This document shows positions 1-64,000 of a stretch of 64,000 nt of DNA, piece by piece; positions within the stretch are counted from its first letter, which is position 1, and every line of letters begins with the position of its first letter. The stretch lies in the IMG/VR virus record IMGVR_UViG_3300027963_005142. One strand, 5' to 3'. The notes below the pieces were generated by a model. That model did not search any database, was not told the origin of the DNA, and saw nothing but the letters and a program-made list of their open reading frames with translations. Origin of the DNA: an uncultured virus (IMG/VR IMGVR_UViG_3300027963_005142) (Duplodnaviria > Heunggongvirae > Uroviricota > Caudoviricetes). The translations under genes and the position numbers were made by a program.

Positions 1-939
1 ATAGGATCTCAAAGCCTGGGGTCTAGCAACCTTTTCTTGAATGGCGACTCAGTCGGGTCTTATTCGAACTTCACAGGTCAGATCTCCAGTATCAGATTTT
101 GGTCAAGCTATCTAGATCTAAATGAGTGGATTGATCACTCTAAAGACTTTGAGTCGCTTGGTGTTAGAGATCCAAGAAAAAACTTCAACTTTGAAAAAAA
201 TCTAAGTGGATCCTTCGAAAAGCTTAGACTTGACACGTCGTTCTCTCAAGCATCAATAACAGCTTCAATCGATGGAAATTTCACAGGATTTGATTTCTCT
301 CAGAGCGCAAAGAGCTTCTCAATGTCAGGATTTGAAGCAAACGAGAGAGTTATCTTCACAGCCGGAGAGACAGTAATGTCTCCTTCTCCCTACTTTGATC
401 TTCTAGAAAACGATCAAAAGACTAGAGTTCGGTCTTTGTCAAATCCCCAGCCTGACGAAGTTCTTGCACTTTCTTCTCCGGTATATCAGCTCCCTGAGAA
501 CGAAGAAGTTCTAGATGACAATAGGCTCTCAATAGAGTACTCATATTCAGCAAATCTGAATAGAGACATCATGAAGGCAGCGTCAAATCTTGACTTCTTT
601 GATGATGCTTTAGGAAAGCCTAATTCTTATTTTGATAACACCTACTCAGACTTGGATGATTTCTCTAGAGTCTACTTTAACAGGCTTACATCAGATATTG
701 ATCTTGATAGATTCTCTCGTCTGTATAGATGGCTTGACGGATCTCTCGAAGTCCTGGTCGGTCAACTTGTTCCTGCAAAGACTTACTTCTACGGAATAAA
801 TCAGGTCATAGAGCCGCATGCACTTGAAAGAAGTAGGCACAGATTCTTTTTCGACGACATGTACTTAAACGAGAAAGACAGATTTACCTCAAGCAATCTT
901 GTATTGTCATCTCTTTTTGCGAGGCTTAGAGGATTTTGA
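1..939 (+). CDS. Partial (5'-truncated) putative virion/baseplate structural protein
   Basis: Frame 1 is open from base 1 to the TGA at 937-939. FTGQISSIRFW resembles the end of a LamG/ConA-like fold. Lies in the structural cluster. Confidence 0.55.
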   Translation: MGSQSLGSSNLFLNGDSVGSYSNFTGQISSIRFWSSYLDLNEWIDHSKDFESLGVRDPRKNFNFEKNLSGSFEKLRLDTSFSQASITASIDGNFTGFDFSQSAKSFSMSGFEANERVIFTAGETVMSPSPYFDLLENDQKTRVRSLSNPQPDEVLALSSPVYQLPENEEVLDDNRLSIEYSYSANLNRDIMKAASNLDFFDDALGKPNSYFDNTYSDLDDFSRVYFNRLTSDIDLDRFSRLYRWLDGSLEVLVGQLVPAKTYFYGINQVIEPHALERSRHRFFFDDMYLNEKDRFTSSNLVLSSLFARLRGF

Positions 940-1631
940 AAACCTACAAAGACAGAGTCAACAACACCGGTCCTGTAAAGACAGGCAATAATAGGTCAGA
1001 TAGACCTGATCTACTGCAAGGTATTGACGTTAAATCAAGTCAAACTGTTTTTTCTAGAGCCGGCGGTCTTTTGAGCCTGTCGAACAGAGAATCCTCTGAG
1101 CCCTTTTCTAACGAGATTGGAGTTTATTCATTTGACTCACACTTGAATGCAGCAGGCTTTGAGACTTACCACGACGTTGTGAAACCTCAGTCAGCTCACG
1201 ATCTTCTTGACACGTACTCTGCAGCCTATGCTACTGATTCTAGGCTTCCAAATAGTGAACCAATCGAGCCGCTTGATACGGTCTCTCTTTTTTATCGAGG
1301 TCTAAGGGCACGGGGTATCAATGGAAGTGCTTTTTTTAAGTGGTCTCGATTTGAAGGTGTCCGAGTTGAAACTGTGTCCAAACTCTCAAAAAACCCAGCT
1401 CAAGTCCTTGATAGCTCTAATTTCTTTGGAAATGTGAAATACGACGGATACATCAAAGAGTCTGTTAATTTTGAATTATTTGATGATTGCATGACGTATG
1501 ATACGGACGGAATCTTACAAAAAAGTGACAAGAGATCGAATGCAAGAGTTGAGGTTGTCGGAGGAACAGGTGGATCTGATAGAGCAGAAGCAGGTCAATT
1601 CACTCTCTTCTACGGAGGTCTCTACAGATGA
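936..1631 (+). CDS. Hypothetical protein, probably virion-associated
   Basis: 231-aa ORF with TTG start overlapping the upstream stop; coupled to the next gene by ATGA. Confidence 0.5.
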   Translation: MKTYKDRVNNTGPVKTGNNRSDRPDLLQGIDVKSSQTVFSRAGGLLSLSNRESSEPFSNEIGVYSFDSHLNAAGFETYHDVVKPQSAHDLLDTYSAAYATDSRLPNSEPIEPLDTVSLFYRGLRARGINGSAFFKWSRFEGVRVETVSKLSKNPAQVLDSSNFFGNVKYDGYIKESVNFELFDDCMTYDTDGILQKSDKRSNARVEVVGGTGGSDRAEAGQFTLFYGGLYR

Positions 1632-3928
1632 AATCATTTAAGTCGCAGCCTGCTAGGGCTCTTTTAAGAGACAATGAAGCTTACGACGGCGTTGCAGGAC
1701 GCATTGTAGGAACTGGTTACTCTACAAGAACTAAACCCCAAACGTTGATCTTTGATGACACTCAGACAGACTCTGGCGTAGCACAGACAAGGTCTTTTCC
1801 AACTCTGCAGATTACTGCATCTTCATCTCCAGGTATTTTGGCTAACATCGCGGTAGATCCTGGATCCATCTACTTGCCAGTACAAAGAATCTCTTCCCCG
1901 CAGGTATACAAAGATTCGGCAGGAACAAGAAAGGCTTCGTTTTCGAAGAACGAAGTAATTCTAGGATTCTCTACAAGCTCGTGGACAAAGACGCAGATCG
2001 AAATAGACATCACGCCAAAGAGGACCAAGGATCTGTTTAGGCTTGATTCAAGCAATGCTCCTTCTGTGGGTCTTTCTTCTACTGGATTTTGCTATTTTAA
2101 TTTCTCAAACAAAGTCTGGGAAGACATAGGGTACTACGATACAGCAACCAGAGCTACGGGAAGAGATAGTACGATTATCTTCATTGATCCTGCGATAACC
2201 ACTCAGCCTATCGTTGACAGGGATGTTCAAGGCGCGGCTGATAGAGTTTGCATGCAGTTTGCACTATCACCAAGCGTAGCGTACTCAGCCTCTCTTGACC
2301 TCGAGGGAGCAAAGGCGATTGGATATCGACATATTGGTCTTCCGACAGCCATGTTCTCGGCTCCTGCTGCTCCAAGGTATCACGCTACAGCGTCTCAGTG
2401 CCTGAGACTCTCTGACTATATTGAGGAGCCTTTTCTACTTGAAAAGATCATCCTAAGAACCCAGGCTGCACCAGAAAGGTTGCAGAATTACTCAGGAGCA
2501 GTACCTGTCGGCGGAGCAGCGTGGGGGTTCTACAGAGATATTGACAACTACAACTTTTTCGTCTACCACCAGAGAAGATTCAGCACAAAGAAAGATACAG
2601 TGCAGGACGTTAGCTCGTCAATTAGGTCAATAGTGACCAATGCTTCTCTTTGCTTCTTTAATGCTCCGAGTCTGTCAACTGCAGGCTATGAAGTTCTTCA
2701 CAATCCAGAGTTTAAGGCTGACTTTAACATGGGAAATGCTGTCCGAGGAGTCGGAGTTAAGAACTCTGATATTGACATCTCTATGCCAGTTAAAAACTAT
2801 CCGAGGTATTTTGGAGGCGTATCTAACGTCGGGCTTATTAATCAGGCAGGAGAAAGAGCTTCTGGATTTTTCCAGAACTACTGGCCAGGCGGAAGGACTA
2901 TCTTAGATACAAGAGTCTCGTCTTCAAACTACACAGGAGTTGACAGATTTAGATACTATTTCAACGGATACTATCCGATATCACAGAAATCAGACATTGA
3001 TTTTCCGATAGATTCCACTGATAGATCTTACCTGACAAGGACTCCTAATTGCGATTCAACAGGCAGATCTTCTGCAAAGGTTGACTTTCTTGTTATGCCG
3101 GCATCTCCTGCAGGTCCCTTCTTGACCTCTGTTCAGCAGTTTTCATATGCTGCAGATCCTGAAACTTCTTATTCTCCATACCTTCTATTTCCTGAAGATG
3201 AGCTTGTATTTGGATTTGACGTTGGCGTTCCATTTAATCGCAGGTACGTAACTTCGACAGCAAACTTCGATGGTCTTGATTATGCCAACGGCCTGGGAAT
3301 TACAGGAAGTCACCTTGTTCTATCAGCATCGTCAGATGCAAAAGTTATTCTCGTAGGGTCTCTGCTTAGAGATAGCAGGCAGAAGCTCCCTAAGTCTTTA
3401 ACTTTCTCCAGCGGTCCAGTCTCGAGCGTCTTCGAAGATACGAGTAGAGACCACGATGAGTTCGATATTGAGCCTGCAGAGATTCTAAGCGGCTCTATCT
3501 TCACAGCAGTCATGTCAGGAAGAATGACCACTACAACCAATAGGTCTATTTCTGCAACTGTCGGTGTTACACCAGGTAGAAAGATGCTGTGTAGATCTCA
3601 GATTCTTCTGAGCCAGGATCTTGTCTACTTTGATTCTTTAAGAATACCACCTAGCAGCTATAGAAGCTACTTTAGGAGAGATAGATTTGGTCAGCTAAGA
3701 GACAGGCTTGAACAGGGACTTGATTCCAAGTTCTACGCTCGTCCCGGAACAGGGGGAGGGTCTGGAGTTCTTAATCCTGTCTTTATAAGCTCTTCTGCAG
3801 ACTACTTGCACTATGTCACAAGCTCTGTTGCTTATCTAGATGCAATTCCCACCAGCCGAGCTACAAGTTTTTCAAGATTTACCATAGATCCTGACTTCTC
3901 GCCTTTCTCAAGATTCTTTGGACCCTAG
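1628..3928 (+). CDS. Large hypothetical structural protein
   Basis: 766-aa Ser/Thr/aromatic-rich ORF; ATGA coupling; structural context. Confidence 0.6.
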   Translation: MKSFKSQPARALLRDNEAYDGVAGRIVGTGYSTRTKPQTLIFDDTQTDSGVAQTRSFPTLQITASSSPGILANIAVDPGSIYLPVQRISSPQVYKDSAGTRKASFSKNEVILGFSTSSWTKTQIEIDITPKRTKDLFRLDSSNAPSVGLSSTGFCYFNFSNKVWEDIGYYDTATRATGRDSTIIFIDPAITTQPIVDRDVQGAADRVCMQFALSPSVAYSASLDLEGAKAIGYRHIGLPTAMFSAPAAPRYHATASQCLRLSDYIEEPFLLEKIILRTQAAPERLQNYSGAVPVGGAAWGFYRDIDNYNFFVYHQRRFSTKKDTVQDVSSSIRSIVTNASLCFFNAPSLSTAGYEVLHNPEFKADFNMGNAVRGVGVKNSDIDISMPVKNYPRYFGGVSNVGLINQAGERASGFFQNYWPGGRTILDTRVSSSNYTGVDRFRYYFNGYYPISQKSDIDFPIDSTDRSYLTRTPNCDSTGRSSAKVDFLVMPASPAGPFLTSVQQFSYAADPETSYSPYLLFPEDELVFGFDVGVPFNRRYVTSTANFDGLDYANGLGITGSHLVLSASSDAKVILVGSLLRDSRQKLPKSLTFSSGPVSSVFEDTSRDHDEFDIEPAEILSGSIFTAVMSGRMTTTTNRSISATVGVTPGRKMLCRSQILLSQDLVYFDSLRIPPSSYRSYFRRDRFGQLRDRLEQGLDSKFYARPGTGGGSGVLNPVFISSSADYLHYVTSSVAYLDAIPTSRATSFSRFTIDPDFSPFSRFFGP

Positions 3929-3950
3929 TATTGGCGATAAGTAGATATGC

Positions 3951-4844
3951 ATGTCAGGAATACTCAATCCGCGTAGCAGGATAGTCGACTTTGTATTGAC
4001 CAGCGAGGGAAGGAAAGACCTCGCTGCAGGGCGTCTTGACATTTCTTTTGCGACATTTAGTGACAAGGGTACCTACTATTCATCTGGGTCAGACGGAATA
4101 TCTGTCCCGATGTCTCCGGCGCTCACCTTTGAGTCTTACTCTTCTGATGGCGACGTAATAACCCTTGAGAAGAACCTTGATGGTTCTCTTGGGAGGCTTT
4201 TAACCGCTGCCGGTGCTTATGCAGCCGCTGTCGTAGTCATCACAGGATCGTCCTCTCAGACCAGGACTGATGTGTTCGATGGCGTTTCTCTCAGGACAGG
4301 AGAGATCCTTGATGGCCTGTCTCTGCTTCGAAGTGACACAACATTTCAGAGCTTTGATTCAAGTATTCTTCAAAGCACAGACACAGTTCCAATATCTCAG
4401 ATTGACTATCTCTACGGTGAGACAGCTTCGATTGACGATGTTGCCTACGTTTTTGCAGACAATAGATTCAAAAACTTTGATAGCTTTAAGTTTCTACCAC
4501 CTGTAGTGGAGACACCAAGTGCTACAGAAGACGTCTTTGATTTCTCAGGAATTCCGGAGCTCTTCAGCTTTACTGCATTTGATCCGCAGACTATACTTTC
4601 TTATAGAAGCTTTGATTTTTATCCCCAGAGACAAGGTACAAAGCTGTCTGTTGCAGCACAGTTTTTTGAGTTCAACGAAGACGTTGAAGGCAAAAGCCAG
4701 TGGAGCAAGCTCGATATGTTCTATTACGGATCTGTCACGCTCGGTGACAACACTAATGCTCATGTTTTCTTCCTTGGAAAGAGAATACTAAGAGATTCTG
4801 CTTTCTCTTTTGTAACCCTATTCACAATGCTGGTGAGATATTGA
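3951..4844 (+). CDS. Putative baseplate/tail structural protein, N-terminal paralogue of 11803-12492
   Basis: N-terminus IVDFVLTSEGRKDLA...FSD matches IVVDAVLTDVGRQLLA...LGD of 11803. Confidence 0.6.
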   Translation: MSGILNPRSRIVDFVLTSEGRKDLAAGRLDISFATFSDKGTYYSSGSDGISVPMSPALTFESYSSDGDVITLEKNLDGSLGRLLTAAGAYAAAVVVITGSSSQTRTDVFDGVSLRTGEILDGLSLLRSDTTFQSFDSSILQSTDTVPISQIDYLYGETASIDDVAYVFADNRFKNFDSFKFLPPVVETPSATEDVFDFSGIPELFSFTAFDPQTILSYRSFDFYPQRQGTKLSVAAQFFEFNEDVEGKSQWSKLDMFYYGSVTLGDNTNAHVFFLGKRILRDSAFSFVTLFTMLVRY

Positions 4845-6973
4845 TACAGGTCATACAGAGAGAACAGATCTTTGATCTGAATCAAAGCAAGGTCACTCTA
4901 ATAAGAGATGAGAATTCAAGCTTTTTATCCTTCAGCTTGTTTCCTCTGGAAGGAAAGGAAAAACAGGTTGTCGGACTAAGCACGATTGAAGTCGTTGCAA
5001 CTCAGTCGCCTGAGAGGCCTGTTTCAGCGTCTAGAGCTACCATAGACGTGAGGTCGACTTCACCGGTTAGCACACAGATATCAGCTAGAAAATCTCAAAC
5101 AAACCTGGTAGGAACTGCAGAATCTCTAGGATCAATCGTAGTCCAGAGGCCTCGACTTTCCAACAAGAGATTTGCAATCAACAAGCCTGGCAGCACGATC
5201 CTTCTGTATCAGACAAACGCAGGAAACGATTTTTCTGACATACTGTCTCAGTCTTCTCTTCTAGCATTTGATTCAAGATCAGGAATGGATGGTTCTCAAG
5301 CCGCGGGCACCATTGAGAGGTCACTTATTACCAAAAAGTGCATTCCAATAAAGATAGAACTTAGAGATTTCACTCTAGACCAGCAGCAGCTGTTCATTAC
5401 AGTCAAAGCTAGAGTACAAGGGAGAGTGGTATCGAACCAGCAATTGACAGTTACAGATCTTGAAGTTCTTGACCAAGAGCAGCTTGACTACAAGATAAAC
5501 TGCCTGGGATACACGCGTATCGACGCAGGAAATTTGCAGTTCACTGCTTATCTTAATAGATCACTTCCATCATCTTCGGTGGTTTTTACTTCCAGGACAT
5601 GGAGTAACTCAGTATCAAAATCAAATCTTTCAAGGAAGTTACAAAGAGTCGATCAGACAACAAAAACTGCAACATTCTCAGTTCTTTGCACTCAAAATGA
5701 GTACGCTGAGGTCATCGCTCAGGCGTTTGATGGAAAAAATCGACCTTGCGGTTATCCGACTAGGACGCTGATAAGATCAAGAAATCCAAGATCAGACATT
5801 CAGAGCATTGTTCTAAAGAGCTTAGACTCTGACGGGCTGACTGCTAGAGTACAGGGAATACCTGTAGGAACCGGTTCGATTAGAGTTTCTCGGAAAAATA
5901 TTTCAAATCTTTCTCTTCCCATAGAAGAGGTTGGAGTCTTTTCTGTAGCTGACGGATCTGTCGATTTTAAAGACGATAAAATTGTAGAGTCGAACTATCC
6001 AAATACAAGAACTTCTTTTGAGTATGAAGTGCTACTAATAACGAACGGAACTCAGAAAAAGTCTGACCAGGTTCTTAGAGTCGACTACGGGCTAATCGAT
6101 AACTCATACAGCTTCCAGACAGTCTTTAACGAGTCATCAGGTGCTTTGTCAGTTCAGGTTAGTCCTGAGAAGCCTGCGGAGATTCTTGATGGACTTTCAA
6201 GGTCTCTCGCAGAGAAGTCTTTAACAGATGCTTTTGCAGATCAAATAAAAGAGATAAGGTCGCAGACAGCTGAAGTATTCTTATACGATGCCTACCTTGT
6301 CAACCTGGAAACATCCGAGAGAACATATTTAGGAGAGTTTTCAGAGAATAGATTTTCTCTACCGCTTTCTACCAATTCAGTGTACTACATCTATCCAAAG
6401 ACAGCAACACCTAGAAATCAGATTAGTGCAATAAAGCGCCTAATTGAGCAACCGCAGCTTGTGTCAAGAAGTAGAGCCTCCAGAGTGAGCCCAAGAAATC
6501 TTGCTGCGAGTCTCGACTCTCAGGTTATCACTGAGGACGGGATAAAGCCTAAGCTCTTTAATCCAAGCGGTCTTATTGACGGAACTTTGTCAACGCAGTA
6601 TGCATCTCTAACTTCTTATCCTACAGGACAAGTGATTACATACCAGTCGTCATCTCCTCGAGAAGCCCTCCGAGCTGGAAACTTTACGTGTAGAAGAATA
6701 CACAAAGAAAGAAACCTGATACAGTGGTCTTCACCGGCTGCCTCTGATGTATCTCACTTTCTACTAAAAGCTTCGACCGGAGAAGCTGCTCGAGCCACTT
6801 TTTTACTGTGCATTTTGCAAAAGACTCAATCTTCTAGGTACATCTTCATAGATGAAGTTCTAGGAAAGTCTCCTGGGTTTATTAAGTACTATTTGACACC
6901 TGTCAACTCTAGGGGAATTGAGCAGACTACAATAACAGTAGATCTGCAGCCGGGAGAGGTGGAAATTGGCTAG
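4841..6973 (+). CDS. Hypothetical structural protein, possibly with beta-sandwich/FN3-like domains
   Basis: 710-aa ORF. C-terminal LIQWSSP...YIFIDE...YYLTPVNSRG pattern resembles fibronectin type III. Confidence 0.5.
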   Translation: MIQVIQREQIFDLNQSKVTLIRDENSSFLSFSLFPLEGKEKQVVGLSTIEVVATQSPERPVSASRATIDVRSTSPVSTQISARKSQTNLVGTAESLGSIVVQRPRLSNKRFAINKPGSTILLYQTNAGNDFSDILSQSSLLAFDSRSGMDGSQAAGTIERSLITKKCIPIKIELRDFTLDQQQLFITVKARVQGRVVSNQQLTVTDLEVLDQEQLDYKINCLGYTRIDAGNLQFTAYLNRSLPSSSVVFTSRTWSNSVSKSNLSRKLQRVDQTTKTATFSVLCTQNEYAEVIAQAFDGKNRPCGYPTRTLIRSRNPRSDIQSIVLKSLDSDGLTARVQGIPVGTGSIRVSRKNISNLSLPIEEVGVFSVADGSVDFKDDKIVESNYPNTRTSFEYEVLLITNGTQKKSDQVLRVDYGLIDNSYSFQTVFNESSGALSVQVSPEKPAEILDGLSRSLAEKSLTDAFADQIKEIRSQTAEVFLYDAYLVNLETSERTYLGEFSENRFSLPLSTNSVYYIYPKTATPRNQISAIKRLIEQPQLVSRSRASRVSPRNLAASLDSQVITEDGIKPKLFNPSGLIDGTLSTQYASLTSYPTGQVITYQSSSPREALRAGNFTCRRIHKERNLIQWSSPAASDVSHFLLKASTGEAARATFLLCILQKTQSSRYIFIDEVLGKSPGFIKYYLTPVNSRGIEQTTITVDLQPGEVEIG

Positions 6974-9900
6974 ATTTGGAAGACCAGACGCTGCTGTTGT
7001 GACGCGGCCGAGCACAAGCTTCTCTTCTGCAGCATTTACAGACGATGTAGATCCTCCAACCCGATCAACTTTCTCGTCTGTTGCCACAGAGAGCCGCCCT
7101 ACAATCGTAGATTCTTTAACAGACTCGTCTGTGGTTCTAATTCCTGAGTCTGGGTACGACGATTTTATATCAGAGAAGAAGCTTTCTAGCAACAGACCGC
7201 ATGTCATAGCTGTTTATAATCCAAGAATTGATCCTACAAACGGATTTAAAGACCCGACATTTCAACTTTCTGAAGTCCAATATCTTCTGGATTCCGATAC
7301 TGTTTCAACAGCTGTCCAGGTCATCTCGTCTTCAATTCCTGCACAGCAGCTTGCTGAACTAACAGTTGATAATATCGCTCTTGCAGTTGAAGCCAAAAGA
7401 GCAATAGACGCTTTGCGGTCTGTCTATCTTGGAAAGAGGCAGTTCTCTAGAAATCTTTCCGGATTTGACTCTTCAGCAATCTCAGCTAGATCTTCAAGAT
7501 TTATAAACTCCATTTCTTCTGATATCGGCATTGGTGGCTGGACTGCAAAAATTAGTAGAGCGCCCTTTTTCAATGAGAGAACAATTGATAGCTTTTTAGG
7601 CATCTATCCAACTGATCTTTCAAAATTTTCAAGCAAGACGATGGCATCAAAGATCTTGAATCTTGCTCTAATGTCGACTGATCTTGCTTTCTTTAGTAGA
7701 GATGTTGTAAAGACTTTCAAAGAAGATCCCTCTCTAGGCGAACGCCTAGGCAGTGCACTATACACCCGAGGCATTTCTTTTCCTGAAGAGATATCAGAGA
7801 ATCCCGATTACATCTCATCGCCTGACGATCTATCTCTTGAAGATGCTATCAGAGGCCTTGGAAGAGCTCTAGCAGGCGGTGTTCTAAAGTCAGAAGCAAA
7901 TCCTGCTACAACTTACGCTGCAGATGCAGACAGATCTCTACCTTCGTCTTTTGAACCAGTTCTTGATAGCCTTTTCTTTACAGATGCAAACCTGAAGAGA
8001 GTTGAGACCTTTGCAAACTCTAGCTTTGCTGCAACGAGCCCTGATGGCTACGTTACCTTTGAAGATAGCGTTCTTCTAAAGTGCTTTACTAAGCAGCAGA
8101 AAGATTCACCTGGGTTTTTAGAGGCATCCAGTCTTGCAAGCCAGGCTTCTCAAATCGTTCTTAGAAAGTCTGAGTCTCTAGTTGTTTCGTGTCGACCTTT
8201 TTCTTCTAATCTTCTTGATCCTCAAAAGCGGCTTATGAAATTTTTGGTTGCACTTCTAAGAGAGCTAGGATCAATTCTTGACATACTAAAGGAAATAGAC
8301 ACTGCGGCAGAGATCCAAGACGTTGAGTCTGTAGGTTCTCCAGGTTTTTCTAGCAGGTCTGGCGTCCCTAGAAATGCGCTGAGAGATCTTGCTGTGATAG
8401 CTCAGTCTTGCACACAGTACGGTACTTCTGTTTTTGAAGTTTCTTTCATTGAAGGTGTTCAAGCTTCTTACACAACTAACGTCCAGATTGGAACTATTCC
8501 AGATCCAGGTGCTGCGTTCCTCTATAGACATACTCGAATTGATGACTCAGAAGGTCAAGACTGGCTTGAAGCTAGACTGTATGACTCTGAAAATACAGAG
8601 ATCCATCCGATTTTTGCAATGATCGATGCACAGATTACAAGTGTCCTCGGCTTTACTCAGGAAATTCAAGTGAGAGCTGCAAGGTCTGTTGCTGTGCAGT
8701 TTCTCTCAAGATCTCTTAGATCTGTATTTTTTGATTTTGAAACAAATGAAGCTGGCGGTACTTATTTTACCTTTTCCAGGACTGATCTTGCTGCCATTCC
8801 TTTGGCGATAGATTCTATACTTTCTGGTGGTCTTGGCTTTCCAAGCAGGCCTGGTCTTTCGTCAGAAGAGATAGCCAGGATCAACAATATACGCATAAGC
8901 ATTATTGACGATGCTTTGTCACCGATCAGAGCGATAACAGATCAAGTTGTTGCTTCTCTTGAGTTTGTAGACATGGTTGAGTCATACGCGTCCTCTCTTG
9001 CTTCATGCGACAACCTTTCCAGAAATCTTAGATCTGCATCTAGCACGCTCTCGTCAGTAACTAGAATTAAGGGAATTACTACTCCGCTTGCTCTTACTAG
9101 AGATAGCTTAATAGCATCAAGTCTTTACTTCTTTACAAGGAGTGCAACTTCTGGGATTACTGGATATAGCACTCAAGAAGTTCTTAGTGAGAACGAGTAC
9201 AAAACAATACTTTCTAGACTTCTGAAGATTTCACAAGAATCTACCAGCGAGGACGATCTGTCCTACTTTGTTGTAGGCTTTCCATTTGGACTCCTTGAAA
9301 GATGTAGAAATGAATCACCGTCAGATACTGATCTCTTTTTAGTTAACTTTAAGTTTGAAATAGACGGGATAGAGTCAACAGTCACGAAGACTTTTAGTCC
9401 AAATATTCGAAAAACTGAACTTTCTCCGGGTCAAGCAGCAGATCCAATCGAGCAAATAGACACAGACAAGGTAAAGACGCTTTCCTACATAGACGGAGTC
9501 CAAGACATTGTTAGAACGAGAAGCGGAGAAGCTTTCTTTTCCATCCAGGACACGTCTTACTTAGAGGCTTTCCGGATCGCTCTCACCAGCGGATGCTTGA
9601 TTGACTTTATGTGGAATCTTCTAGGAATCGATCTATCAGAGACTGCTGTAAGAGATAGCGCAACATACGCTCCCTCCTCGAGGATTACTGACATTAAGAA
9701 CGATCAGTCCAGATTTTTTGCACGTAGAATACAAGACCTGAGCATCCCTAGCCAAGCTCGACTTGGCAGTGCCTTTCAGAGAACCACACTTTTCGGTCAA
9801 TCAAGAGCTGTAGACGATATTTTTGGATTCAAGTATATGGACTGCGTCTATGCGTTTCCAGTTAGATCTTCAGAGATTCCAGGTGTTTCATCTGGCCAAT

Positions 9901-9974
9901 TCGTCGGCAAGGTCTTTGTGTCTGTTGAACCTTCTATATTCGGCTCAGTAAGAACACTAAGAGGAAACTTCTGA
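6966..9974 (+). CDS. Large hypothetical protein
   Basis: 1002-aa ORF, TTG start with upstream GAGGT, overlapping both neighbours. Confidence 0.6.
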   Translation: MARFGRPDAAVVTRPSTSFSSAAFTDDVDPPTRSTFSSVATESRPTIVDSLTDSSVVLIPESGYDDFISEKKLSSNRPHVIAVYNPRIDPTNGFKDPTFQLSEVQYLLDSDTVSTAVQVISSSIPAQQLAELTVDNIALAVEAKRAIDALRSVYLGKRQFSRNLSGFDSSAISARSSRFINSISSDIGIGGWTAKISRAPFFNERTIDSFLGIYPTDLSKFSSKTMASKILNLALMSTDLAFFSRDVVKTFKEDPSLGERLGSALYTRGISFPEEISENPDYISSPDDLSLEDAIRGLGRALAGGVLKSEANPATTYAADADRSLPSSFEPVLDSLFFTDANLKRVETFANSSFAATSPDGYVTFEDSVLLKCFTKQQKDSPGFLEASSLASQASQIVLRKSESLVVSCRPFSSNLLDPQKRLMKFLVALLRELGSILDILKEIDTAAEIQDVESVGSPGFSSRSGVPRNALRDLAVIAQSCTQYGTSVFEVSFIEGVQASYTTNVQIGTIPDPGAAFLYRHTRIDDSEGQDWLEARLYDSENTEIHPIFAMIDAQITSVLGFTQEIQVRAARSVAVQFLSRSLRSVFFDFETNEAGGTYFTFSRTDLAAIPLAIDSILSGGLGFPSRPGLSSEEIARINNIRISIIDDALSPIRAITDQVVASLEFVDMVESYASSLASCDNLSRNLRSASSTLSSVTRIKGITTPLALTRDSLIASSLYFFTRSATSGITGYSTQEVLSENEYKTILSRLLKISQESTSEDDLSYFVVGFPFGLLERCRNESPSDTDLFLVNFKFEIDGIESTVTKTFSPNIRKTELSPGQAADPIEQIDTDKVKTLSYIDGVQDIVRTRSGEAFFSIQDTSYLEAFRIALTSGCLIDFMWNLLGIDLSETAVRDSATYAPSSRITDIKNDQSRFFARRIQDLSIPSQARLGSAFQRTTLFGQSRAVDDIFGFKYMDCVYAFPVRSSEIPGVSSGQFVGKVFVSVEPSIFGSVRTLRGNF

Positions 9975-11767
9975 TGTCGAGATCTTTTGAAACTTTTATG
10001 ATTCCTTACTTGAAGTTCACAGACTTCGACGCTAAGGCAGAATTTAAGTACAACTTCTATACGTCAGATGAAGTTATTAATGAAAATGCAAATACTCTGA
10101 ATTCGAGCAATCTTTATGAGATCAGTCTATTCAGACGCCTCACTTCAGCAGGAGTGTTTCCTAGAGAAACTAGGCTAATCTCTTCTGCTCGAGGAGTCCC
10201 TGCAGCATCTTCCAGGATCGAGCTAGATCTTGCAAACACAAGTGTTCTCTATGAAGACTCAGCTGCTTCCTTTAGTACATGCGGACTTACAGTCTCTGAT
10301 TCAGCAGTTAGCACAACAGCATATCAGCTATTAAGGCAAAATGCATCTCTCGGAGAGTCAATCACAGTGTCTCTCCCTGTGACACCAACTCTCTACAGAA
10401 GTGTTAGAAACTCTGAATTTAACGCTGGAATAAGCGTTTTTGATCTAAGGATTGATAGCACGTCTACCAAGGATCCGCTAGCTGATATTGCTGGACTTCC
10501 CGTTGACATTTCCTTGAGTAGACTGCTTGTGAGCGATCTTGTTTCGACAGCAAATAGAGATTACAGCAACATCTTTGCAGATGAGCTAGTGGCTCTTGCA
10601 GACAATGCCGCTGCAGTTCAATCATCAGCGCTTGCAACTGTCCAGCAGAGATCAATAATCTCACAAGAGATTGATTACATCATAGACGATCAGTACATAA
10701 ATCACGGATATGATTTCGATCAGATTCTCCACGCAGGATTTATTGTGGAGAAGCAGAGAATATCAAAAGATTCTGAGACAGGAGAAGACCAGTCTGAGTT
10801 AATCTCTACGACCTTCTATGGAACCCCAGGAGTCCTGGCACAAGTTGACAGGCTTGTTGCGATGGGATTTTCTTACGTTTATAAGATTAGATCAGTCTAT
10901 GGTGTTCCTGTTGAAGTAACTGAATCTAACGTTACTGAAGCTGGAATAGAGTTTATTAGAAACGTAAAGAAGACTGTCTTCGTAGCCTCTGAGGGGAAGG
11001 TTTATCGAGTCAATCCTGCAGACACAAAGCCACCGCCACCTCCACCCGACGTTGTCATTGCACACCAGATTTACCCGAGATTTGGATTGATGACAAGCTG
11101 GAGGATGCCATCATCATCTCAATATGACGTTGTCGGCTTTTTAGTCTTTAGAAGAGACAATCTCTCACAGCCCTTCATGCAGATTGCGACAATTGATTTT
11201 GACAAGACTCAGTCAAGAACTACAACGCTTTCAAAAATCTACCCATGTAAGAACATTATCATATCAGAATTTCCGGTACTCTCTTTTGTAGATGAGACTG
11301 CAGCACCGGATAAAGACTACATTTATGCAATCTGTAGTGTTGATGCTCACGGAAATGTTTCAGGTTATTCAGTTCAAATAAAGTCTAGATACGTTAGAGC
11401 TTCAAACACAGTTATTTCAAGATCTGTGTCAAGATCTCTTGCGCCCCTTGCATTTCCAAACATCTTGATTGACGAAGACATTTTTACAGACTTGATCAAG
11501 CTCAAATCTATAAAGAGCATCTCAGTCGTTGCAAATCCCGATCTCAGGTACTTGGAAAATAACGGAGTTTCTTCTGAGATGCTCGCTGCTAACTCGCAGG
11601 GAAGGGACGTAACAAAGTACTATCGAATGAATCTGATAGACTTAAACGATCTATCTCAGAACAACTTCGATTTTAACATATCAGCTGCTTCGGCTACATT
11701 CATAGGTGTTGATGCATCAAACAAGAGCACAGAATCTATCAGAGATTTCATACAGTTTGAGCAGTAA
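9974..11767 (+). CDS. Hypothetical structural protein with FN3-like domain
   Basis: PPPPPP linker followed by SWRMP...GFLVFRR...FVDETA...YIYAICSVDAHGNVSGYS, an FN3-like pattern. Confidence 0.55.
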   Translation: MSRSFETFMIPYLKFTDFDAKAEFKYNFYTSDEVINENANTLNSSNLYEISLFRRLTSAGVFPRETRLISSARGVPAASSRIELDLANTSVLYEDSAASFSTCGLTVSDSAVSTTAYQLLRQNASLGESITVSLPVTPTLYRSVRNSEFNAGISVFDLRIDSTSTKDPLADIAGLPVDISLSRLLVSDLVSTANRDYSNIFADELVALADNAAAVQSSALATVQQRSIISQEIDYIIDDQYINHGYDFDQILHAGFIVEKQRISKDSETGEDQSELISTTFYGTPGVLAQVDRLVAMGFSYVYKIRSVYGVPVEVTESNVTEAGIEFIRNVKKTVFVASEGKVYRVNPADTKPPPPPPDVVIAHQIYPRFGLMTSWRMPSSSQYDVVGFLVFRRDNLSQPFMQIATIDFDKTQSRTTTLSKIYPCKNIIISEFPVLSFVDETAAPDKDYIYAICSVDAHGNVSGYSVQIKSRYVRASNTVISRSVSRSLAPLAFPNILIDEDIFTDLIKLKSIKSISVVANPDLRYLENNGVSSEMLAANSQGRDVTKYYRMNLIDLNDLSQNNFDFNISAASATFIGVDASNKSTESIRDFIQFEQ

Positions 11768-11802
11768 CTTGATGTCTAGCTTAGTTATGCCTAGGAGACA
11801 AA

Positions 11803-12492
11803 ATGGGCTTTCTTAACGGAACTACCAACAACATCGTTGTCGACGCAGTCTTGACTGACGTAGGTAGACAACTTCTTGCACGCAACGATGGAAGTTTTCA
11901 GATCTCCAAGTTTTCTCTTGGAGACCCTGAGATTGATTACACACGCATTAAGACCCATGGGATCCCTGTTGGCACAGACAACATCTCTATCTTGACGCCT
12001 ATTTTTGAAGCACTTACAAACGCTTCTCTTGCAAATACGAGTCGACTGATTTCGGCTGCTGATCCAAGCCTTGTGTACCTCCCAGTCTTCAACACGAGCA
12101 CGTCTGCTGTAAGTCTTGCTGAGGGATCGTCTAGAGGCGGCTCTGTATCGTTCTCTCTTGAGTGGGCTGGGTCTACGACTTCCATTCCGATAGAGCTACA
12201 GGAGAGTACTTTTGAAGTTACCTGTAACAATCTGTTTGTCTCGATTCTTTCTAGCACTGGGACGGCTTTACCGCTAAGATACGTCACAGGAAATAAGTCA
12301 ACTGCAATTTTGAGTGCATCAAGAACTGCGACAGGATCGACAGCGTCTTTTACGATTTCTTCTAAGTCGCTCTCTAGCACAACATTTGCTTCCTATAAAT
12401 CATCAGATGGCAAGATTCACACTTTCGTAGATGTTGTAGGTCTCAACACTGGAATAAAGAGTCAGATCGAAGTCATCATAACGGAGACCTAA
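11803..12492 (+). CDS. Putative baseplate/tail structural protein
   Basis: AGGAG SD; N-terminal DAVLTDxGR...FSLGDxEIDY motif shared with 3951. Confidence 0.6.
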   Translation: MGFLNGTTNNIVVDAVLTDVGRQLLARNDGSFQISKFSLGDPEIDYTRIKTHGIPVGTDNISILTPIFEALTNASLANTSRLISAADPSLVYLPVFNTSTSAVSLAEGSSRGGSVSFSLEWAGSTTSIPIELQESTFEVTCNNLFVSILSSTGTALPLRYVTGNKSTAILSASRTATGSTASFTISSKSLSSTTFASYKSSDGKIHTFVDVVGLNTGIKSQIEVIITET

Positions 12493-12493
12493 G

Positions 12494-13801
12494 ATGTACA
12501 AAGAGATTTTACCGTCTGATATTCGGACAACAAGACAGGCTCTTAACCAGCTCATAGATGTCCCACAGAGCACTATAAGCTCGAGCGACAACAGACAGAA
12601 TTACCTTAATTTCGTGTCGTCGTCGGTGAATGCTTACACTTCTTCGCTTTTTGTGACAGTCTTCGATCAGTCTCAGACTCTACAGACAGCTAATCCAGTA
12701 TTTGATATGACTTTTGGTCTGTATCTAAGCGGAGCTGACGTTCAATCGGCAAAAACGGGTGATTCTGCTGATGGTCTCATGCTCTTTCCAACAAACCTTG
12801 CGATGGTTAGAGAGAAGATCAACATCTACAAGGAGATGTCATCCTATCTGCTGGGTGATCCTGATTCTTTCTTTACATCTCCCTACTCTGATCCTAGGAC
12901 TCCCTACGCAGCTCCGGCAGCAGGCTTTCACTCAACTTCTACCCGTAGAATCGACTACGCTCTCTTTATCGCATTTAAGCGCCTCTTTGCGAGAGACAGG
13001 ATGAAGAGAGAGACTGTTGCCTTAAAGCTCTACACAACAGCAGCGCTTGACGGATCTCCAAACTCGACAACGATTGAAAAAGCAATCCTTAACGGATTTA
13101 CCGGTTCAAATCTGTATAGGATTACAGAATCGGGATCCTTCGTAGCCAGCGACGTTGGATCTTCTACGACGCTGCTGCTTGCTCCTGACGGATGTGGCAT
13201 AGGAAACGTCTTCTCTTCAGCGAACACCAGCTATTCAGTTGGAACTGTCTTCTATGATAAGGGCATCATGGTTCTTGACATGGAGAAGGTCTTCGCCAGG
13301 CAGCACGTTTCTGGTGCTATTAGAAGCAGCCTGACAAACGGCGGAGCGCACACTGATGTTCCAAACGGATATTATCCAGTTGGAGATATTGACTCAACCA
13401 ACTTCCCGTTCGTCAACCGGTCAGCAACTTTCTTCCCAGATTTAATGCTCTCAGCTTCAATGCAGGACGTCCTCGACCACGTGTGCAGTGTTAGATTTAG
13501 CGGAAGTGATTCAACTGCGATAACCTTCCAGAACCAGACTGACGTCAACAGCACTCTTGTGTTCTGCAGAGCCGCAGCTGATGAATTCAACTACTCTTCT
13601 AATCCGACTTTTGTTGACGCTGATGGTCGCCTCGTCGTTATTGAAGAAGGGCAAGAGGGGATAGAGAGCTCTTTCGCGTTTGTTACTTCTATTGGACTCC
13701 ACAATGACGCAGGACAGCTCCTTGCTGTTGCAAAGCTTAGCAGGCCCGTCAAGAAGGATCAAGAGACAGATTACACGTTTAGAGTTCGCCTAGACTTCTA
13801 G
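12494..13801 (+). CDS. Putative baseplate/tail-fibre attachment protein
   Basis: C-terminal EFNYSSNPTF...TSIGLHNDAGQLLAVAKLSRPVKK...VRLDF resembles tail-fibre/baseplate anchor domains and is shared with 13812. Confidence 0.6.
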   Translation: MYKEILPSDIRTTRQALNQLIDVPQSTISSSDNRQNYLNFVSSSVNAYTSSLFVTVFDQSQTLQTANPVFDMTFGLYLSGADVQSAKTGDSADGLMLFPTNLAMVREKINIYKEMSSYLLGDPDSFFTSPYSDPRTPYAAPAAGFHSTSTRRIDYALFIAFKRLFARDRMKRETVALKLYTTAALDGSPNSTTIEKAILNGFTGSNLYRITESGSFVASDVGSSTTLLLAPDGCGIGNVFSSANTSYSVGTVFYDKGIMVLDMEKVFARQHVSGAIRSSLTNGGAHTDVPNGYYPVGDIDSTNFPFVNRSATFFPDLMLSASMQDVLDHVCSVRFSGSDSTAITFQNQTDVNSTLVFCRAAADEFNYSSNPTFVDADGRLVVIEEGQEGIESSFAFVTSIGLHNDAGQLLAVAKLSRPVKKDQETDYTFRVRLDF

Positions 13802-13811
13802 GAGTGAACTT

Positions 13812-15974
13812 GTGAGCATTGTAGAGATAAACTCTGCCAACTTTGAGACAAGCACGCTTGTTTTACGGCCGAGTGTCATTATTCTTTCCTCGTCGAGCGG
13901 AATTACAGGTTCTGCGCCTATTGTCGCTCGACCGAGCCCTATTGTCAAGGAAGTGTCTGGTTCAAACGACCTTCTAGATCCTGCGGCTGCGGGTGTAACT
14001 GCATACCTGAGTGCTGTAGCAGCTGCTCCAACACCTAGAAAGAATTCTGAGTCTCTGTCTTTCACAAGGATAGACCAGCCCGTAAGATACACTGCAAACT
14101 TCACAGCAAAGAGAATAATAACAGAAGTTCTATCAGACCTCTACAGGCCTATCAGGCAGAATCTTGACTTTGGATATTCGAACTACCTGTCTCTGTCCTT
14201 TAGAAAGAGTTCAAATCTTCCAACAAGCAGCGTACTAATATACCCAAATACAGGAAATACTTCTAATCGACAGTACACGCCTACTGGGAGCTTTACTATT
14301 GACTTCTTTGTAAAGCCGCCTGACAACATTGGAAGAGAGGAAAATTACAGCGCTGGGACTATTCTGCACATTTCTTCAACTCTGGCAATTTCTCTCGTCA
14401 CTGGTTCGAGCTACGGAACTGACGGGAATGTTTCCAAGTTTGGAATATGCTTGCAGCTGTCAAGAAGCGCAGACGTTGCACCGAATCTTATCGACCTCAG
14501 CGTCGCTAATGGTTCTAGGTCTCATCCGCAAGATCTCATCTTCGTTTCTCCTTTCACGCTTGAAACAAAGAAGTGGACTAGAGTCACCGTTAGATGGGAT
14601 CCTGTGTCTGACCAGAGATCAGGAAGTATCGGATATGATCTCAGAGAAGTGACGGGATTCCAGGTTAATTCAGCTTCTTTGGCCACAAATGCTCTGTCTG
14701 AGGCACTTTTTGTAGGAAACTTCTACGATGGTGTTCCTGGACCTGGCGCTTTTTTCAATCCGTCAGTTGCAGCAAACGAAGGCCTGACTCCTAATCTTTC
14801 TTACTCTTCAGATCCTTCGAGCTTCTCGTTTAGATTTCCTTTCTACGGAGAGATCCACGATCTAAAGATATTCAAGCAGATCTTACCCTACAGGTCCTTG
14901 TTTGACTACAACGCTAAGGGCGACTTAACAGGTTCGGGTTGCTGCTTTTATCTCCCGCCTTTCTTTTCTTCTTACACTAGAAGTAGAAATACTCTAATAT
15001 CTCCGTTTGATGAAGCTTCGTCAGACACAGATTCACCATTTAACGTTGCACTTTCTTACGATTACAACGGCTACTACATCAATCTTGAGAACCACGTACA
15101 GGAATTTGTCAACAGAGAGTTTCCTCGTCTCTACTCTTTAACAGGATCAGTCTATTCTGGTTTTGCGCTGGGTCAGACTGCAGATTCAATTCTCTACAGA
15201 AATCCAGAAGTTGCCAAGCGCAACCTGTTGATATCCAACTGTGACCAGAGCGGGTTTGTTAGAAACTACGGATTCATGCGAGAGAGTGACCAGGCAAGGT
15301 CCTACAACGATCGGGGCCTATTCCAAGACGGGTTTGTGTCCCTCCAGTCTCTGGTTACGGCAAGCTATAGAGACTCAATCCTGACAGGGTCTGCTAGAGT
15401 CGGTAGATACACAATAGCAGATAGATTTGCAGACGGATCTTCGAACCAGGTCACCATCTTCTCAATTAGCAACATGCTGTACGGAGACAGGATAAGACCA
15501 GGAACAGTTGTTCTAACTGATTTAAAGCCTACAGGATCAGACGGAACTTTTTCCAGCGTCCTAAGAGACAACCTAGCTGGAATGCTCTTCAGGTCAGACG
15601 TTGATGCTCCGGACCTTTCGAACTGTGTTGGAAACGTCTTCTACGAAGAAGGGCTTGTTTTTATCAAATCTCCTTACCTTTCAAAGTTTGGGAAAGACGG
15701 CGTCAAGATTCAGCTCGAAGGAGAGAGACAGTCAAATGTCTTGGTGATAAACGTTCCTTGCAAGGCTGAGGAGTTCAATGTATCTCCAAATCCGACGTAC
15801 ATTTCTTGTGCACCTACAGACGCTCCGTATGACGAAGGTGAATCTTTTGTGTATATTACAACCATGAACTTACACGATTCTAACTTCAACATAGTAGGAA
15901 GGGCCACCTACTCACAGCCCGTCATCAAGCGCTCAGGTCAGGACCTTCTCTTTAGAGTAAAGCATGACATCTGA
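13812..15974 (+). CDS. Putative baseplate/tail protein with LamG/ConA-like domain
   Basis: SFTIDFFVKP...WTRVTVRW...FYGEIHDLKIF is LamG-like; C-terminal domain is paralogous to 12494. Confidence 0.6.
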   Translation: MSIVEINSANFETSTLVLRPSVIILSSSSGITGSAPIVARPSPIVKEVSGSNDLLDPAAAGVTAYLSAVAAAPTPRKNSESLSFTRIDQPVRYTANFTAKRIITEVLSDLYRPIRQNLDFGYSNYLSLSFRKSSNLPTSSVLIYPNTGNTSNRQYTPTGSFTIDFFVKPPDNIGREENYSAGTILHISSTLAISLVTGSSYGTDGNVSKFGICLQLSRSADVAPNLIDLSVANGSRSHPQDLIFVSPFTLETKKWTRVTVRWDPVSDQRSGSIGYDLREVTGFQVNSASLATNALSEALFVGNFYDGVPGPGAFFNPSVAANEGLTPNLSYSSDPSSFSFRFPFYGEIHDLKIFKQILPYRSLFDYNAKGDLTGSGCCFYLPPFFSSYTRSRNTLISPFDEASSDTDSPFNVALSYDYNGYYINLENHVQEFVNREFPRLYSLTGSVYSGFALGQTADSILYRNPEVAKRNLLISNCDQSGFVRNYGFMRESDQARSYNDRGLFQDGFVSLQSLVTASYRDSILTGSARVGRYTIADRFADGSSNQVTIFSISNMLYGDRIRPGTVVLTDLKPTGSDGTFSSVLRDNLAGMLFRSDVDAPDLSNCVGNVFYEEGLVFIKSPYLSKFGKDGVKIQLEGERQSNVLVINVPCKAEEFNVSPNPTYISCAPTDAPYDEGESFVYITTMNLHDSNFNIVGRATYSQPVIKRSGQDLLFRVKHDI

Positions 15975-16485
15975 CTTTGTCTTGGGTCTGGATGTCTCTA
16001 CTTCTTGCGTTGGAATTTGTGTAATGGACCAAGCAGGGAGCGTTGTTTGTCTCGACAATGTTGATCTTTCTAAGATCAAGTCTTTCAATGAAAAGTGTGA
16101 CGCTGTTCAGAAAAGTCTCTCTCGGTTTTCTGGAAAGATAAAGCAGTTCTACATTGAAGAGTGCGCGAAGGCATTTAGACCTGGCCTCTCTTCGGCTAAC
16201 ACGTTAACGACTCTCTCGAGGTTCAACGGAGCAGTTTCTTGCATCTGCCACATTCTTTTTGGCGGCGACGAGAACTTAGTCAATCCTGTTGTCGCAAGAA
16301 GGTCAGCCGGAATCTTAATCAACTACAAGGATAAGTCCACTACCACCAAGGATAAGATCTATGAAGCTGTATCTTCTAGAGTTGAATTTGACTGGCCTAG
16401 GACAAAGACAGGAAAGGTCAAACCTCAGTGCTATGACATGGCTGATGCATACGTTGTTGCTTCTTTTGGCTTGAAAAACCAGTAA
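15964..16485 (+). CDS. ruvC: RuvC-like Holliday junction resolvase
   Basis: LGLDVSTSCVG, FYIEE and DMADA carry the RNase H-fold acidic residues typical of RuvC. Confidence 0.8.
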   Translation: MTSDFVLGLDVSTSCVGICVMDQAGSVVCLDNVDLSKIKSFNEKCDAVQKSLSRFSGKIKQFYIEECAKAFRPGLSSANTLTTLSRFNGAVSCICHILFGGDENLVNPVVARRSAGILINYKDKSTTTKDKIYEAVSSRVEFDWPRTKTGKVKPQCYDMADAYVVASFGLKNQ

Positions 16486-16499
16486 AGAAGATCCACAAT
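16471..16499 (+). promoter_or_regulatory. Sigma70-like promoter for primase
   Basis: TTGAAA-17 nt-CACAAT, ending 7 nt before the GTG start. Confidence 0.45.
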
Positions 16500-16506
16500 T
16501 TATACT

Positions 16507-17469
16507 GTGGTTACACTAACTCAAAGAGTCGAAGCACTAAGAAAGGTCTTTCGGATAGCAAGAGTTTCCCGAGACGGATCCGACCTTGCTGTTCCATGCC
16601 CTGCGTGCAAAGAATCCAACAAGACGAAGCTCTCTGTCAACATTGAGACGCTGCAGTTTCACTGCTGGGTCTGTGGAGTCAAGGGTTCAAAAATCACCAG
16701 GCTTGTCAGAGAGCACATCGGAGAAGATGAAGCTAGCTGGCTTTCTCACGCTCTCGGAGAAGAGAACGACAAGTTCATCCAGATTGAAGAAGAGCAGGAA
16801 ATTCTTCCTGACCTTCCTGAGAAGTCTACTCCGATAGTCATCTGTGACTCAAGAGATCCAAACTTTAGAGCTGTCAAAAGGTACTGCGAACGCAGAGGAC
16901 TAACAGAGAAAGATCTTTGGAAGTACAGGATCTGCTGGTCGCCAGAAGACAAGTTCCAAAGAAGGGTCATCTTCGCCTCGGTGGACCTTGTAGGAGATCT
17001 AAATTACTGGGTATCTAGATCGATAGATCCTGACACAAAGGTGCGGTACATTAACTGCCCAGTCCCAAAAGACAAGATCATCTTTAATGAGATTGATGTT
17101 GACTTTTCGAAACCTGTTTGCATCTTTGAAGGCCCGTTTGATCTAATAAAGACAAAAGTAAACGGAACATGTTTGCTTGGATCTTCTGTCTCTCGTACTT
17201 CTCGGCTTCTTTCGAGGCTTGTTGCATCTGAATCTGATGTTGTTCTTTGCCTCGACAGAGACGTTCAAGATAAGGAGAGTAGAATAGCTGATAGACTCTC
17301 TGAGTGGGGGCTCTCAGTTAAGATTGCTAAGCCTCCTGCAAAATATAAGGACTTTGGAGAGACTCCTCGGGAGGAAGCTTTGAAATGCATCGATAAAGCA
17401 AAACCGTGGAGCTACAACGCAAGCTTCACACACAAACTGTCTAAGATTTCAAGTGGATCGCTTCTATGA
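16507..17469 (+). CDS. DNA primase (Zn-binding + TOPRIM), T4 gp61/DnaG-like
   Basis: CPAC...HCWVC zinc finger; IFEGPFD and CLDRD TOPRIM motifs; YKDFGE. Confidence 0.85.
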   Translation: MVTLTQRVEALRKVFRIARVSRDGSDLAVPCPACKESNKTKLSVNIETLQFHCWVCGVKGSKITRLVREHIGEDEASWLSHALGEENDKFIQIEEEQEILPDLPEKSTPIVICDSRDPNFRAVKRYCERRGLTEKDLWKYRICWSPEDKFQRRVIFASVDLVGDLNYWVSRSIDPDTKVRYINCPVPKDKIIFNEIDVDFSKPVCIFEGPFDLIKTKVNGTCLLGSSVSRTSRLLSRLVASESDVVLCLDRDVQDKESRIADRLSEWGLSVKIAKPPAKYKDFGETPREEALKCIDKAKPWSYNASFTHKLSKISSGSLL

Positions 17470-20400
17470 AAATTGCACACATTGCAGACGTCCACATTCG
17501 TGGATTCCAGAGACATGAAGAGTACAGAAAGAGCTTCGAAGATCTTTTCGCGTCTCTGTCTATCGAGCAACCAGACGTAATCTTGGTTGTTGGTGACATC
17601 GTTCATTCCAAGACTCACAACATCACACCCGAACTGATAGAGATCACAACCTGGTTCTTTAAGAGCCTTGCTGATGTTGCACCAGTTCACATGGTTCTTG
17701 GAAATCACGACGGCCTCATTCACAACAAAGATAGGCAAGATGCGATCACACCCATCGTCACTGCTATCAACTCAGAAAAGATCAAGCTCTGGAAGAAGAG
17801 CGGAGAGATCTTTGCAGACTGTAGCGAGCGCATCTCCATTCACAGCTTTTCCTGCTTCGACGAAGAGTCTTGGAGCAGCATCGCCCCGAGAGACGGTCAT
17901 ACAAATATCGCTCTGTTCCACGGATCTGTCAATAAGTGCCTAAGTGATCAGAACGTAGAGATGACAGGCGTCTCGATGTCTATGTTCGAAGGCTTTGACT
18001 TTGGAATCTTTGGAGACATACACAAGAGGCAGTCTCTTGACGGCGAAGGTCGTTTTAAGTACTGTGGGTCTCTAATCCAGCAGAACTTCGGAGAAGAGAC
18101 AGACAAGGGTTATCTTGTCTGGAACATAAAGGATCGAAGTGACTGGAGCTGCAACTTCGTCAAAGTTAAAAATGATCATCCATTTATCACTATAGACGCA
18201 AATACTACTCCTGAGGACATCGAGTCAATACCTCTGTCAGCCAAAGTAAGAATCATTGCGAAGGACAAGAACGATCCAGATGTCTTGTCAATTGTTCGGC
18301 ATCTCAAGAAAGACAAGAAAATCTCTGATGTCATCGTCAGAGAGACCGAATCTCAGCTAAGAACGTTGCAGGACACAGTTCTGTCCACCGGAGATGTAAG
18401 CTACCTGGATTACTTCAGCGAGTACGTTGCTAAGAACGTGGACGATCCTGCAATGAGAGAGAAGATCGTCCAAGAATTTAGCAAGTATCTTGAGCAAACA
18501 GACTACTCTGAGTCGAGAAGCGTAGACCACTGGAGCTTAAAGTCTTTAAAGTTCAATAATCTCTTTAGCTACGGAGAGAGCAATTCTATAGACTTTGACA
18601 AGCTTAGTGGAATTACTGGAATCTTTGCAAAGAACCGCGCAGGAAAGTCTTCTATTGTTGGCTCTCTCTGCTACGCTCTCTTCAACGAGGTCGACAGATC
18701 TCTGCCCCGTTCTCACTTTATAATAAACTCAGATAGCGATTCCTGCGACGCTGAGGTTATCTTCTCTGCAAGGAGCAACGACTATCTGGTCAAGAGATCG
18801 ACTACAAGAGTTAAGACAAAGAAGGGCGAGTCTTCAACGACAAACGTTTCTCTAGGAAGATTCACAGAGTCAGGATCTGTCATGATGGACGATGAACAGA
18901 GAAGAGAGACAGACAAGATCGTAAGAGGCATCATTGGATCTCCTTCTGATTTTTTTGAATCTGCAGTAGCTTCTCAAGGCCAGCTTCTAAATTTTCTTGA
19001 TCACAAATCGACGAGTAGAAAGCAGATTCTTACAAAATTTCTAGGTCTTGATGCATATGAAAGGGTCTACGAACTAGCGCGCGCAGACTTATCTCCGATT
19101 AGACACCTACTAAAGGGTGATACAAAGATATCAGATCTTAGATCTGAGATAGATGAGACGCAGATCAGGATCTTGTCTTTGCTGCAAGAATCAAATGGAG
19201 CTGAATCTAGAGAAGCCGAGCTTCAAAAGCTGCTTAATCAGATTAGCGGAGAATCGCTCCAGAACGCTCTAAAAATTCAAAAATCAGAGATTTCCAAGAA
19301 TCAGAGAGATGAGCTCCAAAAAGAGTATCAGTCTCTCTGTCAGTCTACTGAGTCTCTTCGTGAGCAGATAGCGGATTTTTCTTCAAAAATTGAAAAACTT
19401 GACAGCATTGCAGACAGCTCAGCAGCTAAAAGCGCTCAGCTTGAAATTGAGTCTTTCTCTCAAAGAGAAAACGATATCAAGCTGAGCGAGAGAGACTTAA
19501 ATCACAGGCAGCAGATTCATGAAAGTCTTCTGTCTTCGTGCAGGATTCTCGATGAAGTTCCCTGCGGAGACCAGTTCTCTAGCTGTCAGTTTAAAAGAGA
19601 TGCACTAGATGCCAGAGAGAAGTTTCAAGAGGCTGAGAGCACTTTGAGTGCACTGGTTAGCACCATTGAATCTGCAAGAAAAGAGATCGACTCATCAAAG
19701 ATAGCAGCTCTTAAGGATGCTGTTGAAAAAGCTGCCAAAGCTGCTGATCTAAGAAAGAAAATCATTCTACAGCGGACACTTGCAGAGGAAAAGATCGACC
19801 AGAACACATCTCAGGGAGTCAAGCTCAGGAGCAAGATTTCTCTTCTAGAGAAAGACATCATACAGGGTAGCATTGACACGGCAGTTCTCGACAGCAAGAA
19901 AAACATAGACATCGAACTTGGCGGACTTACAGAAAGAAGAAATCAGATAGTTCGAGACATGAGCAAGGCCGAGGGCTCTGTCGAGAGAATGAAGATTGAG
20001 CTTGCAGATCTTGAGAAAGACTACAATCGAGCCAAGCTTTTGTCTTCTCTAATTGATAATACTTCTAAGCATGGAGTCCAGGCACAGATGGTCAAGGACT
20101 ATCTTCCAAAGATAAATGGATACATCTCTGATCTTATTTCTCCATTTTTTGACTTCTCTGTTGAACTTTCTCTAGATCCTGCTACGGGAGACCTAGACAT
20201 CTTCTTTACTGATGCAATATCTCGACGACAGATCGAATCTTGCTCTGGAATGGAAAAAATGATCTCTGCAATAGCAATTAGGGCAGCTCTTTCTAGAGTT
20301 TCAAGACTTCCGAAGCCTAGTATCTTTGTTATAGACGAGGGTTTCGGCGCGCTTGATGAAAATAACCTTGACATGTGCACTAGACTTCTTTCTTCTCTGA

Positions 20401-20513
20401 AGATGCACTTCAAAAATATCATCATTATATCTCACATAGACGAGATCAAAGACAGCGTGGACCACATGATAGAGATCACACACGAAAGAGGTAGATCAAA
20501 TGTCAGAGCATAA
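17466..20513 (+). CDS. Fused SbcD/Mre11 nuclease - SbcC/Rad50 ATPase (gp47+gp46-like)
   Basis: DVH, GDIVH, GNHD, FHG and GDIH phosphoesterase motifs, then Walker A (NRAGKSS), Q-loop, coiled coil, SGME signature, IDEGFGALD and ISH, all in one ORF. Confidence 0.9.
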   Translation: MKIAHIADVHIRGFQRHEEYRKSFEDLFASLSIEQPDVILVVGDIVHSKTHNITPELIEITTWFFKSLADVAPVHMVLGNHDGLIHNKDRQDAITPIVTAINSEKIKLWKKSGEIFADCSERISIHSFSCFDEESWSSIAPRDGHTNIALFHGSVNKCLSDQNVEMTGVSMSMFEGFDFGIFGDIHKRQSLDGEGRFKYCGSLIQQNFGEETDKGYLVWNIKDRSDWSCNFVKVKNDHPFITIDANTTPEDIESIPLSAKVRIIAKDKNDPDVLSIVRHLKKDKKISDVIVRETESQLRTLQDTVLSTGDVSYLDYFSEYVAKNVDDPAMREKIVQEFSKYLEQTDYSESRSVDHWSLKSLKFNNLFSYGESNSIDFDKLSGITGIFAKNRAGKSSIVGSLCYALFNEVDRSLPRSHFIINSDSDSCDAEVIFSARSNDYLVKRSTTRVKTKKGESSTTNVSLGRFTESGSVMMDDEQRRETDKIVRGIIGSPSDFFESAVASQGQLLNFLDHKSTSRKQILTKFLGLDAYERVYELARADLSPIRHLLKGDTKISDLRSEIDETQIRILSLLQESNGAESREAELQKLLNQISGESLQNALKIQKSEISKNQRDELQKEYQSLCQSTESLREQIADFSSKIEKLDSIADSSAAKSAQLEIESFSQRENDIKLSERDLNHRQQIHESLLSSCRILDEVPCGDQFSSCQFKRDALDAREKFQEAESTLSALVSTIESARKEIDSSKIAALKDAVEKAAKAADLRKKIILQRTLAEEKIDQNTSQGVKLRSKISLLEKDIIQGSIDTAVLDSKKNIDIELGGLTERRNQIVRDMSKAEGSVERMKIELADLEKDYNRAKLLSSLIDNTSKHGVQAQMVKDYLPKINGYISDLISPFFDFSVELSLDPATGDLDIFFTDAISRRQIESCSGMEKMISAIAIRAALSRVSRLPKPSIFVIDEGFGALDENNLDMCTRLLSSLKMHFKNIIIISHIDEIKDSVDHMIEITHERGRSNVRA

Positions 20514-20709
20514 CTCAGAAGATGTGCCGCTTTTTTGCCCTGTTTGTGACTATGCAATGAACGTTGAAAAAGATTTGGACCATTTTGTCTTAAGTGGCGC
20601 ATGTTTTGAGTGCACCATTGACTATTTCGAGAAAAATAGAGACATGTGGAAAGCAGGTTGGCGTCCAGACCTAAAAGCTTCTGCAAAACAGAATACTTAT
20701 TGTTCATGA
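20500..20709 (+). CDS. Small Zn-finger protein
   Basis: CPVC...CFEC; upstream GAGGT SD-like sequence. Confidence 0.55.
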   Translation: MSEHNSEDVPLFCPVCDYAMNVEKDLDHFVLSGACFECTIDYFEKNRDMWKAGWRPDLKASAKQNTYCS

Positions 20710-21086
20710 AAGCGTCCACTATTCAAACACTAGGCCAGCTCACAGACACTTCATTTGGTTATAGCTCAACCTCTGGGAATGCAAGCGAGTCAATAAAGGT
20801 GGCGCTTCAGGGCGAAACCATGACAGTTCGCTTTGCTACCATAGTTCACATGGTCTCAGATAGGCCAACCCAGGATCAGATGGGAAACTATGAAAATGAA
20901 GCAACTCAGAAGATTAAGTCGTATGTGACAAAGCTTAAGAAGGATTTTGAGAAAGCAGCAGGATATAAGCTCAAGACAAAGCAGATTAACTTTGACACGT
21001 CTATCGAGCTAATGACCATGTCCGCTTATTCTCCTCGGAAGATTGCATGCTATAGAGCATCGGCAGTCTTCTCAGTTGAAGAATGA
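20706..21086 (+). CDS. Hypothetical protein upstream of terminase
   Basis: ATG at 20706 overlaps the upstream stop (ATGA) and is preferred to the track start at 20646; preceded by TACTTA motif. Confidence 0.55.
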   Translation: MKASTIQTLGQLTDTSFGYSSTSGNASESIKVALQGETMTVRFATIVHMVSDRPTQDQMGNYENEATQKIKSYVTKLKKDFEKAAGYKLKTKQINFDTSIELMTMSAYSPRKIACYRASAVFSVEE

Positions 21087-22675
21087 TCACATCTAAGCAA
21101 AAGCAGATTGCTGAAATTGTCCGTTGCGGCAAGGATCCTTCGTACTTTTTTAACACCTATGTAAAGATCCAGCATCCTACGAGAGGAACCATACCTTTCA
21201 AGACCTATTCGTTCCAGGATGACTGCGTCCAGGACTTTATAGATCACAGGTTTACTATTGTTGTCAAGGGTAGGCAGCTTGGACTATCAACTCTAGTCGC
21301 AGCATACTCAGTCTGGATGGCGCTCTTTCACAAGGACAAGAACATCCTGATCATTGCAACAAAGCTGGGAGTTGCACAGAACTTTATTAAGAAGTCCAAG
21401 ACCATCATTGCCAACCTCCCAGAGTGGATGGTCCTCTCTCCAATAGTGACGAACAACCGTCAGCTTTTAGAGTTAGGAAACGGTTCTTCAATTAAGGCCA
21501 TTCCAACGTCAGATGATGCAGGTCGCTCTGAAGCACTGTCGCTTCTGATTGTTGACGAGGCAGCTTTCGTTAGAGACTTTGACACTCTGTGGACAGGTCT
21601 GTATCCTACACTGTCAACTGGTGGCCGAGCAATTATTCTTTCGACTCCGAACGGAGTTGGTGGACAGTACTACAAGCTTTTCACAGACGCTGAAGCGGGA
21701 CTGAATGAGTTTAAGTCTATTCGCCTGAACTGGGATGTCCACCCTGAGAGGGACCAAGAGTGGTTCGAGAAGGAAACGAGAAATCTAACTCAAAGGGAGA
21801 TCGCGCAGGAGTACCTCTGTGACTTTGCTGCCTCGGGAGAGACCTTTCTAGGAGATCAAGACATTGAGTGGCTTAGGAATCTTGTTCGCCCTCCTGTTGA
21901 AAAGCAGGGATTCGATAGAAATGTCTGGGTGTGGGAATATCCAAAGCCAGGTCACAACTATGTTATCAGCGCTGATGTCTCAAGAGGCGATGGAAAGGAT
22001 TACTCTACGTTTCACATCTGTGATAGCACGTCGGGAGAGGTTGTAGCAGAGTATAAAGGGAAAATCTCTCCTGACAGATTTGGCGACATGCTTGTTGAGT
22101 TTGGAACAAAGTATAACGAAGCACAATTGTGCCCAGAGAACAACAGCTTCGGATACTCAACAATGGTAAGAATTAAAGATCTCAATTACAAGAAGGTCTA
22201 CAGCACGAAAGGGCGTGGAGCCTTTCTTGGTGGCTATGTTCCGGATCTTGAAGCCGATTCAATGGGTTTTAACACGAACTCCAAGACTCGACCTCTAATA
22301 CTGAACAAGCTCGAAGAGACACTCAGGAACAAGAGATTAAAGATCTACTCTTCAAGATTCTACGAAGAACTAAAGACCTTTGTGTGGAATGATAACAAAG
22401 TTCAAGCCATGAAAGGTGAAAACGACGACCTTGTAATGTCTCTTGCAATTGGTTGCTGGCTATTTGATTCAGATTCTGACAATACTGATCAACGTGCGCT
22501 TGCCGCTGCCATGATCGGAGCAATGTCAAAGAAGTCCGCCACATTTGACGGAGCTTCAACTCAGGTCATCGGCAACGACCACCAAAAGAAAGTTGCAAAT
22601 AAGCGAGATCTTGTTTCTAATCACGGACAGAACGGTACATTTAATCGTGAGTACCTTTGGGTCCTCAGAGGCTAA
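21083..22675 (+). CDS. terL: Terminase large subunit (T4 gp17-like)
   Basis: YSFQ, KGRQLGLST Walker A, LIVDEAAF Walker B, STPNG coupling motif, ADVSRG and DDLVM nuclease motifs. Confidence 0.93.
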   Translation: MITSKQKQIAEIVRCGKDPSYFFNTYVKIQHPTRGTIPFKTYSFQDDCVQDFIDHRFTIVVKGRQLGLSTLVAAYSVWMALFHKDKNILIIATKLGVAQNFIKKSKTIIANLPEWMVLSPIVTNNRQLLELGNGSSIKAIPTSDDAGRSEALSLLIVDEAAFVRDFDTLWTGLYPTLSTGGRAIILSTPNGVGGQYYKLFTDAEAGLNEFKSIRLNWDVHPERDQEWFEKETRNLTQREIAQEYLCDFAASGETFLGDQDIEWLRNLVRPPVEKQGFDRNVWVWEYPKPGHNYVISADVSRGDGKDYSTFHICDSTSGEVVAEYKGKISPDRFGDMLVEFGTKYNEAQLCPENNSFGYSTMVRIKDLNYKKVYSTKGRGAFLGGYVPDLEADSMGFNTNSKTRPLILNKLEETLRNKRLKIYSSRFYEELKTFVWNDNKVQAMKGENDDLVMSLAIGCWLFDSDSDNTDQRALAAAMIGAMSKKSATFDGASTQVIGNDHQKKVANKRDLVSNHGQNGTFNREYLWVLRG

Positions 22676-22678
22676 AAA

Positions 22679-24595
22679 ATGGCAAATCAAGATGAAAATC
22701 TCTTTGGCAGACTTACGAAGCTATTTCGTAGCGGTCCCGTAATAAAGAGAAGAGTTAAAGAATACGTTCCATCTCAGAAAAACTTATCTGCTTTCGAGAC
22801 CTTTAGAAAGACTCAAAGCCAGGTGTACTCCACAGCTATGAGTGCTTATGGCACTTACGATAGGCTGGCAAGATATTCTGACTTCCAAGAGATGGAATAC
22901 ACACCTGAGATCGCTTCAGCGCTCGACATCTACGCTGAGGAGACAGTATCTCCGGACGACAAAGGAAACTGTGTTCACATCTACTCAGACAATCCCGTTA
23001 TTAGAAAACTCCTGCAGGAGCTGTTCTATGACACCTTGAATGTTAACTTCAACTTGACTTCATGGGTCAGAAATATGTGCAAATACGGAGATTTCTTTCT
23101 GTTTAACGATGTCTCTCCTGAGCAGGGCGTCATCAACGTCTACCCGATGCCTGTGAACGAAGTTGAAAGAGAGGAAGGATTCGACAAAGACGACCCGCTT
23201 GCTGTTAGATACAGATGGACAACTCAGGGAAACCAGGTCCTTGAGAACTGGCAGGTTTCACACTTTAGAATTCTTGGAAATGATGCATTTCTTCCATACG
23301 GATCTTCAGTTCTTGAAGCTGCAAGAAGAGTATGGCGTCAGCTAATTCTTGTTGAAGATGCGATGCTGGTGTACAGAATCGTTAGAGCACCAGATAGACG
23401 TGTCTTCTACATTGACGTAGGTAATGTACCTCCTGATGAGATTGCAAACTACATGGAGCAAGCTCAGTCGCAGCTCAAGAAGAACCAGGTCGTAGATAGG
23501 ACAACAGGAAGAGTCGATCTTAGATACAACCCGCTTTCTGTTGACGAAGACTACTTTATCCCTATCAGGGGCGCGCAGACAGGAACAAAGATTGACAACC
23601 TAACAGGCGGTCAGAATGCTGCTGCGATTGAAGATGTTACCTACATTCAGAAAAAGCTGTTTGCTGCTCTCAAGATTCCTAAAGCGTTCCTTGGATACGA
23701 CGAAGGACTCGGCGCAAAGGCGACACTGTCACAAGAAGATATACGCTTTTCAAGAACGATCGCAAGGATACAGAGAACAGTCATCTCTGAACTGAACAAG
23801 GTCGCCATCATCCATTTGCACTGCAACGGGTTTGAAGGAGAGGATCTTCTTGACTTCGATCTTAAGCTTACAAATCCTTCTTCCATTGCACAGCAGCAGA
23901 AGCTTGAATTATTCACAACTAGATTTACAATAGCAAGCTCAGCTCTTCAGGTTCCCGGATTCGTAGACAGAAGATGGGTTAGAAAAAATATCTTTGCAAT
24001 GCAAGACGAAGAGATCGAGGCTATTGAGAAGGGTCTCATTAGAGACAAGCTATCAGATCTAAAAGTTGAATCTGTTAAGCTTCCTGAGGGTGATTCTTCA
24101 GATCTATCTGGTGCTCCCGCTTCTGCAGGTGCAGAAGGTGGATCGCTTTCTGAGAAAGATCGAAACAAGAAAGACTCAATCGATGACGAGATAGACCTTT
24201 CAGGTCTTTCAATAAACGATGAATACGCACCCATCAGAGCGCAGAACATAGTTGACAGATTTGCTCCCAAGGTCATCACTGAGAAGACAGAGATGGGACC
24301 TGATTTTGCGAAGAGAGAGCTCCGTAATAAGAAGCGCAGAAGAATTGATACAGGAATGTCTGACCATGGTCGAATGACTTCTCACGATAGAAAGAACCAG
24401 TCAGACAGTATTGCTCATCCTTTTGGTTCAAAGAAAGACATCATTAATCCTATGAAAGACGCTCACAAGGATCTTATGAAGTTTGAAACAGAGGATCACT
24501 CAGAGACCAGCATGGTTGAGATAGATAGCATTGTCAGATCTTTGCGCTCTAGTTTTAACAAATCTCCAAGCACAAAAAGCGAGGAGGAGACCTAA
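22679..24595 (+). CDS. Portal protein (T4 gp20-like)
   Basis: EDAMLVYRIVRAPDRRVFYIDVGN, EDYFIP and LKIPK motifs; follows terL. Confidence 0.93.
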   Translation: MANQDENLFGRLTKLFRSGPVIKRRVKEYVPSQKNLSAFETFRKTQSQVYSTAMSAYGTYDRLARYSDFQEMEYTPEIASALDIYAEETVSPDDKGNCVHIYSDNPVIRKLLQELFYDTLNVNFNLTSWVRNMCKYGDFFLFNDVSPEQGVINVYPMPVNEVEREEGFDKDDPLAVRYRWTTQGNQVLENWQVSHFRILGNDAFLPYGSSVLEAARRVWRQLILVEDAMLVYRIVRAPDRRVFYIDVGNVPPDEIANYMEQAQSQLKKNQVVDRTTGRVDLRYNPLSVDEDYFIPIRGAQTGTKIDNLTGGQNAAAIEDVTYIQKKLFAALKIPKAFLGYDEGLGAKATLSQEDIRFSRTIARIQRTVISELNKVAIIHLHCNGFEGEDLLDFDLKLTNPSSIAQQQKLELFTTRFTIASSALQVPGFVDRRWVRKNIFAMQDEEIEAIEKGLIRDKLSDLKVESVKLPEGDSSDLSGAPASAGAEGGSLSEKDRNKKDSIDDEIDLSGLSINDEYAPIRAQNIVDRFAPKVITEKTEMGPDFAKRELRNKKRRRIDTGMSDHGRMTSHDRKNQSDSIAHPFGSKKDIINPMKDAHKDLMKFETEDHSETSMVEIDSIVRSLRSSFNKSPSTKSEEET

Positions 24596-25443
24596 TGAAC
24601 AGCTTTGCACATAACAAAAAGAGAAACATTGGAATCGTCTACGAGCTCCTTCTGAGGGCAGTCTCTGCTGCGCTCGTTGAAGGTGACAAGAAGAGAGCAG
24701 AGAAAGCTCTTTCAATACTTGAGACCCACTTCAAGAGAGACTCTGAGATCTTCAAAGAGTTTAGAGTCTTCAAGGCTGTAACACAGTCTTCCTTGAAGGA
24801 TGTTTCTCACGCTTCTTCGATCATCTCAGAATCAAGAGCAGCCATTCGTAGAATAGATCACAAGAAATCAGAAAGAGAGAAGTCTCTTCTTATAAGAGAC
24901 ATAAATCACAATCTTTCAGATCCTGACTTCTACAACAGAAGGATACCAAACTACAGGGCACTCGCTCTGGTTCAGACAGTCATGGCTGAGTGGAAACAGG
25001 TAGACGGATCTGATCTTTCTAGAATGATCTCTCTAGAGTCGCAGGTTATTGACTATCTTACAGAGTCAAAATCTCAGATGAAAGACGTTGAAGTCAAAGC
25101 AGGAGACAACGTAGACTCGCTAGTCGTCAAGATAATGAACGAGAAGTTCAATAGACGGTGGGGAGACAGGCTATCTCCTGCTCAGAGAGAGCTACTCAAT
25201 AGCTACATCACAATGACTGATGGAAGTCGAGAAGGCTTTGTTAGAAACGCACGAGCAATCAAAGAGGCAGCCATTAAATCAATAGATCTTGCGTGCCAGA
25301 AGACAGACAATGTAATACTGAAGGAAGGCTCAAGTAGAGTTAGAAATCAGATTGAGTCTCTAAACGTAGAAGAGGTCAATGACGACCTTGCTATGCGACT
25401 TTTGACATTGACTTCACTCGTGCAGGAGGTTTCTTCGATATGA
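24595..25443 (+). CDS. Hypothetical head-cluster protein
   Basis: 282-aa helical ORF coupled (TAATG, ATGA) between portal and protease. Confidence 0.6.
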   Translation: MNSFAHNKKRNIGIVYELLLRAVSAALVEGDKKRAEKALSILETHFKRDSEIFKEFRVFKAVTQSSLKDVSHASSIISESRAAIRRIDHKKSEREKSLLIRDINHNLSDPDFYNRRIPNYRALALVQTVMAEWKQVDGSDLSRMISLESQVIDYLTESKSQMKDVEVKAGDNVDSLVVKIMNEKFNRRWGDRLSPAQRELLNSYITMTDGSREGFVRNARAIKEAAIKSIDLACQKTDNVILKEGSSRVRNQIESLNVEEVNDDLAMRLLTLTSLVQEVSSI

Positions 25444-26048
25444 GCACAGAACAAGTTCTTTTAACTGAGTGGTTCCCACTCAGCATCAACCCAGGCATGA
25501 TCAAGGAGCAAAGCAACAGAGAGGGTGGAAAGGTTACTCTCCGAGGCGTCCTCCAGCGTGCTGAAACGATCAACCAGAACGGCCGAATCTATCCGCTTCC
25601 AATTCTCTCAAGAGAGATCATCAACTACCAGAAGTTCATTCGTGAGAATCGTGCGCTTGGTGAGTGCGATCATCCTGATACAGCAGTTGTTGAGCTTAAG
25701 AATGTATCTCACATTGTTCGTGATGCCCGGATGGAAGGAGACGTTTGTGTCGGTACGGTCGAACTTCTTAATACTCCGAGCGGAAAGATATTGCAGTCTC
25801 TAATTGAGAGCGGAGTCACACTTGGAATCTCTTCTAGAGGTGTAGGTTCAACACGTAAGCAAGGTGATGCTTTGATCGTGCAGGAAGATTTTCAGCTTAT
25901 CTGCTTCGACATAGTCTCAGAACCCTCGACTCCTGGAGCTTTCATGATGAATGAGGGAAGAGTCGTCAAGCCCGCAGACATAAACAGAGCATTTGATTCT
26001 TCTGACCGTATCAATAGGCTCTTCAACGATATTATCTCTTGGAGGTAA
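25440..26048 (+). CDS. Prohead core protease (T4 gp21-like)
   Basis: NQNGRIY, LGECDHP, VSH, GISSRG and FDIVSEPS motifs. Confidence 0.92.
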   Translation: MSTEQVLLTEWFPLSINPGMIKEQSNREGGKVTLRGVLQRAETINQNGRIYPLPILSREIINYQKFIRENRALGECDHPDTAVVELKNVSHIVRDARMEGDVCVGTVELLNTPSGKILQSLIESGVTLGISSRGVGSTRKQGDALIVQEDFQLICFDIVSEPSTPGAFMMNEGRVVKPADINRAFDSSDRINRLFNDIISWR

Positions 26049-26049
26049 T

Positions 26050-26520
26050 ATGCGGCTTTCAAAAGAAGATCTAAAGACTCTGATCAAGGAATGCCTTGTC
26101 GAGATATTGACTGAGCAGCCTGTCAACGAGTCCAAGTCTCGCCAAACAGTCTCTCAGCCTCAGACTAGACAGCAGGCGTTTGTAGATCCTGGACTTCAGC
26201 GCCGGCGAGCGCATCTAGAGTCCATCCAGGTCGGACAGAAGGCTCAGCCTGCCGCGCCAGATCGCGCCAGAGTCACTCAAAACGAGATCAAGAATATAAC
26301 TAGCGACCCGATTCTTCAGAGCATCTTCGCTGATACAGCAATGAGATTGACAGAGGCTCCTGAGCCGACAAACAACGGTAGGGTCACACATGAGCAAGCA
26401 ATAATGACTGCAGGAGATACTGCATCTAAGGCCATGCTCAATGCAGATCCCCTAGATATCTTTGATAGCGCATCAAAATGGGCTGATCTAGCATTTTCTG
26501 AGCCTATTCGTAGAGTTTAA
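26050..26520 (+). CDS. Hypothetical head-associated protein
   Basis: ATG at 26050 after GGAGGT; N-terminal LKTLIKECLVEILTE resembles prohead-targeting leaders. Confidence 0.6.
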   Translation: MRLSKEDLKTLIKECLVEILTEQPVNESKSRQTVSQPQTRQQAFVDPGLQRRRAHLESIQVGQKAQPAAPDRARVTQNEIKNITSDPILQSIFADTAMRLTEAPEPTNNGRVTHEQAIMTAGDTASKAMLNADPLDIFDSASKWADLAFSEPIRRV

Positions 26521-26557
26521 CTGTAGCATTATATTTAAGAAAAGGAGTCTAAATAAC

Positions 26558-26875
26558 ATGGCAAAGAAACTTACACCTGAGTTGCTTCGTAGGATCGTTC
26601 TCGAGGAGAAGGCCAAGATCGAGGCTAAGCACGGTCTTGCATCCAAGGAGAGCAAGAAGGCAATGAGAGAGATGGACCTTGAGGCCGACGAGGTTGAAGA
26701 GGGCTGGGCCGGAGCACAGAAGACCAATGGAATGAAGCCAGATGCAGGTCACAAGGCAGGCAAGGTTACCGGATACTCACCTGCTGAGAAAGCCAAGCTT
26801 GAGGAGAGCGAGCAGCTTCTTCTCCGCCGCCTGCGCATCATTCGTGAGCGCAAGGCTGCTCTAAACCGTAGATAA
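26558..26875 (+). CDS. Small charged head-associated protein
   Basis: AAGGAG SD; LLRRIVLEE leader; preceded by TATTTA motif. Confidence 0.6.
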   Translation: MAKKLTPELLRRIVLEEKAKIEAKHGLASKESKKAMREMDLEADEVEEGWAGAQKTNGMKPDAGHKAGKVTGYSPAEKAKLEESEQLLLRRLRIIRERKAALNRR

Positions 26876-26892
26876 TATAAAAAGGAGTAAAA

Positions 26893-27411
26893 ATGGCTGC
26901 AATCACACATAGAGTCGCTACTGTAAAGCCCTGGGGAGGCCCAAGGTTTGGCGGCCTTGGTGCGAGAAATGACTCCAATCTGCAAGCCATTTTCTCTAGC
27001 TCTCCGTTGTTCAACGAGTACAACGAAGAGACTGTTTTGAACGCCGGGACCGCAGCCTTCAATGGAGCAGGCGGTCCCGGCGATTCAATACCAAACATCG
27101 GAGTCACGGCTGGCGTTGTTGTTGATGACGGAACTTTTGGTTCTGTCAACCTTAACTTTGTTGATTCTCCAAATCCCGCTGATGTCCTCACCGGCGGCGG
27201 CGGATTGCCTGCATCTTCCTACGTTCCAAATTTGAATTCTGCAAAAGTTGGCAGCATATCTCCTGCAGATCAAGATCCTTACATTGGAGCGCTTCCTGTT
27301 GCGAACAACGAATATGGAAGAGGACCTGGTACCGGACTTACGCCTGATGCGTCAGCAAGAGCCATATCTTCTCAAAAGATAGGAAGCCTCATTAAAGGCA
27401 CTTCTTCGTAA
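26893..27411 (+). CDS. Gly/Pro-rich hypothetical virion protein
   Basis: Strong AAGGAG SD; 172 aa. Confidence 0.6.
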   Translation: MAAITHRVATVKPWGGPRFGGLGARNDSNLQAIFSSSPLFNEYNEETVLNAGTAAFNGAGGPGDSIPNIGVTAGVVVDDGTFGSVNLNFVDSPNPADVLTGGGGLPASSYVPNLNSAKVGSISPADQDPYIGALPVANNEYGRGPGTGLTPDASARAISSQKIGSLIKGTSS

Positions 27412-27950
27412 TGATTGACAGAAGATCGTTCGGTGCAGCTCACGATAGACGCACCGATGCGGGATACGGCAGGACTTCTCTACGCAATGACAATCCTCGT
27501 CCTTACGACAATATGTTTCCCTATACGACGCCTCCGAGGTTTGTCGAGGATGATGATGAGCAGGAAGACTATGATGTCGCTTCTCACATCCAGGCGAAGA
27601 TAGACGGACCTGCCAGATCTCACCATATGCTCCGCGGAAGATCCGATATGAGATCTTTTGTTAAAGGATCTCTGATGGAAGAGATGACGCCTGTCAAGGG
27701 AATTGTCCCTTTTCCATTTAGAAAGCTCTATGGAAGATTTATGGGGCATGCGGTCGGAGGTTCTGACACGAGAGCCGGGTACACGACTGCGCCAGGCAGG
27801 CTCATTGGTATGACAAAATTTACCAATGGTAGATCTGTTGAAGTACCCCAGTTTACAATGAACAGGATTCAAGATCTTATGGATCCTGGCAATAGAGCGC
27901 TAGTTAGAAACAAGCTAAGAATAAAAGCAGTTTCTGAGAGCGACTTGTAG
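27411..27950 (+). CDS. Hypothetical protein
   Basis: TAATG-coupled to the upstream gene; 179 aa. Confidence 0.55.
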   Translation: MIDRRSFGAAHDRRTDAGYGRTSLRNDNPRPYDNMFPYTTPPRFVEDDDEQEDYDVASHIQAKIDGPARSHHMLRGRSDMRSFVKGSLMEEMTPVKGIVPFPFRKLYGRFMGHAVGGSDTRAGYTTAPGRLIGMTKFTNGRSVEVPQFTMNRIQDLMDPGNRALVRNKLRIKAVSESDL

Positions 27951-27975
27951 CCTATATTTAAGGAAGTGGTGAAAA

Positions 27976-29298
27976 ATGTCCAAGACACTTTTTGAAGAAG
28001 CGATTACTGATGCAAGGCATCTTAGAGAGGCTGCTGAGGAGAATGCCAAGAAGGCAATTGTCGAGGCGGTCACACCCAGGATAAGAGATTTTATTGAGCA
28101 GCACCTTGTTGGTGGCACTGCCAGCAAAGGTGACTTTCTTTCTGAGGCTTTTGACCTTGACGAAGAAGAGGCAGAGAAAGACGAGGATATGATGAAGGAG
28201 GAAGACGAAGACGTCGACCTTGATGCAGATGCTCTTCAAGAGCTTGCTTCACTTCTTGCTCCTAAGCCTGCTAATCTACAGAAAGAGACTTCTGCAGCAC
28301 TAGATCAGCTTACAGAAGATGAGAAGTCAAAACTTTTTAGTATACTTAAACTACAGGAAGAAAAGGAGAACGCTGTGTCAAAAGAGACGTACTACGAAAT
28401 CGATCTCGATGAGCTCCGGAGCAACGTCCAGAGCGCACTAAAGACATCAAAGTCTTTGAACGAGAGCACATCTGATGACGACGTCTTCGAGATCAGCGAT
28501 GCCGATCTTAAGCGTATGCTTGCTGAAGATATTAAGATCACGGGTCTTCCAAAAGACATTGAGAAGAAGCTCAAGGATGATGACATCCAGCTTTCTGCAT
28601 TCATCGAGACTGAGGATGAAGAAGCTGAGGATGAAGAGGCTGAACTTGGTGAGCCTGAGGCTGAGGAGGCACCTCCCGAAGAGGAGACGCCTGTCGAGCC
28701 CACGGGTGCAACAGATGAAGTCTACGAGATTGACGAGAGCATTCTTCGCAGAGAGCTCATGAGACTCCGCGGCATTAACGAGGGACGCAAATCCAAGAAG
28801 TCAGCTGAAGCCGCAAAGTCTCGAAAGAAGTCCATCGATGCAGCTGCCAAAGCCTTTGGTGATGGCACAGTCACTGAGATGGAAGAGATTGAAATGAACA
28901 AACTTGCAATGGAAGCACGCAATAATCGTGCTCTTGAAAATAAGCTCAATGAATACAGAAGTGCAGTTCAAACACTTCGTGGGCAACTTAGCGAGATGAA
29001 CCTCTTCAACTGCAAACTGCTATACGTCAACAAGATCCTCCAGAACAAAGAGGTCACGTCATCACAGAGACGTACCATCATCGAGGCTCTTGACGGTGCA
29101 AAGAGCATTAGAGAGGCTAAGCTCCTCTATGAAAGCTTGTCTGCTTCACTCACCAAGGAGAACACAAGCTCCTTGAATGAGTCGATAGGCAGACTCAGTC
29201 CCGGATCCTCATCACGCACGACAGGAACAGCATCGCCCCGTAGCACGGATATGCCAGATGTTGATCGCTGGGCGCGTCTTGCAGGAATTAACAAGTAA
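27976..29298 (+). CDS. Prohead scaffold/core protein (T4 gp22-like role)
   Basis: Highly acidic, coiled-coil-like, directly upstream of the capsid gene, with many L/I-x-E sites. Confidence 0.75.
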   Translation: MSKTLFEEAITDARHLREAAEENAKKAIVEAVTPRIRDFIEQHLVGGTASKGDFLSEAFDLDEEEAEKDEDMMKEEDEDVDLDADALQELASLLAPKPANLQKETSAALDQLTEDEKSKLFSILKLQEEKENAVSKETYYEIDLDELRSNVQSALKTSKSLNESTSDDDVFEISDADLKRMLAEDIKITGLPKDIEKKLKDDDIQLSAFIETEDEEAEDEEAELGEPEAEEAPPEEETPVEPTGATDEVYEIDESILRRELMRLRGINEGRKSKKSAEAAKSRKKSIDAAAKAFGDGTVTEMEEIEMNKLAMEARNNRALENKLNEYRSAVQTLRGQLSEMNLFNCKLLYVNKILQNKEVTSSQRRTIIEALDGAKSIREAKLLYESLSASLTKENTSSLNESIGRLSPGSSSRTTGTASPRSTDMPDVDRWARLAGINK

Positions 29299-29325
29299 CA
29301 CTCTGTATTTCTATTAGGAGAAAAA

Positions 29326-31287
29326 ATGTCCAAGCTATTCACACTTAACCAGCTCGTGGAAGGTATCCGCGACCGCAACAACAGCGACGAGGGTCGTCGT
29401 CTCGTTGAGAAGTGGTCGCGCACCGGCCTCCTCCGCGGCCTCGACGGCCTCAAGCGCGATAACATGGCTCGCATGCTCGAGAACCAGGCAGCCCAGGTTC
29501 TTCGCGAGTCTAACTCACTCAGCTCCGGCGGTGGTAACCTCGCAGGATCTGGCGACATCCGCGGCTTCACCTCGATCGCCTTCCCCATCGTCCGCAGAGT
29601 TTTTGGTGGACTGGTTGCAAATGAGCTGGTTTCAATCCAGCCCATGAGCCTTCCATCAGGTCTCCTGTTCTATCTGGATTACACCTACGGCACCAACGTC
29701 GGTGGTGATACCACTTCGACAGGCACTGCCGGATCGACCTTTAGCTCTGCTGGTTCACAGACCTTCACAGCTGGCAGGTCAATCTACAACAACCCCACTG
29801 GAAAGGGCATCCGTTCTGGATCTCTCGCTACCGGTGGTCAGTACGACCTCGTTGGCACCTCGTTCACCAAGGTTCATAAGAATCTTGCGTGGCCAGACAG
29901 TGCACTCTTCGCTTCTGGAGCATTCCACACTGCAGCTGGTGCTGATTCTACTTCGATCGTCGCGGGAGTCGCTGCTTTCGCTACTGGAACGGACGGCAAG
30001 TTCCTCCAGTTCGATCCGCAGCTCACCAACCTGATTGAGGCCAACACGACCACTCCTGGTGGTACAACCGGAGCTAACGTCTTCTCGTTCCTCGTTGCCA
30101 AGTACAACAGCACATACTTCCCCAACATTGATCCTTCGAACGTTAAGTCGATCGCTCTCTACGGTGCCTCTAACACTGTCGCGTCAGGGAAGCTTGGTGT
30201 CGTCGGTGAGACAATCCAGGGCGGCCAGAACATTGTCAACGTCCGTCGTCTCACACAGGTTGGAACGTGGAACGGTAGCACATTCACCCCTTCACCCCTG
30301 GTTCAGCCTGGCGATGCCAATGCTGCTGTCCTTCTAGTCGTCTCAGGTGTTCACGTTCCTCCTAACGCGCTGCCTGCTCAGACTGGTCTCTCGGCTTCGT
30401 TCGCCATCGCTGCAACTCTCAACGTTGACAGCTCTGACGGTTCGACGCTCACGATCCCCTCGTTTGAGTCAGACTTCAGCACTTCGGCACCGACGCCGCT
30501 CATCCCCGAGATCGACATCAAGATCGAGTCCATCGCGGTCACCGCAACGACCCGTAAGCTGCGTGCTCGCTGGTCTCCGGAACTCGCTCAGGACCTCAAT
30601 GCATACCACTCGATGGATGCAGAGGTCGAGCTCACTCAGATCCTCTCCGAGCAGATCGCTCTCGAGATCGACCGTGAGATCCTGAACGACCTCCTCACCG
30701 AGGCGAACGGCGCAAACTACTACTGGTCACGCGCTCCGGGACGCTTCGTCAACAAGACCACTGGTAATCCTGTGACTCTCGCAAGCTCTCTCGCTATCGG
30801 CCCCACCTTCACAGGTAACGTTCGTGAGTGGTACGAGACGCTCATCGAGACCGTCATCGACGTCGCCAACGAGATCCACCGCAAGACTCTCCGCGGATCG
30901 GCTAACTTCATCGTGGTTTCACCCGATGTCGCCACGATCCTCGAGGCTTCGGTCCTCTACAAGCCTAGCTACAGCCTCGACGGCCAGGGCCAGGTCGGTT
31001 CAGCATTCCAGATCGGTGCAACACCCATCGGAACTCTTTCCAACCGCTTCACTGTCTACAAGGACCCCTACTTCCCCCGTAACAAGATCCTCGTCGGTTA
31101 CAAGGGTGGTAGCTACCTCGAGACAGGCTATGTCTACGCTCCGTACGTGCCGCTCATCGTCACCCCGACGATCTTCGCTCCTGAGGACTTCACTCCTAGG
31201 AAGGGCGTGATGACCCGTTACGGTAAGAAGATGGTGCGGTCAGATTTTTATGGCACCGTCACTTGTTTGGACATGAACATTATCTGA
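29326..31287 (+). CDS. Major capsid protein (T4 gp23-like)
   Basis: LENQ, QPMSLPSGLLF, TRKLRARWSPELAQDL, EIDREI, YAPYVPL and DFTPRKGVMTRYG motifs; strong C-ending codon bias. Confidence 0.95.
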   Translation: MSKLFTLNQLVEGIRDRNNSDEGRRLVEKWSRTGLLRGLDGLKRDNMARMLENQAAQVLRESNSLSSGGGNLAGSGDIRGFTSIAFPIVRRVFGGLVANELVSIQPMSLPSGLLFYLDYTYGTNVGGDTTSTGTAGSTFSSAGSQTFTAGRSIYNNPTGKGIRSGSLATGGQYDLVGTSFTKVHKNLAWPDSALFASGAFHTAAGADSTSIVAGVAAFATGTDGKFLQFDPQLTNLIEANTTTPGGTTGANVFSFLVAKYNSTYFPNIDPSNVKSIALYGASNTVASGKLGVVGETIQGGQNIVNVRRLTQVGTWNGSTFTPSPLVQPGDANAAVLLVVSGVHVPPNALPAQTGLSASFAIAATLNVDSSDGSTLTIPSFESDFSTSAPTPLIPEIDIKIESIAVTATTRKLRARWSPELAQDLNAYHSMDAEVELTQILSEQIALEIDREILNDLLTEANGANYYWSRAPGRFVNKTTGNPVTLASSLAIGPTFTGNVREWYETLIETVIDVANEIHRKTLRGSANFIVVSPDVATILEASVLYKPSYSLDGQGQVGSAFQIGATPIGTLSNRFTVYKDPYFPRNKILVGYKGGSYLETGYVYAPYVPLIVTPTIFAPEDFTPRKGVMTRYGKKMVRSDFYGTVTCLDMNII

Positions 31288-31310
31288 TGTTCTAGCCGAC
31301 AAGGCAAACA

Positions 31311-31343
31311 GGCGGCCACCCTCCGGGGTGGCCGTTTTGTTTT
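31311..31343 (+). terminator. Rho-independent terminator after the capsid gene
   Basis: CGGCCACCC-TCCG-GGGTGGCCG 9-bp stem with a cUNCGg-type loop, followed by TTTTGTTTT. Confidence 0.9.
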
Positions 31344-31401
31344 ATAAACAGTTGACTTTAAAACAGCCGAGTGAGAGATACTTAGAAGTGCGGAGGTTTT
31401 T

Positions 31402-31854
31402 ATGCCAAAAATTGTATACAATTCATCTCAGGGCCTTGTTACTCAGGAGGGATCAGGAGTTTCCTTTAACACGTCAGATATTACAATGGGAGCATTCCCC
31501 GCTGTTAGCGTTCAGGATCTATCTGATAGTACCACAGTAACAGCACCTGGTGTCTATACCCTTTCAAAGGCCGGTGCCTCAGCCATAGTAATGCCTCTCG
31601 CATCTACCTTTCCAGGTGGGCTATTTGTTTTTAGATCTACTACGAATCAGACGCACTATCTGACAGGATCGGCTGAGGCAGCCGGAACAAAAGTTTTTGC
31701 AGGACAAGCAGGTGCAACTCCGGACGGCCAGGGTTGGCAGCTTAACTTTCCGTCCGCAGGAAGCAGGATTGGAACATCTGTGTCGCTTATTTGTGATGGA
31801 AAGAATTTCTGTATCATGGGAGCGAGCGGCTCGTTCACCCTTACATCCCCGTGA
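31402..31854 (+). CDS. Hypothetical virion protein, possibly head decoration
   Basis: GGAGG SD, TACTTA motif upstream, beta-rich 150 aa just after the capsid gene. Confidence 0.6.
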   Translation: MPKIVYNSSQGLVTQEGSGVSFNTSDITMGAFPAVSVQDLSDSTTVTAPGVYTLSKAGASAIVMPLASTFPGGLFVFRSTTNQTHYLTGSAEAAGTKVFAGQAGATPDGQGWQLNFPSAGSRIGTSVSLICDGKNFCIMGASGSFTLTSP

Positions 31855-31879
31855 TATGATATAAAGATAGGGAGATTTA

Positions 31880-32224
31880 ATGCGCACGCCACAGAGAGTA
31901 GAGCAGTTTCACAAAGAAGTCGAGATCAAGAAGGCAAAAGCCCTGCGGGACGAACTTCGAAGGCAGCAGGCAGCTGCAGGATCTACAAATATCACAGAAC
32001 ACAAGAAGCACTCATCAGAGCCGGTAGCTGATCCTGTAGATGCTCCTGCAGTGATTGAAGCTGCTCCCGAAGAGGTAATTGTTGATTCTACGTCCTCAGC
32101 AGCAGAACTAGAGACAGCTGTAGAAGTTGCTACTGAGACCACAGAATCTGAAGTCGCCGAAGCAGCTGCAGATACAGCTGAACCCGTTGTTGCGACGACA
32201 ACGACTCGCAAGCGCCGGTCTTGA
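31880..32224 (+). CDS. Ala/Glu/Thr-rich low-complexity protein
   Basis: GGGAG SD; acidic disordered body and basic RKRRS tail. Confidence 0.55.
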   Translation: MRTPQRVEQFHKEVEIKKAKALRDELRRQQAAAGSTNITEHKKHSSEPVADPVDAPAVIEAAPEEVIVDSTSSAAELETAVEVATETTESEVAEAAADTAEPVVATTTTRKRRS

Positions 32225-32412
32225 TAGAGATCCTTAGGGAGCTAATCCAGGAGACGATCCGTCAGGTCGGACCGAGAACCTGGGCTGTCTATCCTAAGAA
32301 AGGTGGTCGGCGCCTCGGAACACATGATTCCGAGGCGTCTGCTAGGCGACAGCTTGCAGCCATAGAAATATCGAAGTCTCGAAGAGGCAAGAAGAGAGGA
32401 AAGGGCGAGTAA
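32221..32412 (+). CDS. Small basic protein, possibly head-internal
   Basis: TTG start overlapping upstream stop; ILRELIQE leader then WAVYPKKGGRRLGTH...ARRQLAAIE. Confidence 0.55.
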   Translation: MIEILRELIQETIRQVGPRTWAVYPKKGGRRLGTHDSEASARRQLAAIEISKSRRGKKRGKGE

Positions 32413-32434
32413 GCTGCCTACTTAGATTGTAGAT

Positions 32435-33610
32435 ATGTCTACTTTTGCAGCAACAACCGCTCCTACACCATTCGGAATCTTTGATTCTGATGTGGACTTC
32501 TCTGCAGACGCTGACAAAGTCGTCACGTTTGTCAAGAGAAAGCTTGGCGACGATGTTCTCTCAGTTGAGCTCACTAAGAAGCAGATTTGGGCAAACATGG
32601 AAGAATCTGTCCTTGAGTACGGATACATACTCAACCAGTACCAGGCAAAATCTCAGATGCTCACTTATCTTGGATATGTGACAGGATCAGGATCAGGAGC
32701 TGAGAATAAACTTCCTAGAGAAAGCCTTGAGTTTTTGACTAGATTCTCCGAGCCTTATGCCACTGAAGCTGGCGTTGGTGGATCTTACAACATGATGTCT
32801 GGGTCTATCGACCTTGAGCCAGGCCGACAAGACTATGATATCTACAAAGAGCTCAAAGATGCTAGCGGTAACTTGATCGTTAGCTCTTCGTTCAATAGAA
32901 ACCCAATGACGAAGATGAGAATTAGTGAAGTCTTTCACTTCTCTCCACAGGCAGCATATAGATTTTTTGATACAACCTCAGCTGTCAACTATCTCAATAA
33001 CGAGTTCAGCTTTGAATCGTTCACTCCTGAGACTGTGTTCTACGTTCTTCCTGTCTATGAGGATATCTTAAGAGCCGGCATGCTTGATCTTTCTAACCGC
33101 GTTAGAAGATCTAACTACAGCTACAAACTGATTGGAACTCAAATAAGAATATTTCCAACGCCTACTGATCCACAGATCCCCAAAAAGCTCTTCTTCAGAG
33201 TAAAAGCATTCACAGACCCGCTTAACCCGTCCTACACTGATGAAACCATCAATGGTGTCTCCAACCTAGGAAACATTCCTTTTGGTAATGTGAACTATGC
33301 AAAGGTCAATAGCATTGGTCGTCAGTGGATAAGACAGTACACACTGGCGCTGTCGATGGAGCAGCTAGGCTTTATTAGGTCGAAGTTTGGAACAATTCCA
33401 GTCCCAGGTGCTTCTCTTACTCTAAACGGTGGTGATCTAACTTCAAAGGGAAGAGAAGACAAGAAAGATCTTGTGACAAAGCTGAGAGAGATGCTTGAGA
33501 CCATGACGTATGACAAGCTTATCGAGGCGAGCGCCACCAGAGCAGAGAACCTAACCAAGCAGCTGCAGAAGATTCCCATTCCTAACGGTCGCGCAATATT
33601 CATGGGGTAA
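32435..33610 (+). CDS. Neck protein (T4 gp13-like)
   Basis: VKRKLG..VLSVEL N-terminus; WIRQYTLAL...LG.IRSKF...LTLNG C-terminus. Confidence 0.8.
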   Translation: MSTFAATTAPTPFGIFDSDVDFSADADKVVTFVKRKLGDDVLSVELTKKQIWANMEESVLEYGYILNQYQAKSQMLTYLGYVTGSGSGAENKLPRESLEFLTRFSEPYATEAGVGGSYNMMSGSIDLEPGRQDYDIYKELKDASGNLIVSSSFNRNPMTKMRISEVFHFSPQAAYRFFDTTSAVNYLNNEFSFESFTPETVFYVLPVYEDILRAGMLDLSNRVRRSNYSYKLIGTQIRIFPTPTDPQIPKKLFFRVKAFTDPLNPSYTDETINGVSNLGNIPFGNVNYAKVNSIGRQWIRQYTLALSMEQLGFIRSKFGTIPVPGASLTLNGGDLTSKGREDKKDLVTKLREMLETMTYDKLIEASATRAENLTKQLQKIPIPNGRAIFMG

Positions 33611-33613
33611 TAG

Positions 33614-34279
33614 ATGTCAAGACTTTTTTTGAGCGAGAGAGAAATCAACTTCATTAACGACATTGCAAAAGAAGTTGTTAAAGATGTTGTTGGACAAAAG
33701 ATCTATGTGTTCCAGATCTCTGAGATAAAGTCCAGAGTTCATGATGTTTATGAGGAGTCTCCTGACAAGATATTTGAGAACCCAATTGAGCTTGACGCAC
33801 TTGTTAAGTACCAGCCGCAAGAGGTCAAGACAAACAGGTATGGATCTGAAGAGTTCTACAACATAGAAGTCTATGTCCAGATCAGAGATTTGATTGACAA
33901 AGAGATCAACATTAGAGAGGGCGACTTCTTTAGCTACGGTGAGACTTTCTTTGAGATCATTAAGGCGCCTGTTACTGATACCATCTACGGACAGATTGAA
34001 CACAAGAGTTTCACTACTATCACAGGCAAGCAGTCAAGAAAAGGACAGTTTATTTCAAAGATCTTTGGTCCTACTTCTGAATCTTACTCCGATCCAGATG
34101 CTGTCCAGACCACTTTCGTTCAGCAGCGCGGATTCTCTCAAAACAGGCTTGGTGCGACTGGAGATGTTAGAGACCTTCAGAAGAAGGGAGTTCTCGATGC
34201 ACCTATCAGCGGTCCTGCTGAAGTTTCACCTAGCGGCGACCCGACCGGTGCCGGATCGTCCTTCTACGACGAGAGCTAA
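33614..34279 (+). CDS. Neck/head-closure protein (T4 gp14-like)
   Basis: DVYEES..K.F...IREGDF pattern and position after the gp13-like gene. Confidence 0.7.
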   Translation: MSRLFLSEREINFINDIAKEVVKDVVGQKIYVFQISEIKSRVHDVYEESPDKIFENPIELDALVKYQPQEVKTNRYGSEEFYNIEVYVQIRDLIDKEINIREGDFFSYGETFFEIIKAPVTDTIYGQIEHKSFTTITGKQSRKGQFISKIFGPTSESYSDPDAVQTTFVQQRGFSQNRLGATGDVRDLQKKGVLDAPISGPAEVSPSGDPTGAGSSFYDES

Positions 34280-34280
34280 A

Positions 34281-35474
34281 ATGCCAGAAAGAAAGTTAAA
34301 AAACGGATACGAAGGAACAAACATCCCAGAAGACTTTACTTTCCCGTCTGTCGGAGTTGAGGATGTTGACCGTGCCATCTTTAATCTCTTCAATAGAGAC
34401 ATTAACTTTGAAGTCAAAGTAAACGAAGAAACCAAAAGAGTTCCTGTCGTTTTTGCGACAGGTGAGAGGTTTGCACTCACTAGGCGCGACCGACCTATTC
34501 GCGACAAGAACAACACACTTATTCTTCCGATCATCTCTATTAAGAGAGGATCTATTGGTCACAAAACAGAGACTGATGTCTTTGGATCAGCAATCTCTAT
34601 TAAACCAAATAGTGACTACGTCATAAAGAAGAGACTTGACACCGAGGATAGAAACTATCAAAGATTAGTCAATAAGCTTGCACTAAAGAATTCAGATAGC
34701 ACTGCAACAATAGGCCATTTCACTAACAAAGACACTTACCCTGGTCAGCAAGTTGGAGTTGGACAGATTGCTTCTAGGCGCCAAGGAGGCGCTTTGTCAA
34801 TAGGTCCAGGGTATACACGATTCCCGCTGCAGAATTTCACAGAAGATCACATCTACGAATACATTACGATTCCATATCCTCGGCTCCTAGGAATATCCTA
34901 CAACATAACCTTCTGGGTTCAGTACATGTCTCAGATGAATAAGCTGATTGAGATTCTTCTTATGAGCTTTAAGGGTCAAGGAAGAGAGTTTCTTATGAAG
35001 ACACCTGCAGGCTTTGAGTTTTTGGCAATGATACAAAGTCCGATTAATTCAAATGACAACTTTGAAGAGTTCACAAACGAAGAGAGGTTGATCAGATATA
35101 GCTTCGATGTTAAAGTTCCTGCTTACATTCTCGCTCCTAGGCACTCAAGCCTGCCAGAGCCTACTAGAAAGTTCGTATCTTCAACAACACTTGATTTTAA
35201 TCTTGATGAAGCTGGAAACATAGCGACACAGAAGATTCCTGTTGGTGCAAAAGATCGCGTGGACAGGTTCGTTCTAACTGATGTTGAAAACATAGAACCT
35301 GATGGTACTATTGAGATTAAGAGAGGAGAATCTGAGTACGAGTACGTTGAGAACATTAAGGATCCCTTTTCATCTCAGCCAAATCAGCAGCTTGTTAGAT
35401 TGATCTCAAGAAATCCCAGAAGCGGTGAAGCGGTCTCAGTCGGAAGAATAGTTAAGAAGATTGGAAATCTGTAA
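34281..35474 (+). CDS. Tail terminator/completion protein (T4 gp15-like)
   Basis: VPVVFATGER, LPIISIKR and IPYP...ISYNITFW; ATG at 34281 directly after the upstream stop is preferred to 33894. Confidence 0.7.
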   Translation: MPERKLKNGYEGTNIPEDFTFPSVGVEDVDRAIFNLFNRDINFEVKVNEETKRVPVVFATGERFALTRRDRPIRDKNNTLILPIISIKRGSIGHKTETDVFGSAISIKPNSDYVIKKRLDTEDRNYQRLVNKLALKNSDSTATIGHFTNKDTYPGQQVGVGQIASRRQGGALSIGPGYTRFPLQNFTEDHIYEYITIPYPRLLGISYNITFWVQYMSQMNKLIEILLMSFKGQGREFLMKTPAGFEFLAMIQSPINSNDNFEEFTNEERLIRYSFDVKVPAYILAPRHSSLPEPTRKFVSSTTLDFNLDEAGNIATQKIPVGAKDRVDRFVLTDVENIEPDGTIEIKRGESEYEYVENIKDPFSSQPNQQLVRLISRNPRSGEAVSVGRIVKKIGNL

Positions 35475-35523
35475 GTTGACATTTCCTGGCCTATTTAGTG
35501 TTAGCACATAAGCAGGAGAATGC

Positions 35524-38500
35524 ATGGCTGAGATCACGTTTAAGTTTCCCGGTTTCTTCGACAGAGAGATCGACCAGTCCGCTGTTTCTGAGACGATATC
35601 TGGCACTCCGGCAGGATTGGTAGGTACATCTCACAAGGGCCAAGCATTCATTCCGACACTTGTTGGAAGCGAAGCAACCTTCAGGAGCAAGTTTGGAACT
35701 ACATCGGGAGACAAGACTACTTCTGAGCTTGCAGCTCAGCAATTCTTTAGAAGCGGAACAGCTCTCAGGTTCGTGAGAGTTCTTGGTGCGGGAGGAAACA
35801 CAACTTCTACGGACGTCGCGGTCACCAATCAAAAGGGAACTGTCAAAGGCGCGGGATTTGTTATTACGGGCGCTCCAAACACAGATGGTCGACACATCGG
35901 ATCAGTGCAGTTCATCGCTGCCAAGCACAGCGTCGCAGCGTCATCAGATGCTGCAACACCATACTTTACAGACAATGACAGCTTTGGGCTTTCTAGCGGA
36001 ACAGGAAATGCCAACGTCGTAAGAGCTGTTCTTCTACTAGCGTCAGGTACATGCGCTAGAGTAATGAGCTATTCAGACAGCTTTTCTGAGACAAATATTT
36101 CAGATGATGCTGCTACTCCAAGCACTGACAAGCTTTTCAAGCTGGTGATCTCAAGCTCTTCTCCTGGTTTTTACACAGATGAAGGCTTTACTGGAATTAA
36201 GATCTTCACTGCCTCTCTTGATCCTGATAGCGACAAGTATGTTGCAAAGATTCTCAACACAGTTCCTTCGAGATTCGAGGAAGAAGAGCACCTGCTGTAT
36301 CTTCACTTCCCAGTTGAGGACACTGTCGCTTCGGTCTCTACTGATGCAAACAGCATTGCTATCCTCTCGGGAAGTGTAAACACATCTCAGGCCTCTGGAG
36401 ATCAGTCCCTAAGCTTTAGAGACGCCTTCGGTCGCTATGACACGAGATTCTCAAATGCTCGGACTCCTGTCTTTATCTCGCAACCTTTCGGTGCCACTGA
36501 ATACAATCTTTTCAACTTTGAGACCATTGACGATGGAAAGGAGAGCTCAAGCCTCTACAAGGTCTCGATCATCAACTTAAGGAAGTCAACAGACCCCACG
36601 TCTCCCTTCGGTTCGTTCTCAGTCCAAGTTAGAGATTTCTACGATAGCGATCTTGCACCTGTCATTCTTGAGCAGTATGACAATTGCAACCTGAATCCAG
36701 AATCGCCAAGCTACATTGCTGCTCTCATTGGAGACGCTAAAAGCTTCTTCAACTTCGATTCAGCTTCACCTACAGAGCGCAGAATCAACAATCTAGGAAG
36801 ATACCCGAACAGGTCCAGCAGAATTAGAGTTGTCATGAACGACGCTGTTGAGAACAGAATCGTGCCTGGAGAAGCGTTGCCATTTGGCTTCAGAGGCGTT
36901 TCAGTCGTGAAGACATCCGATGCCTTGGCTGATGATGCTTCGAGGCCTATAACGGGAGGCAGCGCTGCTGCGCGCAGACTCACAGGCGTAGGATCAGTCT
37001 CGGGATTGATTAGCTCAATTGTCCCACCTATCCCGCACAGATTCAAGGTAACCAGAAACGCTATCAACGCATCTCAAGCCTTTGTTGGAGATGCTTCTGA
37101 TACAGAAGCTGTTGATTCTCGGCTTTACTGGGGCGTCAAATTCGAGAGGTCACCTGCTCTAAGTCTTTTCGGTAGTGCATATTTTCCAAATGCCATTACG
37201 ACTCCTAACGAAGCCATAGCAAACCATGCAAAATTCATGGGAATTCAGAAGCTCGACACTCTCGTAACAGGGTCTCAGGCCGACACCTTTAATAACAACA
37301 AGTTCACTCTTGCAAGAGTTGCTCTACCGAATGCTCTCAATGGCAGGACTCCTGACGTAGCTATTAGCGACATCACGGGTAGCGCTGATGATCACATGCT
37401 CGATGCAGCATACTTTAGAAATGCAAACCCTGCTTACGGAACGCTAACTGTTAGAGATCCCATCAATACTTCAGTAAGAATGACGCTAGGTACACTTGTA
37501 GCACTAACTTCTTCAGACTATTTCAACAAGTTCTCGGGATACAACAAGTTTAGCACTTTCTTCTACGGCGGCTTTGATGGAACCAACATTCTCGATAGGG
37601 ACCTAGGCGCTCTAAATGACAGAGCTTGCTCAAGTGAAGGAGATGGAAAGGCAAAGTCCTCTCTTAACATCGGACTAAGAGGATTCACGGTAGGATCTGG
37701 TCTTTCCAATGCATATGTTAACTCCTACAATGTCGCTGCCGATCTGATCACAAACAAGACAGATTCTGACGTTAACATCATCTGCGTCCCTGGAATCAAA
37801 GAGCCTGCTGTTACTGACTACTTTGGGGCTGCAACAGCTGACTATCAGCTTGCGATCTACTTGATGGACATTCCATCATACGACGATCAGGGAAGCAGAA
37901 TCTACGGTACCACAACTCCGAACGTACAGAACACAATCAGCAGGTTCTCATCAAGGACGATCAACAATAGCCACGTTGCTGCCTACTACCCGGATGTATC
38001 AGTCGTAGACGCTGATACGGGTTCCAGAGTTAGAACCGCCGCTTCTTCTGTTGCATTGGGTGCTCTTGCGCAGAACGATGCGCTGTCTAATCCCTGGTTC
38101 GCGCCGGCCGGTTTCAACAGGACAGCTCTTTCAAACGTTGCATCAACGACTTGCAGATTGAACAGCACAGACAGAGACGATCTTTATGATGCAAGAATCA
38201 ACCCGATCGTTCGATTCCCAGGAACAGGATTCGTCATCTTCGGTCAGAAGACTCTGCAGTCAACAAAGAGCGCTCTTGATCGAGTCAACGTTCGTCGCCT
38301 GCTTATCGCACTCAAGAGAGATATCGGAGACGTAGCATCTAGGTTCCTCTTTGAACAAAACGACGCTGCAAGCCGTGCCAACTTTGTTTCTGCTGCAACT
38401 CCTGTCCTGCTAAATGTCCAGACCCAGCAAGGCATCCAGCAGTTCAGGGTGGTCTGCGACGAATCTAACAACACTCAGACAGACGTTCTTAACAACGTTA

Positions 38501-38592
38501 TGAATGTTAGGATTATTATCATCCCGACACGTGCTGTTGAGTACATCGTCATAGACTTCATCATCAACAACACGGGCGTCCAGTTCGTATGA
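35524..38592 (+). CDS. Tail sheath protein, copy 1
   Basis: FPGFFDREID N-terminus; PWFAPAGFNR, INPI, FGQKTL, DRVNVRRL and VCDESNNT sheath motifs. Confidence 0.92.
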   Translation: MAEITFKFPGFFDREIDQSAVSETISGTPAGLVGTSHKGQAFIPTLVGSEATFRSKFGTTSGDKTTSELAAQQFFRSGTALRFVRVLGAGGNTTSTDVAVTNQKGTVKGAGFVITGAPNTDGRHIGSVQFIAAKHSVAASSDAATPYFTDNDSFGLSSGTGNANVVRAVLLLASGTCARVMSYSDSFSETNISDDAATPSTDKLFKLVISSSSPGFYTDEGFTGIKIFTASLDPDSDKYVAKILNTVPSRFEEEEHLLYLHFPVEDTVASVSTDANSIAILSGSVNTSQASGDQSLSFRDAFGRYDTRFSNARTPVFISQPFGATEYNLFNFETIDDGKESSSLYKVSIINLRKSTDPTSPFGSFSVQVRDFYDSDLAPVILEQYDNCNLNPESPSYIAALIGDAKSFFNFDSASPTERRINNLGRYPNRSSRIRVVMNDAVENRIVPGEALPFGFRGVSVVKTSDALADDASRPITGGSAAARRLTGVGSVSGLISSIVPPIPHRFKVTRNAINASQAFVGDASDTEAVDSRLYWGVKFERSPALSLFGSAYFPNAITTPNEAIANHAKFMGIQKLDTLVTGSQADTFNNNKFTLARVALPNALNGRTPDVAISDITGSADDHMLDAAYFRNANPAYGTLTVRDPINTSVRMTLGTLVALTSSDYFNKFSGYNKFSTFFYGGFDGTNILDRDLGALNDRACSSEGDGKAKSSLNIGLRGFTVGSGLSNAYVNSYNVAADLITNKTDSDVNIICVPGIKEPAVTDYFGAATADYQLAIYLMDIPSYDDQGSRIYGTTTPNVQNTISRFSSRTINNSHVAAYYPDVSVVDADTGSRVRTAASSVALGALAQNDALSNPWFAPAGFNRTALSNVASTTCRLNSTDRDDLYDARINPIVRFPGTGFVIFGQKTLQSTKSALDRVNVRRLLIALKRDIGDVASRFLFEQNDAASRANFVSAATPVLLNVQTQQGIQQFRVVCDESNNTQTDVLNNVMNVRIIIIPTRAVEYIVIDFIINNTGVQFV

Positions 38593-38613
38593 TATTTAGA
38601 ATCGGAGCAATAA

Positions 38614-41541
38614 ATGGCCACAACTAGAACAAGCCCGGGAATCTCATATTCAGAGATCGATAATACAGCTCCAGTAGCAACTTCACCTGCTGGAATCCCG
38701 GCAGGCATCATTGGAACTGCAAATAAAGGTCCCGCGTTCGTCCCTGTGACTGTTGGAAGCTACAGAGATTTTAGCGCCATCTTCGGTGACTCGTCTAACG
38801 GTGCAGATTCAGCTATTGCCGCAAGAGAGTACATGTCTGTCCCGGGAACTTCTGTGACTTTTGTTAGAGTTCTTGGTGTCGGAGACGGAAAAGCAAGAAA
38901 CACTTCTACAGGTCAGGTAAATAACGCAGGATTCGTAGTTGGAGATCAGCTTGTTGGAGACAACGGCATGCTCTCTTCGAACTCTTACGCAACAGCTGGC
39001 GGCCCATCAGGAAGGACTTACTTCCTGGGATGCTTCATGTCAGAGAGCGCAGGATCTACAATATTCAGCTCAGCCGGAATTCAGACTAGTGGAAAAGCAG
39101 TCCCAGTTGTTAGAGCAGTTGTCATGGCTGCTTCTGGCGTTGTGGTCACTGTAAGCGGATCTTTCCCGAGCGTTACAAATACAGTAAGCCTCAATGCATC
39201 CGCACCGGGCGGTTCTTCGATCGGATCGATCAACGTTGCTGCGAACACTTTCACGGTACTTCTAAACGGACTGAAGAGCTCTGAGAATAATATCATCACA
39301 GCTTCTTTCGACGCGCCAGAGAGCTTTGTCGGTGCTTTTAACACAAATCCACTTCTTCTGAACGAGAAGGGTCACTACCTCTACACCTACTACGACATTC
39401 CCAAGGCTCTTGCTGTTGTAACTTCATCAGGAGTTACAAGCAACACTTACCCAACTCTGGGCGGCGCGCTGGAGCATGCTGTCTACATCGCTACTGGAAG
39501 TCAGGCAAGAAACTCGAGCGCAGCAAATGCTCCTAACTATGAGAACTTCCAGGAGCGGTTTGAAAATTCACGTACACCATACATCACATCTCAGCTCTTT
39601 GGTGGTTCAAGATACAACCTCTTCAAGGTTCATGCTCTAGACGATGGAGATCAATCCTACAGCTCCATTAAAGTTCAGATCTACAACATCACTCCAAGCC
39701 AGGACATCAATAACCTCTTTGGTCGATTCTCACTGGCTGTAAGAAACTTTTCAGATGCAGATAACGCACGACCTCTCGAGGCTTATGAAGGTCTTTCTCT
39801 CGATCAGTCGTCAGAAAGATACATCGGTAGAGTAATTGGTGATCTTCACACGTACTTTGATTTTGATAGAGCTGCTGCTGCTCAGAAGATCAACAGTACT
39901 GGTGACTACGAAGTAAGATCACCTAGGATCAGAGTTGAGATATCTGATGACCTTATTCTTGGAAACGTACCCGATGATGCGCTTCCTTTCGGATATAGAG
40001 GTCTCGGTCATCTCATTACTTCTGGATCTAGTCCAGTCGCTGCGACGCCAACAGGGATCACAAGTCTTCTGGCTGCAGGTTCGACAGATATCTTCAAGAA
40101 GACAGTTCAGCCTCCTTTCATCTTTAGGCCAAGCCTCGTTGTTGGTACAGTAGCGTCCACTAATATCTCGTGGGGCTTCATGACAGACTACTTTGGAACG
40201 CTTGCTAACCCCAACAGCAGGGCAGTCTTCAGCCCGTACTCTTCGAATCATCTCAAGTTCTTCCCAGACATGAACCTGACGTATGCGAACTTCTTCGTAA
40301 GAGATAACACGGGCGCTGCTTCTTCAGGCGGAACGGTCTACGATACAGACGTCTTTAACAACAATCTGTTCGCTTGCGAGAGGATCAAGGTTGCAACTGG
40401 CTCTTCCACATATGCAGACCCACTACAATGGATCTCAGCTTCGTACGTCAGAAACGGATCCATCGGTGCAGATGAGACAGCAAAGACTCGTGCGCTCTCC
40501 ATCAGCGACTTGAAGAATGATTTTGATAATATCAAGTTCGTTAAGTTCAATGTCCCGCTGGTTGGTGGCTTCAACGGAACCAACATCTTTGACCAGCAGA
40601 AGTACAGACTTACTAACATTGCTGCAACTAGAGAGATCGCTGATACGGCCCAGGGCGGCACATCAGGTCCGACGGTCTCGTCATACAAGAAGGCAGTTGA
40701 TGTTATCAGCAACAAGACTGAGGCTGATATTCAGCTTCTTGCAGTTCCGGGAATCAGGGCTCCGACGATCACGAACTACACAATTTCTGCGGTTGAGAAC
40801 AGATTTGATGCCATGTACATCATGGACATCGAGCAGAAGGACGAGAATAACTCTGAGATTACAGGATCTAGCGGGATAATCAATCTCACGAACTCTGTCT
40901 CTGCATTTAGATCGCGCGGAATTGACAGCTCCTTCGCTGCTGTGTACTTCCCTGACGTCAACATCTTCGACGGCGCGTCGGCGATCCGCAGAGTCGCTCC
41001 TTCAGTTGCTGTTCTCGGAGCTTTCGCTCTAAACGACAGCGTGGGTTATCCCTGGTTTGCACCGGCCGGATTTGTGAGAGGATCAATGGCTTCAGTCAGT
41101 TCTGTGTCTGCAGACCTCACCGACGCTGACGCAGATACTCTCTACGCTGTCAACATCAACCCGATACTTGCTCGCAGAGGCTCGATCGTTGTATTCGGCC
41201 AGAAGACACTCCAGCGGGCATCAACTGCTCTCGACAGAGTGAACGTCCGTCGTCTCTTGATCTCTATGAGAAGAACTGTTCGACAGATCTCCAATGGCTT
41301 CTTGTTCGAGCCCAACAACTCCGACACACTTGACGCTTTCAGGGGTCGGGTCACTGCTGCTCTGAGCAACATCCAGCAGCAGCGCGGCGTCGATAGGTTC
41401 ACAGTCGTTATAGATACTTCTACGACCACCCAGGCCGACATCGAAAACAACACAATTAGAGGACAGATCTACCTCAAGCCCACGCGGTCAATTGAGTTTG
41501 TCAGTCTCTCGTTTGAACTTAACAACGTCATCACAGCTTGA
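38614..41541 (+). CDS. Tail sheath protein, copy 2
   Basis: SPGISYSEID, GPAFVP, PWFAPAGFVRG, FGQKTL, DRVNVRRL and LKPTRSIEFV. Confidence 0.92.
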   Translation: MATTRTSPGISYSEIDNTAPVATSPAGIPAGIIGTANKGPAFVPVTVGSYRDFSAIFGDSSNGADSAIAAREYMSVPGTSVTFVRVLGVGDGKARNTSTGQVNNAGFVVGDQLVGDNGMLSSNSYATAGGPSGRTYFLGCFMSESAGSTIFSSAGIQTSGKAVPVVRAVVMAASGVVVTVSGSFPSVTNTVSLNASAPGGSSIGSINVAANTFTVLLNGLKSSENNIITASFDAPESFVGAFNTNPLLLNEKGHYLYTYYDIPKALAVVTSSGVTSNTYPTLGGALEHAVYIATGSQARNSSAANAPNYENFQERFENSRTPYITSQLFGGSRYNLFKVHALDDGDQSYSSIKVQIYNITPSQDINNLFGRFSLAVRNFSDADNARPLEAYEGLSLDQSSERYIGRVIGDLHTYFDFDRAAAAQKINSTGDYEVRSPRIRVEISDDLILGNVPDDALPFGYRGLGHLITSGSSPVAATPTGITSLLAAGSTDIFKKTVQPPFIFRPSLVVGTVASTNISWGFMTDYFGTLANPNSRAVFSPYSSNHLKFFPDMNLTYANFFVRDNTGAASSGGTVYDTDVFNNNLFACERIKVATGSSTYADPLQWISASYVRNGSIGADETAKTRALSISDLKNDFDNIKFVKFNVPLVGGFNGTNIFDQQKYRLTNIAATREIADTAQGGTSGPTVSSYKKAVDVISNKTEADIQLLAVPGIRAPTITNYTISAVENRFDAMYIMDIEQKDENNSEITGSSGIINLTNSVSAFRSRGIDSSFAAVYFPDVNIFDGASAIRRVAPSVAVLGAFALNDSVGYPWFAPAGFVRGSMASVSSVSADLTDADADTLYAVNINPILARRGSIVVFGQKTLQRASTALDRVNVRRLLISMRRTVRQISNGFLFEPNNSDTLDAFRGRVTAALSNIQQQRGVDRFTVVIDTSTTTQADIENNTIRGQIYLKPTRSIEFVSLSFELNNVITA

Positions 41542-41558
41542 ACTAGGAGAAAATCAGA

Positions 41559-42050
41559 ATGGCCGAGACACTAAGCGTAACAGATATGCTTCCAAACAAG
41601 TTCGAACCGAAGCGCAAGCATCGGTGGATCTTCGCGTGTGAAGGCATTGATTCTTTCATAGTCAAGAGCACAGCTAGACCTTCCTTCACCATGGATTCCA
41701 AGGAAATTCCCTGGATGAACACACAGCGGTACATCGTGGGAGGCAAGCTCAAGTTCGGAGATCTGAAGCTTGAGCTTCACGATCCGATCGCACCTTCCGG
41801 CGCTCAGCAGGTGATGGAGTGGATCAGGACCCACCACGAGAACATCAGCGGTCGAGCAGGTTATGCTGACTTCTACAAGCGCGACTGCCAGCTTAAGATG
41901 CTCGATCCGCTTGGAACAGTTGTTGAGCTTTGGGATATGAAGGGAGTCTTCATCAAGACGGCTGACTTCGGTGGCGTTGACTACAACGGAGATGATCCTA
42001 TGGGAATCTCTTTGACTCTTCGCATGGACTCTTGCGTCCTGCAGTTCTGA
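41559..42050 (+). CDS. Tail tube protein (T4 gp19-like)
   Basis: 163 aa after the sheath genes; ARPSF, DPIAPSGAQQVMEW, YK and W..KGVF..ADFG motifs. Confidence 0.88.
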   Translation: MAETLSVTDMLPNKFEPKRKHRWIFACEGIDSFIVKSTARPSFTMDSKEIPWMNTQRYIVGGKLKFGDLKLELHDPIAPSGAQQVMEWIRTHHENISGRAGYADFYKRDCQLKMLDPLGTVVELWDMKGVFIKTADFGGVDYNGDDPMGISLTLRMDSCVLQF

Positions 42051-42060
42051 TCTATTTTCC

Positions 42061-42089
42061 TTTACAGAACACCTGATTCTTTCTACACT
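42061..42089 (+). promoter_or_regulatory. Sigma70-like promoter, probably leaderless
   Basis: TTTACA-17 nt-TACACT, ending 5 nt before the ATG at 42095. Confidence 0.6.
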
Positions 42090-42094
42090 GATCC

Positions 42095-42952
42095 ATGTCT
42101 AGAAAGAATCAGGTGTTTTCTAGTGCGCAGCAAGCAGACTCTGCTCCCCAGCAGATGGCTTCAGCTATGCCCACTACAAATGTCCTTCGAGATGATTTCG
42201 GGTACGAAGTTCCAGTAGAGAGAATACCTCTGCCGTCCGGTGGCCTTGTATATCCAGTTGGCCACCCGTTGCACGGAGTTGATGCAGTCGACATCAAAGC
42301 TATGACGGCGAAAGAGGAAGATATCCTCATGTCGAGAGCGCTACAGAAGCAAGGTAGTACAATATCGGCATTGCTGTCTTCTTGCTTGACCGATAGAAGG
42401 ATAGATCCGAAGACACTAATCTCCGGAGATCGACTTGCTATTACACTAGGCATCAGGATCACCGGTTACGGCTCACAGTACAAGGTCAACGTCGGATGTC
42501 AGTCTTGCCAGCAAGTCTCTAAGCAGGAGTTTGACATTGGAGGCCTAGACATTAAGCCCCTTTCGATCGAGCCTGTTTCTGGTGGAAATCTTTTTGAGTT
42601 CACCCTGCCCATGTCGAAGAAGAGAGTGCTCTTCCACTTCATGTCAGGAAAGGAAGAAGAGGAGTACACTGCGACGCTAGAGCGCAAGCAGAAGCTCTTC
42701 CCTGGTGCAATTGAAGGTGCCGTGACCATGCGCCTAGAGACACAGATCGATTCTGTTGATGGAGTCTCTGATAAGAATAAGATCTCAAGATTCATCACTT
42801 CAATGCCTGCTGGAGACGCTCGAGCCCTGCGGAACTACATTGAATCTAACGAGCCTGGTGTTGATCTTGAGATCAAGTGGAACTGCACTGAGTGCGGTCA
42901 CACGAACAAGAACGCATTGCCGATGGGATCGTTGTTTTTTTGGTCTGAGTGA
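42095..42952 (+). CDS. T4 gp26-like baseplate hub/tail assembly chaperone
   Basis: LPSGG..Y, MTAKEEDIL, IRITGYG..Y, two CxxC pairs and terminal FFW; between tail tube and tape measure. Confidence 0.8.
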   Translation: MSRKNQVFSSAQQADSAPQQMASAMPTTNVLRDDFGYEVPVERIPLPSGGLVYPVGHPLHGVDAVDIKAMTAKEEDILMSRALQKQGSTISALLSSCLTDRRIDPKTLISGDRLAITLGIRITGYGSQYKVNVGCQSCQQVSKQEFDIGGLDIKPLSIEPVSGGNLFEFTLPMSKKRVLFHFMSGKEEEEYTATLERKQKLFPGAIEGAVTMRLETQIDSVDGVSDKNKISRFITSMPAGDARALRNYIESNEPGVDLEIKWNCTECGHTNKNALPMGSLFFWSE

Positions 42953-43172
42953 TGCTAGTAGAGTGCCTGTGCTCCGCGAGATCAGGTACGTAGTCCAGTA
43001 CTACAAGCTAGGATTCGAGGAGGTGCGCCGCATGCCTGTCTACATTAGGCACTGGATGATCAGAGAAGCGCAGCAGGACATCCTTAATAGTCAGAAATCT
43101 CAAGAGCGTGACGGACAGTGGGGTGTAGACATGGATACACCGCTGAGCGAAGTCATGAACCTTGATAAGTAG
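42942..43172 (+). CDS. T4 gp51-like chaperone segment, probably reached by frameshift from 42095 (alternative GTG start at 42963)
   Basis: YYKLGFEEVRRMPVYIRHWMI resembles gp51/tail-chaperone C-terminal helices; +1 frame to the upstream gene and open through the T7 run at 42935-42941. Confidence 0.65.
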   Translation, partial: GLSDASRVPVLREIRYVVQYYKLGFEEVRRMPVYIRHWMIREAQQDILNSQKSQERDGQWGVDMDTPLSEVMNLDK

Positions 43173-43177
43173 CAGAG

Positions 43178-45163
43178 ATGGCATCCACTGCAGGACAAAG
43201 TCTGTTTACACTCGTCTCAACTGTAATGGGGCAAGCTGCAGACGAAGCCAAGAAAGCTGCCCAAGCTGTCCTTGGTACGACTGTAAGCGACATTGAGACC
43301 TACTTTAAGACAACTCCAACCCAGGACATATTCTATGACTTTGGTCAGAAGTCTGCTGAGTTCTTCCAGAAGGGCTTTGAGCTTGTCATGGACAAAAACG
43401 ATGCTGAGCTTGCAACGAAGTTCGCAGTCTCTCAAGCGGGAATAAAGCTTACAACCGTAGCGATGCAAGAGGCGTCAGAAGGTCTAGTCAGAGCTGCTGA
43501 CGTAGCCATCGGTCAATCTGTTAACATGGGAGAGTCGTCTAGAGAGCTCTTCGCGTCGATTACATCTCGAATGGGCGGAGAGATAGCCAACCTGACGGAA
43601 GGGGGTGTAGCGGCTGCATCTGACCAAGTTAGACGTACTCTTGCTCTGACACAGGAATTCTCTAGAGAAGCTTCAGCTCGAATGATCCAGACTTCGAGCG
43701 GTCAAGTTGTCGACCTCTTCTCTTACCTGCCCGGTTTTGATAAGAGCATGGAGACGACTCGAGAAGCTCTTTTGATGAATTCAAAGACTTACTTTAGAGC
43801 GAGCCAGGATCTAACAGAAAAGGCGCTTACCGACACGACTCTTATTGCACGAGGTTTCCATCTGAGCTCTGGAGATCTGACAGAATTCCTGCTTCGTGAC
43901 ATGGAGAAGACAGGAAAGGCATCAGGAGACACTGCGATGCAGGTTGCTGCTGCCGCTTTTGCAGCAGCTGACGCTCTTGGAGCTTCTTCACGCATCACAA
44001 TGGATCAGATTAAGCTGATGATGAACGACGTAGAGAAGTTTGGAAACTCCTCTGCTGGTCAGCTTGCAGTCGCGTCTAAGCAGCTTGAGGAACTCGGCCT
44101 GAGTGTTAGTTCACTTGATAAGATGATCGGTGCTTTCTCGAACCTGGACGGAGCGATCGCCAAGGCGAACGACCTTGCTTCGATCTTTGGCGTTCAGCTC
44201 GATTCAATGGAGGCGATGTACCTTGCAGCTGAAGATCCTACTCGTCTCATGGAGACGATAAGAACTCAGCTTCTTGAGCAAGGAGTCGATGTTGAGAACA
44301 TGAGCCAGTCACAGCTTAAGGCTCTCGCCTCTTCTGTCGGATTAACTGTTGCCGAAGTGAAGCGGTTTCTTCGAGGCGACCTTGTAACTTCATATGACGA
44401 AGCTTTCTCTGAGATCGATGCTTCAATGCAGGATAATCTTGCAGATAGTGAGGCACTTGCAGCAAGAGCTGCTAGAAACGCTTCTGATGGATCTCAGATG
44501 ACAGCTGATCAGGCAAAAGCAGCGCAGGCTGCTCGACTGGCCGCAGCAACAGTGACTCAGGAGATCGCTGATGTAACAGCAAAAGCCAACGACGGTGTGC
44601 GAGCACTACAGGCATCACTTATTGAGAGCCAGAAAGCAGTCTATACAGAGACTCTTAAAAATTCAAAAGTGTTTCTTGAAGACTTTGTGGCAGAGCTTCC
44701 AAGGTTCCAGGACATGGCGCTAAAGACGTCTAGGCAGATTCTGGACAACGTTGCAGCCACGCTTCGCGGCGCAGGATCTGTCACTGGCGGAGCAGCTCCC
44801 GGTCCTGCGCCTGCGGCCACTGCTCCCGCTCCTGCTGCTCCTGCTGCAGCCTCTCCGGCTCCGCCTGTAGTGGCACCTCCACCCGCGCCAGCGCTGCCAC
44901 CCCCTGCTCCATCACCACCACCGCCTGCAGCACCGGCACCCGTCCCGCCTGCACCGGCTCCCGCGCCTCCGCCACCTCCAGCACCTATCACTCAGGCTGA
45001 CGCTGAAATTCTCGCTAAAGCTATTGTGGATGCTCTCGCCGGCAGTGCAGCTGCCGCTGGCCCGATCACGGTTGAAATCAAGATAGACCCCACACTCAAT
45101 CAGCTCGTCGCAGGAGCCTCCGGACTAGGTAGAGTTCCTGTGTCCGCGCCGAGCACTCCCTAA
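43178..45163 (+). CDS. Tape measure-like protein with Pro/Ala-rich C-terminal segment
   Basis: Ala/Leu/Met-rich helical ORF directly after the tail chaperone. Confidence 0.65.
   Translation: MASTAGQSLFTLVSTVMGQAADEAKKAAQAVLGTTVSDIETYFKTTPTQDIFYDFGQKSAEFFQKGFELVMDKNDAELATKFAVSQAGIKLTTVAMQEASEGLVRAADVAIGQSVNMGESSRELFASITSRMGGEIANLTEGGVAAASDQVRRTLALTQEFSREASARMIQTSSGQVVDLFSYLPGFDKSMETTREALLMNSKTYFRASQDLTEKALTDTTLIARGFHLSSGDLTEFLLRDMEKTGKASGDTAMQVAAAAFAAADALGASSRITMDQIKLMMNDVEKFGNSSAGQLAVASKQLEELGLSVSSLDKMIGAFSNLDGAIAKANDLASIFGVQLDSMEAMYLAAEDPTRLMETIRTQLLEQGVDVENMSQSQLKALASSVGLTVAEVKRFLRGDLVTSYDEAFSEIDASMQDNLADSEALAARAARNASDGSQMTADQAKAAQAARLAAATVTQEIADVTAKANDGVRALQASLIESQKAVYTETLKNSKVFLEDFVAELPRFQDMALKTSRQILDNVAATLRGAGSVTGGAAPGPAPAATAPAPAAPAAASPAPPVVAPPPAPALPPPAPSPPPPAAPAPVPPAPAPAPPPPPAPITQADAEILAKAIVDALAGSAAAAGPITVEIKIDPTLNQLVAGASGLGRVPVSAPSTP
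44788..44988 (+). repeat. Low-complexity Pro/Ala-encoding tract
   Basis: Degenerate GCN/CCN codons encoding APGPAPAATAPAP...PPPPAP; locally high GC. Confidence 0.85.
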
Positions 45164-45345
45164 TGACAGATATTAGTGACATTCTTCTTCTTTTTGAATC
45201 TCTCGAGACAGAGCTCAATGAGCTTTCTGAGAGAATGAAGTCTTTGAAGCGAGAGAACGGATTTCTATCTGACGTAAAAAGCGAGTGGGTCGATGACCTA
45301 AGTAGAGCTAGGAGCAAGCCTGATGACAAGGCAGACACTTCGTGA
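45163..45345 (+). CDS. Small coiled-coil hypothetical protein
   Basis: TAATG-coupled to the tape measure gene; fills the gap to the next gene. Confidence 0.45.
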   Translation: MTDISDILLLFESLETELNELSERMKSLKRENGFLSDVKSEWVDDLSRARSKPDDKADTS

Positions 45346-48300
45346 TTTCTTAGCCTCAGCAGGCCGACCAGCATCTACGTCGATCTCCATAAGTTCTGAT
45401 CCTGCATCCGCAGCTCCCACGCCTCCAGATCCATCAGCGCTCGCAGAAGGTGATGATCTAGGTGTAGATCCGAACACCGGGTTGCCGCTTCTTAGCACTG
45501 CCGGACCGAGCCTGACAGGTGATTATGCAGCCTACATCACAGCTCGAAACAATTATCCGCTTCGACAGGGTAACAAGCTGGCTCCAAGCCCGACAAGGGG
45601 TCAAGATCTTGAAGATCCAACCATCCAAGGCTCTGAGTCTGTGTTCGCTCCTCCTGCTTCTGCTAGACAGCTTTCAAACTATTCCAACAGCGGATACTTT
45701 GAGACAGGAACTAGGAAGCTCTCAGATCTTATTAGTAAGACCGGTGGAACAGGCCCGAGAGGAGACGAGCTTCTCAAGACGATATCAAGTGTTGATGGAA
45801 GAGAGAGCTCAGCACAGATCTACGCAGAAGACGCTTACGATAGTGAAAACACTTATAATCCCAATCAGGCGTTCTCACGGAGGACTCGATCTGCAGACGT
45901 CGATCCAGGGACAAACATTAGAGTCCAGAGAAAGATAGGAGACTGGAAAAAAATTGACGGTCAGGATGCAAGGACATCCACTCTCGAGACGCTGAAGTCT
46001 GTAGGGCTAAGCCTTTTGCTGAAAGCAGCTCACAGAGACGCTTCTGATAGCCCCGCAGGATCAATCGACCCAGCCTCGCCTGCTGCCAACGATGCGCAGG
46101 CAGACAAGTATGCATCTGTTAATTTTGACACCCAGATCTCAGAGCAAATTCTAAGAGCTTTGAACGCTTTCGGTGCACCGACATTCGACGACGGAAGCGC
46201 ATTTTTAGGTGGAAGAGGAGACTTTGTTCCCGAAGATCCCGATGCCAGATACTCAAAGTCGTACGGAGTCTCGTACACGCCAACTACGCCTTCTGATCAG
46301 ACAGCATCTACTGAGAGAGAATCACCTGAAGTTGCAGGCCAAAATCTTGAATCTTCTGTTAGGCTCGCTGCTGCATCAGTCTTGATCCTTTCTAAGCTCC
46401 TGCGGCAGATATACTCTGAATCAATCGATACTCTCGAGTTCAACCCTAGAAAATCTCTCGGTCTTGGACCCTATAAGCTTGGATATTCTGTTGGTGAAGA
46501 TTACAAGTCCCTTGAGCTTGCTCACTTTAGATCGATCTTTCCAAATACAGCACCCTATACGTTTGAAGAGTGTCTCAAGGCATCCTTTAAATCAGTTTTC
46601 GGTCTTGAGATGCCTAGCAGAGCTGTCGATATACTTGCCGCTTCTCCGGCGCAGACGTTCTCTACAGGTGAGCTGTCTTCTCTAGTGTCAAACAGGATTC
46701 TAAGAGAGTCTCCTTCTTACTGGATATCGATCGCAAAGTCTGCTATTTATGCCTACACTGCCACCAAGAAGTCAATGACACCCACGCAAGGTGCATCTCA
46801 GGGTCGAAACTTTGCAAAGACTGTCCAGGAGATATCAAATCTTAGAGCGACTAGGTTCGTCTCAGGAATGATAACGATGGGGTACATCAGTCTTATTAGC
46901 ACTTACGGATCAAATCGATCTCCCATTCTAGGGAACGCAGAAGAGACTTCGCTCAATAGAGTTTCAAGATCTAGAGACACAAAAGGAAACTCTCCAAATG
47001 CAGGAGCGTGGAGAGGCAACGCTCTTCCAAGCGTATTCTTGCTACCTGGATCATCAGTTCTTGCAGGCCCTAAGCTTGGAAACACGATATTTCGAGCAAA
47101 TCCTGCAAGAGCGATGCTTGCCTCTACACTTGCAGATAAGACAGTCGTAGATCCAAACATTGGAGGCGAAGGATCCAATCGGCTCCCGCAGGAGCTTGTT
47201 CATCTGATAGAGAACAAGCTTGAGGCCGAGTACGTACCTTTCTACTTCCAGGATCTTAGAACCAACGAAGTGATCGCCTTTCACGCTTTTATCGAGTCAG
47301 TGACTGATGGGTTCTCTGCATCTTACAATACTACGAAGAGCTATGGACGTGCAGATCCTGTCTACAACTACAGCTCTACCACAAGAAGCATCGCTGTCAC
47401 ATTCAGCATTGTTGCAACCAATAGAGAAGATTTTGATGAGATGTGGTTCAAGATCAACAAGTTGACAACCTTGATGTACCCACAGTACACGAGAGGCCAG
47501 AAGATATCGGGTAGAAACAGCTTGCTTGATTATGAGTTTGAAGCACCATTCAGCCAGGTTCCCGGAGCTACTCCGGTTATAAGACTTAGACTAGGAGATC
47601 TTGTAAAGTCAAACTACTCTAAGCTTGCAGCAGCAAGGCTTTTCGGTCTCGGATCAAAGAAGAATTTTAAGACAACAATAGTGCCGGGTGCAGGAGCTCT
47701 CCGTACACTCGGTTCAGCGCTTTCTAGCGATAAACTAGAATCATTTACTTACATTGCTTTCTTAATAGCGACTGCAAGCCCTGCTGTTGTAATATCAGAA
47801 GTTGCAGCAATGACAAGAGGTCTTACAGGCCCTGGTAGTTCAACAGCAGTTGCAGCAGCAGCGATCGGAGAGATTGCTGCTTACGAGGCTCTCGCAGCCA
47901 CTGATCCGGTTGACGGCCGAGGTTACATAAATCCGTTCATCCTGAATACAGTGAGAAACAACCTCCTAGATCCTCAGACGTATAAGGGAGGAACTCAGAG
48001 TGAAACGCAGTCTGCGCTAGGAGGATTAAATTCTTTCAACACAGGAGAGTCTGGATCAGATGCATCAGGAAGAGCTAATCTTGGAGACTTAATCGGATCA
48101 ATTGTAACGGTATTTCCAATTACTTCTGGGTGGAACAATAGATCAGACGGCCGCGGTCTAAATCTCGTTTTTAATCAGCCGGTAAAAGGTGTTCTCACGA
48201 ACAAAGTATCTCAGTCTGGTACAAGTCTTTCAACTTCAAATTCAAATACACTGCGATCTGGAAAAGACATGTATGAGATACAGATAGCTGAAGGAGATCA

Positions 48301-48919
48301 GCAAGGACAGAAGATATGGGTTCCTCGCGGTGGCTTTGCTTTTGATTCACAGGGTCTTATACAGACGCTCTTTGCAATTTCAAATCCGGTATCTGCAGTT
48401 GCTGATGGCCTGACAAGCCTCCTCTTCAACTCGGTTCCCATCGGTTCAGACTTTCCAAACACAGAAGGGGCAGTCCGACAAATTGTTGAAATACTCACAA
48501 ATCCTGATGCTGCATTCTTCTCATCCTTTGATAATCCCTACTTCGATAAGAATGAAGTCATATCAGGGTATGAGAACACAATGGGTCGCGGATTAGCTGG
48601 AGTCATAGAAAACATGTCTTTTGGATGGGACTTCGCTTGGGAGACCGACTTTGGATCTCGTGCTCCCACGGGATGCAAGGTCACGCTTAAGTTCTCACCG
48701 ATCCACGACGTCCCGCCTGGCCTCGACGCTGACGGATTCAATAGAGCCCCAATTTACAATGCTGGTCGAATTATGAATGATTTCTCTGGAGATCCAATAG
48801 ATCGAGAGCTTGGAGCTCGTGCTTCGTTCTCAAATGCAAACAAGACAGTCACTGATGACAGATCAGTGGATCTAGATGCTGCTCAACGGTTTGCTGAGAT
48901 TCTTGGGAGAGATTCCTAA
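45323..48919 (+). CDS. Large baseplate protein with a tail-tube-initiator-like (gp48/gp54-type) domain
   Basis: FHAFIESVTDGFSASY...YGRADPVYNYSSTTRSIAVTF...PVIRLRLGD...GVIENMSFGW...VTLKFSPIH. Confidence 0.6.
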   Translation: MTRQTLRDFLASAGRPASTSISISSDPASAAPTPPDPSALAEGDDLGVDPNTGLPLLSTAGPSLTGDYAAYITARNNYPLRQGNKLAPSPTRGQDLEDPTIQGSESVFAPPASARQLSNYSNSGYFETGTRKLSDLISKTGGTGPRGDELLKTISSVDGRESSAQIYAEDAYDSENTYNPNQAFSRRTRSADVDPGTNIRVQRKIGDWKKIDGQDARTSTLETLKSVGLSLLLKAAHRDASDSPAGSIDPASPAANDAQADKYASVNFDTQISEQILRALNAFGAPTFDDGSAFLGGRGDFVPEDPDARYSKSYGVSYTPTTPSDQTASTERESPEVAGQNLESSVRLAAASVLILSKLLRQIYSESIDTLEFNPRKSLGLGPYKLGYSVGEDYKSLELAHFRSIFPNTAPYTFEECLKASFKSVFGLEMPSRAVDILAASPAQTFSTGELSSLVSNRILRESPSYWISIAKSAIYAYTATKKSMTPTQGASQGRNFAKTVQEISNLRATRFVSGMITMGYISLISTYGSNRSPILGNAEETSLNRVSRSRDTKGNSPNAGAWRGNALPSVFLLPGSSVLAGPKLGNTIFRANPARAMLASTLADKTVVDPNIGGEGSNRLPQELVHLIENKLEAEYVPFYFQDLRTNEVIAFHAFIESVTDGFSASYNTTKSYGRADPVYNYSSTTRSIAVTFSIVATNREDFDEMWFKINKLTTLMYPQYTRGQKISGRNSLLDYEFEAPFSQVPGATPVIRLRLGDLVKSNYSKLAAARLFGLGSKKNFKTTIVPGAGALRTLGSALSSDKLESFTYIAFLIATASPAVVISEVAAMTRGLTGPGSSTAVAAAAIGEIAAYEALAATDPVDGRGYINPFILNTVRNNLLDPQTYKGGTQSETQSALGGLNSFNTGESGSDASGRANLGDLIGSIVTVFPITSGWNNRSDGRGLNLVFNQPVKGVLTNKVSQSGTSLSTSNSNTLRSGKDMYEIQIAEGDQQGQKIWVPRGGFAFDSQGLIQTLFAISNPVSAVADGLTSLLFNSVPIGSDFPNTEGAVRQIVEILTNPDAAFFSSFDNPYFDKNEVISGYENTMGRGLAGVIENMSFGWDFAWETDFGSRAPTGCKVTLKFSPIHDVPPGLDADGFNRAPIYNAGRIMNDFSGDPIDRELGARASFSNANKTVTDDRSVDLDAAQRFAEILGRDS

Positions 48920-49221
48920 TGGCATTTTCGAGATATAATTTCACTCCTCGAACAGTCAATGGTCGTGGTCTCATTACTCCTGAGCTCTCAAACGAGATCT
49001 ATCAGAGAGTTAAGCTAGGTCAGATTTCTGTCACTCCATACATGCTGAAAGAGTCTGAGAGGCTTGACCACATAGCTTACAAGAAGCTAGGAGATGCATC
49101 TCTCTGGTGGGTGCTGGCAGCTGCTTCTGGAATCGGGTGGGGTCTACAGTGTCCTCCCGGAACGCTTGTCAATATCCCAACAAGCATGTCTGAGATCTAC
49201 GGATTATCGAGGATCGGATAA
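48919..49221 (+). CDS. LysM/gp53/tail-X-like baseplate protein
   Basis: ERLDHIAYKKLGDASLWWVLAAAS...PGTLVNIP. Confidence 0.78.
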   Translation: MAFSRYNFTPRTVNGRGLITPELSNEIYQRVKLGQISVTPYMLKESERLDHIAYKKLGDASLWWVLAAASGIGWGLQCPPGTLVNIPTSMSEIYGLSRIG

Positions 49222-52196
49222 TGGCGGGAAAGCTTTCAAACTCTGATCCCCTCATTAAGTCTATCGAGCTCCTAAAGCAGGAAGCACGGATACTCAATGC
49301 AGTCTATCGCCCGCAGGTTTCTAGCATACAATTCAATGATGTTGAAATAGTCGGACTACCCGAGGTGGCTGGAAACAAGATAGATGTCTCTAAGTTCTGC
49401 ACTGCTGAGCTTGGATCGAGGTACATTGACCTCTTTATAGGAAACGAAAGAGAGCCTAAGACTACCGGAGACATCATAGAGGAGATGGAAAAGATCACCT
49501 ATGCAGATGCTCAGGTGATCAAAGGCGGCACTTCTCCTGGCCGCGCTCTAATTTTTGTTTCTTCAAATATTGAAACAAAGGGAGATGTACAGAAAGAAGC
49601 TGAAGGGAATCCCGTTAGGATCAAGTTTAGTTCTCCGATATTCTCTAGAGAGGGCGTTAGTTTTCAGCAATATACATGCGGAACTTATTTTCCGCCGGAA
49701 ATTCCAGGACAGGTAGGCAGCATTAGAGTTGGACCAAATCCTCTTGATAGAAAACCTACTGCTAAGAGTATTGAAAAATTTAACAAGCCGGGTGCTACTC
49801 TTTTTTCTCACAGATTTGATGTTGACAATAAGGGGTTCACTGGGATGAACTTTTCACTTATTGATGCAGACATCCTGCATGCATTTTTGAATGGACTTCC
49901 AACACTTGAGCTTTCTCGGGCAGTCACCTTTTTTAGAGCTTCATTCTACTCACCTGCGATACAGAAAAAGACCAAATCTGGAAACCAGTCTTCTCCTCCT
50001 GTAACTCTTGCATCTTTTTTAGGGTTGGACACAGGTACTTTGCAACGTACTTACGGGTCTCCGAGCGCAGCTGATCTAACCCGTCTTGCAGTTGGATACT
50101 CTCCTTTCTTAAAAGAAAAGACCCTGTCTCGCACTGGTTTTGAGCTCTTCTTAGGACCACAAACTCTTGTAAATCCAGATATCAACAGATCTCCTCCGGG
50201 TACTTTTTCAAACAGAAACTTTCCTGTCTTGGACCCGATGGTGCCTCTTGCGTCAATCGATTCATTTCGTATCACCATCCAGAACTCACCCGTAGCTGCT
50301 TTCACCACTCAGGTTGCAGAGCTCAAGATTATCGTCCACGACAAGTCTCGGCTCGAAGAGCTTTCAAGCATCATTGCAATTCAAGATTTTCCCTCTAACT
50401 TTATCGAGATCGAATACGGATACAATCATCCTGACTCAGATCCTGTCAGGGGCTCAGCTGCTGGAAGATTTATTAATCTGATGAAGATGCGCCAGGTCTT
50501 CACAGTTGCAGGCTACGCGATGAATGTAAAAGATAGATCTGTCGAGGTCAACCTGCGACTTGTTTCTCTCACAGATAGAGCTCTTTCTGCTGTGCCATGC
50601 ATAACTGGGAATTTTATCCCTATCAGAGCTGTCACTCAGTACCTTGAAAATCTCTCCAAGGCGACCTTTTCAAGCGTTCTTGGCAAAGAAGTGCTCCAGT
50701 TTGATCCAAAGTCCACAGCCGGACTGATGGTCCCGAGGAGCAATTTTGTTGAGCTCGTCAATGCAATCAAGAGCATAGGAACGATAGAAGACAATCAGAC
50801 TGGAGAGCCTGTTATCAATGAGGAAATAGATCAGGCAGTTGAAAATCTTCGTATAGCCATTGAGACCAATACTCAGAGACCAGAAAATACCAATCCTGCT
50901 GCAGAGCAGACGCGAATAATTGACTCCTGTAAAGCTTTCAATATTGGCGGAACTCAAGGCTCAGATCCGTTCTTTGAAGAGCTCGCTGGTGCAAACAAGG
51001 AGAGCATCAGGCAGCCTCTTAAATCGGGAAACTTCTGTACTGCTGCTCAGCTAATCTCTCGTCTTGTTCTTTACCCGCTTGCTAGCTCTACCATCTTCGA
51101 CGAAGTCCAGATTCACACGTTCTCCTTTAACGAAAGAGCTGCAAAGCTTTCAAAGCTTCCAATAGCAATGTGCCCGATCGACGTCGACTTGTTTGCAAGA
51201 AGCCTCACAAAAACCACAAATCCTAACCGCATCTACACGACAGCTGAGATGCTTGGTAAGATTGTTAAATTCTGCTCCAATCCATACAACATAGCGTTCG
51301 GAGTTAGCGATCAGTTCAAGAAGATCAAGGATGCCCGAGACGCTGCAGAAAAAGCAAGAAAAGAAGAAGAATCTGAAGAAGGAGAAGAAGAGGGACCACC
51401 TCCGCCGACTCCTGCTGAAAAAACAGCTCGATCAGCACTTACAGACAGGTTGAAGCTCATCTACAAGGAAGTTTACGGAACAGATGCCACCAACGACGAG
51501 GCTGTGTTTAAGGTTCCTCGAGTAAGATCTGAAGTTCAATCACTCAAAAAACAGATAGAAGACGAAGATGGTGTAAGAGAAATCAACATCTGCAAAATCA
51601 TCATCTACGATGAAGCATGCTCATCGATCGGAGACCTTTCTTCTATTCTTGGCGTGGCTGCAGAGGAGATGGTATCGAATCCAGGCACAAAGTCTGCTGA
51701 ATTCAACCTAAACAAGGCGAAAGACATTAGAGTTGTTAGAGAGATCCTAAGTAGACTCTATCCAGTTTTAACTCCCGGAACGGGAAATTCAGTTGTAAGC
51801 TCTGTCTCAGTGGCAACCTCAACCTCAGGTCAGGCTGCCCAGGTGCAACTCGTTGAGGCACTAAAGGGTGTCTATGGCGCGGAGCAGGACTCCATGCCCG
51901 ATTCTGCTGGATCCGACATTGAGGTAATACCTGCAAAGATCTCTTTTACATCAATTGGATGCCCAATCATAAGCAGAGGACAGAGTGTTTTTGTCAACCT
52001 CAAGACAGGAACAACGCTCGACAACGTCTACTCAGTCTCATCAGTTTCTCACAGCATAGACTCAAGAGGTAGCTTTACAACGTCAGTCTCTCTTGCGCCT
52101 ACCAGCAGCGGAACTGTAAGGGGCGTGTCTACAAAGATCGAGAGAGCTATCAAGCAGTTTGTAGATTCAAAATCCTATGGCATTGAAGATCGATAG
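49221..52196 (+). CDS. Putative baseplate hub protein (gp27/late control D-like)
   Basis: IEYGY and C-terminal GCPIISRGQ...YSVSSVSHSI...FTTSVSL; follows the LysM-like gene. Confidence 0.6.
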   Translation: MAGKLSNSDPLIKSIELLKQEARILNAVYRPQVSSIQFNDVEIVGLPEVAGNKIDVSKFCTAELGSRYIDLFIGNEREPKTTGDIIEEMEKITYADAQVIKGGTSPGRALIFVSSNIETKGDVQKEAEGNPVRIKFSSPIFSREGVSFQQYTCGTYFPPEIPGQVGSIRVGPNPLDRKPTAKSIEKFNKPGATLFSHRFDVDNKGFTGMNFSLIDADILHAFLNGLPTLELSRAVTFFRASFYSPAIQKKTKSGNQSSPPVTLASFLGLDTGTLQRTYGSPSAADLTRLAVGYSPFLKEKTLSRTGFELFLGPQTLVNPDINRSPPGTFSNRNFPVLDPMVPLASIDSFRITIQNSPVAAFTTQVAELKIIVHDKSRLEELSSIIAIQDFPSNFIEIEYGYNHPDSDPVRGSAAGRFINLMKMRQVFTVAGYAMNVKDRSVEVNLRLVSLTDRALSAVPCITGNFIPIRAVTQYLENLSKATFSSVLGKEVLQFDPKSTAGLMVPRSNFVELVNAIKSIGTIEDNQTGEPVINEEIDQAVENLRIAIETNTQRPENTNPAAEQTRIIDSCKAFNIGGTQGSDPFFEELAGANKESIRQPLKSGNFCTAAQLISRLVLYPLASSTIFDEVQIHTFSFNERAAKLSKLPIAMCPIDVDLFARSLTKTTNPNRIYTTAEMLGKIVKFCSNPYNIAFGVSDQFKKIKDARDAAEKARKEEESEEGEEEGPPPPTPAEKTARSALTDRLKLIYKEVYGTDATNDEAVFKVPRVRSEVQSLKKQIEDEDGVREINICKIIIYDEACSSIGDLSSILGVAAEEMVSNPGTKSAEFNLNKAKDIRVVREILSRLYPVLTPGTGNSVVSSVSVATSTSGQAAQVQLVEALKGVYGAEQDSMPDSAGSDIEVIPAKISFTSIGCPIISRGQSVFVNLKTGTTLDNVYSVSSVSHSIDSRGSFTTSVSLAPTSSGTVRGVSTKIERAIKQFVDSKSYGIEDR

Positions 52197-52211
52197 TGCT
52201 CTTGATATGAT
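52183..52211 (+). promoter_or_regulatory. Sigma70-like promoter with extended -10, probably leaderless
   Basis: TTGAAG-17 nt-TATGAT with TG before the -10, ending 5 nt before the GTG at 52217. Confidence 0.65.
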
Positions 52212-52216
52212 CATTC

Positions 52217-53362
52217 GTGCTCAAAATAAGCAAAGAGATTCTTGGAACAAAATCAAGCTTCTTGATCAAGGATGACGGATCTGTCTGTCTCTCTGATCTC
52301 TCTATGGAAGATGCTTGGACAGTCGGTTTCCATCAGAACTACAAGTCTGTTGAGATCGCCTGCCGAGCACTCGGAATTGAAATGCCTGAGATCGTCGCAG
52401 AAGAAGCTAATAAGTTCTGGTCAACTTGGAAAGTGAGGCCACCAGCTTCCGCTGTTATGTCTCACAGCGAGCTTCTGGAAAAAATCAAGACGCTGAATAG
52501 CTGGTTCTCAGCGCAGTTCTCTGCGTATTGTGACAGCTCCTACTTCTGTAACGACTTTCAGTCGATCCTCTTGCTGTTGGACAGGCTTGAACCTGCGCTG
52601 TTAGACAGTGATTTCGTGAGAGCTTGTGATGATGAAAGGATCTCGTCACTGTCAGGCTCAAAGAGCGCTTCTTGCACCTACGATCCATGCAGCTCCTCTA
52701 CGGGTAGACTTACTGTAAAGTCTGGATTTCCAATCTTAACACTGCCAAGAGAGCTTCGAAAGTCTCTCAAGTCTCGTCATGGAAAGATTCTGCAAATTGA
52801 CTTCACAGCTCTCGAGCCTCACACGCTTCGGTGCTTTGCTGGCAGACTCTCAGGCGAAGAAGACATCTACACAGACATTAGTCGAGGATTTGACCTTGAA
52901 AGAGATATCGTAAAAGTTGCAGTTATGTCTGCTTGTTACGGAATGTCGAGAAACTCTTTCAGGTCAAAGTACAGGTCGGTTTCAGGTGCTGCAGGATTCT
53001 ACGATTCAATCCGAAAAGGTCTCGGAGTCGAAGAACTTGAGAGCTACATTGCTCGAAGCTGCGTTATCTCTACTGGCATTACAAATGGTTTCGGCAGGCC
53101 CATTCAGTGTGATCCTGCCGCGTGGGTATCACACTTTGTGCAATCAACTGCTGTGGATGTTGCTTGCCAGGGATTCAACGATGTCATCGATAGGCTCGCT
53201 GAGTCTCGAGCAAGGTTCAGTCCTCTCTTCTTGATCCACGATTCTCTTGTTGTCGATGTGAATGTTGAACACATGAGTGCGCTTAATAGAATTGTTGAAG
53301 AAGGTTTTCTTCTCAAGAGTAAGAACTACAAATTCCCAATGAAGATCAAGGAGCTTTACTAA
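52217..53362 (+). CDS. Minimal family-A DNA polymerase domain protein
   Basis: TGRL, motif A DFTALE, motif B RxxxKxxxMxxxYG, VQSTAVD, motif C IHDS; only 381 aa. Confidence 0.8.
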   Translation: MLKISKEILGTKSSFLIKDDGSVCLSDLSMEDAWTVGFHQNYKSVEIACRALGIEMPEIVAEEANKFWSTWKVRPPASAVMSHSELLEKIKTLNSWFSAQFSAYCDSSYFCNDFQSILLLLDRLEPALLDSDFVRACDDERISSLSGSKSASCTYDPCSSSTGRLTVKSGFPILTLPRELRKSLKSRHGKILQIDFTALEPHTLRCFAGRLSGEEDIYTDISRGFDLERDIVKVAVMSACYGMSRNSFRSKYRSVSGAAGFYDSIRKGLGVEELESYIARSCVISTGITNGFGRPIQCDPAAWVSHFVQSTAVDVACQGFNDVIDRLAESRARFSPLFLIHDSLVVDVNVEHMSALNRIVEEGFLLKSKNYKFPMKIKELY

Positions 53363-53928
53363 TGCAAGACATTGAAAAAGTCTATAATTCCTACATGAAA
53401 CTTGTCAATTTGCTTGATGCGCGGTCAGGCGCTATTAAGCGGCTAGTTGATCACTTTGGAGAGCGGTTTGCCACCTGTCCTGCTTTTGACAGAAGTGAGC
53501 GCTCTACAGCATCTCCGGGAGGAATGATGCTTCACAGCATCAACGTTACAAAGACCATGAAGACTGTTGCAGAATCTTCTGGATTGAAGATTCCAATACA
53601 GTCGATAATCATGTGCGGTCTTGTTCATGAGTTTGGTCGGCTAGGAGACCTGAGTAACGACTACTACGTCGAGCAGAAGTCTGATTGGCACAGAGAGCGA
53701 GGCAATATCTACACCTACAATCCTGAGTGTGTGAAGATGACTCACGGACATCGGACGCTGTGGATCTTGCAGCAGTTTGGAGTCGAGCTTACACCTGAAG
53801 AGTGGTTAGCTGTCGCTTCTTTGAGCTTCTACTCTGAAGAGCAGCGATTCTACGCAGGATACGAGGGTGACCTCGCAGCTCTGCTGCAGTACGCAGACAG
53901 GATAGTGACTGCGCAAGAACGAGTCTAA
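53362..53928 (+). CDS. HD-domain-like phosphohydrolase (HE variant)
   Basis: GGMMLHS...GLVHEFGRLG...H...LLQYAD, a YhaM-like layout. Confidence 0.7.
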   Translation: MQDIEKVYNSYMKLVNLLDARSGAIKRLVDHFGERFATCPAFDRSERSTASPGGMMLHSINVTKTMKTVAESSGLKIPIQSIIMCGLVHEFGRLGDLSNDYYVEQKSDWHRERGNIYTYNPECVKMTHGHRTLWILQQFGVELTPEEWLAVASLSFYSEEQRFYAGYEGDLAALLQYADRIVTAQERV

Positions 53929-53941
53929 GATATTTACATTA

Positions 53942-54514
53942 GTGGCAAATCAAGAAAAAGCATCAGCAATTGGACACTACTCTAGCAGGGGTAGAGCTAT
54001 TCCGTGGTCGGGAGCGCTCGGCGGCGGTGATGGCGCGCAGCAGAAGATTGGACGTCCAAGGCTTCCGGGAAAGATTCAAGCATCTCCAACAGGCGCTGCT
54101 GACAGCACTTTTGCCGGAAGGATGTCTCTACTGGTTCCCGACTACGAGCAACAGCTCGCTTACGATGAGGTAGGTGAGTTTGTCGGCATGCCTGACTACA
54201 AGTCCAACATAGAGAACATAGCGACACGCAAGCTTGCAGGTCCGAGGAAGCTTCCAAGAGGTTTCAAGCTGCGTCTCACAGAGGACTCTGGTGATGGATT
54301 TGAAGATTTTCTGCATGTTGAGGACCTGCTCGAAGAGATTGCTCCTAAAAAGAAGAAGTTTAAGAAAGAAGCATCAGGTGTCGGAGCCGTCGCAGGCTAC
54401 ACGGGTCCAGTATCAGGTCCCTCGAATCCCAAGAGCTTTTACAGCAAGATGGCGAAGGCCGCAGGAGGTGAGTATCTAGAGGATCCAACAAAGACTGCTC
54501 GCGGGCGTCCGTAA
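53942..54514 (+). CDS. Hypothetical protein, possibly late/head-internal
   Basis: GTG start 5 nt after TATTTA; L-x-E sites; EASGVGAVAGY. Confidence 0.55.
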   Translation: MANQEKASAIGHYSSRGRAIPWSGALGGGDGAQQKIGRPRLPGKIQASPTGAADSTFAGRMSLLVPDYEQQLAYDEVGEFVGMPDYKSNIENIATRKLAGPRKLPRGFKLRLTEDSGDGFEDFLHVEDLLEEIAPKKKKFKKEASGVGAVAGYTGPVSGPSNPKSFYSKMAKAAGGEYLEDPTKTARGRP

Positions 54515-54609
54515 AACTTTTGAACAACTACCACTTTAAACGTTAAATCATACTAGCTCTAAACATCACACCGAAGTTAAGAGTTACCACAAAGGAAAAC
54601 AAACTAATC

Positions 54610-55422
54610 ATGACCATTAATTTTGACGCACTTAAGAAGAAACTAGATAATCTCTCCGGTAACAACAAGAAGAGCAACGCTTCCTGGAAGCCCAAGGAAG
54701 GCGAGGAATACACGGTCCGCCTCCTCTCGTTCCCGAACAACGACGGCCAGCCCTTCAAGGAGCTCTGGTTCTACTACAACATTGGCAGCAACCCTGGTCT
54801 CCTCGCACCCTACCAGTACGGACAGCAGGATCCGATTCAGGATCTAATCCGCAAGCTGAAGGATGATGCATCCAAGGAGTCCTACGAGCTCGCCAAGAAG
54901 CTCTACCCGAAGATGCGTTGCTACGCTCCGGTCATCGTTCGCGGTGAGGAGGACAAGGGCGTCCAGCTCTGGGCGTTCGGCAAGCAGGTCTACCAGTCGC
55001 TCCTCGCGATCATGCTTGACGAGGACTACGGTGATATTACCGATCCTGAGTCCGGCCGAGATGTGAAGGTTCGTTGCTTCAAGCCCAATGGCAAGAAGTA
55101 CACTGAGACTGAGGTCATGCCGCGAGGAAAGGCTTCTCCTCTCAGCCCGAACACTGGGTCCGCAAAGCAGTGGCTAGGAAATATTCCAGACGTCTCCAAG
55201 ATGTTTGAGCTCAAGTCTGCAGATGAGCTCAGCAAGATCGTCAACGACTGGATCAATAGCGGAATGCCTGACGGCAGCGATGGAACTCAGAAGGGTGGAA
55301 GCGGCAGTTATAGCTCTGCACAGAGCGACAGCGAAGAGACTCCTACGCCTCGCAAGAAGCCTTCTGGAAGTGACAACTTTAGATCGATCGATGATGCTTT
55401 CGCTGATCTTATCGAAAGCTAA
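54610..55422 (+). CDS. Single-stranded DNA-binding protein (T4 gp32-like)
   Basis: WKP...VRLL, WAFGKQVY, DITDPESGRD and an acidic tail ending IDDAFADL; C-ending codon bias. Confidence 0.85.
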   Translation: MTINFDALKKKLDNLSGNNKKSNASWKPKEGEEYTVRLLSFPNNDGQPFKELWFYYNIGSNPGLLAPYQYGQQDPIQDLIRKLKDDASKESYELAKKLYPKMRCYAPVIVRGEEDKGVQLWAFGKQVYQSLLAIMLDEDYGDITDPESGRDVKVRCFKPNGKKYTETEVMPRGKASPLSPNTGSAKQWLGNIPDVSKMFELKSADELSKIVNDWINSGMPDGSDGTQKGGSGSYSSAQSDSEETPTPRKKPSGSDNFRSIDDAFADLIES

Positions 55423-55439
55423 TCGATAGATTGACCAAT

Positions 55440-55479
55440 CGAGGTAAGGGTTGTAATGTTGACCCTTACCTCGTATAGT
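55440..55479 (+). promoter_or_regulatory. 12-bp inverted repeat overlapping a sigma70-like promoter of recA
   Basis: CGAGGTAAGGGT (55440-55451) / ACCCTTACCTCG (55462-55473); TTGTAA-17 nt-TATAGT (55451-55479). Confidence 0.7.
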
Positions 55480-55495
55480 ATCAGACAGGAGAAAC

Positions 55496-56623
55496 ATGAC
55501 AAAAGTTAGAGATGATGACTTTACATCAGAGCTGATAAAGTCCTTAAACAAGGAGCACGGCTCCAAGATAGCCTATAACCTCACTGAAGACGCTTCACCT
55601 ACTCACGTTAAGCGGTGGATCTCTACTGGCTCTGCGCTTCTTGACTACATCGTCTCGAACAGGAAGGGCGGCGGCCTGCCAGAAGGAAGAATTGTTGAGA
55701 TCTTCGGGCCGCCGTCGATTGGAAAGTCTCACATTGCTACACAGATCGCTCGGTCAACTCAGCAGATGGGAGGCATTGTTGTCTACATCGACACAGAGAA
55801 TGCAACCTCAGTAGAGAACCTTCACGCACTTGGTGTTGACGTCTCTAGACGATTTGTCTATGTTGACACTCACTGCACAGAGGAAGTCTTTGATGTAGCT
55901 GAGAAGACCATCATGAAGGCAAAAGCGATGGCGAAAGACGTCCCGATCACAATCATCTGGGACTCTGTCGCGGCAAGCTCACCCAAGGCCGAGCTCAACG
56001 GAGAGTACGACAAAGACACTATCGGCCTTCAAGCTCGCGCAATCTCGAAGGGCATGCGCAAGATCACTGGTGTCATCGGTGATCAATCAGTTCTGATGAT
56101 CTGCCTCAACCAGATTCGCACGAAGATAGGCGTTCTCCACGGTGATCCAACCACGACACCGGGCGGCATGGCGATCCCGTTCCACTCCTCAGTGAGACTT
56201 AAGTTAGGAGCTGGTCAGCACATCCAGAATAAAGACGGAGACATCATCGGCATCAATGTCTCAGCAAAGACCGTCAAGAACAAGGTAGGACCACCGTTCA
56301 GGACTGTCAACTTCCAGATCCACTTCGGCAAGGGAATTGTTGAGCACGAGGAGATCTTTGATGTGCTTCGTGAAGCAGGCGAGAGACAGATTGGAAACAA
56401 GATGGTCTGCGTCTCAGGAACCACGGCATGGAAAGTGTTCACTGTGACAGACCTTGATAAGGGTGCAACGATCATTGAGAAGAAGTTTCACAAAGCTGAG
56501 TTCGGAGAACTTCTTCGAAATCCTGAGTACAAGACCTACCTTGACAACCTGATCGAGACAGTCATGGTCAGGACAGGGTCTGCGTCGATTACGACCGAGG
56601 AAGAAGAGGAGTCTGATGAGTGA
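55496..56623 (+). CDS. recA: RecA/UvsX recombinase
   Basis: ISTGS..LD, GLPEGRIVEIFGPPSIGKS, YIDTE, IWDSVAA, NQIR and TTPGG. Confidence 0.93.
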   Translation: MTKVRDDDFTSELIKSLNKEHGSKIAYNLTEDASPTHVKRWISTGSALLDYIVSNRKGGGLPEGRIVEIFGPPSIGKSHIATQIARSTQQMGGIVVYIDTENATSVENLHALGVDVSRRFVYVDTHCTEEVFDVAEKTIMKAKAMAKDVPITIIWDSVAASSPKAELNGEYDKDTIGLQARAISKGMRKITGVIGDQSVLMICLNQIRTKIGVLHGDPTTTPGGMAIPFHSSVRLKLGAGQHIQNKDGDIIGINVSAKTVKNKVGPPFRTVNFQIHFGKGIVEHEEIFDVLREAGERQIGNKMVCVSGTTAWKVFTVTDLDKGATIIEKKFHKAEFGELLRNPEYKTYLDNLIETVMVRTGSASITTEEEEESDE

Positions 56624-57584
56624 TCTATCCCGCAGGACTGTTCTTCTTGTTGATGGCATGGGAACATTCCTGCGGCATTTTGTCGCCAATCCAGCTGTGT
56701 CGACAAACGGTGATCACATCGGCGGGGTGATTGGAACTATGAACGAGATCCGATCACTCTGCGACCGCTTTCGACCTCGTAGAATCTACGTTGTATGGGA
56801 GAGCGGCGGCTCACCTCGCCGTCGCGCCATCTTTCCAGATTACAAGTCTAATAGAAAGGCTGCAAAGCTTAACAGATTCTATTCAGACGACATACCGCAG
56901 ACTGTTGGCGGTCGAGACAGCCAGGTGAAGATGCTTGTGTCGCTTCTCAAGCATTCACCCATAGTTCAGCTGTATGTCCCAGATTGCGAAGCTGATGATG
57001 TGATCGGCTACGTTTCCAGGTACCACCACAAGGAAGAGCTGAAGGTCATTCTAAGCCCAGACCACGACTACTATCAGTTGATATCTGAGGGCTCGATGGT
57101 ATGGTCTCCTACTTGGAAGAAGATGGTTGAAGAGTCGGGAGTCCTTGAGAAGTACGGAGTCCACCCTAACAACTTTGCACTTGCAAAATCTGTGTGCGGG
57201 GATCAGTCTGACTGCATACCGGGCGTCGAGGGTGTAGGTTTTAAGACGCTTGCAAAGAAGTTCCCAGAGCTATCACAGGCTGCGACGGTGATGGTGTCTG
57301 ACTTCATGCGTCAAGCTCGATCTCTGTCTGAGTCGGGAGACAAGACAAAGTGCGTCCGAAGCATCATCGAGTCAGAAGAGATTATCCACAGAAACTGGAG
57401 TCTGGTCTACCTTGACACTGCTAACTTGTCAGGAAGTCAGATCACAAGAGTTGAGGGGATCATTGAACAAGCTAGCCCCCAGAGGCGTAAAATAGAATTC
57501 ATTCGAACTATGATCTCGCTCGGGATCCAAACATTTGACGCTGACAGATTCTTTAATTCAATGACACAAGTTGAGACAAAATGA
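56616..57584 (+). CDS. 5'-3' exonuclease/flap endonuclease (T4 RNase H-like)
   Basis: LLVDG, YKSNR, EADDVIG, SPDHDYYQL and GDQSDCIPGVEGVG. Confidence 0.9.
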   Translation: MSDLSRRTVLLVDGMGTFLRHFVANPAVSTNGDHIGGVIGTMNEIRSLCDRFRPRRIYVVWESGGSPRRRAIFPDYKSNRKAAKLNRFYSDDIPQTVGGRDSQVKMLVSLLKHSPIVQLYVPDCEADDVIGYVSRYHHKEELKVILSPDHDYYQLISEGSMVWSPTWKKMVEESGVLEKYGVHPNNFALAKSVCGDQSDCIPGVEGVGFKTLAKKFPELSQAATVMVSDFMRQARSLSESGDKTKCVRSIIESEEIIHRNWSLVYLDTANLSGSQITRVEGIIEQASPQRRKIEFIRTMISLGIQTFDADRFFNSMTQVETK

Positions 57585-58960
57585 ATATTGAACCGACTCA
57601 CCACTTCAAGCAGTACGGCAAGCAGTTCCAGGAGAAGATCTTCCAGGCACTTCTGACGGATAGAAACTGGTCAACTCAGATGACTGAGATTATGGCTCCT
57701 AGCTTCTTTGATCTGAAGTACTTGGAATTTTTGACTGACAGGTACTTTACCTACTATGCGAAGTACAAAGACTTTCCGACTCTGCCGCTTTTGATTACGA
57801 TCATCAGAGACGAGCTGAAGGAAGGCAAGGACACAATTCTAAGAGATCAGATTGTTGACTTCCTGCAGCGAATCCGGGTCAACCCTGACGTTGGAGACCT
57901 ATCCTACGTCAAGGACAAGTCTCTTGACTTCTGCAGGAAGCAGGCAATGAAGGAAGCTCTTGAGAAGGCAGTTGAGCTCATTGCAACTGACAATATTGAC
58001 TCTGTCATGAGCTTGATGAAGAATGCACTGTCTGCAGGAACGCCTGCATCAATTGGGCACGACTTCTTTGAAGATGCCGAAGCTCGTTTCGTCAGGACAA
58101 GAAGAGTTCCATGCCCTACTGGAATCACTGCAATTGATGCACCCGGAGTCTTGAACGGTGGCCTCGGGCGCGGCGAACTCGGCGTTGCAGTTGGAAATAC
58201 AGGAACTGGAAAGTCTCACTTCTTGGTCTCTGTTGGTGCTGAGGCGCTTCGCCTCGGAAAGAATGTTGTTCATTACACCTTCGAGCTCAGCGAATCTGCA
58301 GTCGGACTCAGGTACGATTCTAACTTCTGCAAGATTCCAAGCAACGAAATTATCGACAGAAAGAGTGAGGTCCTAGACTTCTACAAGAACGCTACACTCG
58401 GTCGCTTGATCATCAAGGAATACCCGACAGGTTCAGCTTCTGTGCAGACTCTTCGTAACCACATCGAAAAACTTCTACTTAAGTCGTTTGTTCCAAGTGT
58501 CATCATCATCGACTATGCTGACATTATGCGGTCTTCTAGAAAGATGGACTCGCTTCGTCACGAGTTGAAGCTTATTTATGAAGAGCTTCGTAATCTAGCG
58601 ATGGAAATGAACGTCCCGATCTGGACAGCATCTCAGGCAAACAGAGATGCTTCTAACTCAGATATCGTCGGTCTTGAAAACATGTCTGAAGCCTACGGGA
58701 AAGCCATGGTTGCTGACGTAGTCCTTTCGATCTCAAGAAAGCCGATCGAGAAGTCTTCGGGAATTGGAAGAATGTTCGTTGCCAAAAACAGAGCAGGTCG
58801 TGATGGTATTCTCTTCCCCATCAGGATCGATACGTCGATGTCTGTCTTCGAAACACTCTCAGACTCTTCTGAGATGTCTCTGGATGAAGTTATCAAGTCC
58901 ACTAAAACGAATGCAAAGGACTTGCTAAGACAGAAGTGGAAAGAGGTTAACGGAAACTAA
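57581..58960 (+). CDS. Replicative DNA helicase (DnaB/T4 gp41-like)
   Basis: GNTGTGKS Walker A, TFE, IIIDYAD, WTASQANR and KNRAG. Confidence 0.92.
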   Translation: MNIEPTHHFKQYGKQFQEKIFQALLTDRNWSTQMTEIMAPSFFDLKYLEFLTDRYFTYYAKYKDFPTLPLLITIIRDELKEGKDTILRDQIVDFLQRIRVNPDVGDLSYVKDKSLDFCRKQAMKEALEKAVELIATDNIDSVMSLMKNALSAGTPASIGHDFFEDAEARFVRTRRVPCPTGITAIDAPGVLNGGLGRGELGVAVGNTGTGKSHFLVSVGAEALRLGKNVVHYTFELSESAVGLRYDSNFCKIPSNEIIDRKSEVLDFYKNATLGRLIIKEYPTGSASVQTLRNHIEKLLLKSFVPSVIIIDYADIMRSSRKMDSLRHELKLIYEELRNLAMEMNVPIWTASQANRDASNSDIVGLENMSEAYGKAMVADVVLSISRKPIEKSSGIGRMFVAKNRAGRDGILFPIRIDTSMSVFETLSDSSEMSLDEVIKSTKTNAKDLLRQKWKEVNGN

Positions 58961-58984
58961 TTTCTGTGTATCAGGAGTATTACC

Positions 58985-61462
58985 ATGTCACATAGTCCCT
59001 TATTGCTCGAGTATTTTGGCGGCGACGACCTCGCCTGCGATGTCTTTACGAAGTATGCGCTTCACAACAAGAGCGGCGAACGTCTAGAGTTCATGCCCGA
59101 CGAGATGCACTTGCGACTCGCGAAGGAGTTCGCTAGGATCGAGTCAAAGTATCCAAACCCCCTGTCGCAAGACGAGATCTTCGACATGCTAGATAAGTTT
59201 CAGCAAGTCGTCCCGCAAGGATCTCCAATGTCAGGTATTGGGAACCCCTACCAGCTACAGTCTCTGTCAAACTGCTTTGTCATCGACCAGCCTCATGACT
59301 CTTACGCAGGGATCCTCTTCTCTGACCAGGAGCAGGTGCAGATCATGAAGCGCCGCGGTGGTGTTGGATTGGATGTGTCGAACATCAGGCCAAAGGGACA
59401 ACCTACCACCAATGCTGCCCGCACAACTGACGGTATCGGCGTCTTCATGGAGCGCTTCAGCAACTCCACACGTGAGGTTGCACAAGGCGGCCGCCGCGGC
59501 GCTCTGATGATTACTATCGATTGTCGTCACCCAGAGATCGAGACATTCATCGACATCAAGCGTGACCTCAAAAAGGTGACAGGAGCGAACATCTCGATCC
59601 GCTTCACTGATGAGTTCATGCAGGCTGTAGAGGGTGAGAAGGACTTCCTGCTTCGGTGGCCCGTGGAGGCTCACCCGGAGGAAGCTGAGATCTGCAAGAC
59701 AGTCAACGCGAAGCAGGTCTGGAACAAGTTCATCGATGCCGCATGGTCTTCTGCCGAGCCCGGGGCTCTCTTCTGGGACACTGTAGTTGACCAGGGAATC
59801 GTTGACCGCTACCGTGACGTCGGTTACAAGACAATCTCTACCAATCCCTGCGGTGAGATCCCCCTCAGCCCATACGACTCCTGTCGACTGATGGTTGTTA
59901 ACCTTACCTCGTTTGTGATCGATCCGTTTACTGATCATGCAAGATTTGATTTTTCAAACTTTAACTCCGTAGTCATGAAGGCTCAGCGTCTCATGGACGA
60001 CCTCGTGGACCTTGAGGTCGAGTGCGTTGATAGGATTCTTGAGAAGATTCAGAACGATCCAGAGCCTGACAGCGTGAAGATGATTGAGAAGACACTCTGG
60101 ACAAAGATTAGAGCGGCAGGTCTCAATGGTCGTCGCACTGGTCTCGGAGTCACAGGTCTTGGCGACTGTCTTGCAGCTCTAGGTGTTCGTTATGGAGATA
60201 AGCGCTCTATTGACGTCACCGAGGAGATCTACAAGGCCCTCGCCGTCGGAGCTCACCGTTCTTCGATCGTTCTTGCCAAGGAGCGCGGTGCCTTCCCAGT
60301 GTGGGACTACGAGAAGGAGAAGGATCACACCTACCTCAAGAAGGTGATCTCCTCTTGCAACGGTGAGTACTACGAGATGTGGAAGAACACAGGTCGTCGC
60401 AACATTGCTCTCACCACCACAGCACCCGTCGGTTCAGTCTCCTGTCTCACGCAGACCACTTCGGGAATTGAGCCTGCCTTCCTTCTCTCGTACAAGCGCC
60501 GCCGCAAGATTACCGGTAGTGATATCTCTGCTAGAGTCGACTATGTTGACCCAATGGGAGACAAGTGGCAGGAGTACACTGTCTACCATCACTGGTTCAA
60601 GAAGTGGATGGACGTCACCGGTAAGACCGATCCACAGGAGAGCCCGTACTGGGGTGGTACCGCCAACGATATCGACTGGGAGAGATCAGTTGACATCCAG
60701 GCTGCAGCACAAGCCTGGGTTGACCATTCAATATCTAAGACCTGTAACCTTCCTAATTCTGCTACGAGAGAGACAGTTAACTCTGTCTACATGAAAGCCT
60801 GGAAGACAGGATGTAAGGGCTTTACAGTCTATCGAGACGGTTGTCGCACCGGAGTTCTTGTCGCAGACACTCCTAAGCAGGAAGACAAGCCAAAGAGCGC
60901 CGGTGACTTCCATCCCAAGCGTCCAAAGGAGCTACCTTGCGACATTCACAGAGTTAATGTGAAAGATGATACAGGTGTCACGCAGTCTTGGATGGTCCTC
61001 GTAGGCTTAAATGACGGAATGCCATACGAGGTCTTCAGTGGTCTTGCTGAGCATATTGAAGTTCCAAAGAAGACCAAAGCAGGGACCTTGATCAAGAATG
61101 GCAAGAAGGAGGGCATAGCGACCTACAATCTTAGAGTTCCCATCGGTAACGACGATGAGATCCTCTTCAAAGACGTCGTTAACCTCTTTGCAAACCCGAC
61201 GCAAGGTGCTTTCACTAGGACAATCTCTCTTGCTCTTCGCCACGGTATCCCGGTCAACTTTGTAGTTGATCAGCTCCAGAAGGATAAAGACTCAGACATG
61301 TTTGCCTTTGCACGTTGCATTGCCAGAGTTCTGAAGGGCTACATTCCCGACGGAACAAAGTCAACAAACGAGAAGAAGTGCAAAGACTGTGGAAGCGACC
61401 AGGTGTTCTACCAGGAGGGTTGCGTTACGTGTAGTGCTTGCGGCTCTAGCAAGTGTAGCTAG
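58985..61462 (+). CDS. nrdJ: Class II (B12-dependent) ribonucleotide reductase with C-terminal Zn ribbon
   Basis: SNCF, TNPCGE, SCRL, GRRTGLG, APVG, SKTCN and YRDG; C-terminal CxxC/CxxC; no beta subunit adjacent. Confidence 0.88.
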   Translation: MSHSPLLLEYFGGDDLACDVFTKYALHNKSGERLEFMPDEMHLRLAKEFARIESKYPNPLSQDEIFDMLDKFQQVVPQGSPMSGIGNPYQLQSLSNCFVIDQPHDSYAGILFSDQEQVQIMKRRGGVGLDVSNIRPKGQPTTNAARTTDGIGVFMERFSNSTREVAQGGRRGALMITIDCRHPEIETFIDIKRDLKKVTGANISIRFTDEFMQAVEGEKDFLLRWPVEAHPEEAEICKTVNAKQVWNKFIDAAWSSAEPGALFWDTVVDQGIVDRYRDVGYKTISTNPCGEIPLSPYDSCRLMVVNLTSFVIDPFTDHARFDFSNFNSVVMKAQRLMDDLVDLEVECVDRILEKIQNDPEPDSVKMIEKTLWTKIRAAGLNGRRTGLGVTGLGDCLAALGVRYGDKRSIDVTEEIYKALAVGAHRSSIVLAKERGAFPVWDYEKEKDHTYLKKVISSCNGEYYEMWKNTGRRNIALTTTAPVGSVSCLTQTTSGIEPAFLLSYKRRRKITGSDISARVDYVDPMGDKWQEYTVYHHWFKKWMDVTGKTDPQESPYWGGTANDIDWERSVDIQAAAQAWVDHSISKTCNLPNSATRETVNSVYMKAWKTGCKGFTVYRDGCRTGVLVADTPKQEDKPKSAGDFHPKRPKELPCDIHRVNVKDDTGVTQSWMVLVGLNDGMPYEVFSGLAEHIEVPKKTKAGTLIKNGKKEGIATYNLRVPIGNDDEILFKDVVNLFANPTQGAFTRTISLALRHGIPVNFVVDQLQKDKDSDMFAFARCIARVLKGYIPDGTKSTNEKKCKDCGSDQVFYQEGCVTCSACGSSKCS

Positions 61463-61465
61463 TTC

Positions 61466-61494
61466 TTAAAAAATTGAACTCACTTGAGTATAGT
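61466..61494 (+). promoter_or_regulatory. Sigma70-like promoter, probably leaderless
   Basis: TTAAAA-17 nt-TATAGT, ending 5 nt before the ATG at 61500. Confidence 0.55.
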
Positions 61495-61499
61495 AATTC

Positions 61500-62102
61500 A
61501 TGAACATCATCACACGCGTTTCTCCCCTTATCAAGGAGTGCGAGCTTCGGGCCGCACCTATCATCATCCGCGTCAACAAGTTTGACGAAGATTCTGCAAA
61601 GGAGTTTGCACAGCAGATGTCGATGGCCCAGTCTTCTGGGCAGGGAATCATCCCGATTGTTATTGATAGCTACGGTGGCCAGGTCTACTCTCTGATGACC
61701 ATGATCGATGCGATCAAGGCTTCTCGAGTTCCAGTTGCTACCATTGTTGAAGGAAAGGCTATGAGCTGCGGTGCAGTTCTTCTAACCTGTGGTGCTGAGG
61801 GGATGCGATTTGCAGGACCAAATGCCACCATCATGATCCACGAGGTTTCGACTGGTAGCTTTGGAAAGGTTGAGGAGATCAAGACTGATGCAAAGGAAGT
61901 TGATCGACTCAATGACAAGATCTTGAAGATCATGGCAAAGAACATTGGAAAGGACGAAGATTACTTCCTCGAAGAGATCCACCACAAGAAGCACGCTGAC
62001 TGGTTCATCGAGCCAGAGGAGGCAAAGGAGATGAACATGGTTAACCACATCAAGGTTCCAGAGATGATGCTAACAGTGGACGTCAAGTACAAGTTTGAAT
62101 AG
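61500..62102 (+). CDS. clpP: ClpP-like protease subunit
   Basis: IDSYGGQV, AMSCGA (Ser), IMIHE (His) and DWF..PEEA (Asp). Confidence 0.88.
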   Translation: MNIITRVSPLIKECELRAAPIIIRVNKFDEDSAKEFAQQMSMAQSSGQGIIPIVIDSYGGQVYSLMTMIDAIKASRVPVATIVEGKAMSCGAVLLTCGAEGMRFAGPNATIMIHEVSTGSFGKVEEIKTDAKEVDRLNDKILKIMAKNIGKDEDYFLEEIHHKKHADWFIEPEEAKEMNMVNHIKVPEMMLTVDVKYKFE

Positions 62103-62442
62103 AAAGCTAGAGCTCCTAATAAAAGTCATGGCATGGAGAGCTTTCTCCATGTGCTATGGATTTTGCATAGCTTTCTTCTTCACTAGAAATGCTGCAGATT
62201 CAATCGGAATAGTCCTAATAACTGGGACTACTTTGACTTTTCTGCAGTGGGGATTTGAAATAATCTGGGACAAATACTTCAGGGAGAATCTCAGACATGC
62301 CCTTTCAAGACAACAAGGTAGAATTGGTTGGATGGTATGGTTCAGACGAAGTCCACGCACTGTCAGCATGGACAAGTACGAACAGAGATCTAACAGAGGA
62401 GAAGAGAGTGAGAATTCCTCAGCTTCTCAAGATGCTGGCTGA
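62095..62442 (+). CDS. Small two-helix membrane protein (DUF2061-like)
   Basis: K...WR, two hydrophobic stretches and FE..W; 3' end overlaps thyX by 146 nt. Confidence 0.5.
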   Translation: MNRKLELLIKVMAWRAFSMCYGFCIAFFFTRNAADSIGIVLITGTTLTFLQWGFEIIWDKYFRENLRHALSRQQGRIGWMVWFRRSPRTVSMDKYEQRSNRGEESENSSASQDAG

Positions 62443-62929
62443 GAACGGCCACGAGACTCCGTTCGAGAAGAGCTCTCTTCACTTCCTGGTTACAGTCGAT
62501 ACAGCTACTCACGTGCATCTTCTCAAGCATCGCATCGGAGTCTCAGTTAACGGTGAGTCGGCTCGCTATAAAGAGCTTAAGGACGACAAGTACTACCTTC
62601 CAAAGGACTGGCCACTTGAGGATCAGGCGCACTACATTGCATTCATGGAAGATGCTATCATGCGCTACCACGATGCACTTGAGCGGCTCGTAGAGAACGG
62701 CATGAACCGCAAGCGAGCGAAAGAGTCAGCTCGATTCTATTTGCCTTATGGCAACCAGATCACGATGGATGTGATGTTCAACTGGCGCTCTTTCAACCAC
62801 TTCCTCAGCCTTCGCATGAAGCCCGATGCACAGAAGGAAGTTCGAGATCTTGCAGAGCAGATGCTAGATCTGGTTAGAAGTATTCCGCATCATCCGTTCA
62901 AGCACACGATCGAAGCTTTTGGTATTTAG
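62297..62929 (+). CDS. thyX: FAD-dependent thymidylate synthase
   Basis: GHETPFE, KHRIGVSVNGESARY (RHRx7S variant), ESARFYLP, NWRS and AQKEVR. Confidence 0.92.
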   Translation: MPFQDNKVELVGWYGSDEVHALSAWTSTNRDLTEEKRVRIPQLLKMLAENGHETPFEKSSLHFLVTVDTATHVHLLKHRIGVSVNGESARYKELKDDKYYLPKDWPLEDQAHYIAFMEDAIMRYHDALERLVENGMNRKRAKESARFYLPYGNQITMDVMFNWRSFNHFLSLRMKPDAQKEVRDLAEQMLDLVRSIPHHPFKHTIEAFGI

Positions 62930-62930
62930 C

Positions 62931-62959
62931 TTGTAAATTAAGACTTGTTCGATTACAAT
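62931..62959 (+). promoter_or_regulatory. Sigma70-like promoter, probably leaderless
   Basis: TTGTAA-17 nt-TACAAT, ending 5 nt before the GTG at 62965. Confidence 0.65.
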
Positions 62960-62964
62960 CTTTC

Positions 62965-63381
62965 GTGATCGCACCTAAGTCACCATACAACCTGATCCAA
63001 GAGACAGTTCAACACGATCCGTGGAGAGTTCTAGTTGTCTGTATTTTCTGCAATCTGACTCGCAGAGTAGTTGCAGAGCCTTACATGTGGAAGTTCTTTG
63101 AACGCTGGCCGACAGCAGAGAGTGCTGCTCACGCCAATGCAGAAGAGATCAGAGACCTAATTGCTGACCTCGGCCTCTCAGACCGTCGTAGCAAAACGCT
63201 AGTAAAGCTGTCTCAAGCTTTCGTGAACTGGGACGGCAATGATGTAAGATCTCTACCCGGCGTTGGAGATTACGCAGGAGCTGCTTACGACATCTTCTGC
63301 TTGCACAAGTGGGATGACATTCCAGAGCCTAAAGACGGTGCACTTAAGAACTACTGGAAGTGGATCAACAACAAAGAGTAA
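62965..63381 (+). CDS. MBD4-like HhH-GPD DNA glycosylase
   Basis: SPYNLIQE...HDPW...IFCN.T, LPGVGDY helix-hairpin-helix, Y.IFC and PKD..L..Y..W. Confidence 0.85.
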   Translation: MIAPKSPYNLIQETVQHDPWRVLVVCIFCNLTRRVVAEPYMWKFFERWPTAESAAHANAEEIRDLIADLGLSDRRSKTLVKLSQAFVNWDGNDVRSLPGVGDYAGAAYDIFCLHKWDDIPEPKDGALKNYWKWINNKE

Positions 63382-63388
63382 GCTAGGT

Positions 63389-63417
63389 TTAAAATACGGA
63401 TGTTCTCATCACACAAT
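63389..63417 (+). promoter_or_regulatory. Possible sigma70-like promoter for the Fpg gene
   Basis: TTAAAA-17 nt-CACAAT. Confidence 0.4.
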
Positions 63418-63462
63418 ACTAAAACTTGTTCGGAATGGCTTTAAAGCCTAAAGGAGGATACC

Positions 63463-64000
63463 ATCCCAGAAGGCCCCGAGGTTAGAATTGTTACAGATTC
63501 TTTGGCAAAGTCAATTGCGGGAATGACAATTGTGTCGATTGAAGTTCTTTCTGGAAGATACGTGCGACACGGAGATCCTGACGGGCTAGATGATTTTTCT
63601 AGCGTGATTCCGGCTACAGTTGACGCTGTAGCCTGCAAGGGCAAGTTCATCTACTTCAAGGTGGGCAACTGGTTCATCTGGAACACACTGGGGATGACCG
63701 GAGGCTGGAGCCGAGGCCCGCAGAAGCACAGCAGGGTGCGTTTCACTTTCTCCGACGGAAGCAAGCTACACTTCAACGACGCTAGAAACTTTGGAACACT
63801 AAAGTTTGTCAGAGGAGAAGAAGAGCTACACCAGAAGCTTCAGTCTCTAGGTCCTGACATGCTCGCAGAAGATGTCAAAGACGACATCTTCGAGCAGCGC
63901 GTAGGGAATCTAAAGGGTACAATCGCAGAGGGACTGATGAATCAGTCAGTCGTCTGCGGCGTTGGAAACTATCTGAAGTCCGAGTCGCTCTACTTCGCTC
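63463..64000 (+). CDS. mutM: Fpg/MutM (Fpg/Nei family) DNA glycosylase, 3'-truncated, ATC start
   Basis: Not in the ORF track. Translates PEGPEV...KGKF...LGMTG...FNDARNFG...LGPD...MNQSVVCGVGNYLKSESL. AAGGAGG at 63451-63457. Confidence 0.88.
   Translation, partial: MPEGPEVRIVTDSLAKSIAGMTIVSIEVLSGRYVRHGDPDGLDDFSSVIPATVDAVACKGKFIYFKVGNWFIWNTLGMTGGWSRGPQKHSRVRFTFSDGSKLHFNDARNFGTLKFVRGEEELHQKLQSLGPDMLAEDVKDDIFEQRVGNLKGTIAEGLMNQSVVCGVGNYLKSESLYFA

Follow-up and report, generated by a model that had tools for sequence, protein, structure and literature searches.

A probable ATC start codon in a phage fpg gene and the recurrence of weak start codons among its relatives

The fpg gene at the end of the 64,000-nt stretch of uncultured virus DNA analyzed here (the window; IMG/VR IMGVR_UViG_3300027963_005142) raises the question of where its translation begins, as the codon in front of the catalytic proline is ATC. 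Fpg/Nei enzymes need a free N-terminal proline, and initiation at AUC is lower and sensitive to IF3. An earlier note on this DNA had proposed that the gene can start only at this ATC as a deliberate down-tuning of a DNA-cleaving enzyme, with a recent ATG>ATC mutation or a sequencing error as the alternative.

The fpg gene and its start site

The window belongs to a large (jumbo) phage. Its T4-like genes, for terminase, portal, capsid, two sheaths, and gp32, are followed by those for RecA, DnaB, ribonucleotide reductase, Clp protease, ThyX, and an HhH-GPD glycosylase. Freshwater is the source given in the records of the runs containing this phage. No isolate is close, the nearest sharing ~41% terminase identity, and positions 52000-64000 of the window lie outside the nearest virus record (G001). 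The tandem tail-sheath genes (35524-41541) encode 1022 and 975 aa. The major capsid protein (653 aa, 29326-31287) is matched by isolates in two pieces, which suggests an insertion, and eleven long ORFs (173-1002 aa) in 37-16485 have no Pfam match at E 0.001.

By its domains, the window gene is an intact Fpg/Nei glycosylase/AP lyase with predicted activity. Fapy_DNA_glyco (PF01149) matches from the proline onward (profile position 2 of 117, E 4e-20; 72.9 bits against a cut-off of 25.5), and H2TH (PF06831) reaches 32.7 bits on the partial CDS of the window, just under its cut-off of 34.7; both domains are precomputed for full-length homologs. In the near-identical IMG/VR contig L001, the full-length protein has 266 aa from the proline and no four-cysteine finger. 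The best PDB match is 3a45 (E 4e-45, residues 1-265), which, with 3a42, we take to be Mimivirus Nei1 with its zincless finger. This best solved relative has the same PEGPEV N-terminus, with a Met at position 1 of the chain; unlike it, the window Fpg is a bacteriophage gene adjoining an HhH-GPD glycosylase. The N-terminal Pro-Glu, the conserved GK lysine, and the finger arginine are all present, and P1, E2, K60, and R256, the last presumably the finger Arg with a catalytic role, are invariant in an alignment of 44 sequences (A3) and align with 3a45. The available text of PMC11323726 describes catalytic roles of the Pro, Glu, and Lys of Fpg/Nei.

The arrangement described earlier, a Shine-Dalgarno (SD) sequence, five nucleotides, ATC, and PEGPEV, agrees with the sequence in coordinates and letters (Table 1). 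The codons after ATC are CCA GAA GGC CCC GAG GTT, and the frame reads *SLKEDTI-PEGPEV, its stop closing a 14-codon in-frame ORF that begins at ATG 63400 without an evident SD. In-frame reading bears out the absence of ATG, GTG, and TTG between this stop and the proline; the earliest canonical codon is TTG 63502, 12 codons past the proline, and none is usable at the homologous N-terminus. The SD, previously called one of the best in the window, ranks fifth among the 48 starts scored (-11.6 kcal/mol at a usable 5-nt spacing), and it is the only one of four AAGGAGG copies on the window + strand that precedes a gene start. The claim that the start must be the codon before the proline is in line with the homologs, 155 of 156 loci having there ATG or a codon one base off ATG, which is more than chance. 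Translation very probably initiates at ATC 63463.

Table 1. Features around the fpg start in the window
Feature	Position	Strand	Basis or remark
-10-like hexamer TACAAT	62954..62959	+	5 nt before HhH-GPD start; putative leaderless-mRNA signature
HhH-GPD glycosylase gene, GTG start without SD	62965..63381	+	Pfam, SD scoring
Relic of SegE-like GIY-YIG/NUMOD3 endonuclease 3' end with SD and spacer (84 nt)	63379..63462	+	Identity to L094/L104/L012
In-frame TAA	63442..63444	+	Seven codons 5' of ATC; read from sequence
Shine-Dalgarno AAGGAGG	63451..63457	+	5 nt 5' of ATC; duplex -11.6 kcal/mol
Spacer ATACC	63458..63462	+	Fits -4T/-3A/-2Y/-1Y consensus of near-cognate homologs
Putative near-cognate start codon ATC of Fpg/Nei gene	63463..63465	+	Sequence, L001 and 4/4 runs, homologs
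Fpg/Nei-family DNA glycosylase/AP lyase CDS from catalytic Pro	63466..64000, runs off window	+	PF01149, PF06831

L001 is identical to the window over 301 nt including the ATC. Sequence support at the codon was checked in assembled contigs, which drop rare variants, rather than raw reads, and ATC was found in all four runs compared (X2, X3, X6, and X12, of 14 containing at least half of the sampled words): one contig in each spans 62900-64000 with 63463-65 unchanged, and the differences among them fall at five other positions. X2 may be the source run, and X3, X6, and X12 represent three other studies. A sequencing error at the ATC is excluded by L001 and these contigs. The RNA runs X15-X20 contain at most 0.16 of the sampled words.

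Upstream, TANNNT lies 5-6 nt 5' of the start in 23/23 HhH-GPD homologs, which are related rather than independent sequences, against a window background of 4.4%, and this suggests that HhH-GPD would be a leaderless first cistron. The same hexamer occurs 5-6 nt before the start of 6/46 window genes (starts 15964, 32435, 42095, 52217, 61500, and 62965) and of 5/13 with a weak SD; this leaderless-promoter signature may hint at the host.

Gene callers truncate such proteins and drop the active site, so these proteins may be misjudged as inactive; 9 of the 14 members of the protein's cluster are called at 244-247 aa, without the PEGPEV end. In P0102, P0112, and P0119, HhH-GPD and Fpg/Nei are called as one protein of 371-412 aa, in which the catalytic proline would be buried; the fusions may be real or may reflect overlooked internal starts. 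Another type, seen in L054 and protein P0076, has CCG before the proline and an ATG 9-12 codons upstream, and the extended N-terminus itself begins Met-Pro, with a GIY-YIG gene just 5' in L054. Such proteins are either inactive, processed, or started at CCG.

Weak start codons in phage and bacterial homologs

Alignment-based scans yielded 161 homologous loci, of which five lack the N-terminus and 156 were scored; scans of viral contigs with a single protein matched only the near-identical contig. The codon before the proline is ATG in 87 loci, TTG in 28, ATC in 18 (three of them this phage itself), GTG in 11, ATT in 8, ACG in 3, and CCG in 1. No canonical in-frame start exists back to the stop in 25 of the 29 ATC/ATT/ACG loci. 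Dereplication at 90% identity, with three short rows dropped, reduced 153 rows to 114 representatives (ATG 70, TTG 17, GTG 10, ATC 8, ATT 7, ACG 1, CCG 1), so that near-cognate codons (ATC/ATT/ACG) account for 16, scattered on the tree, and canonical codons for 97. Among the 21 representatives at ≥57% identity, ATC is found in 8 and ATG in 5, ATG being avoided in 16. At least 14 switches between near-cognate and canonical codons were counted on a quick tree without bootstrap, a count that recombination at this junction may inflate. Comparison with homologs, as suggested earlier, gave a divided answer: the near-cognate codon does recur (16/114), whereas the closest relative, L083 (95% aa identity), has ATG. 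With L083, with TTG in L135 (73%), and with canonical codons in 97/114, ATC is not indispensable. The near-cognate codon is fixed in this population, recurrent in the family, and interchangeable with canonical codons, even with ATG at 95% identity. When viral contigs were searched separately for the ATH-PEGPEV pattern, 17 of 63 matches were Fpg genes (ATT 9, ATC 8, ATA 0), some as distant as 36% identity; 8 of the 17 are on contigs counted already among the homologous loci.

The weak codons are accompanied by strong SDs. Near-cognate starts (n=16) have an average duplex energy of -12.2 kcal/mol, significantly lower than those of ATG (-7.2, n=69, p 5e-7) and of GTG/TTG (-9.7, n=27, p 0.005). 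Of 12 independent pairs, 5.8 on average show the strong SD on the side of the near-cognate codon and none on the opposite side (median p 0.031, range 0.008-0.125), and in the pattern-scan set the mean is -11.6 in the 17 Fpg genes and -4.0 in the other 46 matches. The spacer also differs: GGTGTNNN lies immediately 5' of the codon in 10/16 near-cognate and 4/96 canonical starts, and four ATG loci also have this context. Pyrimidines at both -2 and -1 are found in 14/16 near-cognate and 25/70 ATG loci, a difference not significant in the independent pairs (median p 0.125). The near-cognate consensus is (A/G)GAGGTGTACC-ATY, the window copy reading GGAGGATACC-ATC and L017 GGAGGTGTACC-ATC; an extended motif, RGGNRT, is present in 10/16 near-cognate phage loci. 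In a marine clade (L112, L114, L115, and L119), the same context precedes either ATG or ATT. Much of the weakness of the codon may be made good by the strong SD and the -3A/-2Y/-1Y context; in vitro, AUU mRNA reached 0.48-0.74 of AUG (PMC5499595, available text). A conserved hairpin of SD and start as the source of the spacer consensus was not supported: folding averages about -3 kcal/mol (-2.9 here), pairings are inconsistent, and L123 has none.

All 10 pairs sharing a near-cognate codon have dN/dS of 0.044-0.151, which indicates that fpg genes with such starts are maintained by selection, and the codons are kept across dS above 1 (L119/L123, dS 1.2; L012/L017, dS 1.6). For the window fpg and L083, dN/dS is 0.05 at dS 0.5; this value mostly predates the initiation cassette discussed below and is no proof that the window copy is still translated. 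The gene after fpg starts with ATG in 16/16 near-cognate representatives, by a control that takes the nearest canonical codon within 4 codons and so leans towards finding a canonical one. In L001, the region 3' of fpg (3798-5349) encodes a small conserved protein, a dUTPase_2-like protein, and a dUTPase_2-NT5C fusion. There the fpg stop overlaps the ATG of the first of these genes, and a weak fpg start could thereby throttle the downstream nucleotide-pool genes.

Weak starts were also found in bacterial fpg. An ATH-PELPEVE scan of genome contigs gave at least 62 Fpg by HMM among the 120 matches listed, a lower bound, 40 of those loci having short flanks. These comprise ATC 34, ATT 18, and ATA 10, at least 39 of them without an upstream in-frame canonical start, and by record title they come from Trueperaceae, Bacteriovoracaceae, Bacillota, alpha- and gammaproteobacteria, Actinomycetota, and others. 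Phylum samples were hand-counted on the motif only, which leaves codons beginning with C invisible. In the phylum of the Bacteriovoracaceae genome G002, 45/201 genomes matched (ATG 26, GTG 6, TTG 3, ATT 7, ATC 3), with ATH in 9/44 without the chosen centre. In that of Roseococcus (G004), 86/121 matched, with ATH in 0/85 randomly drawn matches apart from the centre, and in Bacillota (G003) 81/121, with ATH in 1/81 (ATA). The latter two samples refute ATH as a general start of bacterial fpg; its distribution is patchy. A GlmS-type control gave 50/50 ATG and is weak, only two of its genomes also having an Fpg match.

Loci titled Trueperaceae or Truepera have ATC before PELPEVE clade-wide, in a shared GAAGG/GAGGG context (L166, L177, L179, L185, L187, L188, L192, L201, L203, L204, L206, L212, L214, L227, and L233). 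ATT and ATC are frequent in the Bacteriovoracaceae-type fpg (L190, L211, L220, L224, L198, and genomes of the G002 phylum), and L220, with AGGTGTGTT-ATC, lies in a phage-like context.

An endonuclease relic at the start region

The stretch between HhH-GPD and the ATC is the end of an endonuclease gene. Window positions 63379-63465 are identical to L094 at 79/87 nt, to L104 at 78/87, and to L012 at 71/87, and the Fpg proteins of these loci are only 59-60% identical to that of the window (L094, 59%). An intact endonuclease gene lies between HhH-GPD and fpg in L012, L094, L102, and L104; in L012, L094, and L104 it encodes 200 aa and is followed by an SD and ATC. Its matches to SegE_GIY-YIG (E 8.5e-05) and NUMOD3 (E 4e-05) are weak, the former under the cut-off. 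The intact genes resemble the SegE-like free-standing GIY-YIG homing endonucleases of T4-type phages, whereas the window has no intact ORF with a GIY-YIG catalytic domain and keeps only the last ~70 nt, or C-terminal ~22 codons, ending at TAA 63449-63451. In L083, the relic and the intergenic stretch are absent, and ATG follows six bases after an SD at the HhH-GPD end.

The recent ATG>ATC point mutation considered earlier is unlikely, because the SD-ATC sits on a relic shared with distant relatives, the L094 lineage also using ATC. The SD-ATC cassette most likely entered by recombination together with the GIY-YIG gene end; we infer both the direction of this exchange and a role of endonuclease homing in bringing in the SD-ATC. 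The relic indicates that the initiation region can be exchanged independently of the coding sequence. All 10 loci with a long upstream endonuclease match have a non-ATG fpg start (ATC 4, TTG 5, CCG 1), and such starts are common in that clade regardless of the endonuclease. A regulatory leader RNA in the 80-nt intergenic stretch was dismissed, the sequence being the endonuclease gene end.

Two further observations concern this junction. At window position 63273, L001 and all four compared runs have C>T, synonymous in HhH-GPD, which makes an ATG in the relic frame, whose stop adjoins the fpg SD. Run X12 also holds short contigs of a relative with a loose end after window 63372, where the HhH-GPD end is joined to another spacer and then TTG-CC, a further variant of the junction.

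Possible roles of weak initiation and its precedents

The lyase activity of Fpg/Nei requires the free amine of Pro2, according to the available text of PMC11323726, and initiation must therefore take place at the codon before the proline, followed by Met removal. The strong SD would position the 30S subunit, fMet-tRNA would decode AUC in the P site, and deformylation with Met removal would expose Pro2, the Schiff-base nucleophile. AUC gave 1-2% of AUG with N-terminal Met in E. coli reporters (10.1101/063800, as excerpted), and near-cognate starts with an extended SD gave ~10% of AUG in S. aureus (PMC13009471, available text). Within the phage family, the initiation region would behave as an exchangeable cassette of SD, spacer, and start codon, one that in this genome probably arrived with the GIY-YIG gene end, ~70 nt of which are left. 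The cassette appears to settle repeatedly on a strong SD with ATC, ATT, or ACG, or on TTG or GTG, as would be expected if selection limits a strand-cutting enzyme to a modest level. We consider it likely that ATC is a functional start and that strong SD and weak codon settle together under such selection; actual initiation, low output, and the selective reason are what we infer from the comparison of homologs. Deliberate down-tuning, as the earlier note had it, or IF3 sensing is plausible.

Other readings differ in what the weak codon would mean. It may be tolerated and not favoured, a possibility that we regard as somewhat unlikely: little enzyme would be needed, any region above a low threshold could drift or recombine in, and the strong SD would merely permit the weak codon, with nothing held down or sensed. 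The frequent swapping of ATG, TTG, GTG, ATC, and ATT between close relatives, the arrival of the window cassette with an endonuclease relic, and the marine clade with one context before ATG or ATT would all fit, yet the closest representatives mostly avoid ATG (16/21), the next gene keeps ATG wherever fpg has a near-cognate start (16/16), and these codons survive dS above 1 although a single base change yields ATG. It is rather doubtful that the AUC ties Fpg synthesis to host IF3 and growth state, as in infC and pcnB, in which case a parallel response would be expected of the HhH-GPD cistron upstream, which is probably leaderless. The context of several homologs is identical to that of pcnB, the TANNNT hexamer precedes HhH-GPD in all 23 homologs, and, in the available texts, IF3 discriminates against AUU (PMC5499595) and can inhibit the translation of leaderless messages (PMC8459731). 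Against such regulation, IF3-accepted TTG, GTG, and ATG replace ATC in close relatives, and a Pfam scan of 50 window proteins turned up no IF3 gene. Both of these readings overlap with the one we prefer.

Readings that deny a start at ATC fare worse. The called proteins without PEGPEV (9/14) and the relic as a sign of recent rearrangement would suit a silent or nearly silent young pseudogene, or a truncated protein from TTG 63502 or ATG 63523; this is improbable given an intact frame in L001 and the run contigs with synonymous or conservative changes, purifying selection in the near-cognate pairs, the retention of PEGPEV, and an SD placed for ATC. An N-terminal extension cleaved before the proline is scarcely credible, whether it came from ATG 63400 with readthrough of TAA 63442 or from the out-of-frame ATG 63435 with a frameshift. 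Both ATGs are present, extensions are annotated in a few database homologs, and in L054 an ATG lies 12 codons upstream with CCG before the proline; neither ATG has an SD, however, TAA serves this phage as a normal stop elsewhere (63379-63381), near-cognate homologs vary freely in upstream sequence and stop distance, and the codon before the proline is start-like almost throughout. Readthrough or frameshift from these ATGs, lacking SD and conservation, was rejected.

To our knowledge, few natural AUC/AUU starts are well supported, and nearly all of these belong to cellular genes. The IF3 gene, infC, is autoregulated via its AUU/AUA start; an infC-like feedback loop is impossible for fpg because Fpg is not a translation factor. 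An arXiv preprint by Gvozdjak and Samanta reportedly treats genes preferring non-AUG starts. E. coli pcnB, encoding poly(A) polymerase I, has an AUU start in the annotated context GAGGTGTACT-ATT, which matches the phage consensus, and, like fpg, places a near-cognate start on an enzyme acting on nucleic acid. Its translation is limited by AUU, as cited in the available text of PMC2830850, which also gives an AUC start for D. deserti DnaA from N-terminal proteomics. In contrast to pcnB, the codon of fpg, a different gene and one of a phage, switches among ATC, ATT, ACG, TTG, GTG, and ATG between close relatives. The window fpg shares AUH-codon initiation with infC and Deinococcus dnaA, and differs in that its near-cognate codon is not fixed across the family. 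The S. aureus genes cvfC1 (AUU) and ccpN (AUA) likewise combine a weak codon with a strong or extended SD (PMC13009471, available text); these are cellular genes with Ribo-RET evidence, whereas the evidence for phage fpg is comparative. Near-cognate initiation is thus known from infC, pcnB, dnaA, and cvfC1. In a literature search covering few subscription papers, titles and the opening lines of abstracts gave no report of a near-cognate start in fpg/nei; ATH starts for mutM may already be listed in supplementary start-site tables or in RefSeq. No earlier description seems to exist of such starts in the fpg family, of the phage setting, of the recurrent switching, or of a cassette carried by an endonuclease.

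Because the catalytic proline fixes the translation start, Fpg/Nei genes reveal their start codon from DNA alone. They form a natural allelic series (ATG, GTG, TTG, ATC, ATT, and ACG) in one gene, suited to tests of how SD and upstream context rescue weak codons and of whether such codons are selected. A wider and distinctly speculative proposal, which we think unlikely, is that this phage family and several bacterial lineages (Bacteriovoracaceae, Trueperaceae, and others) independently put Fpg/Nei under AUH initiation, the phages converging on the pcnB-type GAGGTGTACY context and passing the setting on as a mobile SD-start cassette, here on a homing-endonuclease end. If true, Fpg/Nei would be a recurrent, overlooked target of start-codon control, and base-excision capacity would track the IF3 and growth state of the host.
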